Shown: positions 1 to 64,000 of the stretch, piece by piece | Layout of the letters: the number at the start of each line of letters is the position of its first letter | Position numbering within the stretch: the first letter of the stretch is position 1 | Assembly (NCBI GenBank): GCA_022837635.1 | Contig: JALHFY010000002.1 | Coordinates: 5,055-69,054 of the forward strand | Length of the DNA stretch: 64,000 nt | From: Candidatus Shapirobacteria bacterium | Lineage (GTDB): Bacteria > Patescibacteriota > Microgenomatia > UBA12405 | Direction of reading: 5' to 3' | Program-made: the position numbers and the translations under genes | Notes under the pieces: generated by a model | Told to the model about the DNA's origin: nothing | Seen by the model: the letters and a program-made list of their open reading frames with translations, nothing else | Databases searched by the model: none

Positions 1-194
1 AATATTTTGAAATTTCTGAATTTATGGGAACTTACAACTGTAATTGGATAGCTTTTATGATTCAATTAGCCTTAAACAAAAGAAAGATGGCAACAAAAAA
101 TTTATTTTTGCATTTACCAAAAAGAGGGAGAGATAGAGTTCTGGCCAAAATGATTGCCAATTTAATAATAAATAACGGGATGATAAAATGAGTT

Positions 195-839
195 ATGACA
201 ACAAGAGAAAATGACTTGGATGTAGTAGCTCCTGATGAAGTGGGAACTGAGGAGCAAATTCCTCAAAAAGTGTATGATATCACTGGTCATACCAAACACC
301 CTTTGTCGTCATTATTGATTAATCCTAATGTCTTTACTTTTGAAGAAAAGGCCCAACAAGAAAAAGTTTTGGTAGTGGCTAGATCACATTGGTTTACCAA
401 TGTGGGCTGGATGTTAACGGCGGGATTAATGTTTTTGGCTCCTAATTTTTTAAGATTGATACCTTTTTCTTCTGATATCTCAATTCGTTATAAAATATTA
501 GGTGGGTTGTTGTGGTTTTTAGTGACCTTTGCCTTTATTTTTGAAAAATTTTTGTCGTGGTATTTTGATGTGATTGTGATTACCGATAAGAGAGTGATTG
601 ACATTGATTTTGATAATTTGTTAAGTAAAAAATTTGCTCAAGCAGATATTTTAATGATTCAAGACTTAACTTTTAAGGTAACTGGTTTTGCGCAAACTAT
701 GTTTAATTTTGGTGATGTCTTTGTACAGACAGCAGCAGAGGTACCTCAATTGACTTTAGAGAGAGTACCTCAGCCACAAAAAATAATTAGGGTGTTACAG
801 ATGTTAAAAGAGGAATTGGGAGGCAAAAATGCTAAATAA
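195..839 (+). CDS. membrane protein with bacterial PH (bPH_2/YdbS-like) domain
   Basis: Two predicted TM helices followed by ...ITDKRVIDIDFD...ILMIQDLTFKVTGF..., typical of the bPH_2 fold; overlaps the next ORF by 11 nt. Confidence 0.45.
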   Translation: MTTRENDLDVVAPDEVGTEEQIPQKVYDITGHTKHPLSSLLINPNVFTFEEKAQQEKVLVVARSHWFTNVGWMLTAGLMFLAPNFLRLIPFSSDISIRYKILGGLLWFLVTFAFIFEKFLSWYFDVIVITDKRVIDIDFDNLLSKKFAQADILMIQDLTFKVTGFAQTMFNFGDVFVQTAAEVPQLTLERVPQPQKIIRVLQMLKEELGGKNAK

Positions 840-1047
840 TGTCGATAGTTACCTGTTGATTATAGAAAAGATTATCGGGGTAATGGCAGCGGTGGTATAT
901 TCATTTTTTGCTTTGATTGTGGTCAAGCAAGTTCAGACCATGTCAAAAAATGTTAAGGATATATTTAATCCCTTGTTGATCGTTTTTGCTTATGCTCATT
1001 TGATGGCGGCTTTGGCACTAATCTTTTTGGTACTAGCAGTTTTGTAG
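829..1047 (+). CDS. small hydrophobic membrane protein, hypothetical
   Basis: 72-aa ORF with two hydrophobic helices, translationally coupled to the upstream gene. Confidence 0.3.
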   Translation: MLNNVDSYLLIIEKIIGVMAAVVYSFFALIVVKQVQTMSKNVKDIFNPLLIVFAYAHLMAALALIFLVLAVL

Positions 1048-1058
1048 TATCATTTTTC

Positions 1059-2459
1059 ATGGAGTATCGTATTAGGGAGCGGCCCTCTGGTCAGGAAAGT
1101 GAGGCTGCTGGTTGGCAGTTAAGAGCAGAAAAAAAACGGATTTTTTTAGAAAGAGGAATGGAGCGAATTGGCGTGGAATTAGGAAAAAGAAAGTTGAGAG
1201 CAGTGATTGAAGGAGAAGGTCAGGTGGCGATTGTGAGAGAGGGGAAAATAGCTTATTTATCAAATCAAAGTCAGGGAGAAATCAGAACTGGTGATGAAGT
1301 TTGGATAGTAACAGAAGTGAGGGTAAAAATAGATTTTGTCAAAAAAGAGAAAATTAAAAAAGAAATTTTTGTCTCCGAAAGGAGATGGTTTGATCAAAGA
1401 GTCAGCAAGGAATTGAATGTAATTTTGGGGGTGGGAGTATTGGCGATATTGCTAGGAATTATCGTCTTGGGTTATCAAAAAAGAAGTAGTGCCATGGAGC
1501 AAAATAAATTTGAGAGTGTCAAGAAAGAATTTAATGAAGAATTAAAAAGAGCTCAAGAAATTAGAGAAAAAGAACCTGATAAAAGTTTAGAAATAGTGGA
1601 AAAAGCGGTAGAAAAATTAAGAGAGCGTAAATTCAAAAAGAGTGATTTGACTAATGAAATAAATAGATTAACAGAAGAAGGAATTAGTTATCAAAATAAG
1701 TTGGGACGGGAGAACAAAAATTATGAGGTGGCTTACAACACTAAATTAATTTATGAAGGCGAGAGACAATTTGACGGTTTGGCGAGTAAGGAATCGGTAA
1801 TTTATTTATGGAGTAAGGAGAGGGCTGAAGTAATAGCAGTGAATTTGGAGATGCAATCTAAGGATAAGATAGTGGCAGATGAAAAGATTGGAAAAACTGA
1901 AGGAGTGTTTAATAACGGAGAAAGATGGTATGGATACGGAGAGAATAAAGTGTGGGAGATAAAAAGAAATGCGGTAGAAGAAAGCCCAATAGAATCTTTG
2001 GAAATAGATCAAGTCAGTGCTTGGAAAGGATTGATCTATGCTCTAAATAATGAGCAAAGACAGATAGTTAAATTGAGTGGAAGTAGTTGGACAAAATGGA
2101 ACAACACTCCCCTGCCGGCGACCATGACCGGAATGGCCATTGACGGCGATATTTGGACGTTGTCGGAGGGGGCGCAGATTTATAAATTCACCCGAGGAGA
2201 AAAGGTGAACTTTGAAATGAGTTTTAAGCCACCGGCAGTTAATCCGGGGAAAATTATCACCAGCGACAAGGTAAACATAGTCGCCTTTATTAATGATGAT
2301 AAAGTGTGGATTTATGGAAAAAATGGTAAAATTTTGGCCAGACTTAATTTTGGTAAAAATGAAATCGTGGACATCGCGATAGAAAATCCGAAGGAGGCCG
2401 TTTTAGTCCTGGCCGCAGACGGAAATATTTACCGAGTCAAAAACAATGAGATATTTTAA
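1059..2459 (+). CDS. hypothetical single-pass membrane protein with coiled-coil and extracytoplasmic domain
   Basis: 466-aa ORF with a TM segment (ILGVGVLAILLGIIVLG) and a charged coiled-coil stretch; no recognisable catalytic motif. Confidence 0.4.
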   Translation: MEYRIRERPSGQESEAAGWQLRAEKKRIFLERGMERIGVELGKRKLRAVIEGEGQVAIVREGKIAYLSNQSQGEIRTGDEVWIVTEVRVKIDFVKKEKIKKEIFVSERRWFDQRVSKELNVILGVGVLAILLGIIVLGYQKRSSAMEQNKFESVKKEFNEELKRAQEIREKEPDKSLEIVEKAVEKLRERKFKKSDLTNEINRLTEEGISYQNKLGRENKNYEVAYNTKLIYEGERQFDGLASKESVIYLWSKERAEVIAVNLEMQSKDKIVADEKIGKTEGVFNNGERWYGYGENKVWEIKRNAVEESPIESLEIDQVSAWKGLIYALNNEQRQIVKLSGSSWTKWNNTPLPATMTGMAIDGDIWTLSEGAQIYKFTRGEKVNFEMSFKPPAVNPGKIITSDKVNIVAFINDDKVWIYGKNGKILARLNFGKNEIVDIAIENPKEAVLVLAADGNIYRVKNNEIF

Positions 2460-2856
2460 TCGTGAGAGTCACGACTATAAATTTATTGACAAAATGGTGG
2501 CCGGAATGGTGTTAAACGGCGCCGATGCCAAGTCCCTAAGAGTGGCCGGGGTCCAATTCAAGGGAGCTAAAGTGGAAGTGATCAATGGCATTCCCAAGGT
2601 GTTTAATTTACAAATCAGTCCTTATAAATATAGTCGGAATCAAGAAATTGATAAAAGTGGTGAGAGAAAATTACTCTTAAATTCCCGAGAAATTGCTAAA
2701 CTACAAAGTTATCGGAGACAAAAATATATGCTGATTCCGATAGCGATTTTTTTACAGGGAAAGTGGTTTAAGATGGAAATTGGAATTGGCAGAAAGATGA
2801 GGAAGTTTGAAAAAAGGGAGAAGATTAGGAAGGAGGAGTTTGAGAAAAATAATTAG
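2446..2856 (+). CDS. smpB: SsrA-binding protein SmpB
   Basis: N-terminal ...ESHDYKFIDKMVAGMVLNGADAKSLR... matches the SmpB core; basic C-terminal tail; a tmRNA gene lies immediately downstream. Confidence 0.85.
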   Translation: MRYFNRESHDYKFIDKMVAGMVLNGADAKSLRVAGVQFKGAKVEVINGIPKVFNLQISPYKYSRNQEIDKSGERKLLLNSREIAKLQSYRRQKYMLIPIAIFLQGKWFKMEIGIGRKMRKFEKREKIRKEEFEKNN

Positions 2857-2888
2857 ACAGTAGAAACACAATTTATATTTTTACGTTG

Positions 2889-3265
2889 CGGAGATGCCCG
2901 GGAATGAACCGGGGTCCGAAATTGAAATTAAAAAACGTCGACAAGCTTAAGTAAAAAACATCGATTGGTTGGGACATTACTCCCTCTTAGGTCTGACAAT
3001 AACCGAGAAATCATCAGACAGCAGTTTAAAATGGTTGACACTGTTTAAGCCCTTTTAGACAAGAGCAAAAACAATGGTTGATTGCTTAAGCTAGTGCGTA
3101 AGCAGGAGCCGCAGGAGCATTGATACCAGTAAAGGCATCGGCTACTTTGGTCAAATCAACGCCAAAAGTTTTTTTGGCATAATGTTTTGATTCTCTTTTA
3201 CGACGATGAATCAAAGTCGGCTTGCAGTTTTTTAAGGTGCAATCCCGTCAAGGCGTTACATCTCC
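2889..3265 (-). ncRNA. ssrA: tmRNA (ssrA)
   Basis: The minus-strand 5' end GGAGAUGUAACGCCUUGACGGGAUUGCACC resembles canonical GGGGCUG...UUCGACGGGAUUUGCG. The 3' end ...GGACCCCGGUUCAUUCCCGGGCAUCUCC has a T-arm with a UUCAUUC loop and a 7-bp acceptor pairing with the 5' end. An internal in-frame tag ORF reads ...ADAFTGINAPAAPAYALA then a TAA stop (stop at 3086-3088 on the minus strand). The gene is adjacent to smpB. Confidence 0.75.
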
Positions 3266-3408
3266 ATGAGGAGTTATATTTTATCATAAAAACAGACAGA
3301 AATCATGATAATTGAGTACTATTTTTTTAAGGAAAATTGCAAAATCTGAGCCAATAAAATAAGTCTATATTAGTTTTCAGATTTAGTTAAGTATTTTACA
3401 ATTAGAGG

Positions 3409-4053
3409 ATGAGTTGGTTAATAGATTGGTTATATCCAAAAAAATGTTTAGGCTGTGGTCGGGGTGATGATTATTTGTGCAATTTCTGTGAAAGAAAAAT
3501 AAAAATAGCCGGATTGAGGCAAAAATCCGGATTTGAAGGTCTAATTTCAATTTATAAATATGACGGAGTGATGAAAAAAATAATTGAGGAGATTAAGTAT
3601 CAACATTTGTCAGCGGCAATTGAGAGTTTGGGACAAAAAATGGGACAAAGCTTAAAAATTAATTATCCAGAGACTGTTAAACATTGGCAAAAAGAGCATT
3701 TTGTTCTGGTACCGATACCATTATATAAAGGCAGAGAAAATTGGCGGGGTTTTAATCAAGCCAGAGAAATAGCGGTGGTGGTGGCACAAAAATTAGGTTT
3801 GGAATATGCTGAAATTTTAGAGAGAAAGAAAAAGGGGGTAAATTTAGCCAAAATTCATAATCACCAACAAAGAATGGCGGAGATTAAGGGGGTGTTTAGA
3901 GTAAAAAATGAAATTGAGAGAAGAGAGAAAATAATCTTAGTGGATGATGTAATTACCAGCGGGGCGACTATGACTGAGGCGTTGAAGACCTGGAAAAAGG
4001 TGTCTCCTCAGGGGCGGGGTTGGGGTTTGAGTCTGGCCGGAGTCCGGAGATGA
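3409..4053 (+). CDS. comF: ComF family phosphoribosyltransferase-domain protein
   Basis: N-terminal Cys pairs (CLGCG...CNFCE) and a C-terminal PRTase motif ILVDDVITSGATM; the true stop is probably earlier than the ORF end. Confidence 0.7.
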   Translation: MSWLIDWLYPKKCLGCGRGDDYLCNFCERKIKIAGLRQKSGFEGLISIYKYDGVMKKIIEEIKYQHLSAAIESLGQKMGQSLKINYPETVKHWQKEHFVLVPIPLYKGRENWRGFNQAREIAVVVAQKLGLEYAEILERKKKGVNLAKIHNHQQRMAEIKGVFRVKNEIERREKIILVDDVITSGATMTEALKTWKKVSPQGRGWGLSLAGVRR

Positions 4054-4702
4054 GACGTTCATTTTTAATCATGTCGGCGTCTTTGAGGATGTCTTTGACT
4101 TCGCTGGAACCCAGAGCATTTTCCAAAGGAGTAAGAGAACTGAGATAAAAATTTTCGACAAAAAGACCATGTGAAGTGAGAGAATCGCGAAGCTCCTGTT
4201 TGACCTCGTCCTCAATCAGGCTGCGGTTGGTAGAGAGAGCTTTAGCTAGAGTATGATTGGTTAAAACCTTGCGGATACGACTACGGGTAACTGGGCGAAC
4301 GACTTTAGAAACAAAATTTTCGCCAATGTTTTGCCAAATTTCAGGTAGTCTTTCAGTGTCAAGTTTGATTAAAACAGTGGCTTCGATAGAGACAAATTGA
4401 TTGTCAGCGGTAACAGCATGAATAACTTCATCCCCCATAATTTCGTTGTTGTCTTTGAGAGAGATATCTTTGGAAATAGTGTATTCAATTAGTTGAGCAT
4501 TAAAAAGTTTGACTCGCTGAATCAAAGGAATCTTGAAATGCATGCCGGGGTACCAAACATTTTTGAGAACACCACGGAAAACATCATAAATACAGCCGAC
4601 GTGACCGGGAGGAATGGTGACAATAAAGCCGCCAACGATTTCGTCAACGAAGAGAGAAACTAGTAAATTATCGATAGATGCCATATGGATTGAATTATAC
4701 AC
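3968..4702 (-). CDS. SPFH/band-7 (prohibitin/HflK-C-like) domain protein
   Basis: N-terminal TM region followed by a band-7 core (...KIPLIQRVKLFNAQLIEYT...VSIEATVLIKLD...); the start may be the internal MASIDN. Confidence 0.65.
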   Translation of the reverse strand: MYNSIHMASIDNLLVSLFVDEIVGGFIVTIPPGHVGCIYDVFRGVLKNVWYPGMHFKIPLIQRVKLFNAQLIEYTISKDISLKDNNEIMGDEVIHAVTADNQFVSIEATVLIKLDTERLPEIWQNIGENFVSKVVRPVTRSRIRKVLTNHTLAKALSTNRSLIEDEVKQELRDSLTSHGLFVENFYLSSLTPLENALGSSEVKDILKDADMIKNERLISGLRPDSNPNPAPEETPFSRSSTPQS

Positions 4703-5387
4703 TAAAGGCAGTAGCTAAAGCCATTAGTTCTTTTTGAGGATCAGCAGCCTTGACTACAGAGGAGGCAACTAAAATCCCTTGAGCGCCTAATTTAAGGCCA
4801 GTGCTAACATCAGAGGCTTGGTGAATACCGGCACCGATAAGTAGTTTTTTATGACCTAAAATTTGGGCAAAGTGTTGGACTTGTTGGGGTTTGCCGGTGG
4901 ACACTGAAATTTGACTGTTGCCGATATATTCTTTGGGTTCATAGGCAAAAAAAGTGGGATTTAAGTTTTTGGCCCAGGAATTGAGTTGACCTAAAGTTTG
5001 GAGACATAAAACCGAATCAAAGTCTTTGGGCCAGTGCTTGAGCAATGATTTAATTGTTCCTGGTTTGAGACGGTGCTCGGAATGGTTTAGGAGAGAGCCT
5101 TTGATGCCCAAGGATTGGGCATGAAGAGGGGAAATAAAACCGCTGTGGGCACCTTCTAAAAAGGGATCAACATGTTGGAGATAGACTTCTATACCTAATT
5201 TTTGATGGATGTTAACGGCATCCAGAGCAGAGACTACGGGATAAATTTTGACGCCAGTTTGTTGAGACACTGATTTAGCCATGGCGGCAAAATCAAGGGC
5301 TTTATAGGCGAAAGTTTGGGGATAAAGTTTAAGGTTTAAGAGTATCACCGCTGAGTTTATATTTACTAATAACTTGAGAAATGCCAT
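4695..5387 (-). CDS. tpiA: triosephosphate isomerase, archaeal type
   Basis: NLKLY (archaeal NFKTY catalytic Lys region), LLNHSEHR, AYEP, LIGAGI...GILVASSVVKAADP. The protein is collinear with the ~225-aa archaeal TIMs rather than bacterial TpiA. Confidence 0.75.
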   Translation of the reverse strand: MAFLKLLVNINSAVILLNLKLYPQTFAYKALDFAAMAKSVSQQTGVKIYPVVSALDAVNIHQKLGIEVYLQHVDPFLEGAHSGFISPLHAQSLGIKGSLLNHSEHRLKPGTIKSLLKHWPKDFDSVLCLQTLGQLNSWAKNLNPTFFAYEPKEYIGNSQISVSTGKPQQVQHFAQILGHKKLLIGAGIHQASDVSTGLKLGAQGILVASSVVKAADPQKELMALATAFSV

Positions 5388-6828
5388 TTTGAAGAGTGGT
5401 CATGACTTCGGTTTCACTTAATTGATTGCGAGTAATAGCATTGATAGCGTCCTTAAAATAATTATTCAATTCAGTATTAAGACCATCATCGTGAGTAAAA
5501 CTGGAAAGATAGCCACTTTGAGCGGTAGGAGCAGAATCAATAAAGGCTTTGAGATAGGGCGCAGTGACCAATTTGGCGGCCAGGTCAGTGCGGGGATAAA
5601 TTTCTCCAAAACCTCGATCAACCGAAGCGGTTTGATAAAGTTTTTCCAGAACTGGAGGAGAGGCTAGATATTCTAGAAAAGTCCAAGCTTCAGCCTGATG
5701 AGGACTTTGAGAATTGACAGCCTCGACCCAATAAGTGGCCCAATTAATATTGGTGAGGTTAGCGTTGTCACCACTGCCACCACCGGTAAGGACTGGCATT
5801 TGAGGAACTGGGGCAGTGGCAAAAGATAAATTGGGGTTAAGAGCTTGAATATCAAAAATACGCCAGGATGGGGCAAAATAAAAGGCAAGTTTACCTTGAG
5901 CAAAAAGGGTGGTAGAAGAAGGTAAAGTCTCATCCCAGATTTTTTCTTTGGTTTTGAAGTTGGTGTAATAGGTGAGAACATCTTTTATTTTGCCATCATT
6001 TTCAGGGTTATTGATAAGAGTCAAAGAGGCACCGTTTTGACGCAATAATAAGCCTAGAATATCGCTCCAATGGTCAACATTATCAGCCAGACCAAGAGCG
6101 GCACCAGCAATTTCAATGTTGCCTGCAGGATCGCGAACAGTCAGGCGATTAAGACTACTTTGTAAATCCCACCAAGATTTAGGCAGGTCGACTCCAGCTT
6201 TTTGAATTAAATCTTTGTTATAAAAAAGAACCAAGCCGTCATACATCAAAGGGAGAGCATAATAATTGTCATTAATAACTAAATCACGTTGATAAACAGG
6301 TAAAAAGTCTTTTTTTAAGCCTAGTGAAGTCACTATGTTTGCCGGTACAGGGGCCAAATTATTTTTGAACATTGGCAACCAGGAACTATGGATTCTAAAA
6401 ATATCCGGGACTTCCCCACTACCGATATCCTTGGCGAGACGACCGGCTAAGCGAGTTCGGTAATCATCTTTGGAACTGTGAACGTATTTGATTTTAATAT
6501 GAGGATATTTGGCTTCAAAATCAGTAATAATTCCGTTGACGATTTCATTTTTTTCCCAAAGACCCCAGTAAGTAAGAGTAACTGTTTCTTTGTTTTTGTT
6601 TTTGAGACTAGGTAAGAGAAATTTAAGGACCAGAAAGGCGACCAACAAGAGTGCCAGACCACCAATGATAAAGGGTAAAAAACGGGGTAAAGATTTTTTT
6701 GGGGGAGGAGGAAGAGGTGAAGAAGAAATGGTATCAGCAGGGATATCAGTCCGAGGCGATTCTGGAATTGATGAAGGCTCAGCCACCGGTCGAGGCGGGA
6801 GAGGTGATTGAATATCAATGGTTTCCAC
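5329..6828 (-). CDS. ABC transporter substrate-binding protein (family 1, sugar-type), membrane anchored
   Basis: Pro-rich N-terminus, a TM anchor, then ...TLTYWGLWEKNE...PDIFRIHSSWLPMF...YALPLMYDGLVLFYNKDL..., typical of extracellular solute-binding proteins. Confidence 0.6.
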   Translation of the reverse strand: METIDIQSPLPPRPVAEPSSIPESPRTDIPADTISSSPLPPPPKKSLPRFLPFIIGGLALLLVAFLVLKFLLPSLKNKNKETVTLTYWGLWEKNEIVNGIITDFEAKYPHIKIKYVHSSKDDYRTRLAGRLAKDIGSGEVPDIFRIHSSWLPMFKNNLAPVPANIVTSLGLKKDFLPVYQRDLVINDNYYALPLMYDGLVLFYNKDLIQKAGVDLPKSWWDLQSSLNRLTVRDPAGNIEIAGAALGLADNVDHWSDILGLLLRQNGASLTLINNPENDGKIKDVLTYYTNFKTKEKIWDETLPSSTTLFAQGKLAFYFAPSWRIFDIQALNPNLSFATAPVPQMPVLTGGGSGDNANLTNINWATYWVEAVNSQSPHQAEAWTFLEYLASPPVLEKLYQTASVDRGFGEIYPRTDLAAKLVTAPYLKAFIDSAPTAQSGYLSSFTHDDGLNTELNNYFKDAINAITRNQLSETEVMTTLQNGISQVISKYKLSGDTLKP

Positions 6829-6845
6829 AGTCCCATTATAGTAGA

Positions 6846-7586
6846 ATGGTGCCTATGAATCCAATGTCAGTTGCCATCCTGAGTTCAATACTAATTAGTT
6901 TACTGTCAGTTTTAATAGCTTTATTGTTTCGCTGGCAAAAAAGAAATTCTAAAGTTCAGTTGTTGGTATTGGTGGGAGTGGCCACGGGGGCTTTACTGGG
7001 AGATGCTTTTCTTCATTTAATTCCGGAATCAAGTGAATTTTTTGAAGGCGGCGAAATAGGGTTGTTGGTAATTGGAGGGATGTTAGTTTTTTTTGGATTA
7101 GAAAAATTGCTGCAGTGGAGGCATTGTCATAATCCTGATTGTCATCAAGGTCACAAATTGGCGGAGGTGAGTATTGTGGCGGATACAGTTCACAATTTTA
7201 TAGATGGATTAATTATTGGGGGTAGTTTTTTGGCGGGAATAGAGCTGGGTATCGGGACGGCTATAGCCATTTTGATACATGAAATTCCTCAAGAAATCGG
7301 TGATTTTGCTATATTGCTTCATAGTGGGTATGATTTTAAGAAGGCTTTGAAAATGAATTTGCTGTCGGCAATGGCCAGTTTAGTGGGAGTGGTAATGATT
7401 ATGATTTTTAAGGAAAGTTTGAGTTTAAGAAATTATTTAATGCCGTTAACTGCTGGAGGCTTTATATATTTGGCAGCCTCGGATTTGATTCCAGAATTGC
7501 ATCGGCATGAAGCCAAGCCGAGAGAGAGTTTAAGACAATTGGTATCAGTATTGTTTGGTGTCGCGGTGATGTATTTTTTGCTATGA
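6846..7586 (+). CDS. zupT: ZIP family metal (zinc) transporter
   Basis: Multi-TM protein with a His-rich loop (HCHNPDCHQGH) and HEIPQEIGDFAILL, the ZIP signature. The ORF-track start at 6699 is rejected in favour of the ATG at 6846. Confidence 0.75.
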   Translation: MVPMNPMSVAILSSILISLLSVLIALLFRWQKRNSKVQLLVLVGVATGALLGDAFLHLIPESSEFFEGGEIGLLVIGGMLVFFGLEKLLQWRHCHNPDCHQGHKLAEVSIVADTVHNFIDGLIIGGSFLAGIELGIGTAIAILIHEIPQEIGDFAILLHSGYDFKKALKMNLLSAMASLVGVVMIMIFKESLSLRNYLMPLTAGGFIYLAASDLIPELHRHEAKPRESLRQLVSVLFGVAVMYFLL

Positions 7587-7592
7587 TTAGCT

Positions 7593-7994
7593 ATGAAAAT
7601 TAGGGTTTTTACTGATGGAGGGGCCAGGGGTAATCCAGGTATTGCTGGTTACGGAGTTTGGATAGTTAACGATAAGGGAGAAAAGCTATATGAGGAAAGT
7701 CGTTTTTTAGGCATAAAAACCAATAATGAAGCGGAATACATGGGACTAATTGGTGCCTTAACTTGGATTAAAGATAATGTTAAAGATGAAGAAGTAGAAA
7801 TTAATTCTGATTCTCAACTACTGATTAGACAAATGAAGGGGTTGTATAAAGTTAAATCGCCTCATCTGAAAGAATTGTGGAATAAGGCCCAAGAATTGAC
7901 GAATAATAAAAATATAACTTTTAGGGAAATCCCTCGAGAAGCCAATCAAAAGGCCGATGCTTTGGCTAATTTGGCCATGGATAGTAAACAATGA
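7593..7994 (+). CDS. rnhA: ribonuclease HI
   Basis: MKIRVFTDGGARGNPGIAGYG...NNEAEYMGLIGAL...SDSQLLIRQM matches the RNase H type-1 DEDD core. Confidence 0.75.
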   Translation: MKIRVFTDGGARGNPGIAGYGVWIVNDKGEKLYEESRFLGIKTNNEAEYMGLIGALTWIKDNVKDEEVEINSDSQLLIRQMKGLYKVKSPHLKELWNKAQELTNNKNITFREIPREANQKADALANLAMDSKQ

Positions 7995-9703
7995 AAAATC
8001 AAAAAACTTGGAAAATTGCGGTGGCCAGTTTGGGGATGATTTTGTTTTTAATGGCTCTGCCATTGATAGCCGCTTTTGGTAAAAGTGGTCGAGAGACTAA
8101 AGTTTTAGGGAGAGATTACTCAGTACTGGATAAAAAAGAAATTGAGGCGAAGCTGAAGCTGGATTTTCCTATGACAGGGAGTTTGAAATTAAGCGAAGAA
8201 GAGAGAATTTTTGAAGTTGATTTAGCCTCAATATCGGCAGAAATTAATACTGACAAAACGGCATCTAATATGTTGTTTAGACGTTTGAAACAAGGGATAG
8301 GACCTTATTTTAAGGCTTTTTTTGAAACTAGAGATTTTGAACTGATAGTGACAGTAGATGAAGAAAAATTGGAGCAGAAAATAGGTGAAATTGAGGCCGC
8401 AGTTAACAAACCTTATATCCCAACAGAAATTGTGTTGGGGACACAAATGAGTGTTAGAGAAGGACAAATGGGAAGAGAAGTGGAAAGAGAAGAATTGAAG
8501 AATTTAATTTTAGAAAAATTAGCCCGATATGATTTAGATAATGTATCAGCAATCCCGGCTGAAGATGTCGGTTTTTTACCCAGTGATAAGGAGAAAAAAG
8601 AGGCTTTAGAAAGAGCTAAAAAATGGCTGGGTAAGGAATTGAAATTGGAAGATAGAGAGACAGAATTGATAGTAGATAGCAAGACTTTAATCAGTTGGAT
8701 TAAATTTGGTGGTGGGGTGGAAGAAAAAAAAGTAAATGAGTATGTCGCTGCGGTAGCACCAAGCTTAAAAAGAGAAGCGCAAAATGCAATCTTCAAATTT
8801 GAAAACGGCCGAGTGATGGAATTTAAGCCAGATAGGCCAGGTTTTTATCTGGATGAAGAAAAACTTAAAAATATTATTTTTAGAAACTATCTTAATTGGG
8901 AACAATCTGGGGAAAAAATCTTAAAAGAGGAATTGCCTTTGGTTAAATCAGAAGCAGAGGTAAAAACCGGCGAGGTAAATAATCTGGGAATTAAGGAACT
9001 TTTAGGCAGAGGCAGCTCGACTTTTCATCACAGTAGTGAAGTCAGAAATGTGAATATAAGAATAGGAGCGGCGGCGGTTAATCAGGTATTGGTAGCACCA
9101 GGTGAGGAGTTTTCTTTTAATAAAAGTTTAGGAGAAGTTAGTCGAGAAAAGGGTTATACCATGGCTTACATTATTAGAGCGGGACGAACAGAATTAGATT
9201 TAGGAGGAGGTGTTTGTCAGGTATCGACAACCTTGTTTCGAGCAATGTTGGATGCCGGAGTTCAGATTACCCAAAGGAGACCACATGCTTACCGAGTCAG
9301 TTATTATGAAGAGGACAGTCCCCCGGGTTATGATGCCACCGTGTTTCTACCTAGTCCGGATTTACGTTTTAAGAATGATACCGGCAATTATCTGTTGATT
9401 CAAAGTTATTATGATGGGGTCAATAAAAAATTAACTTATGAAATTTATGGAACTAATGATGGGCGGGAAGTGGAAATCAGTAATTATAAGAAATGGGGGG
9501 CGGCAGCGGCACCGCCGGATGTCTATATAGATGATCCAAATTTGCCGGAGGGGAAAATAGTGAAAGTAGAATCTAGAGTCCCAGGCTTAAATACTTCATT
9601 TGACTGGGTAGTAAAACGAAACGGAGAGATACTTCATCAACGAACTTTTGTTAGTAAATATGTGCCTTGGGCGGCTGTTTATCGGAGAGGGACGGGTAAT
9701 TAA
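7991..9703 (+). CDS. VanW family protein with N-terminal membrane anchor
   Basis: C-terminal GGGVCQVSTTLFRAMLDAGVQITQRRPHAYRVSYY is the VanW domain signature; N-terminal TM helix. Confidence 0.7.
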   Translation: MKNQKTWKIAVASLGMILFLMALPLIAAFGKSGRETKVLGRDYSVLDKKEIEAKLKLDFPMTGSLKLSEEERIFEVDLASISAEINTDKTASNMLFRRLKQGIGPYFKAFFETRDFELIVTVDEEKLEQKIGEIEAAVNKPYIPTEIVLGTQMSVREGQMGREVEREELKNLILEKLARYDLDNVSAIPAEDVGFLPSDKEKKEALERAKKWLGKELKLEDRETELIVDSKTLISWIKFGGGVEEKKVNEYVAAVAPSLKREAQNAIFKFENGRVMEFKPDRPGFYLDEEKLKNIIFRNYLNWEQSGEKILKEELPLVKSEAEVKTGEVNNLGIKELLGRGSSTFHHSSEVRNVNIRIGAAAVNQVLVAPGEEFSFNKSLGEVSREKGYTMAYIIRAGRTELDLGGGVCQVSTTLFRAMLDAGVQITQRRPHAYRVSYYEEDSPPGYDATVFLPSPDLRFKNDTGNYLLIQSYYDGVNKKLTYEIYGTNDGREVEISNYKKWGAAAAPPDVYIDDPNLPEGKIVKVESRVPGLNTSFDWVVKRNGEILHQRTFVSKYVPWAAVYRRGTGN

Positions 9704-10248
9704 TATAAGTTATCTTTTTCCCAGTTTTTAGGATTGTTTTTAATATACTTTTGAACAATAAAGAGTCGTTTGGGTGAATTGATAATTTCGTCGTAATAGC
9801 CAGATTGCCAAGCAAAAAGCAGATTATTTTGGCGGCAGCGACGAGTAACTGAGGACTTAAATTGGTTAATGATTAGAGGGATAATTTGTTTGGATTTTTG
9901 ATTTAATTTATTAAAAAAGTCGGGGTGGTTTTTGTGGGTATGAGTGATAATTTGAGATACGGGATTACCTTGTAGAGACGCCCCGCGGGGCGTCTCTACA
10001 GGAATGGAGATAAGCCAGTGAAGATGATTGGGCATAATCACCCACCCTAAAGAAAGAATTTCGGGATGAAAATGAATTGTTTTTGAGATTTCTTCAAAGG
10101 CAATTTGTCCGACGGAACTTAAAATAACCTGGCCATTGATGATTTTAGCCAAAAAACGATTATGTTTGTAAGTACAAATGGTAATAAAATAATGACCTGG
10201 ACGGGAATAATCCCAGTTTTTCAAACGACTGGATAAAGCACGGGGCAT
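9700..10248 (-). mobile_element. IS200/IS605-family Y1 (HUH) transposase, REP-associated tyrosine transposase-like
   Basis: HUH motif NHLHWLI and catalytic Tyr motif WQSGYYDEI; about 180 aa, stand-alone, with no flanking IS ends recognised. Confidence 0.65.
9972..9999. repeat. perfect 28-bp GC-rich palindrome inside the Y1 transposase ORF
   Basis: GTAGAGACGCCCCGCGGGGCGTCTCTAC is exactly self-complementary, GC-rich in an AT-rich context, and in frame (encodes ...ETPRGASLQGN...). Confidence 0.8.
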
Positions 10249-10266
10249 GAAAAAGTGTAACCTATT

Positions 10267-11013
10267 TTACATAAGTTCTGATAGATTTTGGAAGAGTGAG
10301 GCGATAGTCATGGGGCCGATACCGCCGAAGGTAGGGGTAATGTAAGCAGCTTTTTGAGAACAGGAAGCAAAATCAATATCGCCATTAGCCACATCGACAA
10401 TCACACTCCCCTCTTGGACCATATCACCGGTAATCAAGTGTTTAACCCCGGTGGCGGAAATTAAAATATCGGCAGTTTTGGTAAATTGAGAAATATCGGG
10501 GGTTTGATTGTTGAGGAGAGTAATGATGTTGGTAAATTGAGAAAAATATTTTTTGAGAGGTTGACCAACTAAATCAGAGTCGTTGACGACAACGATATTT
10601 TGATTTTTGAAAGAAATTTGATAGTGAGATAAAAGAGTAATGATACCTTTGACGACCGCTGGTAAAACACCTGAATCAGGGTTAAGACCGTCGACATCTT
10701 TGGTGGGAGAAATCAGACCCAGAAGTTCTTTTTGAGGGTAATTTTTAGGTAAAGGTAATTGAATAAAAAACCCAGAGACATCAGTTTTATTATTTAATTG
10801 AGTAATTAATTGTTTCAAAACCTGGGGCTCGGTTTCAGTCGGTAAATGATAGAGTCTAAAGTTGACACCAAGACGAAGACTGGCCTGTTTTTTGAGGTCG
10901 ATATATTTGAGACTGGAGGGATCATTGCCAACCAAAATAACATCCAAATTGGCATTCAGTTGAAGACTGTTAAGAATTTGTTCAGAGAGGTTTTTGCCGT
11001 CAAGGAGAATCAT
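10267..11013 (-). CDS. folD: bifunctional methylenetetrahydrofolate dehydrogenase/cyclohydrolase
   Basis: ...VILVGNDPSS..YI..K...DVDGL...GSVIVDVA...TPTFGGIGPMTIA matches FolD. Confidence 0.8.
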   Translation of the reverse strand: MILLDGKNLSEQILNSLQLNANLDVILVGNDPSSLKYIDLKKQASLRLGVNFRLYHLPTETEPQVLKQLITQLNNKTDVSGFFIQLPLPKNYPQKELLGLISPTKDVDGLNPDSGVLPAVVKGIITLLSHYQISFKNQNIVVVNDSDLVGQPLKKYFSQFTNIITLLNNQTPDISQFTKTADILISATGVKHLITGDMVQEGSVIVDVANGDIDFASCSQKAAYITPTFGGIGPMTIASLFQNLSELM

Positions 11014-11786
11014 ATTTTGGTCAAAATTTCATGACCCCGGGGGGTGACTAAAACAGTATGTTCAAATTGAGCAGAGAGAGAATTATCTTGAGTAAAGACA
11101 GTCCAGCCATCTTGTTGGTCAATAAAGACCTGCCAATTGGGAGAGGCATTAACCATGGGTTCAATAGTAAAGACCATACCAGGACGTAGGAGAAGATGAT
11201 TTTGAGGAGTGTCAAAATGGAAGACAAAAGGAGCCTCGTGAAACTTAAGACCAACACCATGACCACCCAAATCCCGAACTGGAGAAAAATTAAAAGAACT
11301 GACATAATCCTCGATGGTTTTACCCACAACTTCGTTTAGGTAGCGACCTGGTTTAATTTTTTTGATAGCCATATCAAGAGATTTCTTGGTAACTTCAATT
11401 AATTTTTGAGCTTGGGGAGAAATTTGGCCAATGCCAAAAGTGGCGGAAGTGTCACCATAGAAACCATCTAAAATAGTGGTCACATCCAGATTGATAATAT
11501 CCCCTTCTTTTAATAGATGCTTAGAACTAGGAATGCCGTGACAAACCACATGATTAACCGAAGTACAAATACTTTTAGGAAAGCCGTTGTAATTGAGAGG
11601 GGCGGGAATAGCGCCATGATCCAGAATGTATTGATGGGCTTTTTGATTTAAGAATTCAGTGGAAATTCCGGGTTTTAAAAAAGAAGCGGTATATTGGAGA
11701 GTCTGGGCGGCCAGACGACAAGATTTTTTGATACCGGCAATCTGTGACGGAGTTTTAATGGTAACCATCGCTTGATTATAACTCAT
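11010..11786 (-). CDS. map: methionine aminopeptidase type I
   Basis: HGIP, DIINLDVTTILDGFYGDTS, GHGVGLKFHEAP, FTIEPMVN metal-ligand motifs. Confidence 0.85.
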   Translation of the reverse strand: MSYNQAMVTIKTPSQIAGIKKSCRLAAQTLQYTASFLKPGISTEFLNQKAHQYILDHGAIPAPLNYNGFPKSICTSVNHVVCHGIPSSKHLLKEGDIINLDVTTILDGFYGDTSATFGIGQISPQAQKLIEVTKKSLDMAIKKIKPGRYLNEVVGKTIEDYVSSFNFSPVRDLGGHGVGLKFHEAPFVFHFDTPQNHLLLRPGMVFTIEPMVNASPNWQVFIDQQDGWTVFTQDNSLSAQFEHTVLVTPRGHEILTKI

Positions 11787-11825
11787 TTGACAAGGAGACT
11801 AAACTCGTACTAAAATAGTAGTAGT

Positions 11826-12386
11826 ATGAACAAAATAAATGTAATTCCTCTACCCTACGCTTATGAGGCCTTAGAGCCGGTAATTTCCAAGCAGATTATG
11901 GAGCTACACCATGACAAACACTATGTGGCTTATGTCAATGGAGCCAATGCGGCTTTGGAAAGACCTGAAAAAAATCGTGAAAGTATCCGTGATTTTAGTT
12001 TTAACTACAACGGAGCGAAAATGCATGAAGTCTTTTTTGCCAACATGCGACCAGCTAGAGAAAACAACCGACCTGAAGGTAAAGTATTAGAAGCCATTAA
12101 TAAAAATTTCTCTTCTTTTGAAAATTTTCAAAAAGAATTCAGTCAGGCGGCGGTAACAGTGGAAGGCAGTGGTTGGGCAGTACTTTGGCAAAATGAAGAA
12201 GGTGAACTTTTCGTGGGACAACTGGAAAAACATAATTTATTGGCTTTGAATGGAGCCAAGCCGATTTTGGTCTTAGATGTTTGGGAACATGCCTATTATC
12301 TGGATTATCTGAATGATCGTAAAAAATATGTCGAAGAATGGTGGCAAATAGTTAATTGGGATGATGTGGGAAAAAGATTAAATTAA
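11826..12386 (+). CDS. sodA: Fe/Mn superoxide dismutase
   Basis: LPYAYEALEPVIS...HHDKHY...DVWEHAYYLDY... Confidence 0.85.
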   Translation: MNKINVIPLPYAYEALEPVISKQIMELHHDKHYVAYVNGANAALERPEKNRESIRDFSFNYNGAKMHEVFFANMRPARENNRPEGKVLEAINKNFSSFENFQKEFSQAAVTVEGSGWAVLWQNEEGELFVGQLEKHNLLALNGAKPILVLDVWEHAYYLDYLNDRKKYVEEWWQIVNWDDVGKRLN

Positions 12387-12413
12387 TGCGGGGCTATGGC
12401 GTGCTAAACTGGA

Positions 12414-13175
12414 GTGATGTCGACAAGAGACCGTTACAAAACAGCCTGGAAAGGCGAGGTCGGTAAGTGGTACAAAAATTTAGTTGGAAAAACCGGTAGT
12501 TTTTATCATCGGGAAGTGATTTTACCGGGAGTATTAAGACTTTTGAATCTCAAAAAAGAGGAAAAGTTGTTGGAGTTTGCTTGTGGTCAAGGAATTTTGG
12601 GTAGGCAAGTGAAAAATGAATACTTGGGGATGGATTTGTCACCAGAACTGATAGCAGAGGCCAAGAGATTGGATAAGGATCCGAAACATTATTATTGGGT
12701 GGGTGATGTCAGTAGAGAGATAAAACTTAATAAAATTTATGACAAGGGAGTGATGATTTTGGCATTGCAAAATATCAAAAAACCTTTTGGAGTCATCAGA
12801 AATTTTTCTAAATATTTGAAGAGTGGTAGTAGTTTAGTTTTAGTAATCAATCACCCGGCTTTTAGAATTCCCAAACACAGTGATTGGGTGGTCAAAGATG
12901 GGAAACAATGGCGGATGGAATCGATATATATGAGCCATAAAGAAATTGAAATTGAGAGCAGTCCTTTTGATAAAAAAAATAATCAAAAATCCTTCAGTTA
13001 TCATTGGTCGATATCGGCGATATCAGAAATGCTTTTGGATAATGCTTTTGTCATCAAAAAAATTGAGGAATGGATTTCTCCCAAGAAATCGGAGGGAAAA
13101 ATGGCTAAAATAGAAGATGAAGGGAGAAAGGAGTTTCCCTTCTTCATGGCTATTGAAGCAATCAAATATGAATAA
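12414..13175 (+). CDS. class I SAM-dependent methyltransferase
   Basis: LEFACGQGILG (motif I) and GMDLSPELIAEA. Confidence 0.55.
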   Translation: MMSTRDRYKTAWKGEVGKWYKNLVGKTGSFYHREVILPGVLRLLNLKKEEKLLEFACGQGILGRQVKNEYLGMDLSPELIAEAKRLDKDPKHYYWVGDVSREIKLNKIYDKGVMILALQNIKKPFGVIRNFSKYLKSGSSLVLVINHPAFRIPKHSDWVVKDGKQWRMESIYMSHKEIEIESSPFDKKNNQKSFSYHWSISAISEMLLDNAFVIKKIEEWISPKKSEGKMAKIEDEGRKEFPFFMAIEAIKYE

Positions 13176-13449
13176 AAAATTTTTTATCAGTTCGGCAATT
13201 ATGGTGAGTCTGATAGTATTGGTGGCTTTTTTGGTGATAAACAGTCAAATAGAACTGAGGAAAAATAAAAAATGCCAACAAGAACGGATAATACCCATAT
13301 CGGAAAAATATTTTACTTGGGAAGGGATAAATGAATTGATTGGTAAGGGTGAATATCAACCGAAGTGTTTGTAGATCTTAAGAGTAATAATTTAGCATAG
13401 TTTGTGATATTATTAGACACATTTTAATTTATTTTAATATATTAAAAAA

Positions 13450-14295
13450 ATGAGAAATAAGGAATTACTTGGTGCTGTTAATCCTGAATCAACACTAGCT
13501 TTAAGCCCAGAACAAAGGCAAATTGAAGACGTACTCTTATCAAGCTTAGATGAAAATCAGCTGTTCTTATACTTATTGAAGGATAAATATCCTTTACTAT
13601 CAGATGATTTGAAGCCAGTTTTTATGGAAACCATTAATTTTGAAATGAAAAAAGAACTGAAAGTTTTAAATGATTGGATGGGAAGAGAATATAAACAGTT
13701 ATTCTTTTTATATGATGGCAATAAAGATGAACTTGATGAATATGAATTACGGTACGGGAGAGTAACAGACAATGAATTGTCAGAGTTGGTAAATGTTTGT
13801 ACGAGACAAAAAAGTAAATCAAAATATGTGATTAATGGTGGTAACCCAAATTTGCCCATCTTAACAGAGAATGAACAAAGGTTCGCAAAGGAAATTTCGG
13901 AGAAAGTGTTTAACGGAACAAGTAATACTTCAAGAAATTTAATAGAAGTTTGGTTGAAGAAATTAAAATTTATTAAAAAACTGAATGAACCGGATAATTT
14001 TTATCATTATTATGATATGTCAAAAGTTAATTTGGTAACACCGGAACAAATAGTAGATGATTTTTTAAATTCAATTCCAATAAAATGTAAAAACGGAAGT
14101 GGTTTTAATCCCTACAGTGTTTCATATTTAGTAGGAGGACAATTAATCAACCCAACTACTACCCCTTCAGGAATTGCTGATTATCGAACAATTTATGAAG
14201 AAGAATTTGGGATTTTACGGCAATTCTCCGAAATACTTGGACAAAATAACTTAAATGAAAGGGTAGATGATTTTTACAAAAAATATAAAGTCTAG
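13450..14295 (+). CDS. hypothetical protein (AT-rich gene)
   Basis: 281-aa ORF with no recognised motifs; gene and upstream region are markedly AT-richer than their neighbours. Confidence 0.35.
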   Translation: MRNKELLGAVNPESTLALSPEQRQIEDVLLSSLDENQLFLYLLKDKYPLLSDDLKPVFMETINFEMKKELKVLNDWMGREYKQLFFLYDGNKDELDEYELRYGRVTDNELSELVNVCTRQKSKSKYVINGGNPNLPILTENEQRFAKEISEKVFNGTSNTSRNLIEVWLKKLKFIKKLNEPDNFYHYYDMSKVNLVTPEQIVDDFLNSIPIKCKNGSGFNPYSVSYLVGGQLINPTTTPSGIADYRTIYEEEFGILRQFSEILGQNNLNERVDDFYKKYKV

Positions 14296-14299
14296 TTGT

Positions 14300-15295
14300 T
14301 TATTTAATTAAATTCGGTTGGGAGTTGAAGTTGATTTCGATGGGAAACAATTCAAAGGATTCTAATTTATTTTTGGAAAGTTGGAGTCGGGCGATTTGAG
14401 AGTGAGAAGTTTCGTAGGACCAGGATTGATCAAAAACGAAATTACCAAAAGAGTAAAAAATGGGTTTATTCCGATAAATTTCATAATCCTGCCAGACGTG
14501 AGGGTGATGACCATGAATAATATCAGCACCAGCATCAACTAATTGTTTGGCTAAATTAACACGCCAGGTTTCAGCAGTTGGCAAATACTCATTACCCCAG
14601 TGAATCGAAACAATGAGCCAGTCAACCTGGGAATCATATTTTTGAACATCATCTAAAAGAATTTGAGGATCCAATTTGGGATTGGAAATAAAATCATAAC
14701 CTAAAAAGCCAAAACGAATGCCGTTGACTTCTTTGGTGGCAAAGTCGGGAAAGTAAGTCAGATTAAAATCGGTTAAAAAATTTTTGGTTTGCAGATAACC
14801 CTCCTGTCCATAATTAAAAATATGATTATTAGCTAAATTAAAAACAAATTTATTTTCCTGAAGATAGGGTAAAAATCTTTCGTCACCACAAAAGGTGAAG
14901 GTACCGGTTTTACCTTCGGGACAATTGGTAATAATGGGACTTTCCAGATTGGCGATATTAAAATCGTGGAACTGAAGCCAAGAAGAAATTTTTTCAAAAG
15001 ACCAGTTAAAATTATTTTTACGGCGGGCAGTGGAGGTGATATGGCGACCAAGACCCAAATCGCCAACTAAACCAATAGAAACTACGGGAATGGGGGTGGG
15101 GGTGGCTGTGGGAGTGGAAGTGGGTTGGACAGTCGAATTAGATGAAGGAGTTATTTTTTTGGAGAACAGGATAGAATATAACAGACCAGATATGAATAAA
15201 AAGAGAATAGTGATTAAAATAGCGGTACTCCTCTGCGGAGCTTTGTTTTTAGGTGCTTGTAATGAGGGTAAAGCGGGTTTAGAAATATCGACCAT
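14300..15295 (-). CDS. CapA/PGA-biosynthesis family metallophosphoesterase, membrane anchored
   Basis: IANLESPI...NLANNHIFNYG...SIHWGNEY...DAGADIIHGHHPHV...SFGNFVFDQ are CapA/YwtB family motifs; N-terminal TM and a Thr/Pro linker. Confidence 0.7.
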   Translation of the reverse strand: MVDISKPALPSLQAPKNKAPQRSTAILITILFLFISGLLYSILFSKKITPSSNSTVQPTSTPTATPTPIPVVSIGLVGDLGLGRHITSTARRKNNFNWSFEKISSWLQFHDFNIANLESPIITNCPEGKTGTFTFCGDERFLPYLQENKFVFNLANNHIFNYGQEGYLQTKNFLTDFNLTYFPDFATKEVNGIRFGFLGYDFISNPKLDPQILLDDVQKYDSQVDWLIVSIHWGNEYLPTAETWRVNLAKQLVDAGADIIHGHHPHVWQDYEIYRNKPIFYSFGNFVFDQSWSYETSHSQIARLQLSKNKLESFELFPIEINFNSQPNLIK

Positions 15296-15974
15296 ACCGG
15301 CAGCTCAAGTATACATTAATGGCCGGCAAGCAGGCGAAAGTAAGTATAAAAATTTGAATTTAACGCCCGGAGAAATTGATTTGAAACTAGTGGCTTCTCC
15401 TGATCAAATTTGGGAGCGAAAAATCCGTCTAGAAAATAATGTGACTTCGGTAATTGGATGGAATTTTGACGAAGACAGTGGCTATATTTTATCCATGGAA
15501 AAGAGCGGTCGGCCCGGCAGTATTCTGGTTAATTCCAGTCCAGGAGGAGCGATTATTTCAGTAGACAATGAGATTAAAAATACGACTCCAGCCAAAATTG
15601 AAAAGATAGAGACAGGCGATAGAAAGTTGGCCATTAGTTTTCCAGGCTACAAGCAATTGAATCTGATGGTGAGAACAGTGGAGGGCTACCAAATGTTAAT
15701 TGACGCTAAACTGGGGGTGGATAAAAAACAAGTAGAAATATTGCCAACTGTAGCACCCATAGAAATTAAAAAAGAAATGGTAAAAATACTCTCAACCGGG
15801 ACGGGCTGGTTAAGAGTTAGAGAAACTCCTAGTGAAGCTGGACGAGAATTAGGTAAGGTAAATACCGGAGAAAAAATGGAACTTCTGGGAGAAGAAGGAA
15901 CTTGGTATCATGTAGTCTTTGGAGAACATCAGGGTTTTATTGCGAAACGTTATGCCGAAAAAATCGCAGAGTGA
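15192..15974 (+). CDS. lipoprotein with PEGA domains and C-terminal SH3-like domain
   Basis: Lipobox LLCGALFLGAC; repeated PEGA-like segments (YINGRQAGES..., ISVDNEIKNTTPAKI...); C-terminal WYHVVFGEHQGFIAKRY. The ORF-track start at 15030 is rejected. Confidence 0.5.
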   Translation: MNKKRIVIKIAVLLCGALFLGACNEGKAGLEISTIPAAQVYINGRQAGESKYKNLNLTPGEIDLKLVASPDQIWERKIRLENNVTSVIGWNFDEDSGYILSMEKSGRPGSILVNSSPGGAIISVDNEIKNTTPAKIEKIETGDRKLAISFPGYKQLNLMVRTVEGYQMLIDAKLGVDKKQVEILPTVAPIEIKKEMVKILSTGTGWLRVRETPSEAGRELGKVNTGEKMELLGEEGTWYHVVFGEHQGFIAKRYAEKIAE

Positions 15975-17007
15975 GACTAAAAAAGAGAATGGCAATACCT
16001 AAAAAGGCGTAAAATTTTTGCTGGCTATTAAGAAAGAGAGAGAGGATACCTAGAGAAAAACTAAGAAACCAATAAAAGAGAGAAATGCGACGACGGCCCC
16101 AACCTCGTTTGAGTAAGTGATGATGAAGATGATTGCCGTCGGACATTAAAGGCGGTCGTTTGTGCCAGAGTCGATAAGCAATCACAAAGATAGCATCAAG
16201 CATGGGTACAGCTAGTAAAAAAATCAAGGTGGCTAATTTAGCCCCGGAGAGAATAGACAGGACGGCCAACATAAAACCAGCCAGACTTTTACCACTATAA
16301 CCTGGCATAATTTTTTGAGGATAAAAGTTCCAAGGCAGGAAGCCTAAATAAGCACCAGAAACAATAAAGGCTAAAATAATCACCGGCCATTGAGTGGCAT
16401 CAGTGGAATAACGGAGAGCTAAAATGCCGATAAAGAAAGCAGAAATAGCCACAAAACCAGGCAGTTGACCTTCAACTCCGGCTGACCAACCAACAAAATT
16501 CATACACCACATAATCCAAAAAACGGCCACAATATCAGCTAAAAGCCAAATACTGTGAGGACCGAAAAAATTAAAATGGATTTGGGGTTGAGATAAATCG
16601 ATAATACCTCCAAAAGGATTGGAAACATAGGCAATACCAATACCTGAGGCCACGACAATTAAGGCTGAAAGAAGATTGGTAAACAAACGAAATTTGGGAC
16701 TAATGTCTTTGACGTCATCAACTAAACCAACAATGAGAGCTAAAGCCGCCGCCAAGAGAATACCTAAAAGATGTTTATCAAGAGGCAAAAAGATGAGTGA
16801 GGTAATTAGAATACTCAGAAAAATCGGTAAACCCCCTCCCCGAGGAACAATGGTAGTAGCGGTAGCATTACCACTTTTCTGTTGTTTGAGACGAGGATTT
16901 TCCAGCCATTTATGAGAAGTAAAAAATTTAATGACGGGAGGATATAAAGAATAACTAATAGTGGCAGAAATAAGGATGACTAAAAAGAGGTGGAGAGAAT
17001 CAATCAT
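15937..17007 (-). CDS. glycosyltransferase family 4 polyprenyl-phosphate sugar-1-phosphate transferase (MraY/WecA family)
   Basis: About 10 TM helices, VGLVDDVKDIS (DDxxD-type), MPGYSGKSLAGF..., DGNHLHHHLLKRGW. Confidence 0.7.
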   Translation of the reverse strand: MIDSLHLFLVILISATISYSLYPPVIKFFTSHKWLENPRLKQQKSGNATATTIVPRGGGLPIFLSILITSLIFLPLDKHLLGILLAAALALIVGLVDDVKDISPKFRLFTNLLSALIVVASGIGIAYVSNPFGGIIDLSQPQIHFNFFGPHSIWLLADIVAVFWIMWCMNFVGWSAGVEGQLPGFVAISAFFIGILALRYSTDATQWPVIILAFIVSGAYLGFLPWNFYPQKIMPGYSGKSLAGFMLAVLSILSGAKLATLIFLLAVPMLDAIFVIAYRLWHKRPPLMSDGNHLHHHLLKRGWGRRRISLFYWFLSFSLGILSLFLNSQQKFYAFLGIAILFFSLTLRFFRHNVSQ

Positions 17008-17378
17008 AGTGATAAGGAAATGATTTGAGTCACGGCAATAACTGAAAAAAGAGCGATAATAGGGGTAAAAATAACTAAAATTTTAGCGACGAAGTCTTTT
17101 TTGGGACGATAATAAAAGGCTAAGGAGTAATTGAAAATAATGGTTAGAAAGGTGAAGATGGGTAAGATAAAAATTGAAGAGGTTGAAGCCAACCATGAAG
17201 CACCCCAAGGACGAGAAAAATAGAGAGGAATTTGGGGCGGTAAATTTTTATAAAACCAGAGAATTAAAACAATTTGAAAAACAAATAAAATAAAAGAGAG
17301 CCTTAAAACAGGATAATTAAAAGGTTCCTGCCAAAATTTGCCAAGGCGGTCAAAAAAAAGGGAAATATTTTTGAGCAT
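17004..17378 (-). CDS. small polytopic membrane protein, hypothetical
   Basis: 124 aa, about four hydrophobic helices, translationally coupled to flanking membrane-protein genes. Confidence 0.3.
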   Translation of the reverse strand: MLKNISLFFDRLGKFWQEPFNYPVLRLSFILFVFQIVLILWFYKNLPPQIPLYFSRPWGASWLASTSSIFILPIFTFLTIIFNYSLAFYYRPKKDFVAKILVIFTPIIALFSVIAVTQIISLSL

Positions 17379-17383
17379 TGGGG

Positions 17384-18793
17384 CTACTGATTATAACGGT
17401 AAATAGAAGTATCACCAATTTGATCAACTAGATGATAATAGTGACTAATAAAACTGTCTAATTGAGGAAAAGGTCGAGAAGATTGGGGATGATAGATGAT
17501 TATAGTTGGAGTTTGAGATTTAAGTTGAGAAATAATTAAATCGTGACCATGAAAATCGACAATATGATAAGCCACTAAATATTTAGTGGCAGGCAAGCGT
17601 TGACTCAGAGGATAAAGATAAGCGTCATCACCCCAAACAAAAAGAGTATCTTGAGGAGAAGATAATGACTGAACACGATTGGCTATTTGATAAAAATCTG
17701 GCACTCGATAACCAAAAAAACGGTAATAATCATCACGAGACTTAAGATGAAGAGCATAGCTGTAAAAATTTTGATAATAGGAAAAAACGGGATAAAAATA
17801 AAACTTAAAATGAAAGAGAGAATAAAGGAGAATAAAAAAAGCTAAAAGTGAAGGTAAGAAATATTTAGAAAAATAAAAAATTAAGATACAAAGAGGAGGT
17901 AAAATCTGAATTAGATAATGAGGATAAGGACGCCCCGGTAAAAGAACACCCATTAAAGCGGCAAAAAACCAAGCAAAGATAAATAGGAATTGTCGGGAAA
18001 TTTTTTGATGGCGATATAAAATGTAACCAAAAATCCACAAAAGAAGCATAATAACCCCCCGTCCAAATAAGCCACTGGAAAAGAGATTGCTTTGGTGAGA
18101 GCCCGTACTCCAAGAGGAAAGATAACCAAAGTTTTGAAGTAAGGAAGAAACAAGAAAAGGCTGGAGAGCGCCTTGTTTCCAAAAATAAATCAAATACAAA
18201 AGTATCGGTAAGAAAAAAGCCAGGGTAAAAAGAAATAGATTTTTAAGTTTAATTAAAAGTTTGTCTTTGAAAAAAATCAAAATCCAAAGAAAAAAGAAGG
18301 CAAATTCGATAGCTACAGGAACTTTAATAGTAAAGGCAAAACCGAGTAAGAGACCAGAAACTAGATATAAGAGGCTAGAAACTGGAGGTTTAGAGAGAAG
18401 AAGATAGACAGCGGTGATAGTAGGTAGAAGCATGAAAATCTCAGCATTGGCAATATTACCTTCAAAAAAAGGAATAGAGGTAATAACTAAAAATAATAAG
18501 GTGGCTAACTTGGCTTGACTTTCTCCTAGGAATTTAAGAGCCAGACGGTAAAAGAGGTAGATAGTGGGCAGCATCCAAAGTAGAAGTAAGAGACGAAAGC
18601 CAAAAACAGTCCGTGATAAAGCGGCCAGATAATAGAGTGTGGGGGGTTTGTTGTCATGAATTTGGGAATAAAGTGTCAAACCACCACGAATCCCCTGGCC
18701 TAGAGCCAAATAAATACCTTCATCGCCATACCAGTAAGGTTCAAAAAGAGAAGGGAGACGTAAGAAGAAAAATAGAAGTAGAGACCACAGCAT
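17384..18793 (-). CDS. polytopic membrane protein, putative GT39/GT83-like (ArnT/PMT-type) glycosyltransferase
   Basis: 469 aa, more than 10 TM helices, N-terminal YWYGDEGIY-type loop; family assignment by architecture only. Confidence 0.45.
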   Translation of the reverse strand: MLWSLLLFFFLRLPSLFEPYWYGDEGIYLALGQGIRGGLTLYSQIHDNKPPTLYYLAALSRTVFGFRLLLLLWMLPTIYLFYRLALKFLGESQAKLATLLFLVITSIPFFEGNIANAEIFMLLPTITAVYLLLSKPPVSSLLYLVSGLLLGFAFTIKVPVAIEFAFFFLWILIFFKDKLLIKLKNLFLFTLAFFLPILLYLIYFWKQGALQPFLVSSLLQNFGYLSSWSTGSHQSNLFSSGLFGRGVIMLLLWIFGYILYRHQKISRQFLFIFAWFFAALMGVLLPGRPYPHYLIQILPPLCILIFYFSKYFLPSLLAFFILLYSLFHFKFYFYPVFSYYQNFYSYALHLKSRDDYYRFFGYRVPDFYQIANRVQSLSSPQDTLFVWGDDAYLYPLSQRLPATKYLVAYHIVDFHGHDLIISQLKSQTPTIIIYHPQSSRPFPQLDSFISHYYHLVDQIGDTSIYRYNQ

Positions 18794-18797
18794 TAGT

Positions 18798-20348
18798 TTA
18801 TTTTACACTGTTTGGAGTGGAAGCGCCTTTAGCAGTGGTTTTATACTCTAGACGCTTACCTAAAAGAAGACGAGTATGAGAATGAAGTCCAGGTAAGACC
18901 GAAAGAGCTAAGGTAGCTACCGGCATAAGAGGCCATTGAAGCATGTTTTTGAGAAAATTCCAAACACCTTTTTGCTGATATTTAGGTCTAAGTTTCCAAT
19001 CAAGGACAATTAAAACAAATAAAGGAATCAGGCAGAGAGTAAGGATAAGGTTGGAAATTCTGGGTAAATTATAGCCTAGAGCAGTATTGAAAAATTTAGG
19101 ATTTAAGATAACTGGGAGAGAAGTTCCTAGAGTGAGAATGAACCAATTACTGGACCAGATAAAGTGAGTTTCAATCAACTTGTAAACGCGAAGAAGACGA
19201 CTTAATAAAGGAATTTCGGGATGAAGACGGGATTGTTCGATGGCATAGGGAATGTCAGTGGCGCCCCAAGCATGACGAAGGCACTGATCATAGCGATTTT
19301 TAAGAGCGGCGAAATAATTTTTACCATCGGGAGCATCAACTATGGTCGGCAAAAAAATCGGTGAAACTGAGGTGCGACCACCACTACTGAAAAAGGTTTG
19401 TAAAAAAATATGCCAATCTTCAGGGATCATGTCGGGGTCCCAATAACCAGCTGATTTGATTAATTTGTAAGAGGAGGAATAGCAAGAATAATTAAAAAAG
19501 AGGCCATCGGGTTCCTGAATATTGGCAATATGGATGGCATTACCCATAGTACCAATAATGCGGATAGGAGCGGGAACACTATTGATATTGTGATGCCAAA
19601 AAATAGGTGATTGCCAAAATTTAAGATAACGATCGGGACTAGAGGCAAAGTAATAAGTTAGAGCTGAGAAATACTTGGGATTGAAAATAGTATCGACATC
19701 GCAGGAAGTCAAAGTACAGTGTTCAATTCTTAAACGACGGGCAGCAGGAACTTTGGGGCCAAAAAAGTGTTTTTCAAAATAACGGGCAGCCCAAGCCTCG
19801 TTGGTGTGCTTACCAGCAATTTCTCCAGGGATGTTGGCGGGATGTTCAGTAAAGGTGAGAGAGCCAAAAGTATGGGCATATTTTTTTTCAAAATAGTCAA
19901 TGGTAGCTTGATTACTATCCCGACCAGCTCTTTCTTCTTGGGCTAAGACAACATGGATTTTTTTAAGATCAATGTCAACCTGAGCCGCTAACGAAGAAAA
20001 GGCCATTTCAATCACTTGAGGCGGTTCTTTGTAAGAAGAAATAATAATCACATGATTAATGTCCCGATATTTGAGCCAATCGGCACGAAAATCATCATTG
20101 AAACGAGATAACCAGTTGGTAGCGGTGGCAGATTTAATTTTGCGATAACCCATTAGAGCTAAGATAGCTGCCTTGAAAGATTGGAAGAGCCAAAAGACTA
20201 AAAAAGCAAAAACGAAATAAGCTACGGCCCGAGGAAAAATGAAGGAGCCCCAAATTGGAAAAAGAATTACAAACCAAGCAAAAAGCCCAGGAATCATTTC
20301 ATAAAAACGATAACGTTTACTGTTTTTGTTCATGAAGGTTGAAGTCAT
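18798..20348 (-). CDS. membrane-embedded family-2 glycosyltransferase (cellulose/chitin-synthase-like architecture)
   Basis: TM helices at both ends flank a large cytoplasmic domain with D-rich motifs (HVIIISSYKE..., CDVDTIFNP...). Confidence 0.5.
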   Translation of the reverse strand: MTSTFMNKNSKRYRFYEMIPGLFAWFVILFPIWGSFIFPRAVAYFVFAFLVFWLFQSFKAAILALMGYRKIKSATATNWLSRFNDDFRADWLKYRDINHVIIISSYKEPPQVIEMAFSSLAAQVDIDLKKIHVVLAQEERAGRDSNQATIDYFEKKYAHTFGSLTFTEHPANIPGEIAGKHTNEAWAARYFEKHFFGPKVPAARRLRIEHCTLTSCDVDTIFNPKYFSALTYYFASSPDRYLKFWQSPIFWHHNINSVPAPIRIIGTMGNAIHIANIQEPDGLFFNYSCYSSSYKLIKSAGYWDPDMIPEDWHIFLQTFFSSGGRTSVSPIFLPTIVDAPDGKNYFAALKNRYDQCLRHAWGATDIPYAIEQSRLHPEIPLLSRLLRVYKLIETHFIWSSNWFILTLGTSLPVILNPKFFNTALGYNLPRISNLILTLCLIPLFVLIVLDWKLRPKYQQKGVWNFLKNMLQWPLMPVATLALSVLPGLHSHTRLLLGKRLEYKTTAKGASTPNSVK

Positions 20349-20372
20349 TATATCAAGAAGGAGTTAAAATAG

Positions 20373-21152
20373 ATGAAAATGGGAGTGAAGGAGGCAATTA
20401 AGGAAACTAAAAAATACGCCCTTAGATACGGGCAGAAACTTAATAAACAACAAGTGTTTGAGAGATTGATTTCAACACAGATTTTTTCTAAAAAAGAGCT
20501 TTTGTCTCAACTTCAGGAAAAATCGGTAGAAAAGGAACTTGAAAGTAATTATTGGCAAGAAAAAGTTAAAAAAGCTCAAACTTTAACGCAAAAACACTTA
20601 TTAAAAATGAGGGGGATATTGATGGTGGGAGTTACGGGCAGTGTAGCGGCGGAATGGGTTAAAAAAAACAGTGATATTGATTTATTGATAGTGACTAAAA
20701 GCGACCAATTGTGGTGGTGGCGATTGTATTTACGGGTTTATATTTGGTGGCATCGAATCCCCCATCGTAGATTTGGTAAAAAAGAAAAGGCAAATGAATT
20801 CTGCTTTAATTTGTGGTTATCAGAAAATAATTTGAGGATACCAACTCATAAAGAAAACTTAAAAAATGCTAATGACTTGATTATGATGAAAGTGGTTCTA
20901 AATAAAGAAGATATTTATGAAAGATTTTTAAGAAAAAACGATTGGGTAAAGGGCTTTTTAGCTACCGGTTATAATTTTAAGATCAGAAATAATCCAATAA
21001 AATCACAGTTAGAGGAAAAAAGAAGTGCTTTTTGGGTTAAAATGATTAATCTGGTTTTATTTGTAGGCCAGTATATTTATATGTGTCTCAGGTCACGAAA
21101 ATTAGTTAAAAATGTAGACCTGACACAAGCATTTTTTCATGATGAAAATTAA
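20373..21152 (+). CDS. nucleotidyltransferase-fold protein, hypothetical
   Basis: GVTGSVAAEWVKKNSDIDLLIVT resembles the pol-beta NTase GS...DxD signature. Confidence 0.4.
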   Translation: MKMGVKEAIKETKKYALRYGQKLNKQQVFERLISTQIFSKKELLSQLQEKSVEKELESNYWQEKVKKAQTLTQKHLLKMRGILMVGVTGSVAAEWVKKNSDIDLLIVTKSDQLWWWRLYLRVYIWWHRIPHRRFGKKEKANEFCFNLWLSENNLRIPTHKENLKNANDLIMMKVVLNKEDIYERFLRKNDWVKGFLATGYNFKIRNNPIKSQLEEKRSAFWVKMINLVLFVGQYIYMCLRSRKLVKNVDLTQAFFHDEN

Positions 21153-21651
21153 ATTGACCGGAAGTCTAGTTGTGGCTTTAGGATTAATTTTGGGGGTAGG
21201 AGTACTATTGGCGTCACTAACTAGAGCAACTATGGAGAAAGTCATTAATGATGAAAATTTAGGACAATTAAGGGTAGTGCCTGTAGTGGTTTATGGGCGA
21301 GAAATATATAAATTACCTCACGGAGGAAAATTACCTGGGGAGAGTTTTTATTTTTTGAAAAAAATTAGAAACTGGAGTTGGGAAAGATTTGCGAAAAGAG
21401 AAAAAACCAAAATTGAGTTAAATTTAATTCTGGCAGACAAAAAAATGTCAGAGGCTTGGGCGTTGTTCAAAAATGAACAAAGGCAAGAGGCAGTTACAGC
21501 TGGTGATGAAGCAGTTAATAAACTAAAATACGCTTACCAGTTGTTAATGGAATCAAAGGTAGATCAGGAAAGCCAAGAAATGCTTCAGGAAAAAATTGCA
21601 GAAAAAGAAAAAGTATATAAAGAAATTTTGGAAAGCTGGGAAAATCAATGA
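21139..21651 (+). CDS. hypothetical secreted/membrane-anchored protein
   Basis: N-terminal TM/signal helix then a charged helical domain; coupled to the downstream PBP. Confidence 0.3.
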   Translation: MMKIKLTGSLVVALGLILGVGVLLASLTRATMEKVINDENLGQLRVVPVVVYGREIYKLPHGGKLPGESFYFLKKIRNWSWERFAKREKTKIELNLILADKKMSEAWALFKNEQRQEAVTAGDEAVNKLKYAYQLLMESKVDQESQEMLQEKIAEKEKVYKEILESWENQ

Positions 21652-23789
21652 AATTAAAGAACAAAAATAAAAAAAAGAAGAAGACGGGTATACCCTGGAA
21701 GATTATTTTAGGGATATTGGCGGTTGTGGCGATATTGGGGATAACAATTATTTTTCGAGATATGCCCAACCCTAAAAAATTAAGTTCTGGTGATTATCCG
21801 GAATCAAGTAAGATTTTGGATAGAAGCGGGGAATTGTTATATGAAATGTATGCGGAAAAAAATCGAACTACAGTGGCTCTGGCTGATATACCGGAAAAAT
21901 TAGTTCAGGCCACTTTAGCGATTGAAGATGCAAATTTTTACAAACATGTTGGCTTTGATGTCAAAGGAATTATTAGGGGATTATATCGGACAGTGTTTCA
22001 AAAAAGATTACAAGGTGGATCAACTTTAACTCAACAATTGGTAAAAAATGCTTTATTGACTCCGGAAAGAACTTTTAAGAGAAAAATAAAAGAAGCGATT
22101 TTAACAATAGCAACAGAAATTTTGTATAGTAAAAATCAAATCTTGGAAATGTATTTCAACCAAACTCCTTATGGTGGTACCATGTGGGGAGTAGAGGCAG
22201 CAGCTCAGGGTATTTTTGGAAAAGAAGTGAAAGACCTGGGTCTGGCTGAGGCAGCCTTGATTGCCGGATTACCAGCATCACCCACTAGATATTCCCCTTT
22301 TGCTCATCCTGATGCCGCTAAAGCCAGGCAGGAATTGGTGCTGAGTCGAATGTTAGAACTAAAATATATTTCTCAAGAAGAATACGATGGGGCAAAAGGA
22401 GAAGCTCTTAATTATATTTTGAATAAAAATGTGATTAAAGCACCTCATTTTGTCTTTTATGTTAAAGAACAATTGTTGGAAAAATACGGGATACAGGAAG
22501 TGCATGAAGGAGGACTAAAGGTCTGGACCAGCCTAGATTTAGATATCCAAAATTATGCTCAAGAGGAGGTAAAAGCAGAAATTGAGAGTTTGAAAAAAGC
22601 TAAAGTGAGCAATGGAGCGGCATTAGTAACTAATACTAAAACCGGAGAAATTTTGGCAATGGTGGGTTCAAGAGATTATTTTGATACGGAGATTGACGGG
22701 AAATATAATGTCACCACCGCTTTAAGACAACCAGGATCTTCAATTAAACCCTTAAATTATGCTGTGGGTCTGGATACCGGCAAGGTGACTGCAGCTTCAA
22801 TTTTTAATGATTCACCTAGTTGTTTTAAGGTTCCAGGGCAAAGGCCTTATTGTCCGACCAATTATGGTTATTCTTATTATGGTATTCAGAGTTTGAGAAA
22901 CTCTTTGGCTAATTCTTTAAACATTGCCGCAGTCAAGATGTTAAATCTTAATGGAGTGGAAAATTTTGTGGCTTCAGCTTCGGCTATGGGTATATCTACT
23001 TTCAAAAATGCTAGTGATTACGGTTTGTCATTGACCTTGGGAGGAGGAGAAGTTTACATGACAGATATGGCTACAGCTTTTGGGGTCTTTGCTAACATGG
23101 GAGTGAGACAAGATTTGGTCTCGATTCTAAAGGTTGAGGATAAAAACGGCAAGGTTTTAGAAGAATATAAATATGAGCCGGGCAAGAGAGTAATGCAACC
23201 GGAAACAGCTTATATCATTAACAGTATTTTGTCAGATAATGGGGCTAGATCGATGGTTTTTGGCAGTAATTCAAAATTAAGAATTAAGGATCATCCGGAA
23301 GTGGCAGTTAAAACTGGGACAACTAATGAAATGAGGGACAACTGGACTATAGGTTATACTCCAGATAAGTTGGTGGCAGTCTGGGTGGGTAATAATGACA
23401 ATAGTAAAATGGGCTCGGTGGTATCGGGAATTACTGGAGCGGCACCAATTTGGAATCGAATTATGACCAAAGTTTTAGAAAATGAAAAGGTTAAAAACTA
23501 TGCCAAGCCAGAGAATTTAATCAGTATGTCAGTTTGTAATTTAAGCGGTTTATTGCCGCCGGAAGAGGGTTGTGAAGCTCACAATGAATTTTTTAACAAA
23601 AACTTTTTACCTCAAAGAGGTGGACCAAGACAAAATGATTTAATGATAGATAAAAACACCGGTAAAATTATTAAAGAAGGTGAAGATAATCCTGATGGTG
23701 AATGGCAAAGTCATGTCAGTATTCAGGATGTTACCGGTGAGTGGGTTTGTTTAGATTGTCCAAAAAATGATGAAGAGGTGGTTAATTAA
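21648..23789 (+). CDS. class A penicillin-binding protein (transglycosylase + transpeptidase)
   Basis: GT51 motifs ...AIEDANFYKHVGFD..., GGSTLTQQLVKN; TPase SIKP, KTGTT. Confidence 0.85.
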   Translation: MKLKNKNKKKKKTGIPWKIILGILAVVAILGITIIFRDMPNPKKLSSGDYPESSKILDRSGELLYEMYAEKNRTTVALADIPEKLVQATLAIEDANFYKHVGFDVKGIIRGLYRTVFQKRLQGGSTLTQQLVKNALLTPERTFKRKIKEAILTIATEILYSKNQILEMYFNQTPYGGTMWGVEAAAQGIFGKEVKDLGLAEAALIAGLPASPTRYSPFAHPDAAKARQELVLSRMLELKYISQEEYDGAKGEALNYILNKNVIKAPHFVFYVKEQLLEKYGIQEVHEGGLKVWTSLDLDIQNYAQEEVKAEIESLKKAKVSNGAALVTNTKTGEILAMVGSRDYFDTEIDGKYNVTTALRQPGSSIKPLNYAVGLDTGKVTAASIFNDSPSCFKVPGQRPYCPTNYGYSYYGIQSLRNSLANSLNIAAVKMLNLNGVENFVASASAMGISTFKNASDYGLSLTLGGGEVYMTDMATAFGVFANMGVRQDLVSILKVEDKNGKVLEEYKYEPGKRVMQPETAYIINSILSDNGARSMVFGSNSKLRIKDHPEVAVKTGTTNEMRDNWTIGYTPDKLVAVWVGNNDNSKMGSVVSGITGAAPIWNRIMTKVLENEKVKNYAKPENLISMSVCNLSGLLPPEEGCEAHNEFFNKNFLPQRGGPRQNDLMIDKNTGKIIKEGEDNPDGEWQSHVSIQDVTGEWVCLDCPKNDEEVVN

Positions 23790-25797
23790 TTTTCTAATTA
23801 GTGTAGGCCGCCCCCCAGTTATCCTATTTAAGAAAATAAGCAAAATTAGAATCAGGTGGAAGTATCCAGCCTTAGTGATAATTATATTAACGGTGACGGT
23901 AGTTTTATGGTGCTTTTATGATCAGATAATTAAAGATTTGCCTAATATTAACGAGATTTATAATCCGCCAAAATTATCGACTCGGATTTACGATCGTCAA
24001 GGTGAATTGCTTTATAAGTTTCATGATGATGAAAATCGAATCTGGATACCATTTGAGCAAATACCTAAAAATTTAGTGGCAGCGACAATCGCGGTAGAAG
24101 ATAAAGAGTTTTATCAACATCATGGTTTTAGTCTTAGAGGAATTATTAAGGCAGCTATATATAATCTTAAAAACAATGGCGAGAAAAAATTGAGAGGTGG
24201 CTCAACTATTACCCAACAACTGGTAAAAAATGTGTTTTTAAGCAATGAAAAAAGTGTCAGTAGAAAGATAAAAGAAGGGCTGCTGTCAGTAATGCTGGAG
24301 ATAAAATTAAGTAAAGAAGAAATACTGGAGAGATATTTTAATCAAGTGCCTTATGGAGGCAATGTTTACGGAGTAGCGGAAGCGTCGTGGCGTTATTTTG
24401 GAAAAAGAGTAGAGGAAATTAATTTAGCTGAAGCAGCTTTTTTGGCAGGATTGCCGGCAGCACCGGGATCATACTCCCCTTTTACTGAAGAAGGATTGAG
24501 GTTGGCTAAAATTCGTCAAGAACATGTCTTGGATGAAATGGTTAATAATGCTTCCATTAGTCAAAAAGAGGCCGAGATTAGTAAAAAAGAAGTAATTAAA
24601 ATAAGCGAAGAAAAAAGAGATATAAAAGCGCCACACTTTGTCTTTTACGTCAAAAATTATTTGGAAAAATTAGGTTTTTCAGATGTTAATCGCAAGGGTC
24701 TAGAAGTTAAAACCAGTTTGGATTTGAAGACTCAACAAGAGTTGGAAAAAATAGTTAAAGAAGAGGTGGATAAAACTAAGAGACTGAGAATTAGTAATGG
24801 TGCTGGAGTGATTATTGACGTTAACAATGGAGATATTTTGGCACTAGTGGGCTCAAAAGATTATTTTGCCAAAGATATTGATGGGAAATTTGATTTAGTA
24901 ACTCAGGGATTAAGGCAGCCTGGATCGGCCATCAAACCTATAAATTATTTACTGGCATTGCAGCGAGGCAGAAATTTATGGGAGTTAATTGATGATAGTC
25001 CAGTCACCTATTACGTCCCCGGTCAAAAACCCTACAGTCCGCAAAATTACACCGGAAAATATTTGGGGAGAGTGACCTTAAGGACAGCTTTGGCCTCGTC
25101 TTTGAACGTCCCGTCGGTAAAATTATTGGATGAGAATGGAGTGGACAACATGATAAATTTAGCCAAAAGAATGGGTATAACTACCTGGGAGGAAAGATCG
25201 CGTTTTGGACTGTCTTTAGCTTTGGGAGCAGGGGAAGTTAAAATGATTGAATTGGCGCAAGCTTATAGCACTTTTGCCACTGTGGGGGAAAAAGTAAGGC
25301 TTAACCCAATATTGGAAGTGAAAAATTATTTAGGGGAAGTGGTTTATCAAAAAAAGATTGAGAAAGAAAGAGTTTTTAGAGAAAGAGAGGCTTTTTTGAT
25401 AAATGAGGCCTTGAGTGACAATCAAGCCAGGAGTCCTATTTTTGGAAATAATTCTCTTTTGAATATTAAAGATAAAAAAGTAGCGGTTAAAACTGGGACA
25501 ACTAATAATTTGAAAGATAATTGGTGTATTGGCTGGACACCGGAGGTATTAGTGGCAGCTTGGGTGGGCAATAATGACAGTAGTCCGATGAGTTGGGTAG
25601 CATCGGGAATCAGTGGGGCGACTCCGATTTGGAATCGAGCCATGAGAATGATGATTGATGAAAGAGAAAATAAGGTTTGGGAAGTACCAGAGGGTTTAGT
25701 TTTAAGGGAGGCTTGCGGAAAAAAGGAATGGCTGGATGAGGATAAAGAAACTCGGATCCATTGCCCAGGACCTCTCAGTCCGACTCCATCTGTTTAA
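23767..25797 (+). CDS. class A penicillin-binding protein, second tandem paralog
   Basis: ...AVEDKEFYQHHGFS..., RGGSTITQQLVKN, SAIKP, KTGTT. Confidence 0.85.
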   Translation: MMKRWLINFLISVGRPPVILFKKISKIRIRWKYPALVIIILTVTVVLWCFYDQIIKDLPNINEIYNPPKLSTRIYDRQGELLYKFHDDENRIWIPFEQIPKNLVAATIAVEDKEFYQHHGFSLRGIIKAAIYNLKNNGEKKLRGGSTITQQLVKNVFLSNEKSVSRKIKEGLLSVMLEIKLSKEEILERYFNQVPYGGNVYGVAEASWRYFGKRVEEINLAEAAFLAGLPAAPGSYSPFTEEGLRLAKIRQEHVLDEMVNNASISQKEAEISKKEVIKISEEKRDIKAPHFVFYVKNYLEKLGFSDVNRKGLEVKTSLDLKTQQELEKIVKEEVDKTKRLRISNGAGVIIDVNNGDILALVGSKDYFAKDIDGKFDLVTQGLRQPGSAIKPINYLLALQRGRNLWELIDDSPVTYYVPGQKPYSPQNYTGKYLGRVTLRTALASSLNVPSVKLLDENGVDNMINLAKRMGITTWEERSRFGLSLALGAGEVKMIELAQAYSTFATVGEKVRLNPILEVKNYLGEVVYQKKIEKERVFREREAFLINEALSDNQARSPIFGNNSLLNIKDKKVAVKTGTTNNLKDNWCIGWTPEVLVAAWVGNNDSSPMSWVASGISGATPIWNRAMRMMIDERENKVWEVPEGLVLREACGKKEWLDEDKETRIHCPGPLSPTPSV

Positions 25798-26533
25798 TTA
25801 AATACCAATAAAGATCTTTGGCTAAACGTGAGTAATTTTGAATAGCTTCAGATTGTTGGTTAATATCGCCGGGAATTTGAGCGTAGAGACGAAAACTAAT
25901 CTTAGGAGTGGAAATATCGGAAAGAATTTGAGTGGAATCATCCTTAAAAATTTGTTTTTCAATCACCTTGACGCCTTGGGGTAGATCTTGTTTGGCTATA
26001 GCTTCGGTAACTGGGGTTTTGAATTGGGAAAAATCGGGACTTAGGGCCGGTGGAGAGGCAAAGGAATAAAGGGTGGAACCAACAGTGGAAACATGAATGG
26101 ACCAAGAGAGAGGAAAGTCGGGTGAAAAACTAGACGGAGCTTTGGAGAAATTAAGACTAAAAGAGGGTAGTTTTGGTAATTGAAAGTTAAAGTTTTTGGC
26201 TTGTCTATAAATTAGAAAAATTAGACTAATGCCGACAGTTAAAAAAAGAAAAAGAAGAGTGGCTTGACGTTTTTGTCGGCTTTTATCAGCTTCAGAAATA
26301 GTTTCGACTAAGTCAAGTTGTTCAGTTTTTTTGTCGGGTTTGGGCAGCATATTATAGTTGAGAGCGGGTGAGGATGCCGGTTTTGGCACCCAGAGCCGAG
26401 ACAACAGAGGCAGAATTTTTAATGGCCCATGAGAGAGCCTCGGAGAGGGATTTTTGATAAAGAAGGGCAGCAAAGAAAGCCGAGCCAAAGGCGTCACCGG
26501 CACCGGTTTCATCAATCGCTGCAACATTGGCAA
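25775..26533 (-). CDS. hypothetical membrane-anchored protein
   Basis: ORF with an internal TM helix; the true start is probably the internal MLPKPDKK... (around 26348), which would remove the overlap with the upstream kinase gene. Confidence 0.3.
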   Translation of the reverse strand: MPMLQRLMKPVPVTPLARLSLLPFFIKNPSPRLSHGPLKILPLLSRLWVPKPASSPALNYNMLPKPDKKTEQLDLVETISEADKSRQKRQATLLFLFLTVGISLIFLIYRQAKNFNFQLPKLPSFSLNFSKAPSSFSPDFPLSWSIHVSTVGSTLYSFASPPALSPDFSQFKTPVTEAIAKQDLPQGVKVIEKQIFKDDSTQILSDISTPKISFRLYAQIPGDINQQSEAIQNYSRLAKDLYWYLIKQMESD

Positions 26534-27260
26534 TGGGTGAAAAAAGAGAATCCTCGGTGGTTAAAATTCGAGCACCTAAACGACCATTGGTAACTGCCAC
26601 TAAAGGAGAATATTGTCTAAGTTTGGGTAAAAAATTACTGTCACGGTGAGGTAAATTAGTCAGTATTTGAGCTTCGTGACGATTTAAGAGTAAAAAATCA
26701 AGATATTTTAGTAGAGGAATAAGCTGACGACGTTGTTTTAATTCCCGAGAGCCAGGATTAAAAGCAATTAACATATTGTTTTCTTTGGCAAAACCGATTA
26801 ACTCTTCAAGAAGAGAGAGATTGCCTTCCAAAGAGGTAATGTAGAGAGAACGACTTTTAAGTTTTGTCCAAGGAAGGTCACGACTTTCTAAATGACTGTC
26901 ACCTCTTTGAGTCATAATGGAACGGGAAGCGTCAGAGGCAACAAAAACGACTGAAAAATCAGTGTGTTCGTCAGAATTTTTTTTAACAAAATCAGCGTTA
27001 ATTTTTTCTTTTTTTAGATCGGTAAAAACATAATCAGCCAGAGGATCACGACCAACTTGAGCCACTACCGCAGTTTTGAGACCAAGCCGGGAAAAGGTAG
27101 TGGCCGCATTGGTAGCTCCCCCGCCGGAACAAATAAGACTGCGATTAATTTCATTTTTGCTGGATCTTTTTAAGGATAATAAACGCCGACTTTCTTGGAA
27201 AGAATCAGAACTGATAAAAATATCGGCGGTGGCAGCACCAATGGTAATGACATCAAACAT
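26352..27260 (-). CDS. PfkB-family carbohydrate kinase (ribokinase-like)
   Basis: MFDVITIGAATADIFI..., GGGATNAATTF, DETGAGDAFGSAFFAALL (anion-hole/catalytic Asp motif). Confidence 0.75.
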   Translation of the reverse strand: MFDVITIGAATADIFISSDSFQESRRLLSLKRSSKNEINRSLICSGGGATNAATTFSRLGLKTAVVAQVGRDPLADYVFTDLKKEKINADFVKKNSDEHTDFSVVFVASDASRSIMTQRGDSHLESRDLPWTKLKSRSLYITSLEGNLSLLEELIGFAKENNMLIAFNPGSRELKQRRQLIPLLKYLDFLLLNRHEAQILTNLPHRDSNFLPKLRQYSPLVAVTNGRLGARILTTEDSLFSPIANVAAIDETGAGDAFGSAFFAALLYQKSLSEALSWAIKNSASVVSALGAKTGILTRSQL

Positions 27261-28092
27261 TTTGAGTAAAGGAAATTAATTTATCTTTAATAACTTGAGC
27301 CACTTCGGCCACGGCCGGAGTCAAATATTGATAAATTTTTTCAGTATTTTGAATGGTTAATTGATGACGCAAACTTTCAATAAATTTAAGTCGTAAATCG
27401 GTATTGATGTTAACCTTAACCACTCCCAAGGCTAGTGATTCTTGGATTTGAGTCAAGGGCACACCGGAACCGCCATGGAGGGTAAAAAAAGTCTTGTCTC
27501 CCACGGCACTATTGATTTCCGAGAGGAGACTGATATTTAGTCTCTCCGGGGCGAGAGTGTTGACACCGTGAAGATTGCCAATGGAAACGGCCAATAAGTC
27601 GGCGCCGGTTTTATTGACAAAGTCCAAAGCTTGGGCGGGTTTGGTAAAAGAATCGGGAGCGGGAGCATCGTCGACCAGATTAATGTGATTAAACTCTAAT
27701 TCAATCAGAGCTTGGGGATATTTTGATTTCATTTCTTTGACAAAAAAGGCTGAGGTGGATAAATTGGTGTCGTAATCCATTTTGGAACCGTCAAAGTGAA
27801 CCATATCAAAACCAAGACGGAGACATTCCTCTAGTCGACGAACATCAGCACCATGGTCCATATTGAGATAAATGGGCAAGCCTTCGAGATTGGCTTTTTT
27901 AACCAACATTAACAGTCTGTTGGCATCGACAAACTTATCTTCTCCAGGAGAGAGTTGGACTAAACAAGGCAGGTTGGTTTCGGCGACAGCCATTTCCACC
28001 GCCTGGTAGATTTCGAAAGAATCAATATTAAAAGCGGGTAGAGCCCAATGATGGGAGCGGTAGTTTTGGAATTGTTCTTTAAGATTGAGCAT
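27253..28092 (-). CDS. fba: class II fructose/tagatose-bisphosphate aldolase
   Basis: LPAFNIDSFE..., DHGADV..., HFDGS..., LHGGSGVP. Confidence 0.8.
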   Translation of the reverse strand: MLNLKEQFQNYRSHHWALPAFNIDSFEIYQAVEMAVAETNLPCLVQLSPGEDKFVDANRLLMLVKKANLEGLPIYLNMDHGADVRRLEECLRLGFDMVHFDGSKMDYDTNLSTSAFFVKEMKSKYPQALIELEFNHINLVDDAPAPDSFTKPAQALDFVNKTGADLLAVSIGNLHGVNTLAPERLNISLLSEINSAVGDKTFFTLHGGSGVPLTQIQESLALGVVKVNINTDLRLKFIESLRHQLTIQNTEKIYQYLTPAVAEVAQVIKDKLISFTQNV

Positions 28093-29029
28093 GAGTAGAT
28101 AATAACTTTTTTAAGGACTCTCTGATAGCCAAGGGAGAGAGGGCGTAATGATGATAGAGATCAAAATAATTATGAGCTGATTGACCAAAGGCATTGTCAA
28201 CTCCCAGGTGAATAAATTTACATTTTTGACCGGAAATTAGGATTAATTTAGCGACAGCTTCACCCAGACCACCATTTTGTTGATGGTCTTCGATAACTAA
28301 ACAACGGCCAGTTTTTTTGATGGAGGTGAGAATAGTTTTGTCATCCAAAGGTTTAATGGAAGAACAATTGATGATATCCAGAGAAAATTTATCAAAATCA
28401 GGTAGTAGAAGTTGAGTCAAAATGGGACCATAACCTAGAACGGTGATTTTATCCCCTCTTTTAAGAAAACGCGATTTGCCAATGGTAAAAGAACGAGCTG
28501 AGTTGATCAAGGGGGTGTCCGGACGGACTAGGCGGAGATAAGCAGGAGTTTGACTGTAAGCAATCACCGGCAACATAATTTTGAGTTCAGAGGCATCTAG
28601 AGGGGCAAAAACTTCCATATTGGGAAGGGTGCGCATCAAGGCTACGTCTTCAAGCATCTGATGGCTGGCACCCAAATCGGCACTCATGAGACCGGCGTGA
28701 GAGCCGACAATTTTGACAGGGTGACGGTTGTAACAAATAGACTGACGAATGGTGGCCCAGTTGATGGTCGGGGAAAAACAAGCAAAGGAAGTGAGAAAAA
28801 CAGTTTTGCCAGTGGCACTGAGACCGGCGGCAATGGCAGCAGCATTGTTTTCAGCCACCCCGACTTGGATAAATCTACTTCTAAATCTGGCCTTAAAATC
28901 GGTTAAATATAATGAAGGATAGAGGTCAGCGTCAACCACATAGAGATTAGGATTTTTGAGGGCCAGGGCAAAAAGAGTTTCACCAAAGGCTCGTCTCATG
29001 GAAGCTAATTTAGTATTTTTGGAGCTCAT
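28079..29029 (-). CDS. tktC: transketolase, C-terminal (pyrimidine-binding) subunit
   Basis: GVAENNAAAIAAGLSATGK..., FLTSFACF. Confidence 0.8.
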   Translation of the reverse strand: MSSKNTKLASMRRAFGETLFALALKNPNLYVVDADLYPSLYLTDFKARFRSRFIQVGVAENNAAAIAAGLSATGKTVFLTSFACFSPTINWATIRQSICYNRHPVKIVGSHAGLMSADLGASHQMLEDVALMRTLPNMEVFAPLDASELKIMLPVIAYSQTPAYLRLVRPDTPLINSARSFTIGKSRFLKRGDKITVLGYGPILTQLLLPDFDKFSLDIINCSSIKPLDDKTILTSIKKTGRCLVIEDHQQNGGLGEAVAKLILISGQKCKFIHLGVDNAFGQSAHNYFDLYHHYALSPLAIRESLKKLLSTHAQS

Positions 29030-29810
29030 TTTTGGCAGTAATAAATAAATCAGGAGCTAATTTTTTAATATCGTGATATTGATAATTGTTTTCCATAAAA
29101 GAAACACCTTTACCTAAAACAGTTTTAGCGATAATACAGGCGGGGTAAATAGAGGAGTCTTTGGATTTTTTAAGAACTCTTTCTAATTCATAAAAGTTAT
29201 GACCATCAACAGTGGTAACTGTCCAACCAAAACGGAGGTATTTGCCGGCCAGTTCTTCTAATGGCATAATTTCTTGGGTGGTACCACCAATTTGGCAACC
29301 ATTGTAATCAACGATACTGATGAGATTACCTAAATGAAACTTGTTGGCGGCCATAATGGCTTCCCAGACCTGACCTTCATTGTGTTCGCCATCAGAACTG
29401 AGACAAACTACATGACGTTTGGGGTCACCTAGGGCTAGACCAATAGAATAAGACAGGCCTTGGCCCAAGGAACCGGCTGAATAATTGACACCAGGGGTGT
29501 CAATGGTGGCGTGGCCTTGAAGTCGAGAATTAAATTGAGCAAAGGTAAAAAGCTCTTGTTTGTCAAAATAACCGGCATCAGCCAAAACGGCATAAAGAGA
29601 AGCACAGAGATGACCGGCAGAGAGAATAAAGTGGTCTTTTTTGAAATTGAATAATTTGGAGTTATAGAGAGAAATCAATATATCTAATGAGGAAAAGGCA
29701 CTACCGATATGACCAAAACCGGCATGATTAATCATCTCTAAAATATCCAAACGTAGAGATCGGGCTTTGGAATGAAGCGGATGGGTTTTCAGGGCAGAAA
29801 ACGGAGCCAT
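29010..29810 (-). CDS. tktN: transketolase, N-terminal (TPP-binding) subunit
   Basis: GHIGSAFS..., LSSDGEHNEGQVWEAIMAANKFHLGNLISIVDYNG. Confidence 0.8.
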   Translation of the reverse strand: MAPFSALKTHPLHSKARSLRLDILEMINHAGFGHIGSAFSSLDILISLYNSKLFNFKKDHFILSAGHLCASLYAVLADAGYFDKQELFTFAQFNSRLQGHATIDTPGVNYSAGSLGQGLSYSIGLALGDPKRHVVCLSSDGEHNEGQVWEAIMAANKFHLGNLISIVDYNGCQIGGTTQEIMPLEELAGKYLRFGWTVTTVDGHNFYELERVLKKSKDSSIYPACIIAKTVLGKGVSFMENNYQYHDIKKLAPDLFITAKNELQKY

Positions 29811-29830
29811 AATTAAGTATAGGCTAAAAT

Positions 29831-30385
29831 GTGCTACATTACATTACTGTGGAAGATTTAGTTAAAAAATACCAAAAAAGTGTGGCCGGTTTTGTTCGGA
29901 AACGGATTGATGATGAAGGAGTGGTAGAGGAATTAACTCAGGATATTTTATGGGCGGCCGGTCGGGCTTGGCCAAGTTTTTCGGGAAAATCAAGTGAATT
30001 TTCTTTTATTTGTGGTATTGCCAAACATAAAATTGCCGATTATTACCGCAAAAAGAAGTTGAAAACAATCTTGTTTTCAGTGAATCCTAAATTTGAAGAG
30101 ATTGCCGATCAGGCTATAGGGCCGGAACGAGATGCTCTCAAAGAAGAATTGAAGGCGGAGATTAAAAAAACTTTGAGTGAGTTGAGAGCAGATTATGAAA
30201 AAATATTGCGACTTAAATATGTAGACGGCTGGAAGAGTAGTCAAATTGCCAAACTGATGAAATTAAGCTTGAAAGCAGTCGAATCCAGGCTGGTAAGGGC
30301 TAGAAAAAAATTCCAGAGTCTATGGGTATATGACAAGAAAACGAATAAAGAATTTGTTCAAAATCGGAGCTCTAATTGGGATTAG
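29831..30385 (+). CDS. sigma-70 family RNA polymerase sigma factor (ECF-like)
   Basis: Region 2 (...ELTQDILWAAGRAW...ICGIAKHKIADYYRKK) and region 4 HTH (ILRLKYVDGWKSSQIAKLMKLSLKAVESRLVRARKKF). Confidence 0.7.
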   Translation: MLHYITVEDLVKKYQKSVAGFVRKRIDDEGVVEELTQDILWAAGRAWPSFSGKSSEFSFICGIAKHKIADYYRKKKLKTILFSVNPKFEEIADQAIGPERDALKEELKAEIKKTLSELRADYEKILRLKYVDGWKSSQIAKLMKLSLKAVESRLVRARKKFQSLWVYDKKTNKEFVQNRSSNWD

Positions 30386-30671
30386 ACAGGGGTATTTTTT
30401 GGGACGGAATTTATACGAATTATTAAGAGAACCTTATCTGACCTTAAAAGAATTAAAAGAGTCTTGGGACAAGTCGCAGATATTTTTAATCAGCCTGACT
30501 GCCCTATCGCCGCTGATTTGGTATTTAATTTTGAGAATCATTTATGACTTAATCAAACATGGTCGTTTGATTTTGGTAACCGGGCCGGTGTTTGAACTGG
30601 TGGTGGCAATAGAAATTTTGATTTTTTTATACCTGATTTATTGGGTGTTAATGGTGTTGAGAGAAAAATAA
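30330..30671 (+). CDS. hypothetical membrane protein immediately downstream of the sigma factor (possible anti-sigma)
   Basis: Two or three TM helices; overlaps the sigma gene 3' end, so the start is uncertain. Confidence 0.25.
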   Translation: MTRKRIKNLFKIGALIGIRQGYFLGRNLYELLREPYLTLKELKESWDKSQIFLISLTALSPLIWYLILRIIYDLIKHGRLILVTGPVFELVVAIEILIFLYLIYWVLMVLREK

Positions 30672-30895
30672 TGGAAGTACCAAGATATTGGAGGCTGAAA
30701 AAGCAATACTATCAATTGATTGGGGAAAATTGTCCTCATTGTCAGGAAAAAATTTTTCCACCACGGGATATTTGTCCTCGTTGTCAACACAATACCTTTA
30801 TTTTCCCTGAAACGGAGGAGAATAGACAAAAATATTGGGAGGCGAGAGGAATATTAGTACCCCAAAGAGTGGATATAGATAAGACAGTGATTTAA
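30671..30895 (+). CDS. small zinc-ribbon protein
   Basis: CPHCQ...CPRCQ Cys4 motif in about 75 aa. Confidence 0.35.
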   Translation: MEVPRYWRLKKQYYQLIGENCPHCQEKIFPPRDICPRCQHNTFIFPETEENRQKYWEARGILVPQRVDIDKTVI

Positions 30896-30905
30896 TCCTG
30901 ATTAG

Positions 30906-30979
30906 TGGAGTCGCGGGCGGGAGTCGAACCCGCCTGAACGGTTTTGCAGACCGCTGTCTAACCGCTTGACTACCGCGAC
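30906..30979 (-). tRNA. tRNA-Cys (GCA)
   Basis: Minus-strand cloverleaf GTCGCGG...CCGCGAC with discriminator T and CCA; anticodon loop CTGCAAA; T-loop GGGTTCGACTCCC. Confidence 0.85.
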
Positions 30980-31046
30980 AGAGAATCGGTTATGCGTGAT
31001 TTTAACCTATTTTTAGACTACTTGCTACTTGGAAATAATTTATTAA

Positions 31047-31349
31047 TTAGGTGACGGAGGGACTAAGTTTAGGAAAGAAACCTGGTTGGATTTCATCTTT
31101 TTTAGCAACTAAATCTAAGATGATGCCACAATTTGAGAAATCATCAGTGGTAATTTTTCTGATTCTGGGCACAGTGAGATTGATTCGAGCATCTTTGCGA
31201 TGAGGTGAAATTACTCCAAAACACCAAGGTTCTAAATCACAGCGGCCACAAATACTAGCCATATCATCACCTTTTTCGTTGGGAGCAACGGAAAAACGAA
31301 GTTGGTCATGATAACGACGAGGTTCGTTAATAAGATGTGCTTCAGGCAT
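31047..31349 (-). CDS. hypothetical Cys-containing protein
   Basis: 100-aa ORF with a CGRCDLEPWC motif; no family recognised. Confidence 0.3.
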   Translation of the reverse strand: MPEAHLINEPRRYHDQLRFSVAPNEKGDDMASICGRCDLEPWCFGVISPHRKDARINLTVPRIRKITTDDFSNCGIILDLVAKKDEIQPGFFPKLSPSVT

Positions 31350-31402
31350 AATTTTATTGTAGCATACTTGACAAATATTAAATATTATGGGATAATATTG
31401 AT

Positions 31403-31750
31403 ATGGAAAAAAGAATTCCTCTAAAAATAAAGGCAGTTACTTGTGCAGCTTTAGCTCTAGGGGCTTTGACTGGATGTGATAAGTCTAATAAATATCCAGA
31501 AAAAGGTGATACTGGCACCGCCACAGCTAACTTGAAAGTGGTAATTGACTATAACCAGATTGCTTATGATAAGGATGAATGTGAAATAAATATTAATGAT
31601 AGGGTTAGTTTAGTGGATGAAAGCTATTTGAGAGGCTGGTATGAAACTTTAGGTCAAAAGATTATTTACCAGCTTAAATCTGATAAAGGTTGTACCGGTT
31701 GGGCAAGCTACAATGAAGTCAAAGAGGGTATTGATTGGGACGAAAAATAA
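31403..31750 (+). CDS. lipoprotein, hypothetical
   Basis: Signal peptide with lipobox ALTGC. Confidence 0.45.
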   Translation: MEKRIPLKIKAVTCAALALGALTGCDKSNKYPEKGDTGTATANLKVVIDYNQIAYDKDECEININDRVSLVDESYLRGWYETLGQKIIYQLKSDKGCTGWASYNEVKEGIDWDEK

Positions 31751-31753
31751 GAT

Positions 31754-34393
31754 CTAATTTTTTTCTTCAATGGCGGCTTGGGCGGCGGAGAGTCGAGCCA
31801 CGGGTACGCGGTAAGGACTGCAAGAAACATAATCCAGTCCGATTTTATGGCAAAACTTGATAGTAGCCGGATCGCCACCATGTTCACCACAAATACCGAT
31901 ATTAAGCTGAGGATTAACTCCCCTACCTAGCTTGACCGCCATTTCCATTAATTTACCGACACCGACAGTATCCAGAGTTTTGAAAGGATCTTCGGGCAGG
32001 ATTTTTTGGTTCAAATAATCTTTAAGGAATTTACCGGCATCATCACGGGAAAAACCAAAACTCATTTGGGTCAAATCGTTGGTGCCAAAAGAGAAGAAGT
32101 CAGCTTCAGTGGCAATTTGATCGGCAGTTAGAGCCGCTCGGGGAATCTCAATCATGGTACCGATTTGATAATCCATAGTAACAGCATATTTTTTGATAGT
32201 TTCGGTAATGACGGGGACTAATTGATCTTTGAGCCATTTCATTTCATTGACTTCGCCAATCAAGGGAATCATGATTTCAGGAACCACTTTTTCACCTTCT
32301 TTAATCAACTCACAAGCAGCCTCGATGATAGCTCTGACCTGCATTTTGGAAATTTCAGGATAACTAATACCCAGACGACAACCGCGGTGACCCATCATCG
32401 GATTGAGTTCATGAAGAGAGTCAACCTTGGCGGACAATTTTTCATAAGAAATACCCATTTCAGCGGCTAAAGCTTCAATCTCTTTTTTAGTGTGAGGTAA
32501 AAATTCATGCAAAGGTGGATCTAAGAGGCGGATTTTAACCGGGAGACCTTTCATAATTTTGAAAAGCTGTTTAAAGTCATTTTTTTGCATGGGGAAGATT
32601 TTGGCCAGAGCCGCTTCCCGTTGCTCAACAGTATCAGAGATGATCATTTGGCGAACGGCAAAGACTCGGTCGGCTTCGAAAAACATATGTTCAGTGCGAC
32701 ACAGACCGATACCTTCGGCACCAAAATCGCTAGCGGTTTGAGCATCATGAGGAGTATCGGCATTGGTACGGACACCTAATTTTTTGTATTTATCAGCCCA
32801 ACTCATAATGGTAGCAAAATAACCGGAAAGTTCGGGGTTAACTGTAGGCACTTCGCCCAAGAAAACCTCACCGGTACTACCATCGAGGGTGATTAAATCA
32901 CCTTCAGAAACAACGACGTCAGCAACTTTGAATTTCTTTTCCAGAGCAGAAACAGTGATACTTTCAGCCCCGGCAACACAACATTTACCCATACCTCTGG
33001 CGACCACGGCAGCATGAGAGGTCATGCCACCGCGAGCGGTTAAAATACCCTCGGCGGCATTCATGCCGGCAATGTCTTCGGGGGAGGTTTCGGCCCGGAC
33101 CAAAATGACTTTTTTACCGGCTTCTTTCCAATTAACGGCAGTATCGGCGTCAAAAACGGCGTGACCAACACCGGCGCCGGGTGAAGCGGGTAGACCGGTA
33201 GCGATAACCTTAAAATCAGCTTTAGCTTTGGGATCCAGAGTAGGATGTAATAATTGGTCGAGTTTCTCCGGCTCGATACGCAACAGAGCTTCTTTTTCGG
33301 AAATAAGTTTTTCTTTGACTAAATCAACCGCAATTTTAATGGAGGCGGGAGCGGTCCGTTTACCGTTTCTGGTTTGAAGAATAAAAAGAGTCCCGTTTTC
33401 GATAGTAAACTCGACATCCTGCATATCGCGATAGTGTTTTTCCAATTTATCAAAGATAGTTAATAATTCTTTATAGGCCACTTCATTGTCCTCTTTGAGA
33501 GCGTCCAAATGTTTGGGGGTACGGATACCGGCAACCACGTCTTCACCTTGAGCATTCATTAGATATTCACCATAGGGTAAATTTTCTCCGGTAGAGGGAT
33601 TTCTGGTAAAAGCGACACCGGTACCGGAATCAGCGCCCAGATTGCCAAAAACCATAGCTTGAATGTTGACAGCAGTACCAAAAACCTTGGATTCATCGAT
33701 ATGATTTAGTTGGCGATAGGTAATGGCTCGGGCATTGTTCCAAGAGCCAATGACGGCGCCAATAGCACCCCAAAGTTGAGTTTCGGCATCATCAGGGAAG
33801 GGACGATTTTTTTCAATTTCAAAGATTTTTTTATAACCAGCGACCACTGTTTGCCAATCGTCGGCGGTCATATCGGTATCTTCTTTGATGGCTTTTTGAG
33901 ATTTAACTTTATTGATGACATGCTCGAATTTTTCATGATCGATGTTTTCGACGACATTGCTGTACATCTGAACAAAGCGACGGTAGGAGTCCCAGGCAAA
34001 GCGAGGATTGCCCGTAGTTTCGGCAATACTTTTAACAACTTCTTCATTAAGACCGAGGTTTAAGATAGTGTCCATCATCCCCGGCATGGAGGCAGCAGCA
34101 CCGGAGCGGACGGAAACTAAAAGCGGGTTTTTGAGATCACCAAATTTTTTACCGGTGGCAGCTTCTAGTTTTTTTAAGTTAGCGTCAACTTCTTTTTTGA
34201 GAGTGGCGGGATATTTTTGATTATTTTGATAATAAGCACGGCAAACTTCGGTGGAAATAGTAAAACCGGGAGGAACAGGAATACCCAGCTTACTCATTTC
34301 GGCCAAGTTGGCCCCTTTGCCACCTAGTAAAAATTTTTGTGAGGCGTCGCCTTCACTTTGTTTGTTACCAAAGAAATAGACTAATTTTTTCAT
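31754..34393 (-). CDS. ppdK: pyruvate, phosphate dikinase
   Basis: 879 aa, N-terminal ...LLGGKGANLAEMSKLGIPVPPGFTIST..., phospho-His region GGMTSHAAVVARGMG, PEP-utilising C-terminal TIM barrel. Confidence 0.9.
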   Translation of the reverse strand: MKKLVYFFGNKQSEGDASQKFLLGGKGANLAEMSKLGIPVPPGFTISTEVCRAYYQNNQKYPATLKKEVDANLKKLEAATGKKFGDLKNPLLVSVRSGAAASMPGMMDTILNLGLNEEVVKSIAETTGNPRFAWDSYRRFVQMYSNVVENIDHEKFEHVINKVKSQKAIKEDTDMTADDWQTVVAGYKKIFEIEKNRPFPDDAETQLWGAIGAVIGSWNNARAITYRQLNHIDESKVFGTAVNIQAMVFGNLGADSGTGVAFTRNPSTGENLPYGEYLMNAQGEDVVAGIRTPKHLDALKEDNEVAYKELLTIFDKLEKHYRDMQDVEFTIENGTLFILQTRNGKRTAPASIKIAVDLVKEKLISEKEALLRIEPEKLDQLLHPTLDPKAKADFKVIATGLPASPGAGVGHAVFDADTAVNWKEAGKKVILVRAETSPEDIAGMNAAEGILTARGGMTSHAAVVARGMGKCCVAGAESITVSALEKKFKVADVVVSEGDLITLDGSTGEVFLGEVPTVNPELSGYFATIMSWADKYKKLGVRTNADTPHDAQTASDFGAEGIGLCRTEHMFFEADRVFAVRQMIISDTVEQREAALAKIFPMQKNDFKQLFKIMKGLPVKIRLLDPPLHEFLPHTKKEIEALAAEMGISYEKLSAKVDSLHELNPMMGHRGCRLGISYPEISKMQVRAIIEAACELIKEGEKVVPEIMIPLIGEVNEMKWLKDQLVPVITETIKKYAVTMDYQIGTMIEIPRAALTADQIATEADFFSFGTNDLTQMSFGFSRDDAGKFLKDYLNQKILPEDPFKTLDTVGVGKLMEMAVKLGRGVNPQLNIGICGEHGGDPATIKFCHKIGLDYVSCSPYRVPVARLSAAQAAIEEKN

Positions 34394-34440
34394 ACACTAC
34401 TAATGTAACAGACGACGCCTGATTCGACCAGAGTGAATTT

Positions 34441-36105
<1,665 letters not shown>

Positions 36106-36132
36106 TTAGATAAATAGATAATTAGTAAATAG

Positions 36133-36420
36133 TTATTTAATAAGAGCCATGATGTCTTCGAATTTAAGAATGAGGAGATTTTTGTCGCCCTCTTTATATT
36201 CTTTGCCACCCCACTCGCGATAAATAACAGTATCACCGACAGCACAGGGAGCTTTGATTTCGTGACCATCATCAAAGATAGGACCACCAACAGCTAAGAC
36301 TTTACCGGATTGAGGTTTTTCTTCGTGAGATTCAGGTAAAACGATACCGGAAGTAGTAGTGGTTTCGGCCTTGATAGGCTCAACTAAAATGTAACCGGAA
36401 ACGGGTTGAATATGGGACAT
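36133..36420 (-). CDS. groES: co-chaperonin GroES
   Basis: 95 aa, ...GYILVEPIKAETTTTSGIVLPE...GKVLAVG... Confidence 0.9.
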   Translation of the reverse strand: MSHIQPVSGYILVEPIKAETTTTSGIVLPESHEEKPQSGKVLAVGGPIFDDGHEIKAPCAVGDTVIYREWGGKEYKEGDKNLLILKFEDIMALIK

Positions 36421-36441
36421 AAAATTTTTTTGAACTTATAA

Positions 36442-36468
36442 TTATCAGTCGGACAGGTAGACTGCTAA
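36442..36468. promoter_or_regulatory. CIRCE-like inverted repeat (putative HrcA operator) upstream of groES
   Basis: On the minus strand TTAGCAGTC-N9-GACTGATAA versus consensus TTAGCACTC-N9-GAGTGCTAA; sits between the groES start and the divergent gene. Confidence 0.45.
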
Positions 36469-36517
36469 TATTATAGCCAAAAGAGAAAATAGGTCAAGGG
36501 GTTTGAGATAATAAGTT

Positions 36518-37357
36518 GTGAAATTAATTAAAACCAGACTGGGACAAAGCAAGTTTTATTATAGAAGTGATGATAGATTTATTGGTCAAAGGGTGGCGTT
36601 GGGAAAATATGAGCCTTATGAAACGAAGTTGATTTTAAGACAGTTGAAAGCAAATCAAGTGGTGATAGATGTGGGAGCCAATATCGGTTATTACACTATA
36701 TTAATAGCGGATAAGGTGAAAAGGGTTTACGCCCTGGAGCCGGACAAAACTAACTTCGAAATTTTGAAAAAAAATATTTTGGCGAATAATTTAAAAAATG
36801 TGGTGGCGATAAGAGCGGCGGCGGGAAGTAAAAAGAGTCGACTAAATCTGTATAAGTCAAAAGAGAATTTGGGTGACCATAAATTATATAAAATCCCTCT
36901 CGTCCCGCCGGAGCGGGACGTATCTCCCTTTGAAGAAAGGGAGAAGGTAAAGGTAATTAAGTTAGATGAATTAGTGAAAGAACAGGTGGATTTAATTAAA
37001 ATCGATACTCAAGGGTGGGAGCCGGAAGTGGTGGCGGGGGCGAAAAAAATAATTACCAAAGATAAACCAATAATTTTTATGGAATATTCCCCTGCCAGAT
37101 ATAAAATCGCGGGATTGGATGGAAAAAAGATGATGCGATTTTTGCGAAAAATTTACAAAAACATCTGGTGGATTGATGAGTGGTTGTATATTTATAAAAA
37201 TCTGGAACAAAGAAAAATTGATGCCATTTGTGCCACTAATAAAACAGGTTATGTAGACTTGTGGATGAAAAAAGAGGTGGGTTGGAATGATAGAATGGGA
37301 CAGATTAAAGATTTGAGAGTTAAGAAATTAATCAAAAAAATATTGAAATATGAATAA
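36518..37357 (+). CDS. FkbM-family methyltransferase
   Basis: VIDVGANIGYYTILIA... (MTase FkbM domain). Confidence 0.55.
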   Translation: MKLIKTRLGQSKFYYRSDDRFIGQRVALGKYEPYETKLILRQLKANQVVIDVGANIGYYTILIADKVKRVYALEPDKTNFEILKKNILANNLKNVVAIRAAAGSKKSRLNLYKSKENLGDHKLYKIPLVPPERDVSPFEEREKVKVIKLDELVKEQVDLIKIDTQGWEPEVVAGAKKIITKDKPIIFMEYSPARYKIAGLDGKKMMRFLRKIYKNIWWIDEWLYIYKNLEQRKIDAICATNKTGYVDLWMKKEVGWNDRMGQIKDLRVKKLIKKILKYE

Positions 37358-38075
37358 TCTTCAAGACAAAATTGCAGTGGTTACTGGGGCCGGAGATGGA
37401 TTGGGAAAACAAATATCTCTAGATTTGGCTAAGAATGGAGCTAAGGTTATTTTAGTTTCCAAGATAGAAGAAGAAATAATAAAAGGTAAAGAGGAAATTG
37501 AAAATATGGGCGAGGAAGCAGATTATTATATGTGTGATGTCTCAAAGGTTGAGGAAGTAAATGAAGTAGCAAAAAAGATTTTAGATAAATATCAAAAAAT
37601 AGACATTTTAGTGAATAATGCAGGAGTTTATTTTGCAGGTAGCTTTTTTGAAGTAAATAATGATCAAGCTAAAAAAATGATAGAAGTGAATACTTTGGGA
37701 ACGATTTACTGTACCAAGGCTTTTTTACCGAGCATGAAAGAGCGAAATGAAGGTCAAGTTTTGAATGTGGTTTCTGTAGCTGGGATTGAAGCTAATGGAG
37801 AATACACTTTGTATACTACCAGTAAATTTGCTGTCACTGGTTTTACTGAAGCACTGAGACAAGAGTTAATTAATACAAAAATAAAAGTTTCGGCAATTTA
37901 TCCTGAAGGAATTAGGACTAATATTTTTGCTAATTCTGGTGGTCGTGATTATACAAAAGAGGAACCAAACACACTAATGGATCCAAAGGATGTATCTGAA
38001 GTGGCTATGTTGATACTGAAACAACCAGCAGATATTAACCTAAGCAGAATTGATATTAGAAAGAAAATTTTTTAA
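37350..38075 (+). CDS. SDR-family oxidoreductase
   Basis: KIAVVTGAGDGLG (TGxxxGxG), NNAG, YTTSKFAV (YxxxK). Confidence 0.75.
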   Translation: MNNLQDKIAVVTGAGDGLGKQISLDLAKNGAKVILVSKIEEEIIKGKEEIENMGEEADYYMCDVSKVEEVNEVAKKILDKYQKIDILVNNAGVYFAGSFFEVNNDQAKKMIEVNTLGTIYCTKAFLPSMKERNEGQVLNVVSVAGIEANGEYTLYTTSKFAVTGFTEALRQELINTKIKVSAIYPEGIRTNIFANSGGRDYTKEEPNTLMDPKDVSEVAMLILKQPADINLSRIDIRKKIF

Positions 38076-38090
38076 CAGGTAAAATTAGTC

Positions 38091-39356
38091 ATGGGGAAAA
38101 TAAAACAGATTGAAGCCAGAGAGATTTTGGCGAGTGGCGGAGCGCCGACAGTGGAAGCCACAGCAATTTTAGAGTCGGGAGTGGTGGGAGAGGCATCGGT
38201 GTCATATGGCGCCAGTGCCGGCAGTAAAGAGGCAGTGGTGTTGTTGGATGCTGATTCCAGACGCTTTAACGGCAAGGGAATGTTGAAGGCTTTGTCCCAT
38301 ATTAAGGAAAAAATCGCACCGACCATAATCGGTATGGAAGGCTTGAAAAATATTGATCAAAAGATGTTGGAACTGGATGGTACCGATAATAAAGAAAATT
38401 TGGGAGGTAATGCGATTTTAGCGGTAAGTATGGCTTATGCCAGAGCTCAAGCGATAGAAAACAAACAAATGCTCTACGAGTATTTACAAAACGAATTTGA
38501 ATTACCGAAAAGTACCAAGTTACCAAAACCGATGGTGGTGATGATTGAGGGTGGTAAACATGCGGACAACAGCACCGATTTGCAGGAATATTTAATCTCA
38601 GCCTTGGGCAATAAAGGGGCGGCGGAAAATGTGCGAATGACAATGGAAATTTATGAGGCCTTAAAAAAGATTTTAGGGAGTGAAGGTAAATCAACTAATG
38701 TTGGTAATGAAGGCGCTTTTGCTCCCAACGGGATTGAAAATAATGAAAAAGCGATGGAATATTTGCTGAGGGCGATTGAGGATGCCGATTACCAACCCGG
38801 AGTAGAGGCGGGCATTTCTTTGGATGCAGCGGCATCGGAATTTTATAATCAGGAAACTCAAAAATACCACTTAAAATTGGAAAACAGGGATTTTAGTCCG
38901 GAAGAATTGATTGAATATTTTGCTCAATGGATAGGCAAATATCCTTTTGTCAGTTGGGAGGATATGTTGTCGGAATACGACTGGGAAAATTGGCCAAAGT
39001 TGGTAGAAAAAGTGGAGGGAAAAATAAAAATTGTGGCTGATGATTTAACAGTCACTAATACGAAGTTGTGGCAAGAAGCGATTGAAAAAAAAGCAGCGAC
39101 AGCAATTTTGATAAAACTGAATCAGGCGGGAACGGTGAGTGAAACAATTGAATGTTGTAAATTGGCAATAGAGAAGGAGTTGTGGACTATCCCCTCTCAT
39201 CGAGGCGGTGGAGAATCAAATGATACTTTTTTGGTAGATTTGGCGGTGGCAGTAGGAAGTGAATATATTAAAGTCGGACCGACTAGAGGAGAAAGAGTGG
39301 CAAAATACAACCGATTGATGAGAATTGAAGAATATTTAAACCCTCAGTCCCGATAA
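38091..39356 (+). CDS. eno: enolase
   Basis: MGKIKQIEAREIL..., SHRGGGESNDTFLVDLAVA..., KYNRLMRIEE. Confidence 0.9.
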   Translation: MGKIKQIEAREILASGGAPTVEATAILESGVVGEASVSYGASAGSKEAVVLLDADSRRFNGKGMLKALSHIKEKIAPTIIGMEGLKNIDQKMLELDGTDNKENLGGNAILAVSMAYARAQAIENKQMLYEYLQNEFELPKSTKLPKPMVVMIEGGKHADNSTDLQEYLISALGNKGAAENVRMTMEIYEALKKILGSEGKSTNVGNEGAFAPNGIENNEKAMEYLLRAIEDADYQPGVEAGISLDAAASEFYNQETQKYHLKLENRDFSPEELIEYFAQWIGKYPFVSWEDMLSEYDWENWPKLVEKVEGKIKIVADDLTVTNTKLWQEAIEKKAATAILIKLNQAGTVSETIECCKLAIEKELWTIPSHRGGGESNDTFLVDLAVAVGSEYIKVGPTRGERVAKYNRLMRIEEYLNPQSR

Positions 39357-39359
39357 ATC

Positions 39360-39430
39360 GGGACAGCTCCCTTGAAAAAGGAGCCTCCCTTCATCAAGGG
39401 AGGTGCTCCAATATCTATTGGAGCGGTGGG
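39360..39430. terminator. bidirectional hairpin pair between convergent eno and gpm
   Basis: GGAGCCTCCCTT-catc-AAGGGAGGTGCTCC and GCTCCAATA-tct-ATTGGAGC stem-loops. Confidence 0.4.
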
Positions 39431-39432
39431 TT

Positions 39433-39999
39433 TTAAATTTTGTATTCGAAATATTGATCGTAGGGGATGGTCCAGGAAACTGTGTCTTCGATGCTGGCAT
39501 TTTCCATGATTTTTCTAAAGAGGCGGATGGAATTGCCGTGAGCGGAAATGGCGATACCCAGATTTTGACCGGTATAATTTTTCTTTAGATCCTCAATAAA
39601 GGATTTAACTCTGATTTCGACATCAGCAAAAGATTCGCCATTGTTGGCTTTGTCGGCCCAACCACGGTGCCATTTGTCAAACTGTTCTTGACCATATTTT
39701 TCGATAGTTTCGGCGTGAGTGTGACCGGCCAAATCACCATAAGAACGTTCAATTATGCGGTCGTCGGTAATAATGTTTTGACATTCGGGATGAAATTTAA
39801 GAACTTCATTGAGAGTATCAACAGCTCGGGAAAGTCGACTGGTGTAAGCGACATCAATTTTTTTATCTTTAAGCATTTGCCCCAAAGCCTTGGCCTGTTC
39901 AACACCCAAGGGAGTTAATTTAGAATCAAGCCAGCCAGTAAAAGTTTTACTGAGATTAAATTCAGATTGTCCGTGACGGAAGAGATAAATGTTTGACAT
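39433..39999 (-). CDS. gpm: histidine-phosphatase superfamily protein (phosphoglycerate mutase-like)
   Basis: LFRHGQSEFN (RHG motif), ...SRLSRAVDT..., ...ISAHGNSIR. Confidence 0.7.
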   Translation of the reverse strand: MSNIYLFRHGQSEFNLSKTFTGWLDSKLTPLGVEQAKALGQMLKDKKIDVAYTSRLSRAVDTLNEVLKFHPECQNIITDDRIIERSYGDLAGHTHAETIEKYGQEQFDKWHRGWADKANNGESFADVEIRVKSFIEDLKKNYTGQNLGIAISAHGNSIRLFRKIMENASIEDTVSWTIPYDQYFEYKI

Positions 40000-40029
40000 A
40001 GAGTAATTATATGCTAGAATTTCTTAAAT

Positions 40030-40240
40030 TTGGAACGCGTTGATGGGGACATAATACACCCCCGGAGTATATCGACAAAATCGATAAGGGTTCTCCCTAA
40101 ACAGAGATAGAGTATCACTGCGAAAGCAAGTACTCGATAATAAGGTAGATAATTTTTTATCTACGAAACAAGGTGGTACCGTGAGAAGCCCTCACCCTTG
40201 TAAGACCTTTTTGGTCTTATAAGGGCGAGGGCTTTTTTTG
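40030..40240 (+). promoter_or_regulatory. T-box riboswitch leader with terminator
   Basis: Conserved T-box sequence AAGGUGGUACCGUG at 40169-40182 (consensus AGGGUGGNACCGCG). An immediately following ~20-bp terminator hairpin GCCCTCACCCTTGTAAGACC/GGTCTTATAAGGGCGAGGGC plus T7 at 40188-40239 has a 5' arm overlapping the T-box (antiterminator/terminator alternative). Upstream stem-I-like elements are an AGAGA box and AGUA...GAAA distal loop. Confidence 0.6.
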
Positions 40241-40293
40241 TACCGACGGTGACCGAACAGTTAGGTGACGCTCTGTAAAAGCGTTTTAAGCAA

Positions 40294-41388
40294 GTGCAAC
40301 TCTTGCCCGTCGGACTGATGAAAAATAATATAAACAAATCTCTATTGAAAAAATTGGTAGAGATAAAATCGCTAAGCCAGGAGACGGTCCAGTGTCTAAA
40401 AGCACTGAAACTGATTGAGCTGGAAATAAATAAAGCAAATATTCCGGTATTTATCGATGTAAATGAGGGTGTGCCTTTTTTGATAGCCGGAAATTTACAA
40501 CAGGCTGGGGTTCTATTTTTAAGTCATATTGATGTGGTACCAGCGACCAATGAAGGTTTTAAATTTAAAGAAGTCGGCAATAAATTTTTTGGCAGAGGGG
40601 TTTTAGATATGAAAGGACCGCTGGTGGCGACCTTGGATGCTTTTATAAAATTATGGAAAGCAGGTCATAAAAACATTATTTTTGCGGTTACTAGTGATGA
40701 AGAAGTGGGTGGTTTTAAGGGAGCGGCATTTTTAGCAAAAAATATATTGGGGAAGATTAAAATGGCCCTAATTCCTGATGGTAGTAGTGAAGATGTGGTT
40801 CTAATTCAAAAAGCACCCTTTCATATAAAAATTACCGCTAGAGGAAAATCAGCTCATGCTTCCAGACCTTGGGAAGGCATCAATGCTGCGGAAAATTTAG
40901 GAAAATGTTGTGGCGAAATACTGGCAAAAATTAATGGGAAAAAGCCGGAAGAAACGACAGCAACACTATGTCAATTTCATAGTGGTCAGACAACTAATAT
41001 GCTACCCAACAAAGCTGAAGCGGTGATGGATATCAGAATTAAACAAGAAACTGAAGTGAAAGCGATGGTGAAAAATTTAAATCAGGTAACAAAAAAAATT
41101 GGATGTAAATGGGAAAAGATTGATGAAGCCTTATTTTTTGAGATAAAAAAGGAGCAACCGTTGATTAAAAAATGGCAACAGGCCTTTAGAGCAGTCCATC
41201 AAAAAGAAGCGGGTTTTGTCATTGAAAACGGAGCCTCGGATGCCAGATTTTTATGGCAAGAATTAAAAATACCGATAATTGTCACTTCGGCTAAGGGAGC
41301 TGGAGCACACAGTCATCATGAGTGGGTGGAAATAAATTCTTTGAGTCAATTATCAGAAACAATTGTCAAATTTATTATTAGTTTATAA
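40294..41388 (+). CDS. M20-family metallopeptidase (ArgE/DapE/CPG2-like)
   Basis: SHIDVVPA, GRGVLDMKG, ...SDEEVGG... metal-binding motifs. The start may instead be the ATG at 40318. Confidence 0.7.
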   Translation: MQLLPVGLMKNNINKSLLKKLVEIKSLSQETVQCLKALKLIELEINKANIPVFIDVNEGVPFLIAGNLQQAGVLFLSHIDVVPATNEGFKFKEVGNKFFGRGVLDMKGPLVATLDAFIKLWKAGHKNIIFAVTSDEEVGGFKGAAFLAKNILGKIKMALIPDGSSEDVVLIQKAPFHIKITARGKSAHASRPWEGINAAENLGKCCGEILAKINGKKPEETTATLCQFHSGQTTNMLPNKAEAVMDIRIKQETEVKAMVKNLNQVTKKIGCKWEKIDEALFFEIKKEQPLIKKWQQAFRAVHQKEAGFVIENGASDARFLWQELKIPIIVTSAKGAGAHSHHEWVEINSLSQLSETIVKFIISL

Positions 41389-41396
41389 TTCAAATT

Positions 41397-42488
41397 ATGA
41401 CCATAAAAGAAAAAATGCACTTAATTACCCGTAACTGCGAAGAGGTGTTGACGGAAAAAGATTTAGAAAGTCTGTTGAAATCAGGAAAAAAGATTCAACA
41501 TTATATCGGTTTTGAAATTTCGGGACTGGTACATTTGGGAACGGGTTTGGTGTCGATGGGTAAGATTGCCGACTTTTTAAGAGCTGGGGTGAAATGTCGG
41601 GTATTTTTGGCTGATTTTCATACTTTTTTGAATAATAAATTGGGTGGAAAATGGGATGATATCCGCTGGGCTTCAGAGCATTATTTCAAGGAAGCTTTGA
41701 TCGCCTCCCTCAAATGTCATGGAGTTGATCAGGATGAAGTGGAGTTTATCAGTGGCAAGGAATTTTATGAGAAAAACCCGATGCAGTGGCAAAATTTTAT
41801 GGAGATTGGTAAACATATCACCCTGTCACGAAATAAAAGAAGTATCTCAATTATGGGAAAAGAACTGGGTGATGATGTGGATATGGCGACACTTTTCTAT
41901 CCCCCACTGCAAGTGGCTGACATAGCCACCTTGGACATCAATTTAATACATGCAGGTATGGATCAAAGAAAGGCTCATGTGATTGCCAGAGAGGTAATCA
42001 AAAAAATTCCGGGAAATTACCAGACACCGGTGGCGGTTCATCACAATTTAATTGCCGGACTAACCGGACCGGAACCCGGTCAAAACGACAATGAATCGTT
42101 AAAGATGAGTAAGTCGAAACCGGGAAGTGCCATTTTTGTTCATGACAGTCCTGAAGAGATAAAAGATAAAATTAAAAAGGCTTATGGACCACCGAAGGTG
42201 GTAGAGTTTAATCCATTGTTAAGTTGGGTAAAAACATTGGTGTTTTGGGGAGAAGATGAGGGTGAGTTTGTAATTGAAAGACCGGAAAAATTTGGAGGTA
42301 ACAAAACTTACACCAGATACTCTCAACTGGAAAAAGACTATGCTTCGGGAGAATTATTTCCACTTGATCTAAAAAATGCTCTGGCGGAGTGGTTGATTAA
42401 AAAATTGGAGCCCGCTCGGAAACATTTTGAAACCCCGGAAATGCAAAAAAATTTAGAAAAAATGAAAGAATTGTTGGGTAAAAAATGA
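41397..42488 (+). CDS. tyrS: tyrosyl-tRNA synthetase, archaeal/eukaryotic type
   Basis: Collinear with Methanocaldococcus-type TyrRS: IGFEISGLVHLGTGL (HIGH region), KMSKS, DSPEEIKDKIKKAYGP, IERPEKFGG...LEKDY...FPLDLKNALAEWLIKKLEP. Confidence 0.7.
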   Translation: MTIKEKMHLITRNCEEVLTEKDLESLLKSGKKIQHYIGFEISGLVHLGTGLVSMGKIADFLRAGVKCRVFLADFHTFLNNKLGGKWDDIRWASEHYFKEALIASLKCHGVDQDEVEFISGKEFYEKNPMQWQNFMEIGKHITLSRNKRSISIMGKELGDDVDMATLFYPPLQVADIATLDINLIHAGMDQRKAHVIAREVIKKIPGNYQTPVAVHHNLIAGLTGPEPGQNDNESLKMSKSKPGSAIFVHDSPEEIKDKIKKAYGPPKVVEFNPLLSWVKTLVFWGEDEGEFVIERPEKFGGNKTYTRYSQLEKDYASGELFPLDLKNALAEWLIKKLEPARKHFETPEMQKNLEKMKELLGKK

Positions 42489-43708
42489 AAAAAATTTATG
42501 TCATTTTAGTCGGACTGTTAGTGGTAATCTATCTGTTTCTACGACTGGATAAGTTTGAATTAAAAACTACTTATCATTTGGATCAAGGTCTGCATTTATT
42601 GGAAAGTTTTGAAATGGTTAAAAGTAAAAAAATTAGATTAGTTGGACCTATGGTTAGCTCAAAAACTTTTATGGATAGAGGTTTTTTTATCGGACCACAA
42701 TATTATTATGTGTTAGCCAGTCTGGGAATGTTAACTGGATGGAATCCTATCAGGATTAGTATAGTTTTACTGTTGGTGGAATTGGCATTTGCGCTGTATT
42801 TTGTTTATTGGTTGTACAAGAAATATGGACCGGTTGAGTCTCTGATGGTTTTGGCATTAATAACTTTTTCCAAATATTTAATCATTCATAGTCGTTTTTT
42901 TTGGAATCCTCATTTTTTAATACCATTATCAATATTGGCAGTAATCAGTCTAGATAAATATTTACAAACTAAAAAAACATATTATTTAGCGGTGGTGGGC
43001 TTTTTATGGGGGTTAAGTTTTAGCTTTCATTATTCAGCTGTATTATGGGTAATTCCATTATTTTTAGTACTCTTAAAAAATAGTCAATTATGGAAATGGA
43101 AAAATTTGGTGATAGTTTTGTTTTTTCTAATAGGTGATTTGCCTTGGTTTTTGTTTGAGTTCAGACATAATTTTTATAATATAAGAACATTGATTTGGGT
43201 AGGATTGAATTCGTCAGCTAGCGGTAAGATGGCAAGCTATTACTTTGTTTTTTCTGTGACTGTTTTCTTGCTGGTTGGATTAACAATTCTGTTTTCTAAA
43301 ATCAAAAAAAATAAAATCATTTTGGCTGTGGGAGTGGTATTAAGTGTCAGCTGGTTACAAACATTATTAATTCACGACTACATTCCCTTGGGTCATCCAA
43401 TCGGATGGACACAAAAGAAGGTTGTGGCTAAAATATTAGAAAATGGTTGCCCAGAAAATTATAATGTTGCCAGTACGGTGAGTGGAGATACAAGATCTTA
43501 TGATATTAGATTTTTACTGATAGCTCATGATTGTCCGCCTTTAGGGGTAGAAGATTATCCAATGACAAAGAAATTATTTTTGGTGGCGCCGGCTAGTCGA
43601 CCAGTTCAAGAGGAAACTGTGTGGGAAGTGTCTTCTTTAGGAAAATTTAAAAATATTAAAAAAGAAGAATTAACAAAAGATATTTTTTTATACGAGATAG
43701 ATAAATGA
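42485..43708 (+). CDS. polytopic membrane protein, hypothetical (possible glycosyltransferase-like)
   Basis: 407 aa, more than 8 TM helices, no catalytic motif recognised. Confidence 0.35.
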   Translation: MKKIYVILVGLLVVIYLFLRLDKFELKTTYHLDQGLHLLESFEMVKSKKIRLVGPMVSSKTFMDRGFFIGPQYYYVLASLGMLTGWNPIRISIVLLLVELAFALYFVYWLYKKYGPVESLMVLALITFSKYLIIHSRFFWNPHFLIPLSILAVISLDKYLQTKKTYYLAVVGFLWGLSFSFHYSAVLWVIPLFLVLLKNSQLWKWKNLVIVLFFLIGDLPWFLFEFRHNFYNIRTLIWVGLNSSASGKMASYYFVFSVTVFLLVGLTILFSKIKKNKIILAVGVVLSVSWLQTLLIHDYIPLGHPIGWTQKKVVAKILENGCPENYNVASTVSGDTRSYDIRFLLIAHDCPPLGVEDYPMTKKLFLVAPASRPVQEETVWEVSSLGKFKNIKKEELTKDIFLYEIDK

Positions 43709-44253
43709 AAAATATTGTCATCGCCGGGACGTCGGGAGTAGGTAAAAGTTTTTTGGAAGAGGAGCTGCAAAAAAGAGGTTTAAGCTTCCAGATCCCAAAA
43801 TATACCGACCGAGAATTGAGGCCCGGGGAAAATCCAGAAAAATTAATTGCCCTGAGTGCGACTGAGTTTGAGAAGCAGAAAAATGATTTCTTTTTTACCC
43901 TAAAGTACGGTGGATTTAACTATGGCTGGCATAAAAAAGATTTAGCCAAAGCGCCAATAAGTTTGGCGATTACCCAAGAAAGTTTGGAGGAATTTTTGCA
44001 AAAAAATCCGGAGTTTTTGCCGGTACTTTTAGTGGTGACGGCAGAGAATTTTGAGATGTTAAAAAATAGGATGAGAACCAGAGGCGACAGTGAGGCAAAA
44101 ATTGCTCAAAGATTGAAATTGGCGGCAGAGGAAAATAAAAATCGGGAAAAATATGAAAAGATTGTTAAAAAATACCAAGGGTTGGTGTTTGAGATTAAAG
44201 ACGACTCGACTATTTTTGAGGCAGTGATACCGGAGTTGGCCAAGAGGAAGTGA
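43705..44253 (+). CDS. gmk: guanylate kinase-like protein
   Basis: P-loop IAGTSGVGKS, ...YTDRELRPGE (versus TTRQPRPGE), ...RMRTRGDSEAKIAQRL (versus RLRGRGQDSEEVIAKRM). Confidence 0.6.
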   Translation: MKNIVIAGTSGVGKSFLEEELQKRGLSFQIPKYTDRELRPGENPEKLIALSATEFEKQKNDFFFTLKYGGFNYGWHKKDLAKAPISLAITQESLEEFLQKNPEFLPVLLVVTAENFEMLKNRMRTRGDSEAKIAQRLKLAAEENKNREKYEKIVKKYQGLVFEIKDDSTIFEAVIPELAKRK

Positions 44254-46525
44254 TAAGTTGATCTTCGTCGAGTTGGATATTTTCCCTAAGGATTTGGTAA
44301 ATTGATTCAGTAACAAAGGGAATAAAAGGATGTAAAAGCTTCAGGGAGTTGATTAAAACAGTCAACAAAACCGGGACGACTTCGGGACCGCGATTTTTGG
44401 CATCTTCAATGTAAAGATCACAAAAATCATGCCAGAAAAATTGGTAGAGGTTTTCGCTGGCTTGACCAAAATGATAACGACCAAGGTCACGATTGGTGGA
44501 GTCAATGATATTGTTTAAGGAGGTGAGAATGGAGAGATCGGAGGGAGAGAAACCCTTCCCCGACCCTTCCCTTGACAGGGCAGGGAGAGAGAAATTTAAA
44601 TTTGGATCTTGTTGTTTGAATTTGTCGATGAGCATCAGCACAAAACGGGAAGCGTTCCAGATTTTGTTGACGAAATTGCGTTGGGCACGGATTTTATCTT
44701 CGGACACGATAAAATCGCTAGCCGGGGCAATACCATAAACCAAAGACATGCGGAGAGCATCGGCGCCATATTTTTCCGACATGACCAGAGGATCGATAAC
44801 ATTACCTTTACTTTTAGACATTTTTTGACCTTTGGCGTCGACAACACGGGAATGGAGGTGGACCAATTTAAAAGGCACTTCTTTGGTTAAATAGAGACCG
44901 AACATAATCATTCGAGCCACCCAGAAAAAGAGAATATCCCACATGGTATCCATGATGGAGGTGGGATAAAAATAGTGGAAGTCTTCACTGGAATTTTTGG
45001 GATCGGCAACATTAAAACCCAGAGTCGAGAGAGGCCATTGACCACTCAGAAACCAAGTGTCAAAGGTATCGGTTTCCTGAAGTAGATGATGACCGTGACA
45101 ATGAGGACAGGTCTCACCGGTGGAGATATCGACAAGATATTTAGTATCTATAGGAGCCAATAGAGATTGAAGACCGGATTTGATGTCTTCAAAAGAGTAT
45201 TTATCCTTGAGATCGGCATAAACACCACTGATTAAGTTTTTGTTTTTATCCAAGAAATTAAGTTTGATTTGAGGATTGCAGTCGAGACAATACCAAGCAG
45301 GAATTTGCGGACCCCAAACGATTTGTCGGGAAATGTTCCAGTCACGAATATTTTCCATCCAATCGAGATAGGCTTTTTTGAAACGAAGAGGGAAAAATTT
45401 AACTTTACCCTCTTTAGCGGCCTGAATGGCGGGCTGAGCCAATTTATCAATTTTGAGATACCACTGAGGAGCAGTGATGGGTTCGATGGGGCGACCGCAA
45501 CGATAACAATGACCGACCTCGTGAGTATAATCTTCAGTTTTTTCCAAAAATCCAGCTGTGTCTAAATCGGCAACAACTTGATCACGAAGTTGTTTGGGAT
45601 AGAGGCCTTGATATTTTTTGGGAACATTTTGATTGGATTTACCGTCATAATCAAAGATACGGATAAATTCAAGTTGGTGAGTTTTGGCCATATCGTAATC
45701 CTCGGGTGAATGGGCGGGAGTGACTTTGACGGCGCCGGTGCCAAATTCCAGACTGATAGATTTATCCCCTATGACCGGAATTTCTCGATTGACTAGAGGC
45801 AAAGTGACAGTGGTGCCGATTAAATGTTGATAGCGTTTGTCGGCGGGATTAACAGCAACGGCAGTGTCACCAAGCATGGTTTCGGGGCGAGTGGTAGCGA
45901 CAGTCAAGGGGCCATATTTGATGTACCACAAGTGAGAGGCAACAGTTTTATGTTCAACTTCGAGATTGGAAAAGGCGGTGCCACAGTGGGTACAATAATT
46001 GACAATTTTTTCGTCACGATAAATCAGTCCATCGTCATATAATTTTTTGAAAGTGGCGCGGACGTTGTCCAAAATTTGAGGTTCGAGGGAATAATGATAG
46101 CGACTCCAGTCGAGAGAATAACCCAATTTTTTCATTTGAAATTGATTCAAAGTGCGGTTTTTTTCGACAAAATCCCAAATCTGTTGATACAGGGTTTGAC
46201 GATCAAAATCAAAACGACTGTGACCTTGTTTTTGTAATTCTTTTTCGTAAACAAATTGAGTTTCGATACCGGCATGGTCCCCGCCAGGAAGCCACAAAGT
46301 GGGATCACCTAACATACGATGATAGCGGATGAGAATGTCTTGGACAGTGAAAAGAGCGTGGCCCATGTGCATGGGATTGTTGGCATTGGGTAGAGGCAAA
46401 ATAATGGAAAAAGGTTTTTTATTTTTGTCGATTTTGGGAGTGAAGGCGCCGGATTTTTCCCAAAGGGAATAAATTTGCTCTTCGTTGGCTGAAGAATAAC
46501 TCTTGTCCATGCGATATTTTAACAT
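44210..46525 (-). CDS. valS: valyl-tRNA synthetase (compact form)
   Basis: PLPNANNPMHMGHAL (HIGH), WLPGGDHAGIETQ, KMSKSKGNVIDP; 771 aa, lacking the C-terminal coiled coil. Confidence 0.85.
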   Translation of the reverse strand: MLKYRMDKSYSSANEEQIYSLWEKSGAFTPKIDKNKKPFSIILPLPNANNPMHMGHALFTVQDILIRYHRMLGDPTLWLPGGDHAGIETQFVYEKELQKQGHSRFDFDRQTLYQQIWDFVEKNRTLNQFQMKKLGYSLDWSRYHYSLEPQILDNVRATFKKLYDDGLIYRDEKIVNYCTHCGTAFSNLEVEHKTVASHLWYIKYGPLTVATTRPETMLGDTAVAVNPADKRYQHLIGTTVTLPLVNREIPVIGDKSISLEFGTGAVKVTPAHSPEDYDMAKTHQLEFIRIFDYDGKSNQNVPKKYQGLYPKQLRDQVVADLDTAGFLEKTEDYTHEVGHCYRCGRPIEPITAPQWYLKIDKLAQPAIQAAKEGKVKFFPLRFKKAYLDWMENIRDWNISRQIVWGPQIPAWYCLDCNPQIKLNFLDKNKNLISGVYADLKDKYSFEDIKSGLQSLLAPIDTKYLVDISTGETCPHCHGHHLLQETDTFDTWFLSGQWPLSTLGFNVADPKNSSEDFHYFYPTSIMDTMWDILFFWVARMIMFGLYLTKEVPFKLVHLHSRVVDAKGQKMSKSKGNVIDPLVMSEKYGADALRMSLVYGIAPASDFIVSEDKIRAQRNFVNKIWNASRFVLMLIDKFKQQDPNLNFSLPALSREGSGKGFSPSDLSILTSLNNIIDSTNRDLGRYHFGQASENLYQFFWHDFCDLYIEDAKNRGPEVVPVLLTVLINSLKLLHPFIPFVTESIYQILRENIQLDEDQLITSSWPTPVSLPQK

Positions 46526-46705
46526 GAAGAGATAGGGAAAATCAGATGGTTTTGTACATCAGAACTTCGTCAATGAATTGGTCTTTATAGAATAGACCTT
46601 GAGGTAGACGACCGTATTCGACAAAACTAAGTGACTGGTAGAGATGTTGAGTTACTTTATTGGAGAAAATTTAAAGAAAGATTACGGAAAGAAGGTAATG
46701 AAAGT

Positions 46706-46720
46706 GTGACAAATTGTCAC
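46706..46720. promoter_or_regulatory. perfect 15-bp palindrome in the valS upstream region
   Basis: GTGACAAATTGTCAC about 180 nt upstream of the valS start; candidate operator. Confidence 0.3.
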
Positions 46721-46757
46721 GTTTTCAAATTATTGGCAGTAGACACGGAGACACTAT

Positions 46758-48509
46758 TTATCTATCAGTTAAACTTTCATTTTCAATCAGTTTGCCTTTG
46801 GATTGGAGGGTCCAGAGAGTTTTGTAGAGACCGCCTTTTTGAAGCAGTTCTCGGTGTTTACCGATTTCGGAAATAGAACCATTGCTGAGGACGACAATTT
46901 TATCAGCGTTGCGGATGGTAGAAAAACGATGAGCAATAATAATGACAGTGCGATTTTTGGAAGCGTTTTTAAGAGCTTGTTGAATTTTACGCTCGGAAGC
47001 GGAATCAAGATTACTGGTGGCTTCATCAAAAATTAGAACTTTTGGCTGGACTAAAAGAGCCCGAGCGATGGCTAAACGTTGTTTTTGACCACCACTAAGT
47101 TTAATTCCCCTTTCACCAACTTCAGTCTGCCATTTTTTAGGCAATTTTTCGATAAAGTCTAAAATATTGGCATCGGCAGCGGCGGTACGGATATCAGCCA
47201 TGGAAGCATTTTCACGGCCATAAGCAAGATTAAATTTAATTGTATTGTTAAACATGATCGGCTCTTGAGGTACTACCGCCATCAGAGAACGAAGGTGGCT
47301 TTTGCTTAATTGGCGAATATCGACACCATCAAAGGTGATAGAGCCACGAATGGGATCGTAGAAACGTAAGAGGAGTTTGACAAGAGTGGTTTTACCAGCA
47401 CCGGAACGACCAACAAAGGCGACTTGTTCGCCTTGGTGAATATCTAGATTAATATCGTGAATAACTTTGCTTTTGTCCTTGGGATAGGTAAAAGAGAGGT
47501 TCTTAAAAGACAAATAGCCCTGGGGATTGGTGATAGTTTGGGGAGAAAGAGGATCTTTGACTTGGGTATCTTGATCTAAAATATCAAAATATTTTTCCAA
47601 ATCAGTGATGCTTTTGGCAATATCTCGGACTCTAAAAAAGAGTCTGAAAAATTCATAGTAAAAACCGGTAATAAAACCAGTAACCATGACTAAATCACCG
47701 AGAGTGAAGCCGTGGTTTAATTTTTGAATCGCCAACCAAAGCATAAAGAGCATGGCGATACCGGAGGTGGTACCAATAGCAATATCCATAAGACGAAAGG
47801 AATTAGAAAAGCGCCATAATTTTTGGGTCCAGTCGTCAAATTGGGCAGACAAACGGCGACGTTCTTTATTTTCACCAGCAAAAAATTTAACTGTTTCGTA
47901 ATTAATCATGGAATCGGCAATAATACCGGACACATGATCCTCAGCGTGATTGAGGTCAGTTCGGGTTTGGAGATTGTGTTTGACTAACCACCAAATTAAA
48001 AAGCCGTTAACAATAGCTAAAATTAACAGAGATAAACCAATATCAAGTGAAGTCTTAAAAAGAAAAAATAAAGTAACTAAAAGAGAAACGAAGACGGAAA
48101 AAAGATCAAAATGAATATTATGAAAGAGAGAGAAGACGGCGCCATCACCGCGACGAAAGGCACTGATTAGAGAACCGGTGCTTTTATTGACATGATAAGC
48201 AAAATCAAGTTCCATGACTTTTTGAAAAACAGTTTCTCTGATGTGTCTAGCTAAAGGAATAAGAACCCGGTCAGCGAAATAAAAAGCTAGAGTGGAAATA
48301 AAATTGGTACCAACAGTAGAGAGGCCAAAAAGTAAAAAATAGATAAAAATTTGATGGCTTTGAGAATTTTGAATTGCATCTAAAATACCTTTGAGCCAAT
48401 AAGGTCGGATAGTTTCCAAAATTATGGAAATAAAATAAACGAAAAGGAAGAGAAGCATCCTCCATTTATATTTCCCTAAAAATCGGTAAAAAGTTATCAA
48501 CGATTTCAT
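46758..48509 (-). CDS. ABC exporter, fused permease/ATPase (MsbA/ABCB-like)
   Basis: Six-TM N-terminal domain; Walker A GRSGAGKTT, signature LSGGQKQRLAIARAL, Walker B ILIFDEATS. Confidence 0.85.
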   Translation of the reverse strand: MKSLITFYRFLGKYKWRMLLFLFVYFISIILETIRPYWLKGILDAIQNSQSHQIFIYFLLFGLSTVGTNFISTLAFYFADRVLIPLARHIRETVFQKVMELDFAYHVNKSTGSLISAFRRGDGAVFSLFHNIHFDLFSVFVSLLVTLFFLFKTSLDIGLSLLILAIVNGFLIWWLVKHNLQTRTDLNHAEDHVSGIIADSMINYETVKFFAGENKERRRLSAQFDDWTQKLWRFSNSFRLMDIAIGTTSGIAMLFMLWLAIQKLNHGFTLGDLVMVTGFITGFYYEFFRLFFRVRDIAKSITDLEKYFDILDQDTQVKDPLSPQTITNPQGYLSFKNLSFTYPKDKSKVIHDINLDIHQGEQVAFVGRSGAGKTTLVKLLLRFYDPIRGSITFDGVDIRQLSKSHLRSLMAVVPQEPIMFNNTIKFNLAYGRENASMADIRTAAADANILDFIEKLPKKWQTEVGERGIKLSGGQKQRLAIARALLVQPKVLIFDEATSNLDSASERKIQQALKNASKNRTVIIIAHRFSTIRNADKIVVLSNGSISEIGKHRELLQKGGLYKTLWTLQSKGKLIENESLTDR

Positions 48510-48601
48510 GTAGATACAATTTTAGAATTGAAGACCAAAAAAGTCTAGAGGTAAATTATGGAAAAACAGGGCAAAGATTGATTAAGTGAAGCTAAGACCA
48601 A

Positions 48602-48982
48602 TTATTTAGCTTTAGGCAGGCTTTCGCAAGCAATGCCATCATTGTCGCCATCAAGACGATTGACATCTCGACTGGGACCACCGGCATTCTTGAAAAATTT
48701 TTGAGCCTGCTCTTGAGTCTCGAAATCAGAACAGTTGTATTCATCGGTGTATTTACCGCCTGATTCGACGACGTTACCATCAATATCACGCATAACCTTG
48801 GCTTCTTCCAAAGTGGAACCGGACATAAGTTTGCCCAGATCCCAGTCATTGTTGGAAGCTTCCAAACCAAAGGCGGCCAATAAAATAGCAATCACCCCCA
48901 TTAACACCGGTTTAGCGATTTTTTTGGTGCTATCAGGAGCATTTTGGAGAGTTTTAAGTTTAGGAATTTTTGGAGCAGCCAT
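48602..48982 (-). CDS. Excalibur calcium-binding domain protein, membrane anchored
   Basis: C-terminal [15 protein letters not shown] (the DxDxDGxxCE Excalibur motif); N-terminal TM helix. Confidence 0.6.
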
Positions 48983-49101
48983 AGAATTAAGACATGGAAT
49001 ATAACAAATAAGCGGCGATCAAGAGGAGAAAAATGATCAGAAAGAGGCGAAATTTTTTGTTATTTCGAAGTTCTTTGGTATTCATAATTAGTTATAAGAT
49101 A

Positions 49102-49806
49102 TCATAAACTCTCCAGTTGAGTAAAAAGATTGATTAATCCTTCTAATTTTTGGCGGTAAACTTGGCAATCTTTTCTACTTTCGGGAATAAAAAGTCGGGG
49201 AGAACGATTGATAAGCATGGAATATTGAGACAAGAGACTGTTTTTGATACGAGGAATTAAAAAGCTTCTAAATTGAGGCATATCGGGGATACTACCGCTT
49301 TTTTTGATATTAGGTTTAACGGCATTTTTTAACCAATCTTTAATATCGGCACGCCAATTTCCGAGAGTAAGATTAATAAAAGGGGCTTTAAGATTATCAA
49401 GCCAATGTCCCCCGTTGGAGTTAAGACTAGAAGAGTTTTTACCCAGCTTGATATCAAGACCCAACATAATTTTTTGCTGGGAATTGGTAATGAGGATATC
49501 AACTCCCCTCTGATCTTGACCATGTTCCAGGGATTGAGCAGCTAAATCGATACTATAATTATGTGAAGACAGGGGTTTTTCCAAAGCTAAAACGGTCACA
49601 AATTCTGATAAAAGTGCTTGGGTATATTCAAAATGTTTGTTTTTGCCTTCAGAGTGAGCTTTCAAAAGATCAGTACGAGAGGTACGAAAATCGGGGGTAC
49701 AGGTAGTATAGAGAGGGTCATGATTGAGAAGATAGTAAGTGTTGTGGGGAAGATAAGATCCGGAATATCGTCGAATAAAATTACTAGTTTCTAAAAGCGT
49801 CAACAA
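49102..49806 (-). CDS. hypothetical protein
   Basis: 234-aa ORF with no recognised motif, at the edge of the accessory region. Confidence 0.3.
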   Translation of the reverse strand: MLTLLETSNFIRRYSGSYLPHNTYYLLNHDPLYTTCTPDFRTSRTDLLKAHSEGKNKHFEYTQALLSEFVTVLALEKPLSSHNYSIDLAAQSLEHGQDQRGVDILITNSQQKIMLGLDIKLGKNSSSLNSNGGHWLDNLKAPFINLTLGNWRADIKDWLKNAVKPNIKKSGSIPDMPQFRSFLIPRIKNSLLSQYSMLINRSPRLFIPESRKDCQVYRQKLEGLINLFTQLESL

Positions 49807-49930
49807 ATAAATATTAACTTAATTTTTCAAAAAGAAAACTGGGTTGATTTTTGTCTTTGGACTTTATTTCAAAGCAAAAAATCGGTAAAATACTATGCCT
49901 AACCGAAAGGTTGGGAAAAAAGTGAAATTA

Positions 49931-49983
49931 GGAGGGGTCGGATAGTGTCCCAAAGGGACCCCGTTGGGGGTTCATTCCCCTCC
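49931..49983 (+). repeat. partial/pseudo tRNA-Ser copy (5' 17 nt + D-loop segment + acceptor 3' strand) flanking the GIY-YIG gene
   Basis: GGAGGGGTCGGATAGTG is identical to nt 1-17 of the tRNA-Ser at 50246, then a 22-nt insert, then GTTCATTCC and CCCCTCC shared with the tRNA. Confidence 0.5.
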
Positions 49984-49999
49984 TTGGTAATATAAAGGT

Positions 50000-50260
50000 A
50001 TGAATTATTACCTTTATATATTAAAAAGTTGTGATGGTAAACATTGGTATACAGGCTCGACAAGCAATATAATGTTGAGACTAAAACACCATAATAATGG
50101 TCATACATTTTCCACTAAACCGTATAGACCATGGAAATTAGTTTACTACGAAAAATTTAGTAGCCGGAAAGAAGCTTTTCGGAGAGAAATGTTTTTAAAG
50201 TCTCCGTCCGGTTATCAAGATTATTTGAAAATTAAAAAATCTATTGGAGGGGTCGGATAG
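50000..50260 (+). CDS. small GIY-YIG nuclease-family protein
   Basis: YYLYILKSCDGKHWYTGST...RLKHHN...; GIY-YIG core in 86 aa. The 3' end overlaps the first 15 nt of tRNA-Ser. Confidence 0.7.
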   Translation: MNYYLYILKSCDGKHWYTGSTSNIMLRLKHHNNGHTFSTKPYRPWKLVYYEKFSSRKEAFRREMFLKSPSGYQDYLKIKKSIGGVG

Positions 50261-50331
50261 TGGTTCATTCCACAGACCTGGAAAGTCTGCGGCCTTCATC
50301 GGCCTCGCGGGTTCGAATCCCGCCCCCTCCG
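50246..50331 (+). tRNA. tRNA-Ser (GGA), type II
   Basis: Acceptor GGAGGGG/CCCCTCC, discriminator G, D-arm GGA-TAGTGGTTCAT-TCC, anticodon loop CTGGAAA, long variable arm GGCCTTCATCGGCC, T-arm GCGGGTTCGAATCCCGC; CCA not encoded. Confidence 0.8.
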
Positions 50332-50376
50332 CTAAAAACTACACAAAACTATTATGAGGTATTAAAATCTAATAGA

Positions 50377-52143
50377 ATGGCACAAGTTTTTAAGACAACA
50401 GATTATACAATCGGTAAATTAATTGACGATATTGAAATCGGTGATATTGCTTTACCTGATATTCAACGTCCTTTTGTTTGGTACAAAAAAATATCAAAAG
50501 TTCGTGATTTGTTTGATTCTATTTATCGCGGTTATCCGATTGGTTATCTGCTTTTTTGGGAAAACGCAAACAGAAGTGATTACAGAAATATTGGGTTTGA
50601 AGAGAAAAAACGAAAAATACCAAGGTTTTTAATAATTGACGGACAACAAAGATTAACTGCTCTTTTCGCTGTAATGAAAAATCAGGAAGTTTTAACTCCT
50701 GACTATGAAAGTAAAAAAATTAAGATTGCATTTCGTCCAATAGACGCAAACTTTAAGGTTGGTGATGCAGCTACTGACCGAGACCCAGAATATATACCTG
50801 ATTTGTCAGCTTTATGGTCTGGAGAGGGTGACTATGCTGTGATTAGTAGTTTTATTTCTCAATTAAAAGAAAAACGGGAAATTACAAGAGAAGAAGAAAA
50901 GATAATTTCTACTAACATTCAATCTCTTATTAATGTTAATAAATATCCACTGACAGCTCTTGAAATAGCTCCAGACTTGGATGAAGAAATTGTATCGGAA
51001 ATTTTTGTCCGTATTAATAGTCAAGGCGTAAGTTTAACGCAAGCCGACTTTATTTTAACCCTACTTTCTGTTTATTGGGAAGAAGGGAGAACAGAAATTG
51101 AACAATTTTGTATTGATTCAAGGACGATTCCGGAAAAAGAAAGTCCCTTTTCTTCTTTTAATCATTTAATTAAACCTGATCCGGATGATATGCTTCGTGT
51201 TTTAGTGGGCTTGACATTTCGCCGCGCAAAAATGAAAGATGTTTATTCTGTTATTCGTGGACGTGATATGGAAACTGGAGAATTTTCTGAAGATTTAAGA
51301 ACACAACAGTTTGATAAATTAAAATTAAACTTACCAATAGTTCTGGATAATACTAACTGGCAAAGTTTTCTAAAAATTCTGATTGGAAGTGGATATAAAG
51401 ACGAGGAACTTATATCATCAAAAAATGCGGTCTTGTATAGTTATGTCCTTTTTCTGATTGGAAAAGAAAATTTTAACACCCAAAACCATGAGCTACAAAG
51501 AATTATCGGACGATGGTTTGTAATGTCTTCTTTGACAGGAAGGTATTCTTCTTCACCAGAAACCGCTTTTGAAAAGGATTTAAGTAGAATTAAAGAGTTT
51601 AGTCATGATGGATTTATTGACGGACTGGAAAAAATAATTGACGAGAATTTAACTAATGATTTTTGGGATATTACATTAGTCGGACAAATGGAAACGTCAT
51701 CAGCAAGAAGCCCAGAAGCCAACGCATTTTATGCAGCACTTAATAAACTTGGTTCACAGGTTTTGTTTTCTCGTAAACTGGTCGGTGATCTTTATGATCC
51801 ATCATTAAAAATTAGAAAGAAGCGTCTAGAAAGACATCATATTTTCCCAAGAAATTATCTTATTGCGAAATATGGATTTGATAAAAATAAAGACAAAGCA
51901 AAAATAAACCAAATTGCTAACCTGACATTTTTAGAATTTGAAGACAATATTGAAATTAGTGATAGTGCGCCAAGTGAATATTTTGCGATGCTTAAAAAGC
52001 GTTTTTCTGAAGAAGAGCTAAATCAAATGCTAGCTCAACATGCTATTCCACAAAAATTTTATGAACTAGAATATGATGAGTTTCTTAAAGAGAGAAGGAA
52101 GTTAATGGTGGGAGTTATTAGACAGGCATTTAACAAAACATAG
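50377..52143 (+). CDS. GmrSD-like type IV restriction protein (DUF262 ParB-like NTPase/nuclease + DUF1524 HNH-like)
   Basis: N-terminal ...DIQRPFVW...IIDGQQRLTALF (DUF262 DGQQR motif); C-terminal ...ERHHIFPRNYL...NQIANLTFLE (DUF1524 His-Me finger). The ORF-track N-terminal extension through the tRNA is rejected. Confidence 0.75.
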   Translation: MAQVFKTTDYTIGKLIDDIEIGDIALPDIQRPFVWYKKISKVRDLFDSIYRGYPIGYLLFWENANRSDYRNIGFEEKKRKIPRFLIIDGQQRLTALFAVMKNQEVLTPDYESKKIKIAFRPIDANFKVGDAATDRDPEYIPDLSALWSGEGDYAVISSFISQLKEKREITREEEKIISTNIQSLINVNKYPLTALEIAPDLDEEIVSEIFVRINSQGVSLTQADFILTLLSVYWEEGRTEIEQFCIDSRTIPEKESPFSSFNHLIKPDPDDMLRVLVGLTFRRAKMKDVYSVIRGRDMETGEFSEDLRTQQFDKLKLNLPIVLDNTNWQSFLKILIGSGYKDEELISSKNAVLYSYVLFLIGKENFNTQNHELQRIIGRWFVMSSLTGRYSSSPETAFEKDLSRIKEFSHDGFIDGLEKIIDENLTNDFWDITLVGQMETSSARSPEANAFYAALNKLGSQVLFSRKLVGDLYDPSLKIRKKRLERHHIFPRNYLIAKYGFDKNKDKAKINQIANLTFLEFEDNIEISDSAPSEYFAMLKKRFSEEELNQMLAQHAIPQKFYELEYDEFLKERRKLMVGVIRQAFNKT

Positions 52144-52216
52144 ATTAATACTGTATATAGTTAGCTTGTGTGAGTTATTTTGAAAAAGTTTGAAGGTGGA
52201 AGTGAAGCAGCAATAA

Positions 52217-52729
52217 TTATTTCTTAGCCTTGAGGAGAGCTACAAGACGGGCATGGGCTTTTTTGAGAAGATTACGTTCAAAATCATAGGCTAGTTTTTT
52301 GAGAGCTTCGTCATAGTGGTACCATTCACGACCAATAACAGTCTCGGAATCGTAATATTTTAGATTGCTGTCTTCACGATATTCCATCAGAAAAAAAGTG
52401 ACTTTTTTGATAATTTTTTTGTTGGTAACTTCGTCCCAGATAATATAATCTCTCGAACCGATTTTATCGATAATGGTGGCTTTGATGCGACCTTCTTCTT
52501 CCACTTCGCGAATGGCGGCTTGTTTTAGGACTTCACCGGGATTGAGATGACCTTTGGGAAACTTATAAATAGTATGGCGGGTTTTTTGACCGTGGCGCAA
52601 AGTACGTTTTTTGGAGAGAGTTTTGATGACAAACCAGAGAATTTCCCCATTGTTGACACGATAAACGATGCCTCCGGCGGAGCGTTCATCATAATTTAAA
52701 TTAGCCTGTTTTTGGGGAGTTTTGGTCAT
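52217..52729 (-). CDS. NUDIX hydrolase
   Basis: Nudix box [23 protein letters not shown]. Confidence 0.75.
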
Positions 52730-52751
52730 GAGATATTATACAATACGGGGG

Positions 52752-52825
52752 TATACCCGAGAGGATTTGAACCTCCAACCTTCAGCTTCGGAGGCCGACG
52801 CTCTATCCAATTGAGCTACGGGTAT
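52752..52825 (-). tRNA. tRNA-Arg (CCG)
   Basis: Minus-strand cloverleaf with acceptor ATACCCG/CGGGTAT, U8A9, D-arm GCTC-AATTGGATA-GAGC, anticodon loop CTCCGAA, T-arm GGAGGTTCAAATCCTCT, discriminator A. Confidence 0.7.
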
Positions 52826-52832
52826 GGGTCCC

Positions 52833-53183
52833 CTATTTTACCTCAATTTTAGCCAATTCGTCGTTAAGTTCGCCGGTAAACATCTCTGCCGGTCTAAAGC
52901 CGACAAAATCTTTGATAATTTTACCTTGATAAAAAAGTTTCAGGTTGGGAATGCTCATAATTTGATAATCAAAGGCTAGAGAACGGTTGTCAGATTGTTC
53001 GGTGTCTACTTTGGCGACTTTGAGTTTACCGTCAAATTGTTTGGCAATCTCTTCCAGAACTGGGGCCATCATTTGACAAGGTCCGCACCAAGGCGCCCAA
53101 AAATCGACTAAAACCGGTAATTTTTCGTCTAAAACTTCAGTTTTGAATTGGTCGACACCAAGAATGTTAAGAGGTGGTGACAT
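52833..53183 (-). CDS. trxA: thioredoxin
   Basis: [13 protein letters not shown] active site. Confidence 0.85.
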
Positions 53184-53406
53184 ATTTTTTTAAGTTAATT
53201 AATAATTTTTTATCGCTTTTTTTAAGTTTGGGAAAGCAAGAATCAAACTGCTCTTCGACAATAGTGGTAGTGAGACTGGAAAGAGCTGATTTAGCGGCTT
53301 TGAGTTGAGTCAAAATTTGCAGACAATCGGCCTGAGAATTCAGCATTTTTTTAATACCTTCCAGTTGCCCGATAATATTGTTGAGGCGTTGCTGTTTTGA
53401 TTTCAT
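53167..53406 (-). CDS. CsoR/RcnR/FrmR-family metal-sensing transcriptional repressor
   Basis: 79 aa, ...RLNNIIGQLEGIKKML...DCLQILTQLKAAKSAL... four-helix pattern with a conserved Cys (W-X-Y-Z position). Confidence 0.65.
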   Translation of the reverse strand: MKSKQQRLNNIIGQLEGIKKMLNSQADCLQILTQLKAAKSALSSLTTTIVEEQFDSCFPKLKKSDKKLLINLKKYVTTS

Positions 53407-53421
53407 AATTTACTTTAACAT

Positions 53422-53438
53422 ACACCCCCTGGGGGTGT
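53422..53438. promoter_or_regulatory. G/C-tract palindromic operator (CsoR-type) in the csoR / yibE-F divergent intergenic region
   Basis: ACACCCCC-T-GGGGGTGT, resembling CsoR/RcnR operators (TAC/G-tract palindromes). Confidence 0.45.
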
Positions 53439-53467
53439 CAAGAAATAAAGATGGAGTAAAATAATTT

Positions 53468-54517
53468 ATGAAAAAAATCTTAGTATGGTTAACCCTGTGG
53501 TGCTGGATAATTAATCCAAAAATAGTGGTAGCAAAGAATCCAAGTGTCGGTTTTCAGGGTGAGGTGGTGGAAATTTTAGAGGAAAAAGAGATTGAGGTGA
53601 TGGAGAAAAAACAATGGTATCAAAAGTTGGTGGTGGAAAGTTTGGATAAAAGTCAGCAGGTAGAAATAGAAAACGGCAATGATCCCCTGGCCAACGTGGT
53701 CAAATATCAAGTGGGTGACCAGGTGATAGTTAACACTGAAGGGGAAGCTTATATTGTCGATTTTGTGAGAAGCAAAGCGTTGGTGTGGTTAGCAATAATT
53801 TTTGTGGGATTGTTAATCGCGGTGGCCGGGAGTCGCGGGGCATGGTCGCTGTTGGCGATGGGAGTAACTTTCTTGGTCGTATTTTGGTTTATGTTGCCAC
53901 GGATTTTGGCGGGAGATAATCCGGTAGTGATCGCCATTTTGTCATCTTTGTTTATCATCCCGGTAACTTTTTATATGTCTCACGGTGTTAATCGTAAAAC
54001 GACGATTGCCATTATCGCCTCGGTAATTACTTTAATAATTGCGGCAATATTGGGATGGATTTTTATCAAGTTGGGTTATTTAACCGGATTGTCTTCGGAG
54101 GAAGCGGGAATGTTGGCTTTGGATAAAAGTAATTTACAAATGCGAGGGGTATTGTTGGCGGGAATGGTAATCGGGGCCTTGGGAGTGTTGGATGATATCA
54201 CTGTGTCACAGTCGGCCATTGTAGAGGAATTGGCGACCACAGCCGAGTTAAAAAAAGCCAAAGATTTGTACAATCGGTCGATGGTGGTGGGCAAGGATCA
54301 TATTACTTCAATGGTAAATACTTTAGTGTTGGCTTATGCCGGAGCGGCCATGCCCTTGATGTTAATCTTTGTGAATAATCCCCACCCTTTTGGAGAAATT
54401 ATTAACTATGAAATGATAGCTGAGGAAATTATCCGCACCTTGGTGGGTAGCATTGCTCTGATTTTAGCGGTGCCGATCAGTAGTTTTATCGCCGCGAATT
54501 GGAAGAGGGAGAGTTAA
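53468..54517 (+). CDS. YibE/F-family polytopic membrane protein
   Basis: Signal/TM, an about 100-aa extracytoplasmic domain, then 7-8 TM helices with Gly-rich segments; family assignment by architecture. Confidence 0.5.
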   Translation: MKKILVWLTLWCWIINPKIVVAKNPSVGFQGEVVEILEEKEIEVMEKKQWYQKLVVESLDKSQQVEIENGNDPLANVVKYQVGDQVIVNTEGEAYIVDFVRSKALVWLAIIFVGLLIAVAGSRGAWSLLAMGVTFLVVFWFMLPRILAGDNPVVIAILSSLFIIPVTFYMSHGVNRKTTIAIIASVITLIIAAILGWIFIKLGYLTGLSSEEAGMLALDKSNLQMRGVLLAGMVIGALGVLDDITVSQSAIVEELATTAELKKAKDLYNRSMVVGKDHITSMVNTLVLAYAGAAMPLMLIFVNNPHPFGEIINYEMIAEEIIRTLVGSIALILAVPISSFIAANWKRES

Positions 54518-55065
54518 GAACTTTTCACCTGTAAAAATCGGTTGGATTGGTAAAAAGATTCGACACTTCCGAGTTGCCACCAACCTGTCAATTCTGGTTG
54601 AATAATTAATTCCGGCTGATGAAAGGGAACACGTCCGGGAGATAAAGTTAAACTCAAAGGATGTGTGCCCCGACTATCTCTAATTTGAATTAGCTCTTGG
54701 CCTTCAAAAACAGTACCCAGCCTAAATAGTGATCTACGAATAGCAATATCTTGGAGATGAGTATGAACGGTTTCTTGAATGGTGTAATCAAGACCAGAAT
54801 GAACATTGCTGGGATGATCATCATACACATCAGAGGCACTGGAAACTAAATCCTTAAGAATCAATCGATTATTTTTTAAAAAAATAAAGTAGGCGTCCTC
54901 ATATATTTGACAGGCTTGGATAAAATCTAAATTACAGCGACCAAATTTCCAAATTAGATGCCAATTACCAGGCCCATAAGACTGATCCCAAAGACGATAT
55001 TTTTCATCTCTTTTAGAGCCTAAATAACCAACTTGTTGATTTAGTGTTTCGTATTCGCAATTCAT
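54514..55065 (-). CDS. hypothetical protein
   Basis: 183-aa ORF with no confidently recognised motif. Confidence 0.3.
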   Translation of the reverse strand: MNCEYETLNQQVGYLGSKRDEKYRLWDQSYGPGNWHLIWKFGRCNLDFIQACQIYEDAYFIFLKNNRLILKDLVSSASDVYDDHPSNVHSGLDYTIQETVHTHLQDIAIRRSLFRLGTVFEGQELIQIRDSRGTHPLSLTLSPGRVPFHQPELIIQPELTGWWQLGSVESFYQSNRFLQVKSS

Positions 55066-55097
55066 AGACGAACTTTAAACTGAAATCATTTGAAAGT

Positions 55098-55119
55098 CTA
55101 GTAAAGTCGACTTCACTAG
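55098..55119. promoter_or_regulatory. 22-bp near-perfect palindrome (core AAGTCGACTT) upstream of the wHTH-NUDIX gene, followed by -10 TATAAT
   Basis: CTAGTAAAGTCGACTTCACTAG; TATAAT at 55139-55144; a related copy sits upstream of the paralog at 63211-63224. Confidence 0.45.
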
Positions 55120-55150
55120 ATTTCAGAAAAGGGCGGGCTATAATCCCCTT

Positions 55151-55840
55151 ATGGAAGAACTACATGAATATCAATTTTCAATTTTAAGAACTTTATTATT
55201 TAAACCAGGAGCACGATTTTCCGAATTAAATAAAGTCGGTATAAGTAGTGATCATTTTAATTTTCATGTTAAACAATTGAGTAATTGGGGTTTGGTTAAA
55301 AAGGAAAATCAAAGATACTTTTTGACTAATAAAGGTAAGGAATTGGCGGGGAGGATGGATACTGATCAACTGACGATAGAGAAACAAGCCAAGTTGGGGG
55401 TGGCATTACATGCTGTTCGTAAGAATAAGGGAGTGACGGAATATTTAATTCATCATCGATTAAAAGAACCACTGTATGGTTGGTACGGTTCACATTCAGG
55501 CAAAATTCGTCGGGGAGAAAATCCGGAAGAAACCGCCAAACGAGAGTTTTTTGAGGAAACAGGTTTAACAGGTAAATTTAGTCTGAAAGCGATTAAGCAA
55601 CAACGAGAATTTGATGCTACCGGGAAATTGTTAGAGGATAAATATTTTTGGGTCTATCGAGTGGATGATGTCCAAGGTACGTTGAAAGAAAAGGTAGAGG
55701 AGGGGGAAAATTTGTGGATGACAAAAGAAGAAATTAAAAAACTAAAAAATGTGTTTGCCAGTTTTGAGGAAATGTATGAAGTTTTGGAGAGTCAAGAAGT
55801 GTTGATTTTAAGAGGTGACAGGACGCTGGAAAAATATTAA
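55151..55840 (+). CDS. winged-HTH + NUDIX hydrolase fusion protein (paralog A)
   Basis: N-terminal approx. 70-aa wHTH (ILRTLLFKPGARFSELNKV...HVKQLSNWGLV); C-terminal Nudix box GKIRRGENPEETAKREFFEETGL. Confidence 0.65.
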   Translation: MEELHEYQFSILRTLLFKPGARFSELNKVGISSDHFNFHVKQLSNWGLVKKENQRYFLTNKGKELAGRMDTDQLTIEKQAKLGVALHAVRKNKGVTEYLIHHRLKEPLYGWYGSHSGKIRRGENPEETAKREFFEETGLTGKFSLKAIKQQREFDATGKLLEDKYFWVYRVDDVQGTLKEKVEEGENLWMTKEEIKKLKNVFASFEEMYEVLESQEVLILRGDRTLEKY

Positions 55841-56455
55841 TTAATCTAACAAATGGGCTTGGTCGTTCCAGCATTTAAGTTGCCAGGGGCCGTGTTCGTT
55901 GGTCAAAATGGAAATACCAGTATTGCCTAATCTAAGGAATTTTCTTGAATCGATGACAATTTGAGGAGTGAGATTATCGCCAAAAAAGAGAAGAGAGGTG
56001 AGGAAACTGATGAAGTTACCATGAGAGACAACTAAAATATTGTCTTGATTAAATGACTCTAAAAATTTGATAGCCTGGTATCCCCTCTTTTGTAAATCAT
56101 AAAAATTTTCTTCATCGGAATAGTGCCAATGGGGGTCGGAGACAAATTTTTCTTTAATTTTTTTTAAAACAGAGGTTACCTGAGGATTTTCATAGGCGAG
56201 ACCGACAATTTCTGAAGGTTTTCTAGTTTCAATAAAAAGATCACTGGCGATAACTTTTTTAGAAATAAAATTGGCAGTTTGAAGGGCTCTGGTGTAGGAG
56301 GAAGAAACAACTAAATCTAATTTAAAATCTTCGAAACGATGGGCTAATTTTTTAGCTTGCTCCAGTCCCTTGTCATTGAGAGGCTCATCAGGAGTTTGAG
56401 TTTTGGCCTGTTGACGGGCATCAGTGGCCCCATGACGAACAAAATAAAGGTTCAT
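55841..56455 (-). CDS. histidine-phosphatase superfamily protein
   Basis: YFVRHGAT (RHG motif), ...SSYTRALQTA..., ...VVSHGNFI; overlaps the upstream NUDIX gene by 4 nt (operon). Confidence 0.7.
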   Translation of the reverse strand: MNLYFVRHGATDARQQAKTQTPDEPLNDKGLEQAKKLAHRFEDFKLDLVVSSSYTRALQTANFISKKVIASDLFIETRKPSEIVGLAYENPQVTSVLKKIKEKFVSDPHWHYSDEENFYDLQKRGYQAIKFLESFNQDNILVVSHGNFISFLTSLLFFGDNLTPQIVIDSRKFLRLGNTGISILTNEHGPWQLKCWNDQAHLLD

Positions 56456-56943
56456 ATTTTGTGTGCGTATTTTTCATCAAAGATTTTAATGACATGGTCA
56501 ATTTTGGAGGGGTCGATTTGGCGAGTTTGCATAATTTCTTCGATAAAAGGACGAAGTTCAACATAAGTAAGGTGAGTACTGGGAGTCAATTTTAATTTAG
56601 CCACCTCGTCAAGAGTAAACCAAGCGATACCTTGACCTTCACCGGGACCAAGTTTAAATTTGTCTTCATCTGCCTTGTCAACAAAAGCGACAAAAACATG
56701 GACATTTTCGCCACGACTGCCCCGACGGGTAAGAACATGTTGACAATGTGGCAATCTAACGGAAACTTCTTCCTCAACTTCACGAAGCACGGCCTCGCGG
56801 GGACTTTCCCCCGGCTCAATGCCACCACCGACTATTTGCCAACAATCAGGTGAAGGAATAGTGGGAATGTTGTCCCGATGAAAAAGAAGAACTTTGTCAG
56901 GGCTCATGATTAAAGCACTAGCACCATCTTTGACTCTTTCCAT
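56452..56943 (-). CDS. NUDIX hydrolase
   Basis: Nudix box GGGIEPGESPREAVLREVEEEVSV. Confidence 0.75.
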   Translation of the reverse strand: MERVKDGASALIMSPDKVLLFHRDNIPTIPSPDCWQIVGGGIEPGESPREAVLREVEEEVSVRLPHCQHVLTRRGSRGENVHVFVAFVDKADEDKFKLGPGEGQGIAWFTLDEVAKLKLTPSTHLTYVELRPFIEEIMQTRQIDPSKIDHVIKIFDEKYAHKI

Positions 56944-57004
56944 GAGAATATTGTATCGCTAATGGATATAGACTGATTGAAAAGAAGTTGGAGGAAAGAG
57001 GAAA

Positions 57005-57421
57005 TTATTTCAACAGGGATTTAAACTCGGGATAATTTTCGGCGATAATTTTTTTCCATTTGTCGGTTTCTCGAGGTTCACCAATTTCGTTTTTGGAATA
57101 CACCAACAGGATTCTGATAGTTTTTTTATGGGAATCAACGGCGGCAATAAGGCGATTGCCTGAACTTTTGGCGGAAATATTGCTACCGGCAATCTTAAAA
57201 TCAAGCTTAACAATCATCCAGGAATCAATGGGACAGATAATATCCAACTGTGCGGTGTTGGAAATATGCTTGGGAGCAATATTATCATAACGACGAAGAA
57301 ATTCTCTGATGGCAGTTAAAGTGACATTCCAGGCTTTACCTTTATATTTTTTGGAAAACTTGCGAATATAGTGATTTTCGGCAAATCTTTCAATAAAAAC
57401 TGAATAGTCATTAGTAGACAT
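57005..57421 (-). CDS. putative toxin of a Panacea-type toxin-antitoxin pair (family unknown)
   Basis: 138-aa basic protein whose start overlaps the 3' end of the HTH-Panacea gene by 11 nt; no known toxin motif recognised. Confidence 0.4.
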   Translation of the reverse strand: MSTNDYSVFIERFAENHYIRKFSKKYKGKAWNVTLTAIREFLRRYDNIAPKHISNTAQLDIICPIDSWMIVKLDFKIAGSNISAKSSGNRLIAAVDSHKKTIRILLVYSKNEIGEPRETDKWKKIIAENYPEFKSLLK

Positions 57422-58091
57422 AATCGGGGTCCTGTTGGGTGATTAATTCGTAAGGTATCACTTCCCCGGGGTTACAAATTTGATAAGGAAGTTGCTGATG
57501 AGTGAAATCAACGATTTCTGAAGTTCTTTTACCTTTCCATTTTTGGGCAATTTTCTGGATTAATTGTTGTTCTTGAGTATTTAAGATTTTGGATTGGAAT
57601 TGCTGGCCGGTATCGCTAAGACTAATCAATTGACTATTGTCTTTGAAGAGAATATTGATTTTTCCATCTAAAAAAAGTTCATCAATGGCCCGAAAATAGT
57701 GGTTGGGAACAGGACCTTGGTCCAAACGGCGATATTGAGCACCGGTCATTGGTTCTAGTTGTGAATAAAACCAGGCAAAATCAGCTAAGTAAATGAGTTT
57801 AGCAAGTTTGGTTTTGGTCATTTGACCGTCATCATCGGCACCATATTTGAGCATGTTTAACAAAACTTCAGTATATTTTTCTTCGTTTAAGATGTTTTCG
57901 GAAATGATATCAGTAGTACCAACACCGAGTCTGTTGGCCAAATTGCTAACTTGGTTCAAGGTTAAATTGGGACTACCGTTTTTTTCCAGGGCGATATAGG
58001 TGGCACGAGAAATACCTAGAGCGGCAGCCATTTGGGCTTGAGTCCAACCTTGATTTTTACGTAACTTGGCAATGTATTGTGCATCAATCAT
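57411..58091 (-). CDS. XRE-family HTH + Panacea (DUF4065) domain antitoxin-like protein
   Basis: N-terminal HTH (LRKNQGWTQAQMAAALGISRATYIALEKNG); C-terminal ...KTKLAKLIYLADFAWFYSQLEPMTGAQY..., typical of Panacea/SocA-like domains. Confidence 0.65.
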   Translation of the reverse strand: MIDAQYIAKLRKNQGWTQAQMAAALGISRATYIALEKNGSPNLTLNQVSNLANRLGVGTTDIISENILNEEKYTEVLLNMLKYGADDDGQMTKTKLAKLIYLADFAWFYSQLEPMTGAQYRRLDQGPVPNHYFRAIDELFLDGKINILFKDNSQLISLSDTGQQFQSKILNTQEQQLIQKIAQKWKGKRTSEIVDFTHQQLPYQICNPGEVIPYELITQQDPDYVY

Positions 58092-58115
58092 GCTTTAGTT
58101 TAGTTCTGAGTGGTA

Positions 58116-58140
58116 AAAATGTCAAATTTTTTGACATTTT
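58116..58140. promoter_or_regulatory. inverted repeat operator upstream of the HTH-Panacea gene
   Basis: AAAATGTCAAA-ttt-TTTGACATTTT about 25 nt upstream of the start, plus a third half-site AAAATGTCA at 58167-58175. Confidence 0.4.
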
Positions 58141-58221
58141 AATGTAAAAAATGGGGACAGGATTTGAAAATGTCACACTGGATAAAAAGTCAGGTGGAGG
58201 AATATTTACGACCACAAAATA

Positions 58222-58785
58222 TTATTTTTTAAGAGATATATTTGACTGTGAATTACGAAAAGTTGCGGTAATTTTGGTAAATATGTGACGTGGATGATCG
58301 TTGTTTTGATCAAAAGTCATCTTTTCATTTTTTGGTTCTATGAAAAGTTGAGCTTTATCTTTGCTTTTTCGACTGCCAGCCAACACCATTAATTGAGCTT
58401 CATTTTTTTTATTTTTAGAAATTTTAACTTCAACCCAATAATCATCATCAGATTTGTGTTCATTTTTAACTTTTATTAATTCTCCGTCTATATTAATAAT
58501 GTCTGCATTTTTAAACTTAAATGACTTGGAAATGCTTATAAAGTCTTCTGTTTTTTCCTCAATTGGCTTATCAAGAGTAATTTTAAAATCACAGTTTATA
58601 CACTCATACTTGTATTCCCCTATAGAATACTTTTCTTTAGATTTTTTTAGATTGCAATTACATTTAGGGTTTGGACATAATGGAGTTGTGTGGGTACTTA
58701 TAGAACCACTAAAAGGATTCTTGACATAAAACAAATGCCAATTAATTTTATGCCAATGATATATTATTAGTTTTTTGTGTTTCAT
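58222..58785 (-). CDS. hypothetical Cys-rich protein (very AT-rich gene)
   Basis: CPNPKCNC...CINC zinc-ribbon-like motifs; Lys-rich; compositionally aberrant. Confidence 0.3.
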   Translation of the reverse strand: MKHKKLIIYHWHKINWHLFYVKNPFSGSISTHTTPLCPNPKCNCNLKKSKEKYSIGEYKYECINCDFKITLDKPIEEKTEDFISISKSFKFKNADIINIDGELIKVKNEHKSDDDYWVEVKISKNKKNEAQLMVLAGSRKSKDKAQLFIEPKNEKMTFDQNNDHPRHIFTKITATFRNSQSNISLKK

Positions 58786-58925
58786 ACTTTTGTATAAATT
58801 TATGAAATGTACATTATATATACCGAAATAAACCCGAAGTCAAGAGGTGTGATTTAATCAATATTAAGAATGAATATTGAAAATTAACTACTTTACTTCG
58901 GGTATTGATCGGGTAATATGTAAGT

Positions 58926-59708
58926 ATGGAAGTGTATTTTAAACAACCGAATTTCTGTCTTTATAAAGGTGATTGTGTACAGGTGTTAAAAAAAATTAAA
59001 AACAATTCGGTTGATATGATATTTGCCGATCCTCCTTACTTTTTATCAAACGGTACCTTTACTTGTAAAAATGGGAAAATGGTTAGTGTCAAAAAAGGTG
59101 AATGGGATATGGGAAAAAGTTTAAAAGAAAATTTAAAATTTCATACCAAGTGGATAAAAGAATGTAAAAGAGTATTAAAACCTGAAGGTACCATATGGAT
59201 TAGCGGAACTTACCATTCAATATATCAATGTGGTTTTGCTTTACAAAAAAATGATTATAAAATTTTAAATGAAATAGTTTGGTATAAACCTAATGCTTCA
59301 CCGAATTTAAGTTGTCGATTTTTTACAGCCAGCCATGAGACTTTGATTTGGGCTCGGAAAGACAAAAAAGCTAAACATACTTTCAATTATGATGTGGTTA
59401 AAAATAATGATTGGCCCAAAGACTTTTTGAAAAAGAAAGGTTTTCAAATGAGATCAGTTTGGGCTATTTATACCCCAAGAAAAGAAGAAAAAGTTTTTGG
59501 AAAACATCCAACCCAAAAATCACTCGAACTGCTCAATAGAATCATCCTGTCGAGTACAAAAAAAGGAGATATTGTTTTGGATCCATTTACAGGAAGCTCA
59601 ACCACTGGTATTGCAGCCATAACAAATGATCGGCAATTTTTAGGGATAGACACTGAAAAGGAATATTTAGATTTGTCAATAAAAAGATACAAAGCTTTGA
59701 TAAAATAA
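58926..59708 (+). CDS. beta-class N6-adenine/N4-cytosine DNA methyltransferase (DpnA/MboIC-like)
   Basis: Motif IV FADPPYF near the N-terminus and motif I VLDPFTGSSTTG near the C-terminus (beta permutation). Confidence 0.8.
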   Translation: MEVYFKQPNFCLYKGDCVQVLKKIKNNSVDMIFADPPYFLSNGTFTCKNGKMVSVKKGEWDMGKSLKENLKFHTKWIKECKRVLKPEGTIWISGTYHSIYQCGFALQKNDYKILNEIVWYKPNASPNLSCRFFTASHETLIWARKDKKAKHTFNYDVVKNNDWPKDFLKKKGFQMRSVWAIYTPRKEEKVFGKHPTQKSLELLNRIILSSTKKGDIVLDPFTGSSTTGIAAITNDRQFLGIDTEKEYLDLSIKRYKALIK

Positions 59709-59712
59709 AGAC

Positions 59713-60252
59713 ATGATACAAGGTGGTGTTGGTGGAGCTAACACAAAAACAGGCTTATATTATGAAGGTAAGGTGGATCTGCTGACATTTATAGCTTCTA
59801 AAAAAGGTTATTCTATAAAGGATAATATTGTTTATTTTCACGGGAAAGAAGTTGCTCAAACATTTAAGAAACATGCTCTCTATACATACTTGGCTAAACG
59901 AGGAATAAATTATAAAGATTACATATCAAAAAAATTATTACCAGATGATTCGATTTTTGTAATAGTCAAAAATACTTTATTTATCATAGAAGTGAAGTTT
60001 CAAAGAGTAGCAGGTTCTACGGATGAAAAACTACAAACTTGTGATTTTAAAATCAAACAGTACAGAAAACTATTATCAAGATTAAATATAGAAGTAAAGT
60101 TTATTTATATTCTCAACAGAGAATGGTTTGATAAACCGGTGTATAAAGATGTACTTGATTACATTGTTTCGATAGATGGTTGTCGGTATTATTTTGACTA
60201 TCTGCCATTACATGAACTTGGTTTACCAGTACCTGATGGTGAAAATGACTAA
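59713..60252 (+). CDS. putative PD-(D/E)xK restriction endonuclease (small)
   Basis: LPDD...IIEVKFQ resembles the PD-(D/E)xK motif; positioned between two MTase genes; start 5 nt after the MTase stop. Confidence 0.4.
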   Translation: MIQGGVGGANTKTGLYYEGKVDLLTFIASKKGYSIKDNIVYFHGKEVAQTFKKHALYTYLAKRGINYKDYISKKLLPDDSIFVIVKNTLFIIEVKFQRVAGSTDEKLQTCDFKIKQYRKLLSRLNIEVKFIYILNREWFDKPVYKDVLDYIVSIDGCRYYFDYLPLHELGLPVPDGEND

Positions 60253-61100
60253 TAGCTGGTAATAATTAGTTCTTTGATTTTTCCTCTTTTCTCTCCTTTG
60301 CTATTAATTGAACGAGCTGAGTATACTTCATGAATATTAAACGGCTGATACAGCTTTCTAATGAAATCTGTATTGGAATTACTTAACATAACAAAACATC
60401 CTTTTTGGTGTAGTTGTTTAAAAGTTTCTGATAATTTTATTTGTTCCTTGAAAGTAAAATTATTTTTTGAGTAATTGGTAAAGTTGGCGGTGGTGTTTAA
60501 TGGATAATAAGGAGGATCGAAATAAATAAAATCACTTTTTTTACAAGTTTTTATTGATTCCTCAAAAGAAGTACTAGTAATATGAGTATCGTGTAAGGTG
60601 TGGGATACGGCTTGAATATTACCTACGTCGCAAATGGTTGGGTTGGGTTGATCGCCAAAGGGAATATTATATTCACCTTTGGAATTTTCACGATACATTC
60701 CGTTAAAACAAGTTTTGTTAAGGAAAATAAGATAGGCGCAGTAAGTTAAATTGTCTAATGAATTTTGATTATATTCTTGGCGAATTTGATAAAAATATTT
60801 TTTTTGATTATCTAAATTAAGTTTTTTGTATTCCTTTTCTATATTTTTTAGAAGTTTGATCAAGGAATCAGGATCCTGCTTGATAATTTCATAACAGTTC
60901 ATCAGTTTTTTATTAATATCATTGATATAAGAATGATTTGTGATGAGTTTTTTATTAGACAATTCAAAGAATAAGGCTCCCCCTCCCATAAATGGTTCGT
61001 AATAATTATTGATTTTGTTAGGGATCAGTTTCGAAATCTCCGGGATGAGTTTACTTTTTCCTCCAACCCATTTAACGAATGGTTTTGCTGGTTTTGTCAT
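60249..61100 (-). CDS. Dam-family (alpha-class, D12) N6-adenine DNA methyltransferase, probably GATC-specific
   Basis: VKWVGGKSKLIPEI, YYEPFMGGGALFF (motif I), DPPYYPL (motif IV); collinear with E. coli Dam/DpnM. Confidence 0.85.
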   Translation of the reverse strand: MTKPAKPFVKWVGGKSKLIPEISKLIPNKINNYYEPFMGGGALFFELSNKKLITNHSYINDINKKLMNCYEIIKQDPDSLIKLLKNIEKEYKKLNLDNQKKYFYQIRQEYNQNSLDNLTYCAYLIFLNKTCFNGMYRENSKGEYNIPFGDQPNPTICDVGNIQAVSHTLHDTHITSTSFEESIKTCKKSDFIYFDPPYYPLNTTANFTNYSKNNFTFKEQIKLSETFKQLHQKGCFVMLSNSNTDFIRKLYQPFNIHEVYSARSINSKGEKRGKIKELIITSY

Positions 61101-61154
61101 GAATTAGTTATTATAACTTTTTACTAAAGGAAGTTATACTTAGTCATTAATAAA

Positions 61155-61817
61155 ATGAAGCAAAAAGAGTTGGAGAAAATACAGGCGGAATATAAGAGGA
61201 TTTTTGGAAATGTATGGGAGAAAGGTGGGGGTTGGGGGTATAGATACAAACATGGCGTCAGGGTGATGCGATATTGTCAAAAAATTGTCAAATATAATCG
61301 TTTTAAGAAAGAAAAATTGGATATAGAGGCGCTGTTGGTGGCGGCCTTGTTTCATGATATCGGCAAAATCAGGGCGGTGAACAAAAACAGAGAATTGGTA
61401 TATGGTAATTATGGCGGAGAAACACATGAGGCTTTAGGAGCAAAATTGGCGCCAAAATATTTGAGGAAATTTGTTAAAGATAAAAATAAATTGGAGTTGA
61501 TTTCACTGTTTATTGCCGAACAAGAACCAGAAAAAAGTGAAATCAGGACCGAATCAAAAATTATTAAAGACGCCGATAGATTGGATCATTTCGGAGTTAT
61601 TCATTTGTTGGTATCGGCGGTATATGCCAATTACAACCGTAAAAATATTGAGGGATTACGGGAATTTTGGGAGGGAGAGGAAGGTAAGAAAAAATATTTG
61701 AGAAATTTTGAAAAATTTAATTTTCCGGAGGTAAAAAAGGTGGCGATGAAGAGATTTGCTAATTTAAGTCGGGCGACGGAGCTAATTTTTGAAGAGGATG
61801 AAGGGAGAGATCTTTAG
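61155..61817 (+). CDS. HD-domain phosphohydrolase
   Basis: ...ALLVAALFHDIGK... HD motif, ...DADRLDHFG... Confidence 0.7.
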   Translation: MKQKELEKIQAEYKRIFGNVWEKGGGWGYRYKHGVRVMRYCQKIVKYNRFKKEKLDIEALLVAALFHDIGKIRAVNKNRELVYGNYGGETHEALGAKLAPKYLRKFVKDKNKLELISLFIAEQEPEKSEIRTESKIIKDADRLDHFGVIHLLVSAVYANYNRKNIEGLREFWEGEEGKKKYLRNFEKFNFPEVKKVAMKRFANLSRATELIFEEDEGRDL

Positions 61818-62332
61818 GAATTGTTAGGGTGGAGTTGGTGGTATTTTTTTAGGGCCGTGGTAAAGAGCTGATCACCGGTTTTGCCCCAGCGCAGATATTT
61901 AGGTAAATCCGCGGGATCGATAAAGATTCTTTGATGAATCTGACCACTTTCCGGATCGATTTGTGGTTTGAGAATTTTTTTAATATCGGCGATGTAAAAC
62001 ATTTGAATGAACCACGGTTGTTGACTATTGGCTTTTTGGACTTTGAAACCACCAACCAGCTGAGGATTTTGAAGTAAAACATTGGCTTCTTCTTCAATTT
62101 CTCGATGTAAAGTTTCTAGAAATGTTTCTGTAGACTTGGGGCTACCACCAGGAAATCTAAGTTCTCCATTTTCTCTGATGATCATAACTTGGCCGGTGTG
62201 GTCAAAACAAATACCACTGACAAGTGTCTTTTTGGATTTTTGTAAATCCGGATCTGATTCGTTGAGCCATTGGTAATAATAATCTTCCCCTCTCCAGTTG
62301 ACAATGATGAAATTATTTTTGATAGTGGACAT
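61814..62332 (-). CDS. NUDIX hydrolase
   Basis: Nudix box GGSPKSTETFLETLHREIEEEANV; overlaps the HD gene end by 4 nt. Confidence 0.7.
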   Translation of the reverse strand: MSTIKNNFIIVNWRGEDYYYQWLNESDPDLQKSKKTLVSGICFDHTGQVMIIRENGELRFPGGSPKSTETFLETLHREIEEEANVLLQNPQLVGGFKVQKANSQQPWFIQMFYIADIKKILKPQIDPESGQIHQRIFIDPADLPKYLRWGKTGDQLFTTALKKYHQLHPNNS

Positions 62333-62444
62333 AATGATATTTTACTAGGAAGATTGTGGGTTTTGTGAAATCAGTCTATAATTCGGTAGAGATGATGAGG
62401 TGGTGGAAGTTGGGGAAAGAATTTTATACTGTAAAAGAAACGGG

Positions 62445-63152
62445 TTAGAACTCATCACCATAGCTGTGTAGTAATTCATAAAATGGCACATTGTTTATCG
62501 CCATATTCATTTCCAGTTCGAAACTTTTGTAAGTCTTTTCATTTTTCATGACGTAATCCATGGTTTGCCAGCTGTTTCTGCCACCCTCGTACTCTTCCAT
62601 TAATTTTCCTGATGATTTGTCACAAAACATCAAATGAAAAATCTTATCTTCAATTATCTCGTGAGTCTTTTCGTGTAAAACTCGTTCGTGAAAAACGCCA
62701 CGATGCTCAAAAATTCCTTTAAGCCCCGTCTCTTCTATCAGTTCGCGACTAGCGGCGGCAGGAATTGATTCGCCCCAACGAATTTTGCCAGTTGGCGCGC
62801 CACAAAATCCATAATATGGATGCTTAAGTCGTTGCTGAATTAAGTAGTGTTTTTTGCCGTTAATTTCTTTTTCGACCACCAACATAACGGAAACTTTCGG
62901 CTGTCTTTCAATCACGCCTGCGTCAGTGTCAAGTTTGTTGGCATATTCGCGACCTTTGATTGACAATTGGTATTTGCCGGATGTTGTTTTATCAACGTAG
63001 CCTGTTTGAACTAATCGTTTGATGTGAAATTTGGCGTGGTCGCTTTCTAGTCCGGTGATTTTTTGTAAATTAGTAAAACTGGTAGCGGGCAAGAATAATA
63101 ATTCTCGCAAAATTTTGGTTTGGGCTTGATGAATTTCACCTTCAAATGCCAT
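62445..63152 (-). CDS. winged-HTH + NUDIX hydrolase fusion protein (paralog B)
   Basis: N-terminal wHTH (ILRELLFLPATSFTNLQKI...HIKRLVQTGYV); Nudix box GKIRWGESIPAAASRELIEETGL. Alignable over its full length with the 55151 gene. Confidence 0.65.
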   Translation of the reverse strand: MAFEGEIHQAQTKILRELLFLPATSFTNLQKITGLESDHAKFHIKRLVQTGYVDKTTSGKYQLSIKGREYANKLDTDAGVIERQPKVSVMLVVEKEINGKKHYLIQQRLKHPYYGFCGAPTGKIRWGESIPAAASRELIEETGLKGIFEHRGVFHERVLHEKTHEIIEDKIFHLMFCDKSSGKLMEEYEGGRNSWQTMDYVMKNEKTYKSFELEMNMAINNVPFYELLHSYGDEF

Positions 63153-63210
63153 ATTTCCTCCTAATTAACTTTATAAAAAGCAGTATAATCCATATAAAAC
63201 GAAAGTCTAG

Positions 63211-63224
63211 GGAAGTCAACTTCC
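63211..63224. promoter_or_regulatory. palindromic operator copy (GGAAGTCAACTTCC) upstream of wHTH-NUDIX paralog B
   Basis: 22 of 25 nt identical to the element at 55091-55115 (GAAAGTCTAG[T/G][A/G]AAGTC[G/A]ACTTC); minus-strand -10 TATACT nearby. Confidence 0.4.
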
Positions 63225-63285
63225 GTAAATGGATAAATCCATTAAAACTGACTAAGTTTAGTAATCCAGTTCTCAGAGAGAAGAT

Positions 63286-63680
63286 GAAAAGGTTTTTTAA
63301 GGAGGAAGGTAAAACAAATTCCTGTTCATCCGGAAACTCCATTTAGTTTGGTGCAAATAGAAGGGGGATATGCGGATAATATTGTGCCCGATAGAGCCAG
63401 TGCGTTTTTTGATTTGAAACCATCACCAAATGGCAAAAATGATTATTCACAAATCTTTAATCAAGTTTTAAATCAAAAAAATGTCAAAGTTGAAGTGTTA
63501 ATGTCGGTGCCAGCGGTGAGTTTTTCAATCCCTAAGGAATTCGAGTTTTTAGGTGAAGGACAAGGAGTCAAATATTTTACAGAGCTGTCGTTTTGTAAAA
63601 ATGGACTAGTGTTGGGACCGGATGAAAAAATTAAAAAGACAGAATTGGAAAAAGCGGTCGATGTTGTTAAGTATTTTTAA
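63286..63680 (+). pseudogene. C-terminal remnant of an M20-family peptidase
   Basis: ...VQIEGGYADNIVPDRASAFFDLKP... matches the M20 dimerisation-domain motif (I/V)xxGGxxxNV(I/V)PD, but the frame opens only about 20 codons upstream (stop), so the catalytic domain is missing. Confidence 0.4.
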
Positions 63681-64000
63681 TTAACCATTGTCCAAGTTGA
63701 TCCCAAGCGTCTCCCCAAACTTCAACTTGTTCCGGAGTGCTTAGTTCAGCTAGTGTTTTTTTCTTACTAGGAACGTAGAAAATTAAATCATAATTCATGC
63801 CGTTAGTACCTCTTTTCTCTTGAATAATCTGTCCATAACCTCTTGAACTAAATATTTTTATATTGGTACCGTCAGTGTACCCAATGGTACGTTGAACATA
63901 AGCAATATTTTTATTATTAGCTATCCCTTTAACCAATCTCATTAATCCGTCCTCACCAATCGTTTTTATAGCGTATTTAGTATAAGGACCAGGAAAACCA
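63667..64000 (-). CDS. hypothetical protein, 5'-partial (continues beyond window end)
   Basis: The frame stays open from the window edge through ...GFPGPYTKYAIKTIGEDGLMRLVKGIANNKN...; no family recognised. Confidence 0.3.
   Translation of the reverse strand, partial: GFPGPYTKYAIKTIGEDGLMRLVKGIANNKNIAYVQRTIGYTDGTNIKIFSSRGYGQIIQEKRGTNGMNYDLIFYVPSKKKTLAELSTPEQVEVWGDAWDQLGQWLIKNT

Follow-up and report, generated by a model that had tools for sequence, protein, structure and literature searches.

An ultrashort-stem-I, terminator-type tyrosine T-box that appears to gate the gene of its own ligand tRNA in Shapirobacteria

Introduction

T-boxes are a model system for RNA–RNA sensing, and in the current view the transcriptional ones need an elbow platform for fast tRNA capture, with which only the slower translational ones can dispense. 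Canonical transcriptional T-boxes (RF00230; Bacillus subtilis tyrS) set an antiterminator, formed by the T-box sequence and a 7-nt UGGN bulge, against an intrinsic terminator, and carry a stem I with a basal K-turn and a UAC specifier followed by a purine, then stem II, the IIA/B element, a stem III with purine flanks and a cognate aminoacyl-tRNA synthetase gene downstream. The distal platform of stem I has been described as essential for transcriptional T-boxes, and an ultrashort stem I is known only from translational, mostly actinobacterial, T-boxes (PMC7583486). The ileS T-boxes of Mycobacterium and Nocardia (Sherwood et al., 2015; summarised in PMC7583486 and PMC11297988) place the specifier in the apical loop of a short stem I, lack an elbow platform, complete their decoding module with stem II and the IIA/B pseudoknot, respond to tRNA-Ile, possess a long stem II with an S-turn and act by Shine-Dalgarno sequestration.

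In Microgenomates, including Shapirobacteria, a C1-G72 tRNATyr with or without a V-arm is paired with an archaeal-type tyrosyl-tRNA synthetase (TyrRS), C1-G72 and A73 being the identity set for this enzyme in CPR bacteria (Mukai et al., 2017; PMC5370408). The same study describes a tRNATrp(A73)-ORF1-TrpRS-A unit in Microgenomates and makes no mention of a T-box, a tRNA-M20-tyrS operon or atypical D and T loops. Our literature search returned nothing on a T-box in CPR or Patescibacteria and nothing relevant on a T-box upstream of a tRNA gene; published precedents were not found for a terminator-type T-box with an ultrashort stem I or for a T-box controlling the gene of its own ligand.

Here we describe a leader in a 64,000-nucleotide stretch of Shapirobacteria DNA (the window) that has the features listed above for canonical transcriptional T-boxes, other than the distal platform of stem I, and is likely a terminator-type tyrosine T-box with an ultrashort stem I, also controlling the gene for its own ligand. 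It departs from canonical T-boxes in a stem I that stops at the apical-loop specifier, without the AG bulge and distal loop of the elbow platform, in a plain stem II with no evident S-turn, in an extra hairpin before stem III, in a score below the Rfam cutoff, in having a tRNA as the first regulated gene and in its CPR host. With the ileS class it shares the platform-less stem I and the decoding module, whereas its own terminator is intrinsic and ends in a U-run, a Shine-Dalgarno (SD) sequence is lacking, the partner is tRNA-Tyr and stem II is minimal.

Results

A first-pass annotation, made from the letters alone, had placed a T-box leader in front of an operon of an M20 peptidase and an archaeal-type tyrS, and Pfam and NCBIfam searches agree on both proteins (Table 1). 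The M20 protein matches PF01546 (catalytic, E 6e-26) and PF07687 (dimerisation, E 1e-14), lies below the cutoff of every NCBIfam equivalog and falls within a clade of orthologues that is linked to tyrS. The synthetase scores 389.6 bits with NF006330 (cutoff 220) and 103.6 bits with the bacterial model TIGR00234, below the cutoff of 113.8. The annotation had taken the peptidase for the first gene and had missed a tRNA-Tyr gene that precedes it. SD-like motifs are found in only 4 of 51 ORFs, and many ORFs have a -10 box 6–8 nt before the ATG.

Table 1. Positions of the features of the tyrosine T-box locus, numbered along the window.
Feature	Positions	Strand	Basis or remark
Divergent phosphoglycerate-mutase-like gene	39433-39999	-	
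Promoter-like site of leader	39993-40020	+	TTGACA, 16-nt spacer, TG-n-TAGAAT (extended -10)
T-box leader RNA, whole element	40031-40241	+	RF00230 match and own covariance model R1
Stem I	40037-40068	+	RF00230 alignment and covariation
Specifier codon UAC (Tyr), favoured frame	40055-40057	+	Stem I apical loop; purine A40058 next
Stem II	40070-40086	+	6-bp hairpin; 4 of 6 pairs change on both sides
Stem IIA	40088-40090 / 40095-40097	+	GGG/CCC invariant
Pseudoknot IIB	Loop 40091-40094 with 40105-40108	+	Covariation
Extra hairpin between IIA/B and stem III	40110-40135	+	Insert relative to Rfam model
Stem III	40145-40164	+	5 of 5 outer pairs change on both sides
T-box sequence and antiterminator	40169-40200	+	Helices A1/A2 97-100% paired
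Intrinsic terminator	40185-40239	+	About 22-bp hairpin, then U7
tRNA-Tyr(GUA) gene, 72 nt	40243-40314	+	ARAGORN; Rfam tRNA 49.4 bits
M20-family metallohydrolase (ArgE/DapE-like deacylase or peptidase)	40318-41388	+	PF01546, PF07687
Archaeal/eukaryal-type TyrRS without S4 domain	41397-42488	+	NF006330; Pfam PF00579 only

In a permissive Rfam search, positions 40031-40202 matched RF00230 with 54.2 bits (E 3.4e-11 when 451 nt were searched and 4.8e-9 for all 64 kb of the window), in an alignment that covers the full model with 74 stem I positions replaced by 9 nt. The score is below the curated gathering score of 93 bits because about 74 stem I positions of the model are missing. Rfam run at the gathering threshold over the whole window reported no T-box, its filters also missing the tRNA at 40243, and a search for other T-boxes in the window found none. 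The earlier proposal of a T-box near 40030 had been staked on a significant cmsearch hit; the E value of 4.8e-9 is significant, and Rfam's curated threshold is missed. Our own covariance model R1 gave 230 bits at the leader and led to 17 related leaders from CPR metagenomes with a common architecture. In an alignment of 13 of these, 90.6% of the paired cells can pair, compared with 27–46% when the partners are slid; 21 pairs are compensated by changes on both sides, and none of 500 shuffles reached the observed score. This covariation decides the matter: the T-box is real, and the proposal stands.

The promoter-like site agrees with the sigma-70 consensus, from which CPR promoters may differ, at 11 of 12 positions plus the TG, extends over the divergent gene's start codon and -10 box, and has equivalent boxes in L012, L022 and L093. 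Stem I has a base helix of G40037-C40038 with G40067-U40068, a K-turn above it (bulge GUU, then G.A and A.G pairs) and a 4-bp helix (40045-40048 with 40060-40063) closed by an 11-nt apical loop (40049-40059). The 4 bp and the 11-nt loop recur in every family member, the helix changing from GGGG/CCCC through GAGG/CCUC to GAGA/UCUC and the base helix from C-G to U-A; in every member the distal platform (AG bulge and distal loop, the interdigitated T-loop motif) is absent.

The apical loop holds a UAC that is invariant in 17 of 17 leaders and fits both the adjacent tRNA, with its GUA anticodon, and the tyrS gene, so that the tyrosine specificity anticipated by the first-pass annotation is upheld. 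Known specifiers follow a third-position C rule and lie in the apical loop when stem I is short (PMC7583486), and this UAC accords with both. One extra unpaired base follows UAC-A, and the default frame of TBDB would give ACA (Thr). We favour the UAC frame, short of proof, over ACA, which was rejected on several grounds: the base after the invariant UAC varies (A, C or U), only UAC obeys the third-position C rule, and tyrS is present in every operon. Neither specifier candidate of the annotation held up. The UAC in GUACUCG (40131-40133) belongs to the 3' strand of a covarying helix and reads UAG in L013 and L022, and the AAU/AUA in GAUAAUAAGG falls in the purine-rich sequence conserved beside stem III.

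Stem II is a plain hairpin with an invariant apical loop, CAAAA (40076-40080), in which an S-turn is not recognisable by eye from the sequence. In pseudoknot IIB, columns 78/93 are GC in five, UA in five and AU in three leaders, and columns 79/92 are CG in 11 and UA in two. The extra hairpin keeps an internal loop, UCAC / AG, and has helix cells that are 100% paired with compensatory changes; folded alone it has -9.3 kcal/mol (z = -3.2). The conserved flanks of stem III, 5' AAUAAG and 3' GAAAC, fit the RRRxG-stem III-AA motif described for T-boxes (PMC7583486), and stem III is lengthened by an inserted hairpin in most relatives.

The T-box sequence itself, AAGGUGGUACCGUG (40170-40183), is AGGGUGGNACCGCG-like and contains GGUGGUACCG at 40172-40181; its core is invariant in the 13 aligned leaders. 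The 7-nt antiterminator bulge UGGUACC (40174-40180) presents UGGU (40174-40177), complementary to an ACCA tRNA end, and UGGU is invariant in the leaders as A73 is in all linked tRNA-Tyr genes; the fit to an A73 tRNA predicted by the annotation is thus seen in the tRNA-Tyr of this very locus. The antiterminator alone folds with -11.1 kcal/mol. The terminator hairpin (23 + 23 nt, 40185-40207 with 40213-40235) has -39.4 kcal/mol (z = -9.8) and U7 at 40233-40239; 90.8% of its cells are paired across the alignment, seven pairs change on both sides and the U-run is nearly invariant. A simple terminator scanner did not flag the hairpin at 40185-40239. As the annotation had noted, terminator and T-box fold overlap: the terminator's 5' arm includes the antiterminator 3' strand (40191-40200), so that the two folds are mutually exclusive. 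Translational control was considered and rejected, there being no SD and a U-run terminator.

The tRNA begins 3 nt past the U-run and ends 3 nt before the M20 ATG, and a sigma-70 scan of 40021-40243 found no second plus-strand promoter-like site between the leader promoter and the tRNA. This gap and the lack of a promoter-like site support co-transcription. The tRNA sequence alone folds as a cloverleaf with the acceptor CCGACGG...CCGUCGG-A, and a variable loop of 5 nt in place of a V-arm, and the gene does not encode CCA; its C1-G72, A73 and missing variable arm match the downstream archaeal-type TyrRS. Across relatives 97.3% of its cells are paired, each of the four arms shows compensatory changes, and the anticodon loop, CUGUAAA, is invariant. 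The D loop reads AACAGUU and the T loop UGCAACU, both atypical, with A where G18 is expected and with G55; U8, A14 and C56 are kept. These departures from near-universal tertiary positions leave some doubt about whether it is active in translation.

Eleven distinct lineages share the order T-box, tRNA-Tyr, (GNAT-fold gene), M20, tyrS, among them L019/L097, in which the tRNA-Tyr is canonical, with a V-arm and G1-C72, and the TyrRS is of bacterial type. An ATG follows A73 by 2–3 nt in the window, L011-L014 and L019/L097, and a spacer of 60–115 nt separates the tRNA from the next ORF in L016, L022 and L093-L095. In L015/L021 the tRNA at the leader junction is a decayed remnant with the acceptor stem only, and in L018, L047, L048 and L066 it is absent, the leader abutting the first ORF directly. 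The tRNA at the junction is dispensable in some lineages, and the module as a whole is missing from L002, whose TyrRS is 87% identical; both count against the explanation that we prefer. L071/L072 are an example of partial decay, having lost the discriminator domain.

Discussion

Taken together, these features point to transcription attenuation. A sigma-70-type promoter would start a leader of about 215 nt, in which by default the terminator forms and RNA polymerase halts in the U-run. Uncharged tRNA-Tyr would pair through its GUA anticodon with the UAC of the truncated stem I, presumably assisted by stem II and the IIA/B pseudoknot and perhaps by the extra hairpin, and its free ACCA end would pair with the UGGU bulge, stabilising the weak antiterminator so that polymerase goes on into tRNA-Tyr(GUA), the M20 gene and the archaeal-type tyrS. 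The switch thus appears to gate production of the very tRNA that it senses. If RNase P and a 3' endonuclease cut out the tRNA, the leader would be separated from the mRNA, whose new start would lie 0–3 nt before the M20 AUG; this would suit an organism that scarcely uses SD sites. The M20 enzyme may release tyrosine from an acylated or peptide-bound form. We regard this account as a whole as probable. We are more guarded, and lean slightly against, when it comes to the stronger version, in which the gated tRNA-Tyr is a working and possibly the only tRNA-Tyr, its excision yields a leaderless mRNA, and a terminator-type T-box operates without elbow contact. How a T-box gating the sole gene of its ligand could recover from low tRNA is not obvious, which would count against our explanation. 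Also weighing against it are the sub-threshold Rfam score, the missing elbow platform, the lack of an evident S-turn in stem II, the Thr frame that the specifier loop also allows and the departures of the tRNA from near-universal tertiary positions.

Transfer RNAs joined to protein genes are familiar elsewhere: in the thrU-tyrU-glyT-thrT-tufB operon of E. coli tRNAs are co-transcribed with a protein gene and freed by processing, and mitochondrial tRNAs punctuate polycistronic transcripts. The E. coli operon is likewise a tRNA–mRNA unit, but no riboswitch sensing the same tRNA is known to lie upstream of it, and in the tRNATrp(A73)-ORF1-TrpRS-A unit a tRNA is also co-transcribed with protein genes but without a known preceding same-tRNA riboswitch. 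As in mitochondria, the tRNA here abuts the next start codon and its excision would give a (near-)leaderless mRNA, whereas this is a single junction on a bacterial chromosome, with a spacing that is not universal among relatives.

It is unlikely, though the most serious of the alternatives, that the T-box is real and the tRNA-like element does not serve translation as a tRNA; instead it would be a processing signal at which RNase P or RNase Z cuts the leader off the mRNA, a mimic binding TyrRS or the T-box, or a non-proteinogenic isoacceptor, with the housekeeping tRNA-Tyr encoded elsewhere. The atypical elbow fits this reading, as do the L011-type tRNA, which escapes ARAGORN and combines GG and UUC with G8 and G14, the close spacing to the ATG where SD sites are nearly unused, and the bare acceptor stem of L015/L021. 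One Roizmanbacteria genome has both a V-arm and a V-arm-less C1-G72 tRNATyr (PMC5370408), and the tRNA-Tyr of relatives L005 and L008 is canonical throughout; we looked for a T-box near it and found none. A processing signal, however, needs only the acceptor and T arms, whereas here the anticodon stem is compensated, the anticodon loop does not vary and conservation is much higher over the whole tRNA than in the leader loops beside it; the L019 group has an entirely canonical tRNA at the same position. Punctuation is further opposed by the lineages with long spacers and by L018, which does without any tRNA.

Very improbable is the reading of the leader as a decaying relic, its stem I deleted and its tRNA sensing lost, with the hairpin serving as a leaky constitutive terminator or as the 5' flank of a tRNA precursor. 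The sub-threshold Rfam score would be expected of a relic, as would the lack of the platform reportedly needed by transcriptional T-boxes, but 17 leaders, linked to M20 proteins of no more than 30–70% identity, retain the same shortened layout; there is no variation in UAC, in UGGU, in the loop of stem II or in the flanks of stem III, every helix and the pseudoknot are compensated, and genuine partial decay takes the form seen in L071/L072. Still less credible is that the tRNA and downstream genes have their own promoter while the T-box transcript always terminates and acts in trans, for instance by binding tRNA as a small RNA. An internal promoter is conceivable given that CPR promoters may depart from the consensus scanned; the 3 nt between U-run and tRNA, the empty scan, the full occupation of 40021-40243 by conserved covarying T-box helices and the tRNA-less relatives, where the same leader abuts the first ORF, speak against it.

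If the stronger version holds, a riboswitch would control the synthesis of its own RNA ligand together with that of the charging enzyme, coupling positive feedback on the tRNA to negative feedback via the synthetase, and a terminator-type T-box could work without any tRNA elbow contact. The platform-less, covarying, terminator-type family offers a natural test of the elbow-capture view and a minimal engineering scaffold, and it extends T-box regulation to CPR/Patescibacteria. The CAAAA loop of stem II and the internal loop of the extra hairpin may stand in for the elbow contact and the S-turn. The Tyr regulon (GNAT-fold protein, M20 hydrolase, TyrRS) may reveal how auxotrophic hosts acquire tyrosine.

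The combination of a T-box, an archaeal-type tyrS and a peptidase gene, which the first-pass annotation had singled out as unusual, is real, but the same T-box also occurs on operons with bacterial-type tyrS. Because the T-box heads X-M20-tyrS with a bacterial-type TyrRS in other CPR lineages, the archaeal-type enzyme took the place of the bacterial one inside an older T-box operon, and the T-box survived the swap of a bacterial TyrRS/tRNA identity set for an archaeal one.

Leader architecture and specifier

The first-pass annotation had placed a T-box ahead of an operon of an M20 peptidase and an archaeal-type tyrS; the T-box sequence, terminator and two ORFs that it described are all present, and its reading is correct in outline (RF00230, 54.2 bits; NF006330, 390 bits), yet the element is more interesting than that description. 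At the curated Rfam threshold no T-box was called in the whole window, and a simple terminator scanner did not flag the hairpin at 40185-40235. A permissive search gave an RF00230 match across the full model (40031-40202), with an E-value of 3.4e-11 for a stretch of 451 nt and 4.8e-9 for the window, but its score stays under the gathering score of 93 because 9 nt stand in for 74 stem I model positions. The terminator hairpin (-39.4 kcal/mol, z = -9.8) is stronger than the antiterminator (-11.1 kcal/mol), and the two folds are mutually exclusive, since they have bases 40191-40200 in common. Among aligned relatives the terminator shows covariation of its own, independent of the leader. GGUAC in the T-box bulge (40175-40179) is complementary to GUACC at the terminator-tRNA junction (40240-40244), with which it pairs in the minimum-free-energy fold; the junction motif is found in most relatives, not all.

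Features of the element, its surroundings and related CPR (Patescibacteria) loci (L numbers, each with its own coordinates)
Feature	Position	Details
Putative leader promoter	39993-40020	
T-box leader	40031-40241 (+)	
Stem I base helix and K-turn		part of tested leader model
Stem I helix		4 bp; GGGG/CCCC to GAGG/CCUC and GAGA/UCUC among lineages
Stem I apical loop		11 nt; ACAUAAUACAC
UAC	40055-40057	invariant in 17/17 leaders; next base A, C or U
Stem II		6 bp; loop CAAAA invariant
Stem IIA and IIB pseudoknot		central pair G-C, U-A or A-U by lineage
Extra hairpin	40110-40135	not part of Rfam model
Stem III		conserved purine flanks on both sides, as known from discriminator domains of T-boxes (PMC7583486)
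Antiterminator	40169-40200	last element of tested model; 7-nt bulge UGGUACC
T-box sequence	40172-40181	GGUGGUACCG
Terminator hairpin	40185-40207 with 40213-40235	
U-run	40233-40239	seven U
tRNA-Tyr(GTA)	40243-40315 (ARAGORN); 40243-40314 (Rfam)	Rfam tRNA model 49.4 bits
M20 metallohydrolase	40318-41388	first ORF downstream of tRNA-Tyr
Archaeal-type TyrRS	41397-42488	NF006330 390 bits, cutoff 220; no S4 domain
tmRNA	2886-3265 (-)	80.9 bits
Other tRNA genes	30909-30979 (-); 50246-50331 (+); 52752-52825 (-)	Cys(GCA); Ser(GGA); Arg(CCG)
ORFs with -10 box near ATG (examples)	3968-4684 (-); 39433-39999 (-); 52217-52729 (-); 55151-55840 (+); 60249-61100 (-)	39433-39999: phosphoglycerate-mutase-like, divergent from leader
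Gene X (examples)	L093:2446-3516; L095:2383-3516; L097:2591-3499; L022:1670-2740	also in L015, L017-L021
Relic mini-ORF and junction repeat	L093:2335-2445; L095:2270-2382; L022:1551-1669	repeat TGTTTGTACCGACAC
Direct repeats around tRNA-Tyr	L005:4330-4420, 4795-4930; L008:4395-4530, 4825-4960	
tRNA remnant	L015:1297-1340	ACCAAUGG...CCAUUGGA; L021 likewise
Leader without T-box bulge	L071:2227-2410	L072 likewise

The leader structure was tested explicitly on a 13-sequence alignment, in which 90.6% of cells are paired, versus 27-46% if the partners are shifted by 1-3 columns; 21 pairs change on both sides, and none of 500 shuffles reached the observed covariation score. The specifier is taken to be UAC (Tyr), in the stem I apical loop. 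The default frame of TBDB (PMC7778990) would instead read ACA (Thr), because the covariation shows one more unpaired base ahead of the helix. We rejected this frame, as the third codon position of T-boxes is overwhelmingly C with a purine after the codon, short stem I's carry their codon in the apical loop (PMC7583486), and tyrS occurs in every operon of the family and tRNA-Tyr(GUA) in many. The two specifier candidates offered initially are excluded: UAC in GUACUCG lies in a helix strand with compensatory changes, and AAU/AUA, within AAUAAG, in a flank of stem III.

Of the traits that define a T-box, the element lacks two: it has no stem I distal platform and stays below the Rfam threshold; no stem II S-turn is evident. 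According to reviews, transcriptional T-boxes generally need a long stem I and elbow contact, whereas an ultrashort stem I is a trait of translational, mostly actinobacterial T-boxes, in which stem II and IIA/B compensate (PMC7583486, PMC11297988). Unlike these, T-boxes of the CPR family have an intrinsic terminator along with an ultrashort stem I. Sequence comparison points to a new structural T-box variant that CPR lineages have conserved, of terminator type and with an ultrashort stem I. The literature searched, whose incomplete coverage means that absence is not proof, yielded nothing linking T-boxes to CPR or Patescibacteria and nothing on a T-box ahead of a tRNA gene.

The tRNA-Tyr gene

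A tRNA-Tyr gene, overlooked in the first-pass account of the operon, separates the terminator from the M20 ORF, its first base 3 nt past the terminator's last U and its A73 3 nt ahead of the M20 ATG. The T-box would thereby also control a gene for its own tRNA ligand. The tRNA has 72 nt, C1-G72, anticodon loop CUGUAAA and a 5-nt variable loop, with CCA not encoded, and its A73 fits the predicted UGGU:ACCA pairing. C1-G72 with A73 is the published identity set for archaeal-type TyrRS in CPR bacteria, with or without a V-arm, and one genome has both forms of tRNA-Tyr (PMC5370408, which makes no mention of T-boxes). Both the D loop (AACAGUU) and the T loop (UGCAACU, with G at the expected U55) are atypical. 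Alone it folds as a cloverleaf, and among ten sequences (seven distinct) 97.3% of cloverleaf cells are paired versus 34-49% in slid controls, with compensatory changes in all four stems (acceptor, D, anticodon, T) and an invariant anticodon loop; only about three sequence types are compared, hence a small number of independent events. The conserved anticodon arm argues that the element is more than a processing signal; given its atypical elbow nucleotides, it counts as a candidate translational tRNA. Rfam default filters missed this tRNA in whole-window runs despite its 49 bits.

Relatives and a proposed history

Relatives came from two sources, a metagenome scan with an M20-orthologue alignment and contigs looked up for their M20 orthologues. 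Promoter, T-box leader, terminator, tRNA-Tyr and ORFs follow one another in this order in 11 distinct lineages (window/L001, L011, L012, L013, L014, L016, L022, L091, L093, L095, L019/L097). L019/L097/L098 carry a fully canonical bacterial tRNA-Tyr at the same place (G1-C72, long variable arm) and a bacterial-type TyrRS with S4 domain. After the terminator, L015 and L021 retain only a decayed tRNA remnant, its acceptor stem intact and its D and anticodon arms deleted, and L018 has no tRNA before the first ORF. A covariance model built on 13 leaders found further leaders in the more distant CPR loci L066, L047/L052/L053 and L048, directly ahead of operons that end in M20 and bacterial-type tyrS, without tRNA. 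The whole T-box-tRNA-M20 block is missing from the close relative L002 (TyrRS 87% identical). In the Shapirobacteria L005 and L008 (TyrRS 56% identical), tyrS is preceded by a canonical tRNA-Tyr with V-arm and C1-G72, and no T-box is present; direct repeats with GC-rich hairpins, about 100 nt long or longer, lie on either side of that tRNA. The TyrRS homologues assign the window's organism to Candidatus Shapirobacteria (Patescibacteria/CPR), and a public UBA1420 MAG contig encodes a TyrRS 97% identical to the window's.

From these distributions, the most economical history would start with an old CPR operon in which a Tyr T-box headed GNAT-fold gene X, M20 and tyrS; then, in one subclade, a tRNA-Tyr gene would have come to separate the first ORF from the terminator, and later the TyrRS and tRNA identity set would have been swapped to archaeal type in the window's lineage, the T-box being kept throughout. 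The decoding module, made up of UAC loop, stem II, IIA/B and the extra hairpin, is also found in L071 and L072, where two terminator-like hairpins take the place of T-box bulge and antiterminator; this leader may be a T-box in decay, or else a variant that does not sense the tRNA 3' end.

Gene X, a 300-390-aa family between tRNA-Tyr (or T-box) and M20 in most relatives and absent from the window, has no sequence match in Pfam, NCBIfam or PDB. Its AlphaFold model (pLDDT 86) matches GNAT acetyltransferases in Foldseek over about half its length, and it may be a tandem GNAT; that M20 and gene X serve to release or handle acylated tyrosine is a guess. In loci with gene X, a relic mini-ORF resembling the M20 start (ATG/GTG AAA AAA CAT TAG) lies 3' of the tRNA together with an incomplete repeat of the junction between terminator and tRNA, the trace of a rearrangement by which gene X was inserted or deleted. 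L091 (4584-5666) and L092 carry the metagenomic M20 closest to the window's (71.5% identity) and a tRNA of the same short C1-G72 type, but their neighbouring TyrRS of 360 aa shares only 37% identity with the window's, an indication that the operon has had its TyrRS replaced once more. Some Shapirobacteria archaeal-type TyrRSs (homologues P0039, P0043, P0086, P0089, P0114, P0120) reach about 520 aa with a C-terminal PF04073 (YbaK/ProX-type aminoacyl-tRNA editing) domain.

Proposed mechanism and translation start

From the anatomy and the established T-box mechanism, we infer antitermination. Transcription would begin at the leader promoter and by default terminate at the U-run; uncharged tRNA-Tyr, bound via GUA:UAC and ACCA:UGGU, would stabilize the antiterminator, and read-through would yield the tRNA-Tyr precursor, M20 and TyrRS.

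SD-like motifs precede only 4 of the 51 window ORFs of at least 150 aa, and in many ORFs a -10 box (TATAAT/TAAAAT-like) ends 6-8 nt ahead of the ATG, so leaderless or SD-independent initiation seems the norm, and the -10 boxes suggest that leaderless mRNAs are dominant in this organism. As a secondary hypothesis, tRNA excision would strip the 215-nt leader and leave a near-leaderless mRNA whose 5' end is no more than 3 nt from the M20 AUG; a tRNA-to-ORF spacing of 2-3 nt is shared by the window, L011-L014 and L019/L097, and L016, L022 and L093-L095 depart from it. The start codon of the divergent phosphoglycerate-mutase-like gene overlaps the -35 box of the leader, and the -10 box of that gene falls in the spacer of the leader promoter, so that the two divergent promoters overlap.

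Follow-up and report, generated by a model that had tools for sequence, protein, structure and literature searches.

A complete tRNA-Ser(GGA) gene lies at positions 50246–50332 of the window, as we term the whole stretch of DNA that was analysed (64,000 nucleotides); like the parts of the insert described below, it is on the forward strand. ARAGORN called it at these coordinates, and Rfam recovered it at full length (50246–50331, 53.7 bits). Its 5' end is shared with a small open reading frame (ORF) for an 86-residue GIY-YIG protein (50000–50260), the last 15 nucleotides (nt) of which are tRNA nt 1–15: the final five codons (GGVG*) are tRNA sequence, and the ORF relies on a borrowed stop codon, the TAG at 50258–50260 being supplied by tRNA nt 13–15. 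Upstream of the ORF, the first 17 nt of the tRNA (GGAGGGGTCGGATAGTG) occur a second time at 49931–49947, with 100% identity to 50246–50262; the chance expectation for an exact 17-mer to recur within ~300 nt is ~1e-8. A first-pass annotation of this DNA had placed the ORF between a tRNA-derived piece and a complete tRNA-Ser(GGA), with 17 nt in common and the stop codon overlapping the tRNA, and these observations held in the sequence.

The upstream piece had, in addition, been described as a 53-nt pseudo-copy of the tRNA. Its tRNA origin stands, but it is not a plain truncated copy, since nt 1–17 are separated from nt 18–26 by a 22-nt, G+C-rich double-hairpin module (49948–49969; TCCCAAAGGGACCCCGTTGGGG, divided into TCCCAAAGGGA and CCCCGTTGGGG) that forms the left end of the insert. 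The displaced copy then continues over 49970–49983 with nt 18–26 (GTTCATTCC, 49970–49978) and the letters CCTCC, creating a second repeat, D4 (49969–49978 equals 50262–50271). Together with the two preceding C's, the latter make up CCCCTCC (49977–49983), which matches the acceptor 3' strand of the tRNA. Beyond nt 26 the displaced copy varies among relatives, indicating that this part is decaying. The insert as a whole (~315 bp, 49948–50262) thus sits in the D-loop between nt 17 and 18: the original nt 1–17 of the invaded gene were left upstream beside the old promoter, and a new set of nt 1–17 joins the resident nt 18–87. The arrangement is present in 24 independently assembled contigs and is therefore not an assembly artefact.

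Two elements resembling -10 boxes, both recognised by position only, are present. The first (TAAAAT, 49886–49891) is the putative native promoter of tRNA-Ser, now 5' of the displaced fragment; the aatcggTAAAAT motif is also found ~20 nt 5' of the tRNA in a clean empty site (L165). The second (TAATAT, 49988–49993) lies six nt 5' of the ATG, and TAATAT or TATAAT is found 5–7 nt 5' of the start codon in the window and in four further loci (L015, L019, L020 and L033), as well as ~12 nt 5' of the tRNA in copies that have lost the ORF. It is possible, judging from position alone, that this box is a promoter yielding a leaderless mRNA. A consensus scan for promoters and terminators called neither a full, canonical promoter 5' of the displaced piece nor a terminator at the hairpin module. 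An extra GNRA-type hairpin read from the sequence (CCTAACC-GAAA-GGTTGGG, 49898–49915) lies between the putative promoter and the fragment and has the same sequence in two other loci (L001 and L005); it may be another hairpin insertion, and its role is unknown.

No partial copies of the other tRNAs of the window were found, nor was a second GIY-YIG gene, and Rfam searches down to E=1 gave no match anywhere in 49931–50245, which covers the displaced fragment, the module and the region of the ORF. A tRNA intron, of group I or any other kind, was rejected on the same absence of an Rfam family and because the downstream tRNA is uninterrupted. The closing helix of the fragment (GGAGGGG/CCCCTCC) was likewise rejected as a functional minihelix, not being conserved in two relatives (L019 and L020) and having a fold z-score of only -1.97.

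A bare GIY-YIG domain under purifying selection

The identification of the 86-residue protein as GIY-YIG, made from the sequence alone in the first-pass annotation, was borne out both by profile (Pfam PF01541, E=5.6e-16, 59.1 bits against a cutoff of 22.6) and by fold. Six positions that include the catalytic residues (Y6, Y17, G19, R27, H31 and E63) are invariant across 13 homologues, and an AF2 model of high confidence (mean pLDDT 92.8, pTM 0.80) shows the alpha/beta GIY-YIG fold, with 1zg2, Slx1 (TM 0.64–0.72) and the N-terminal domain of UvrC as top Foldseek matches. The nearest solved structures are the UPF0213 proteins BH0048 (PDB 1zg2) and EF2693 (1ywl), and Slx1. Sequence relatedness to UPF0213 and Slx1 is at E of about 1e-10, and the nuclease domain of Slx1, the only part that can be aligned (residues ~11–89), is 28–34% identical. 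Neither Pfam nor the AF2 model gave any sign of a DNA-binding domain, or of any other domain outside the catalytic core, and the protein had no match in NCBIfam, PHROGs or PADLOC. By inference, DNA structures may be its substrate, as they are for Slx1.

The protein belongs to a family of small UPF0213-type GIY-YIG proteins in which a cutoff of E<=1e-10 gave at least 5,589 clusters, nearly all of the members listed being 80–130 residues long; an STKPYRPW motif and the linkage to tRNA genes mark its subfamily. Estimates of dN/dS fall between 0.08 and 0.22 in all but one of the 13 ORF pairs for which they are defined (the exception, L117/L015, is at 0.34), and the ORF is under purifying selection.

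Occupied sites, empty sites and ORF-less scars

The first-pass annotation had also read the arrangement as an insertion that regenerated the 5' end of the tRNA, had suggested the D-arm region as the target and had proposed a search for empty sites in related genomes. Empty sites were found, and the reading was supported, in a comparison of 74 metagenome loci with the same type of tRNA-Ser(GGA), 72 of which lack the ORF and two of which carry it. One empty locus (L146) is an allele of an occupied one (L015): their flanks are 95% (upstream) and 89% (downstream) identical, and the occupied allele differs by an insert of 310 bp (its positions 2942–3251) whose first part, the module, follows tRNA nt 17 without a gap, placing the junction precisely in the D-loop. 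In this pair, as in a second one (L011 and L153), homology of the upstream flank extends through the displaced piece and ends at nt 17. The empty state of L146 could equally have arisen by precise deletion between the direct repeats.

Remnants without the ORF are far more common than the element itself. At least 17 of the 62 assessable tRNA-Ser(GGA) loci bear such scars, about eight times as many as carry intact copies, and a control region gave 0 matches. The occupied locus L015 has both an older ORF-less scar, with its junction after nt 12, and the current element, with its junction after nt 17. These layered remnants show that tRNA-Ser(GGA) genes have been invaded repeatedly.

Recent exchange is suggested by a comparison between strains. 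Against its counterpart in L001, the ORF of the window shows 0 differences in 261 positions, while neighbouring genes differ at 154 of 1752 and 25 of 381, mostly synonymously (P about 3e-10); identity falls from 100% in the ORF to about 97% in the near flanks and 91–93% in genes farther away. This gradient is compatible with a conversion tract and also with ordinary recombination, and the identity of the ORF might be owed to such recombination at a hot spot where defence genes are also swapped. Relative to the more distant L019, the element is 88% and its flanks are 76–85% identical, figures that long vertical retention fits as well as homing does. The locus is a hot spot of variability, with GmrSD downstream in the window, an HpaII restriction-modification system with Vsr in L001–L009, and a serine recombinase island in L017. 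These variable islands lie on the far side of the tRNA and beyond a conserved block (49848–50373) that contains the whole arrangement. A 743-bp indel at 49105–49847 was not linked to the element, as it has neither a target-site duplication nor a recognisable domain.

The same design at other tRNA genes

The search for the same ORF at other tRNA genes, likewise suggested by the first-pass annotation, turned up homologous ORFs at many of them with the same kind of partial duplication. We surveyed 80 homologue loci from Patescibacteria, Bacteroidota and other phyla. At 57 of these a same-strand tRNA, of many isotypes, adjoins the ORF, and only 2 have a tRNA on the opposite strand. Where the tRNA lies downstream (38 loci), 28 repeat a stretch of 10 or more nt from tRNA nt 1–26 exactly on the 5' side of the ORF, and in 27 of the 28 a GC hairpin comes next; where the tRNA lies upstream, a displaced 3' copy comes after the ORF and hairpins interrupt it. 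Partial tRNA copies broken up by covarying hairpins are found at most of the loci that adjoin a tRNA. The junction is constant within a lineage and varies between lineages (after nt 12, 15, 17 or 31), reaching the anticodon arm or loop in some, and the duplicated tRNA length ranges from about 12 to 33 nt. In other lineages the borrowed stop is U8-A9-G10 of the tRNA. Tandem arrays of fragment plus hairpin precede the ORF in L064, L066 and L075, and the ORF itself is duplicated in tandem in L098 and L064.

No adjacent tRNA was found at 23 of the 80 loci. Among 20 scanned loci without an ARAGORN-called adjacent tRNA, no other RNA gene was detected beside the ORF, and one of them (L027) has a weak tRNA match abutting it. 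No relatives were found among IMG/VR viral contigs, which leaves a phage origin unsupported. The literature that we searched, in which most subscription journals are not covered, contains no account of small GIY-YIG genes with split, hairpin-bearing tRNA copies; a prior description elsewhere cannot be excluded.

A single copy of the module is present in the 64-kb window, where 0.04 would be expected, and at other loci it is found in this context only. Across 16 variants of it, all 128 pair cells are paired, four of the eight pairs show compensatory changes, and none of 500 shuffles matched this; the sense strand has three G-U wobbles and no A-C. Covariation of this kind shows that the hairpin structure is kept through compensatory changes. 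A TCCC...GGGA stem base recurs across phyla, and hairpins nest and accumulate within displaced tRNA copies. In Bacteroidota, the hairpin-bearing copies matched nothing in Rfam except for weak tRNA hits. The hairpin module splitting the fragment, the ORF-less scars with the repeated invasions that they imply, and how widespread the design is (protein clusters in their thousands, several phyla) had not figured in the first-pass annotation.

A proposed homing element, its rivals and its known counterparts

We put at roughly 0.6 the probability that the locus is a minimal selfish insertion element in the D-loop of tRNA-Ser(GGA) which spreads by homing through break repair, a reading in which cleavage, the choice of target and the role of the hairpin are all inferred; we rate it as a new variant of free-standing homing-endonuclease elements. 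The mobile element proposed in the first-pass annotation is accordingly a supported reading, and its label of homing endonuclease remains an inference, as cleavage is only inferred and classical GIY-YIG homing enzymes have a DNA-binding domain that is missing here. In the proposed mechanism, the nuclease would cut a tRNA gene that is still unoccupied, or DNA close to it. Given that it has no DNA-binding domain, we propose that it probably recognises a DNA structure, namely hairpin or cruciform loops of the tDNA, and not a long sequence. The occupied copy would then template repair of the break, the halves of the tRNA serving as homology arms and everything between them being copied, and the new nt 1–17 from the right end of the insert would complete the resident nt 18–87 to a working tRNA. 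Later decay of the ORF would leave a scar and a gene open to renewed invasion. The hairpin would be a cis element of the insert whose role is unknown; it may be recognised by the nuclease, or may prevent both renewed cleavage and recombination of one direct repeat with the other. Several further points count against homing: how a bare catalytic domain finds tRNA genes stays unexplained, the rebuilt tRNA equals that of the empty site across the junction, leaving no obvious protection for the occupied allele, and about a quarter of the homologues have no tRNA beside them.

A bolder proposal, which we regard as unlikely, sees in the hairpin-bearing pseudo-tRNA a working partner and no debris, in what would be the smallest autonomous mobile element known. 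An 86-residue structure-specific nuclease that recognises hairpin or cloverleaf loops would home into any tRNA gene, either through the tDNA itself or through RNA transcribed from fragment and hairpin, which would be its guide, scaffold or antitoxin.

Among the rivals of homing, transposition survives best and is still improbable. The nuclease would here be a hairpin-recognising transposase making widely staggered nicks, the 17-nt repeat a target-site duplication and the double hairpin the end of the element, as in IS200/IS605 or REP/RAYT. The direct repeat of target sequence on both sides of the insert, the hairpin exactly at the left junction and the TCCC...GGGA stem base common to several phyla are all in keeping with this, as is the way in which hairpins build up and nest in displaced copies like small mobile units. 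However, the right end has neither a hairpin nor an inverted repeat, and the resumption of tRNA sequence after the hairpin (nt 18–26 or 18–33) is left unexplained by a simple target-site duplication, while a junction fixed within lineages and different between them fits an inherited donor architecture. We know of no GIY-YIG transposase. A conventional insertion sequence or transposon was rejected, in the absence of terminal inverted repeats, of a known transposase family and of a fixed duplication length.

A partnership of the protein with RNA, in which the transcribed fragment and hairpins would serve as a guide or scaffold to tRNA genes or as a decoy or antitoxin like the repeats of type III toxin-antitoxin systems, appears more doubtful. 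Such a role could draw on the compensatory changes and the sense-strand wobbles in the hairpins, on the putative native tRNA promoter upstream of the fragment, on the ToxI-like look of the tandem units in L064, L066 and L075, and on the placement of hairpins in the cloverleaf loops or next to them, where they would leave a tRNA-like fold intact. Yet the statistics are weak (three wobbles) and without transcription data, the fold z-score is modest, and the tRNA-derived parts decay among relatives with the hairpin alone retained; moreover, a guide identical to the resident tRNA could not tell self from target. A ToxIN-like type III system as such was rejected, since the window holds a single fragment and no array, and PADLOC found no match.

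We consider it more doubtful still that the protein works for the host in housekeeping or repair and is transcribed together with tRNA genes, where it might serve their stability or process R-loops or cruciforms, the tRNA copies being by-products of local duplication. Strong purifying selection, the very large family, the same-strand linkage and retention at one locus across the species-level divergence between the window and L019 would be expected of a host gene. Such a function is difficult to reconcile with an ORF that 72 of 74 otherwise identical tRNA loci lack and that is variably present among close relatives, with scars that outnumber intact copies eightfold, with the use of many isotypes and with tandem ORF duplications. 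Finally, the remnant of an ordinary integrase-mediated island, with the fragment as a relic of the att site and the GIY-YIG gene as left-over cargo, would suit a variability hot spot that hosts GmrSD, HpaII with Vsr and a serine recombinase island, but appears largely refuted by the alignment of occupied and empty alleles, the insert being only ~310 bp with no integrase, the duplicated end of the tRNA being the 5' and not the 3' one, the same compact architecture recurring in dozens of unrelated loci and the variable islands lying outside the conserved block.

Should the homing reading be true, the element would be among the smallest self-contained mobile elements known (~310 bp and one 86-residue protein), a nuclease without a DNA-binding domain would be site-specific in effect by exploiting how universal in structure, and how conserved, tRNA genes are, and a role would be suggested for the tRNA-linked part of the very large UPF0213-type family; the working-partner proposal, if true, would give this large, uncharacterised family a function. 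The gene economy is unusual, with an ORF that takes its stop codon, and apparently its promoter too, from the tRNA. The design accounts for many partial or chimeric 'tRNA' calls in Patescibacteria and Bacteroidota that are misread as Cys, Ala or Gly tRNAs, and the element may contribute to variability at tRNA loci. Nuclease and hairpin could become a compact structure-specific tool if the specificity is worked out.

Several known systems resemble the element in part. Like integrase islands, it lands in a conserved tRNA gene, restores it and leaves one complete and one partial tRNA; unlike them, it has no integrase, measures ~310 bp instead of kilobases, joins in the D-loop and duplicates the 5' end. 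With Slx1 and UPF0213 it has the GIY-YIG catalytic residues in common. Slx1, however, carries a C-terminal zinc-finger (RING/PHD) domain and needs Slx4, and the 86-residue protein, having neither, was rejected as an Slx1 orthologue; the UPF0213 structures (1zg2, 1ywl) have no assigned function.

Paquin, Laforest and Lang (1994, 2000) reportedly described a mobile GIY-YIG ORF in the mitochondrial atp6 gene of Allomyces, together with mitochondrial double-hairpin elements, or GC clusters. As in atp6, an endonuclease ORF lies in frame in an essential gene and supplies a replacement gene end, with the displaced original end adjacent. In contrast to atp6, the invaded gene is a bacterial tRNA gene, lineages differ in whether its 5' or its 3' part is replaced, and the protein is much smaller. 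The hairpins resemble the mitochondrial ones in being short, G+C-rich in an A+T-rich genome and prone to insert into loops and into one another, but are limited to the displaced tRNA copy and not dispersed.

SegB is a much larger protein, composed, like the classical GIY-YIG homing enzymes, of a catalytic and a DNA-binding domain. It belongs to the I-TevI/Seg branch, whereas the protein described here belongs to the UPF0213/Slx1 branch and consists of the catalytic domain alone. In the T-even phages T4/T6, SegB, a free-standing GIY-YIG homing endonuclease encoded in the tRNA gene cluster, is tied to tRNA genes and drives the amplification of tRNA-segB tandems through microhomology between the 3' end of segB and the 5' end of the tRNA, and it is documented to spread through break repair in which flanks are co-converted (PMC2330249; PMC13096335). 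For the present element, such spread is inferred. Both are GIY-YIG genes of sporadic distribution beside same-strand tRNA genes, both have sequence in common between the 3' end of the nuclease gene and the 5' end of the tRNA, and the tandem units in L098 and L064 resemble tRNA-segB repeats. Unlike SegB, the 86-residue element is chromosomal in bacteria, lies inside the tRNA gene, rebuilds the tRNA that it interrupts and carries a hairpin module.

Anatomy of the tRNA-Ser(GGA) locus

The 86-aa ORF (50000-50260, plus strand) matches the Pfam GIY-YIG profile (E=5.6e-16) and lies, as the first-pass annotation had proposed, beside a complete tRNA-Ser(GGA), called on the same strand by both ARAGORN (50246-50332) and Rfam (50246-50331, 53.7 bits). 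The 17-nt repeat described on both sides of the ORF (GGAGGGGTCGGATAGTG; 49931-49947 and 50246-50262) is exact, and the stop does overlap the tRNA 5' end, the TAG being tRNA nt 13-15. The upstream copy is of tRNA origin but is not merely truncated, as a 22-nt insert of two adjoining 4-bp hairpins (TCCCAAAGGGACCCCGTTGGGG) splits it; the displaced piece reads tRNA nt 1-17, the insert, tRNA nt 18-26 (GTTCATTCC, a second exact repeat) and CCTCC. This ORF/tRNA block was found in 24 independent assemblies. Among the loci compared from other genomes and metagenomes (numbered L), L011 (Woesebacteria, 69% identity), L015 (72% identity), L019, L020, L117 and others share its 5' to 3' order: tRNA nt 1-17, double hairpin, further tRNA sequence (reaching nt 33 in L015), a short A+T-rich spacer, the ORF and the complete tRNA. 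Each genome's displaced 5' piece agrees with its own resident tRNA (GGAGGGGTCGGA, GGAGGAGTCGCC, GGAGAAGTCGCA), with the exceptions of L038, whose fragment is unlike its own tRNA, and L021, whose continuation is closer to an L031-type tRNA than to its own.

A perfect 11-bp inverted repeat (ATATAAAGGTA / TACCTTTATAT; 49990-50019) spans the ORF start codon; it could block translation initiation, or may have arisen by chance in this A+T-rich region. A GNRA-loop hairpin (CCTAACC-GAAA-GGTTGGG, 49898-49915), located downstream of the putative tRNA promoter and ahead of the displaced fragment, has the same sequence in L001 and L005 and another in L019, and may be another hairpin insertion. Elsewhere in the window, Rfam places a tmRNA on the minus strand (2886-3265) that ARAGORN did not report, and the 73-nt tRNA-Tyr(GTA) called by ARAGORN at 40243-40315, which has no Rfam support and no canonical T-loop, is probably a false call.

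The AF2 model of the protein is confident, with a mean pLDDT of 92.8 and a low score for the tRNA-encoded C-terminal tail. The nearest solved structures are the uncharacterised UPF0213 proteins 1ywl and 1zg2 (E about 1e-10), and the Slx1 nuclease domain is also among the closest (TM 0.64-0.72, 28-34% identity); residues Y6, Y17, G19, R27, H31 and E63 and the family motif STKPYRPW are invariant across homologues. No second domain was detected in the protein, searches against NCBIfam, PHROGs and PADLOC gave no match, and no relatives were found in IMG/VR viral contigs. The family comprises 22,029 50%-identity clusters at E<=1e-3 (5,589 at E<=1e-10), nearly all members listed being 80-130 aa long. 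Within the tRNA-Ser(GGA) lineage, dN/dS was 0.08-0.22 in 12 of the 13 pairs with a defined estimate (the exceptional pair, L117/L015, gave 0.34), and selection therefore maintains the protein.

Empty sites, scars and exchange

The first-pass annotation had proposed a search for empty-site alleles, and L146 is such an allele of the occupied locus L015. L015 505-2941 aligns with L146 1-2436 at 95% identity and stops at tRNA nt 17, while L015 3252-4055 aligns at 89% identity from 7 nt before the L146 tRNA; the insert is therefore L015 2942-3251 (310 bp), with the hairpin module at its start and a 24-nt direct repeat on its flanks. The 7 extra nt ahead of the tRNA (aaaatct) are the 3' end of the ORF, and L146 also carries them, within an older upstream ORF-less scar in which tRNA nt 1-12 are followed by a nested hairpin, then degenerate nt 13-24, then a 14-nt remnant. 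L015, which carries an older ORF-less scar as well as the current insert, was thus invaded at least twice. The older scars of L017 and L015 differ in their inner hairpin, which suggests nesting or replacement of hairpins. The clean ancestral state is found in L148, where a TATAAT box lies 13 nt ahead of the tRNA.

An exact-pattern scan of metagenomes for the window's tRNA-Ser(GGA) type returned 74 loci, only 2 of which hold the ORF. In the 62 with sufficient upstream sequence we counted the ORF in 2, scars in at least 17 and a clean-looking site in 43, the pattern expected of a cycle of invasion, decay and loss; the scar search gave 0 matches in a control region. ORF-less scars upstream of tRNA-Ser(GGA) in Patescibacteria (L101, L121, L141) carry hairpin types (CCTGCCTGCCGGCAGGCA; TCCCGAT...ATCGGGA) otherwise seen with Bacteroidota elements, and hairpin types are therefore not limited to one phylum or tRNA. 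In L017 another small GIY-YIG gene (81 aa, 1045-1290), more distantly related, follows closely on the same tRNA-Ser, and a serine-recombinase island (1967-3325) comes after it.

Consistent with recent exchange, the ORF has 0/261 differences between the window and the close strain L001, against 154/1752 in the ABC-transporter gene (118 synonymous codons) and 25/381 in the Excalibur-domain gene (P about 3e-10 for ORF identity versus the neighbouring genes), and differences reappear in the tRNA variable arm. L019, from another species but with synteny conserved, is 88% identical to the window in the element and 76-85% in the flanks; the element therefore appears to have been retained vertically as well.

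The 3' side of the tRNA is a swap hot spot for defence genes: in the window the tRNA is immediately followed by a gene of GmrSD type (type IV restriction; 50377-52143; Pfam GmrSD_N and GmrSD_C, PADLOC HEC-05), an HpaII methylase/endonuclease pair plus Vsr takes its position in the close strains L001-L009, and the position is empty in L019. A 743-bp segment (49105-49847) present in the window, L010 and L019 is replaced by 10 nt in L001-L009; no target-site duplication was found at its boundaries, and its 234-aa ORF (49102-49806, minus strand) has no Pfam, PHROG or PADLOC match. The close strains contain an extra 1.26-kb segment (L001 2232-3491; compare window 46542-46756), absent from the window, that includes a gene for a Bro-N domain protein and an ORF of 69 aa.

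Homologues at other tRNA genes and their hairpins

The first-pass annotation had suggested seeking the ORF at other tRNA genes, and its homologues are found beside many tRNA types. Across 80 homologue loci from GTDB species representatives (Patescibacteria, Bacteroidota, Ignavibacteria/Kapabacteria, Chloroflexi and others), a same-strand tRNA abuts the ORF in 57 (38 just downstream, 26 just upstream, 7 both), and an opposite-strand tRNA is nearby in only 2. ARAGORN distinguishes 14 types just downstream and 12 just upstream, including Ser, Arg, Tyr, Cys, Lys, Met, Pro, Gln, Leu and Thr; chimeric pseudo-tRNAs account for some downstream calls (Ala, Gly, some Cys). In 28 of the 38 tRNA-downstream loci, 10 nt or more of tRNA nt 1-26 are repeated exactly within 200 nt upstream of the ORF, and in 27 of these a G+C-rich hairpin follows the copy. 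If the functional tRNA instead precedes the ORF, the ORF continues into a displaced 3' copy beginning in the D-arm, in which hairpins replace the anticodon arm or interrupt its loops (e.g. TCCCGAT...ATCGGGA in L098, L064, L059 and L091) or occupy the D-, anticodon and T-loops (L022, L096, L085). The tRNA often supplies the stop codon (U8-A9-G10 in Arg, Lys and Thr; nt 13-15 in Ser), and many homologues end in GGVA, GEVA or GGVG, the translated 5' end of tRNA-Ser.

Tandem units and arrays occur at L064 2519-2945 and 3222-3679, L098 3256-3752, and in L066 and L075: ORF-plus-pseudo-tRNA units in L098 (period 422 bp) and L064, scar-unit arrays in L064, L066 and L075, and arrays (periods about 80-84 nt) of truncated tRNA copies whose anticodon arms are replaced by hairpins. 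ARAGORN miscalls such chimeras as tRNA-Cys(GCA), tRNA-Ala(TGC or GGC) and tRNA-Gly(TCC). In about one in four homologues no tRNA or any other Rfam RNA gene adjoins the ORF (these include L040, L043, L048, L057, L060, L062, L069, L071, L072, L078, L087, L088 and L090, with the ORF at about 3001 in most). Many homologues without an adjoining tRNA have C-terminal tails such as FYENK or YYENK, and L048 still carries the double-hairpin module immediately 5' of the ORF.

A single copy of the double hairpin NCCCRAAGGGN-NCCCYTYGGGN lies in the 64-kb window, where 0.04 would be expected, and in the fetched loci it is seen only beside GIY-YIG ORFs or in tRNA fragments. In 16 distinct variants 128/128 pair cells are paired and 4 of the 8 pairs show compensatory double changes, values for pairing and covariation that no shuffle reached. 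Three G-U and zero A-C wobbles on the sense strand give a weak hint of a strand-specific role (RNA or single-stranded DNA). Other lineages carry other palindromes, such as CCTGCCTGCCGGCAGGCAGG at nt 21/22 of Arg and Lys tRNAs, and a TCCC...GGGA stem base is common to many hairpins. The hairpins are confined to the non-functional copy of the tRNA, where most are in or next to cloverleaf loops. Each protein lineage has a fixed junction (after nt 17 in the lineage of the window; nt 12, 15 and 31 elsewhere).

Inferred mode of spread and known analogues

The best-supported reading, in which cleavage is inferred, is that of a selfish element spreading by break repair, and the mobile insertion put forward in the first-pass annotation is to this extent both supported and extended, the feature itself being real. 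The two halves of the tRNA gene would serve as homology arms, between which the hairpin, tRNA continuation, -10 box, ORF and new tRNA 5' part would be copied with no loss of tRNA function. Break repair is consistent with the scars, with the identity tract and with the lineage-specific junction, and structure- rather than sequence-directed cutting is inferred because the protein is an Slx1-like catalytic domain only. Break repair leaves unexplained how the occupied allele escapes cutting; the role of the hairpins is likewise unexplained, the candidates being a recognition site, a block to re-cleavage or repeat recombination, and an RNA partner. Transposition with target duplication is a rival to break repair; other rivals make the displaced fragment an RNA guide, decoy or antitoxin, or give the element a housekeeping role in the host. 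The last takes it for a remnant of an integrase island.

We found no description of this architecture in the literature searched, although coverage was incomplete and earlier work is not excluded. With cleavage inferred, the element is apparently a widespread, undescribed variant of free-standing homing-endonuclease elements. One analogue is reportedly the GIY-YIG insertion in Allomyces mitochondrial atp6, together with the double-hairpin elements. The nearest analogue is T4/T6 SegB, a GIY-YIG homing enzyme associated with tRNA genes and the driver of tandem tRNA-segB amplification (PMC2330249; PMC13096335). The element of the window differs in that it consists of a bare UPF0213/Slx1-type domain in a chromosomal bacterial setting, is inserted inside a tRNA gene that is regenerated, and has a borrowed stop codon and dedicated hairpins.

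Follow-up and report, generated by a model that had tools for sequence, protein, structure and literature searches.

A GmrSD/BrxU-like, probable type IV restriction gene acquired next to a tRNA-Ser in a Candidatus Shapirobacteria genome

Among the described enzymes that join an N-terminal DUF262 and a C-terminal DUF1524 domain, the most closely comparable to the gene studied here are BrxU and the single-chain GmrSD proteins. BrxU (E. fergusonii pEFER; PDB 7P9K/7P9M; the equivalent of PADLOC HEC-05) is a protein of 587 amino acids with a DUF262-helical linker-DUF1524 layout, RLFDS and DGQQR motifs and an HNH-type xHIxP motif, it is often found in or next to RM-type systems, and it is controlled by an NTP-driven transition from dimer to monomer. 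Eco94GmrSD and EcoCT GmrSD, which carry both Pfam domains, DGQQR and an (E/D)-H-N-N-type nuclease motif on a single chain, perform type IV restriction of glc-5hmC DNA. DGQQR was defined as an NTP-hydrolysis motif in PMC4619093, which also found type I RM, HTH_19 and integrases to be over-represented near GmrSD, and RLFDS is a BrxU-type nucleotide-binding motif that is missing from GmrSD proper (bioRxiv 10.1101/2024.01.29.577857); for the functional roles of the DGQQR, RDLFDS-like and HHIFP/N/N motifs we follow these two sources and PMC8565348. A third relative, SspE, is a phosphorothioate-sensing DUF262/DUF1524 nickase of the same domain superfamily with a DGQQR-type NTPase. The setting of the gene also invites comparison with tRNA-linked integrative islands, in which the cargo lies directly 3' of a tRNA, its content varies among strains or species, and the recombinase uses the tRNA 3' end.

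The DNA analysed here, called the window, is a stretch of 64,000 nt from Candidatus Shapirobacteria bacterium (Patescibacteriota; Microgenomatia; UBA12405; assembly GCA_022837635.1), contig JALHFY010000002.1, positions 5,055-69,054, forward strand. Its features, in window coordinates and with the basis of each call, are as follows.

49931-50262, + strand: 315-bp insertion with an 86-aa GIY-YIG ORF (50000-50260), flanked by 17-bp direct repeats
50246-50332, + strand: tRNA-Ser(GGA), left edge of variable slot 1 (ARAGORN; 94% identical to the tRNA of the sister genome)
50329-50332: unoccupied attachment core CCGC, where conspecific strains carry an inserted large-serine-recombinase element
50336-52216: variable slot 1, 1.9 kb (blastn alignments break off where tRNA-Ser ends and at the NUDIX-170 stop codon)
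50377-52143, + strand: intact GmrSD/BrxU-like gene, DUF262-linker-DUF1524 (Pfam, PADLOC, BrxU 7P9K match, database relatives)
50410-51063, + strand: N-terminal GmrS/DUF262 (ParB/Srx-type NTPase) domain (Pfam; motif conservation in orthologues)
50503-50520, + strand: RDLFDS-like motif, R43-D-L-F-D-S48
50638-50652, + strand: DGQQR, aa 88-92, in the context IIDGQQRLTAL
51760-52038, + strand: C-terminal GmrD/DUF1524 His-Me-finger nuclease domain (Pfam; invariant columns)
51835-51849, + strand: HHIFP, followed by conserved N511, N515 and N524
52217-54518: syntenic core block (collinear in L045, L046, L047, L049 and L050 at 79-96% nt identity), made up of NUDIX-170 (-), tRNA-Arg(CCG) (-), thioredoxin (-), a CsoR-like gene (-) and YibE/F (+)
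52750-52825, - strand: tRNA-Arg(CCG)
56468-57010: NUDIX-163, syntenic core
57011-61152: variable slot 2, with a defence patch of its own (Pfam, PADLOC, comparison with relatives)

The GmrSD-like ORF lies where the sequence-only reading had placed it, running from an ATG at 50377 to a TAG at 52143 and encoding 588 amino acids. A longer mechanical ORF (50260-52143, 627 aa, GTG start) overlaps the tRNA-Ser and is an over-extension, since the 62 orthologues all begin with ATG GCN CAA at the position corresponding to 50377; for annotation, the start is accordingly set at 50377 and the 627-aa over-call reaching into the tRNA is removed. The exact protein is also encoded on two conspecific contigs (L008/L009), and two others (L029 and L038) cover the entire gene at 100% nucleotide identity. 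Against the orthologues, dN/dS is 0.02-0.06, at synonymous sites that are saturated (pS 0.64-0.91). An intact frame, the same protein in conspecifics and a low dN/dS together suggest that the gene is likely functional.

Profile searches bear out the earlier proposal of a DGQQR-bearing, ParB-like NTPase domain combined with a C-terminal DUF1524. PF03235 (GmrSD_N) matches residues 12-229 over profile positions 1-197 of 199 (E 6.9e-32), and PF07510 (GmrSD_C) matches residues 462-554 marginally, scoring 25.4 bits where the gathering cutoff is 23; several orthologues carry a precomputed PF07510 match too. Across 21 orthologues no residue of the DGQQR, RDLFDS-like or HHIFP/N/N motifs varies, except F46, which is nearly invariant. 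The nuclease motif reads E485-R-H487-H488-I-F-P, with the His and Asn residues present and the usual acidic residue of (D/E)H replaced by His, a variant that also occurs in classical HNH enzymes.

Kinship to the type IV enzymes GmrSD and BrxU, likewise proposed from the letters, is upheld by Pfam, by a PADLOC call of HEC-05 (E 4e-40) and by BrxU 7P9K as the sole significant PDB match (E 9e-11); in the phmmer alignment R43-D-L-F-D-S48 falls on the BrxU RLFDS. NCBIfam returned no family for the gene, and the AlphaFold2 model is poor (mean pLDDT 41, pTM 0.25) because no usable homologue falls below 85% identity, which leaves the alignment too shallow for the purpose (21 sequences, all 85-91% identical). 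There are also differences from BrxU: the similarity is significant only over the N-terminal ~240 residues, the C-terminal alignment being not significant; BrxU has DHIYP where the window protein has HHIFP (HEC-06 has EHICP); and the window copy is solitary rather than embedded in BREX. With respect to Eco94GmrSD and EcoCT GmrSD, the window protein differs in its RDLFDS-like motif and in having a CPR bacterium as host. The suggested relationship to SspE stands at the level of the superfamily and the DGQQR-type NTPase and fails as full-length similarity or as linkage to sspABCD/dnd genes: the PADLOC match is faint (E 7e-5, 16 residues, aa 85-100), the profile has 771 positions against 588 residues here, no ssp/dnd genes were noticed in 46.7-64 kb, and Pfam scans of 50-64 kb gave no Ssp or Dnd domains.

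The product of this ORF is probably a modification-dependent (type IV) restriction endonuclease on one chain, of the GmrSD/BrxU (HEC-05) kind, and the gene itself, acquired as cargo, is probably the solitary survivor of a larger module. Judged by homology to BrxU and Eco94GmrSD, NTP would be bound and hydrolysed by the ParB/Srx-fold domain at the N terminus, by means of its RDLFDS-like and DGQQR motifs, and this would control the oligomeric or active state of the enzyme. The C-terminal His-Me-finger (HNH) domain, with its HH...N...N residues, would then cut incoming DNA carrying a foreign base modification, and host DNA, in a window whose methylases are amino-methyltransferases only, would be spared. 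The C5 methyltransferase and HNH pair that the sister species carries at the same site prompted the separate idea of a 5mC-targeting enzyme that never co-occurs with C5 methylases; this was rejected, as two orthologue loci (L075, L102) carry C5 methylases within ~1 kb of the gene, which argues against a simple 5mC-targeting specificity.

The gene begins 44 nt 3' of the tRNA-Ser(GGA) on the same strand, so that its description as lying directly downstream of a tRNA-Ser is accurate. Comparison with five related Shapirobacteria genomes (L041/L046, L045, L047, L049, L050) shows that the only DNA around it without a counterpart in the aligned relatives is 50336-52216. In the sister genome (L041/L046) this slot holds a C5 methylase and an HNH_2 gene, in the other four it is filled by other, unrelated genes, and the more distant L044 also lacks the GmrSD gene. 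The gene has a GC content of 0.329 and a GC3 of 0.214, against 0.396 +/- 0.035 and 0.351 +/- 0.047 for core genes. Given the replacement of the slot in relatives, the low GC3 and a foreign nucleotide homology essentially restricted to the ORF, the comparison shows the gene to be horizontally acquired cargo between the tRNA-Ser(GGA) 3' end and a core NUDIX gene, and the slot to be a recombination hot spot in this Shapirobacteria lineage. The earlier claim of tRNA-associated acquired DNA holds for this segment, which is replaced in all five relatives. Just upstream, 17-bp repeats of the tRNA-Ser 5' end (49931-49947 and 50246-50262) flank the GIY-YIG insertion, which is present in L049 and absent from L046 and L047. 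Between the tRNA and the gene the promoter scan gave one weak -35/-10-like site (50340-50368), no better than chance, and the terminator scan found no terminator-like site; the gene may be co-transcribed with the tRNA-Ser.

Conspecific strains show how the tRNA end is used. On two contigs (L033/L034) the match to the window is 100% as far as 50332, beyond which both run into a 497-aa large serine recombinase, and L008/L009 match the window from 50329 onward. The predicted attP of this element reads ...GTATAATACACCGCCAATAAGG... Large serine recombinases 50% identical to that of L033 abut the tRNA at two orthologue loci (L010, L057), and L018, L076 and L011 are deletion derivatives that keep only a left-end remnant of the recombinase element. 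A serine recombinase at a tRNA-linked island site is unusual, and the arrangement departs from the known islands: the enzyme is a large serine recombinase instead of a tyrosine integrase, the shared core is 4 nt in length, and a long direct repeat is absent. The window differs further in that it has no integrase or recombinase gene beside GmrSD, its 'island' being one gene, and beside that gene there is no remnant of an HTH gene, a cassette inverted repeat or a recombinase left end (attL).

Orthologues 72-91% identical to the protein occur across CPR bacteria, other phyla and one archaeon, with more than 120 database clusters at 85-91% identity. Their proteins have a median pairwise identity of 89%, are free of indels in 57 of 63 copies, and remain ~92% identical where the adjacent HTH protein is only 50-70% identical. 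Nucleotide homology to 27 foreign loci is confined essentially to the GmrSD ORF and ends at its borders. The usual gene order elsewhere is HTH-GmrSD-(varied RM): a 69-aa HTH gene ends 3-4 nt before the ATG in about half of 62 loci, and an RM gene or other gene of at least 100 aa starts 2 nt past the stop in ~40 of them. These downstream partners include type I, type IIB/G-like, N4/N6 MTase, MTase-Mrr, Tsp45I-, EcoRV- and EcoRI-type systems; the 126 downstream ORFs form 116 clusters, and RM domains dominate in a Pfam scan of the 116 representatives. The window gene is a bare ORF with no partner genes, and other solo copies are known (L018, L070-L072, L077, L078). Where a tRNA lies within 3 kb upstream of an orthologue, it is a tRNA-Ser in 8 of 13 cases, with four anticodons (binomial P about 1e-5). 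At related loci ~200-nt inverted repeats enclose the module, and the outer ends of these repeats resemble a tRNA 3' end; once joined, the ends would read ...ACACCGCCAA and, across the junction, TTGGCGGTGT... A viral origin was rejected, as a search of IMG/VR found no relative and GenBank phage records hold only homologues of at most 39% identity; plasmids likewise yielded no close relative, only full-length DUF262 proteins at 30-33% identity. The window copy would be the stripped-down survivor of one of these HTH-GmrSD-(variable RM) modules, which lie downstream of tRNA-Ser genes and in some cases adjoin a large serine recombinase. Since the window copy has neither an HTH gene nor an inverted repeat nor a remnant of attL beside it, its descent from a recombinase-borne module is inferred.

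The RM, TA and NUDIX genes that the sequence-only reading had listed downstream are all real by Pfam and PADLOC, and it had combined them with GmrSD into one contiguous island, bounded by tRNA-Ser and reaching from ~49.9 kb to beyond the window end. In favour of this, the 57-61 kb stretch has further defence genes (a TA pair and an RM set) and a lower GC, and several patches between 50 and 62 kb differ from one relative to another. The segments 52217-54518 and 56468-57010, however, are collinear with relatives at 69-96% nucleotide identity and are core because they align there in the same order (L048 aligns from 52451 on, at a contig end); 61153-62397 is partly shared, with L047 and L048 and, over 61693-62356, with L046. 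The tRNA-Arg(CCG), absent from the earlier account, stands only 0.6 kb beyond GmrSD. Composition, proposed earlier as a check over 49.9-64 kb, is atypical for GmrSD and for 58222-61100 (GC3 0.20-0.28) and normal for NUDIX-170, tRNA-Arg, thioredoxin, CsoR and YibE/F. Three of the six downstream NUDIX genes (NUDIX-170, NUDIX-163, NUDIX-172) are backbone and not cargo, and NUDIX-229 lies within a variable patch. Slot 2 contains a 138-aa ORF with an HTH-Panacea gene (antitoxin-like), a 187-aa ORF, an N4/N6 MTase, a 179-aa PD-(D/E)XK-like ORF and a Dam MTase; it holds other systems in L046, L047 and L048, is common to L049 and is empty in L050. As L049 shares the RM set yet lacks GmrSD, the two patches vary independently. 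A repeat of the tRNA 3' end had been suggested as the distal boundary, but no 12-mer from the tRNA-Ser 3' half recurs downstream within the window, the only tRNA repeat being the 17-nt 5'-end copy of the GIY-YIG insertion; serine recombinases would not be expected to leave a distal direct repeat. A single island is thus very improbable, and comparison with the relatives resolves the apparent 14-kb island into two small defence slots that vary independently of each other within a conserved backbone.

Two further readings were weighed. The enzyme might be a subunit or sensor that works only together with an HTH regulator and RM genes coupled to it in translation, as they occur beside it elsewhere, so that the window orphan would be a non-functional or deregulated remnant; the close spacing of the HTH gene in about half of the loci and the prevalence of RM domains downstream speak for this, and the RM gene beginning 2 nt past the stop makes dependence on a partner possible. 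Yet the partners belong to unrelated RM types, which makes a specific protein partner unlikely, the window ORF is intact and its exact protein recurs on other conspecific contigs, further solo copies exist, and BrxU and Eco94GmrSD work alone (PMC8565348, PMC4437046), so that we regard this reading as unlikely. Alternatively, GmrSD could primarily serve a mobile cassette, as a selfish gene or as part of its backbone, with the ParB-like NTPase and the HNH nuclease acting, for example, in maintenance of the cassette, its mobility or the exclusion of competitors, and with host defence at most a side effect. The extreme conservation of the protein in spite of saturated synonymous sites, its persistence beside a diverging HTH gene, the end of homology at the ORF borders and the inverted repeats with their tRNA-like ends would all fit. 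Its architecture and motifs nevertheless match proven defence enzymes, it was not found on viral contigs, the window copy persists without any cassette features, and the GmrSD/BrxU family is not known to have a mobility function; we give this reading very little credence. The restriction enzyme acquired as cargo remains the reading we prefer. A wider model is more tentative and, in our judgement, possible rather than probable: rather than a type IV enzyme of the ordinary, rapidly evolving sort, the orthologue group would be the conserved core gene of widespread small, non-autonomous defence cassettes (HTH, GmrSD and exchangeable RM genes) with ~200-nt inverted repeats, whose joined ends form a palindromic, attP-like mimic of the tRNA 3' end, and whose transfer among CPR bacteria, other phyla and DPANN-type archaea would depend on large serine recombinases that target tRNA-Ser, the window representing an end state of cassette decay.

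The locus documents a probable type IV restriction gene in the genome of a CPR bacterium (Shapirobacteria), at a site used by a serine recombinase, and places it in an orthologue group that shows a housekeeping-like conservation while accompanying many different RM systems in bacteria and an archaeon. Should the cassette model prove right, these elements would be a new vehicle by which defence systems spread among uncultivated, ultra-small prokaryotes, and they would offer a source of tRNA-Ser-specific large serine integrases.

The GmrSD-like gene of the window runs from an ATG at 50377 to a TAG at 52143 and follows one of the window's four tRNAs.

Features around the GmrSD-like gene
50000-50260, GIY-YIG ORF of 86 aa (PF01541, E 6e-16)
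50246-50332, + strand, tRNA-Ser(GGA)
50377-52143, + strand, GmrSD-like ORF of 588 aa
52750-52825, - strand, tRNA-Arg(CCG)

A longer mechanical ORF of 627 aa, which opens at a GTG at 50260 and overlaps the tRNA-Ser, is the form picked by automated gene callers on identical contigs, and public contigs annotated with it are L029-L031, L035 and L036. All orthologues, however, start with ATG GCN CAA codons matching 50377, which bears out the extent that the sequence-only reading had given the gene; set against the orthologues, both the public 627-aa product, with its GTG inside tRNA-Ser, and a public 62-aa GIY-YIG product look like mis-called starts. That reading had also proposed a DUF262/DUF1524 architecture, and Pfam recovered both domains, PF03235 (GmrSD_N) at aa 12-229 with E 6.9e-32 and PF07510 (GmrSD_C) at aa 462-554 with 25.4 bits, barely over the cutoff of 23. 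The top PADLOC model is HEC-05 (E 4e-40), no NCBIfam model matches, and among solved structures only BrxU (7P9K) is a significant match, at E 9e-11 for a single-sequence query and 1.5e-11 for a profile; similarity to it is essentially confined to the N-terminal 240 residues. An AlphaFold2 model, its input restricted to near-identical homologues, reached a pLDDT of 41.

The motifs RDLFDS (aa 43-48, aligned with BrxU RLFDS), DGQQR (aa 88-92) and the C-terminal HHIFP (aa 487-491), followed by N511, N515 and N524, are conserved in 21 orthologues and strictly invariant except for F46. The published roles are NTP hydrolysis for DGQQR, nucleotide binding for RLFDS and HNH nuclease for (D/E)HIxP...N...N, and defence is abolished by mutating DGQQR (HEC-06) or the (D/E)H nuclease motif (BrxU, HEC-06) (PMC4619093; bioRxiv 10.1101/2024.01.29.577857). 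In the window protein the acidic residue that precedes the catalytic His of known nucleases is itself a His. The HH variant occurs in classical HNH enzymes. Judging from its homology with BrxU and GmrSD, the window protein is most likely an NTP-regulated, modification-dependent endonuclease acting alone. Co-transcription with tRNA-Ser is possible, since no terminator-like site lies between the two and only a weak promoter-like site precedes the gene.

The gene had been read as opening a tRNA-associated defence island that continues to the window end. The valyl-tRNA synthetase (ValRS) at 44210-46525 assigns the window to Candidatus Shapirobacteria (CPR/Patescibacteria), and the same arrangement is found in several samples on contigs with exact flanking proteins (identity to the window 100% for L029, L032 and L037-L040, 99.6-100% for L030 and 96.6-98.7% for L031). 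Related genomes were retrieved via ValRS and YibE/F homologues, namely L041/L046 (ValRS 96% identical), L044 (ValRS 79%), L047/L048 (YibE/F 97%), L049/L050 (YibE/F 85%) and L045, and the backbone was mapped by blastn. Its order is ValRS, ABC transporter, Excalibur, 234-aa gene, tRNA-Ser, slot 1, NUDIX-170, tRNA-Arg, thioredoxin, CsoR, YibE/F, a variable stretch, NUDIX-163, slot 2, HD and NUDIX-172. Slot 1, which holds the GmrSD-like gene, occupies precisely 50336-52216 and is bounded by the tRNA-Ser 3' end and the stop codon of NUDIX-170.

Contents of the variable slots
Slot 1, L041/L046 (6346-8425 in L046): C5 DNA methylase of 362 aa and HNH_2 protein of 329 aa
Slot 1, L045: epimerase and other ORFs added
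Slot 1, L047: epimerase, NUDIX, peptide deformylase, peptidase M15
Slot 1, L049/L050: only ~110 nt from tRNA-Ser to NUDIX-170
Slot 2, window, 57011-61152: 138-aa ORF and HTH-Panacea (SocA-like) pair, 187-aa ORF, N4/N6 MTase, 179-aa PD-(D/E)XK-like ORF, Dam MTase
Slot 2, L046: HAD hydrolase, SLFN-like helicase, MazG-like protein
Slot 2, L047: type I RM system with AAA_13 protein
Slot 2, L048: the window's Panacea pair, DUF3800, type ISP/IIG enzyme

The window's slot-2 methylase set is shared with L049, and L050 has none of these slot-2 systems. L049 and L050 carry a ferredoxin-like gene and a rhodanese on the 5' side of tRNA-Ser, and in L044 the tRNA is inverted and adjoins the NUDIX gene. A third variable patch covers 54519-55840 (up to 56467 in some relatives), and its content is not defence-related. 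The C5 methylase and HNH_2 pair of the sister species (L041/L046) and GmrSD may be mutually exclusive alternatives in slot 1, although GmrSD is combined with a C5 methylase in the orthologue loci L075 and L102. The sister species' methylase also prompted 5mC as a candidate target, an idea weakened by the C5 methylase near these two orthologue loci.

Composition agrees with the division into core and slots: GC3 is 0.214 for GmrSD and 0.20-0.28 for the slot-2 genes at 58222-61100, against a core mean of 0.351 +/- 0.047, and is normal for the genes of 52217-54518 and for NUDIX-163. From blastn synteny and per-gene composition together, the GmrSD-like gene is acquired cargo in a tRNA-linked hot spot, so that this part of the island claim stands; the region as a whole is a patchwork of core blocks and distinct variable patches, not one island. 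Most of the NUDIX genes, at least three (NUDIX-170, -163 and -172), form syntenic backbone in the relatives and are not island cargo. Six NUDIX-domain genes lie within 11 kb, 52217-63152 (at 52217, 56452, 61814 and 62445, at 55151 with a fused HTH, and one further neighbour). On a separate point of composition, GC skew is strongly positive across 1-64000 (~+0.1 to +0.4), near 0 at 32-36 kb and close to the window end and, on an unsystematic look, apparently independent of gene orientation; a paper on a Microgenomates genome (PMC7143001) reports, by its title, strand composition disparity.

Integration at the 3' end of tRNA-Ser is live. On two conspecific contigs (L033/L034) the sequence matches the window at 100% identity through 50332 and then passes into a large serine recombinase of 497 aa (domains Resolvase, Recombinase and Zn_ribbon_recom), whose ORF crosses attL into the tRNA and ends in ...GRDSNPRGR. 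Two others (L008/L009) match the window at 99.9-100% identity from 50329 on, and ahead of that point have unrelated GC-richer DNA with a 208-aa ORF. All that both junctions have in common is CCGC (50329-50332), and so short a common core is expected of a serine-recombinase crossover. In conspecific strains, then, a recombinase element, its ends read on short contigs, is inserted at the last tRNA-Ser bases, and from these junctions the window is the unoccupied site, with GmrSD just outside the element. The 5' part of the same tRNA gene holds a 315-bp insertion (49931-50262) that bears the GIY-YIG ORF. Perfect direct repeats of 17 bp, GGAGGGGTCGGATAGTG, stand on either side of the insertion, and the left one runs on into a folded pseudo-tRNA remnant. 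L049 has the insertion as well (91% aa identity); L046/L047 and L050 lack it. A 42%-identical GIY-YIG ORF directly upstream of tRNA-Ser(CGA) in the unrelated L076, preceded by a tRNA D-arm copy, suggests that small GIY-YIG genes home into tRNA-Ser genes.

Among the orthologues, tRNA-Ser accounts for 8/13 tRNAs within 3 kb upstream on the same strand (anticodons GGA, GCT, CGA and TGA; binomial P ~1e-5 against a 10% background, the eight not necessarily being independent events). A 69-aa HTH_3 gene ends 3-4 nt ahead of the GmrSD ATG in about half of the loci, and in ~40 loci a gene begins 2 nt past its stop codon. The RM systems downstream are of unrelated types: type IIB/G-like HSDR_N_2-N6_Mtase with an S subunit, type I in either gene order, N4/N6 methylases, a methylase-Mrr fusion, Tsp45I-, EcoRV- and EcoRI-type systems and a RadC-Dam fusion. 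Clustering at 85% identity leaves 116 groups among the 126 downstream ORFs. GmrSD-like genes have already been linked to type I RM, HTH regulators and integrases (PMC4619093; bioRxiv 10.1101/2024.01.29.577857).

Two of these loci (L010, L057) have a large serine recombinase interposed between tRNA-Ser and the HTH-GmrSD-RM module; these enzymes share 95% identity with each other and 50% with the enzyme of the conspecific contig L033. L018, L076, L011 and L049 keep only the first 25-100 nt of the recombinase element after the tRNA CCA, with deletions that run into the HTH gene or fuse neighbouring ORFs. The window, whose tRNA-Ser ends CCGC|TAAAAAC with no CCA and whose GmrSD gene has no left-end remnant, HTH or RM gene beside it, is the extreme of this series, from which it is reasonable to infer that the gene descended from such an element. 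In L004, L075, L067 and L025 the HTH-GmrSD-RM modules are bounded by inverted repeats with arms 95-100% identical, 196-204 nt long where both are complete (7400-7603/13009-13212 in L004, 657-852/5932-6127 in L075) and at least 52-90 nt in copies truncated by a contig end. At their outer ends the repeats read TTGGCGG..GTTCGAAC, the reverse complement of a tRNA 3' end; joined, these ends would give a palindromic attP-like site. A 134-nt perfect inverted repeat in L010 (3663-3796/5280-5413) flanks the recombinase gene instead. The window has none of these inverted-repeat features.

More than 120 database clusters are 85-91% identical to the window protein. In a one-genome-per-species collection the hosts include Nomura-, Dojka-, Moranii-, Peri- and Paceibacteria, Omnitrophota, TA06, Lentisphaerota, a Bdellovibrio-like bacterium and one Altiarchaeales archaeon; copies in Gammaproteobacteria and Flavobacteriaceae are 72% identical. 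Metagenomes add 76 orthologue loci, and none was found on viral contigs. Nucleotide homology with the window is essentially limited to the ORF, at 70-82% identity. A length of exactly 588 codons is kept by 57 of 63 genes (62 non-redundant full-length loci and the window copy). Saturation at synonymous sites (pS 0.64-0.91) goes with a dN of mostly ~0.05-0.1, up to 0.2, and a dN/dS of ~0.02-0.06. Pairwise protein identity has a median of 89% and stays at ~92% even in pairs whose HTH neighbours share just 50-70%. Judged from these comparisons, conservation is unusually strong for a defence gene, the immediate neighbours being far more divergent or non-homologous. The intact ORF, the exact protein on other conspecific contigs and the low dN/dS argue that selection maintains the window gene.

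The GmrSD family, its architecture and its RM linkage are already known. Less expected are four features of the orthologue group, which are leads, none of them visible in the window itself: large serine recombinases using tRNA-Ser 3' ends, a module form bounded by inverted repeats in related loci, GmrSD in a fixed 'front gene' position ahead of RM systems of many kinds, and a housekeeping-like conservation across domains.
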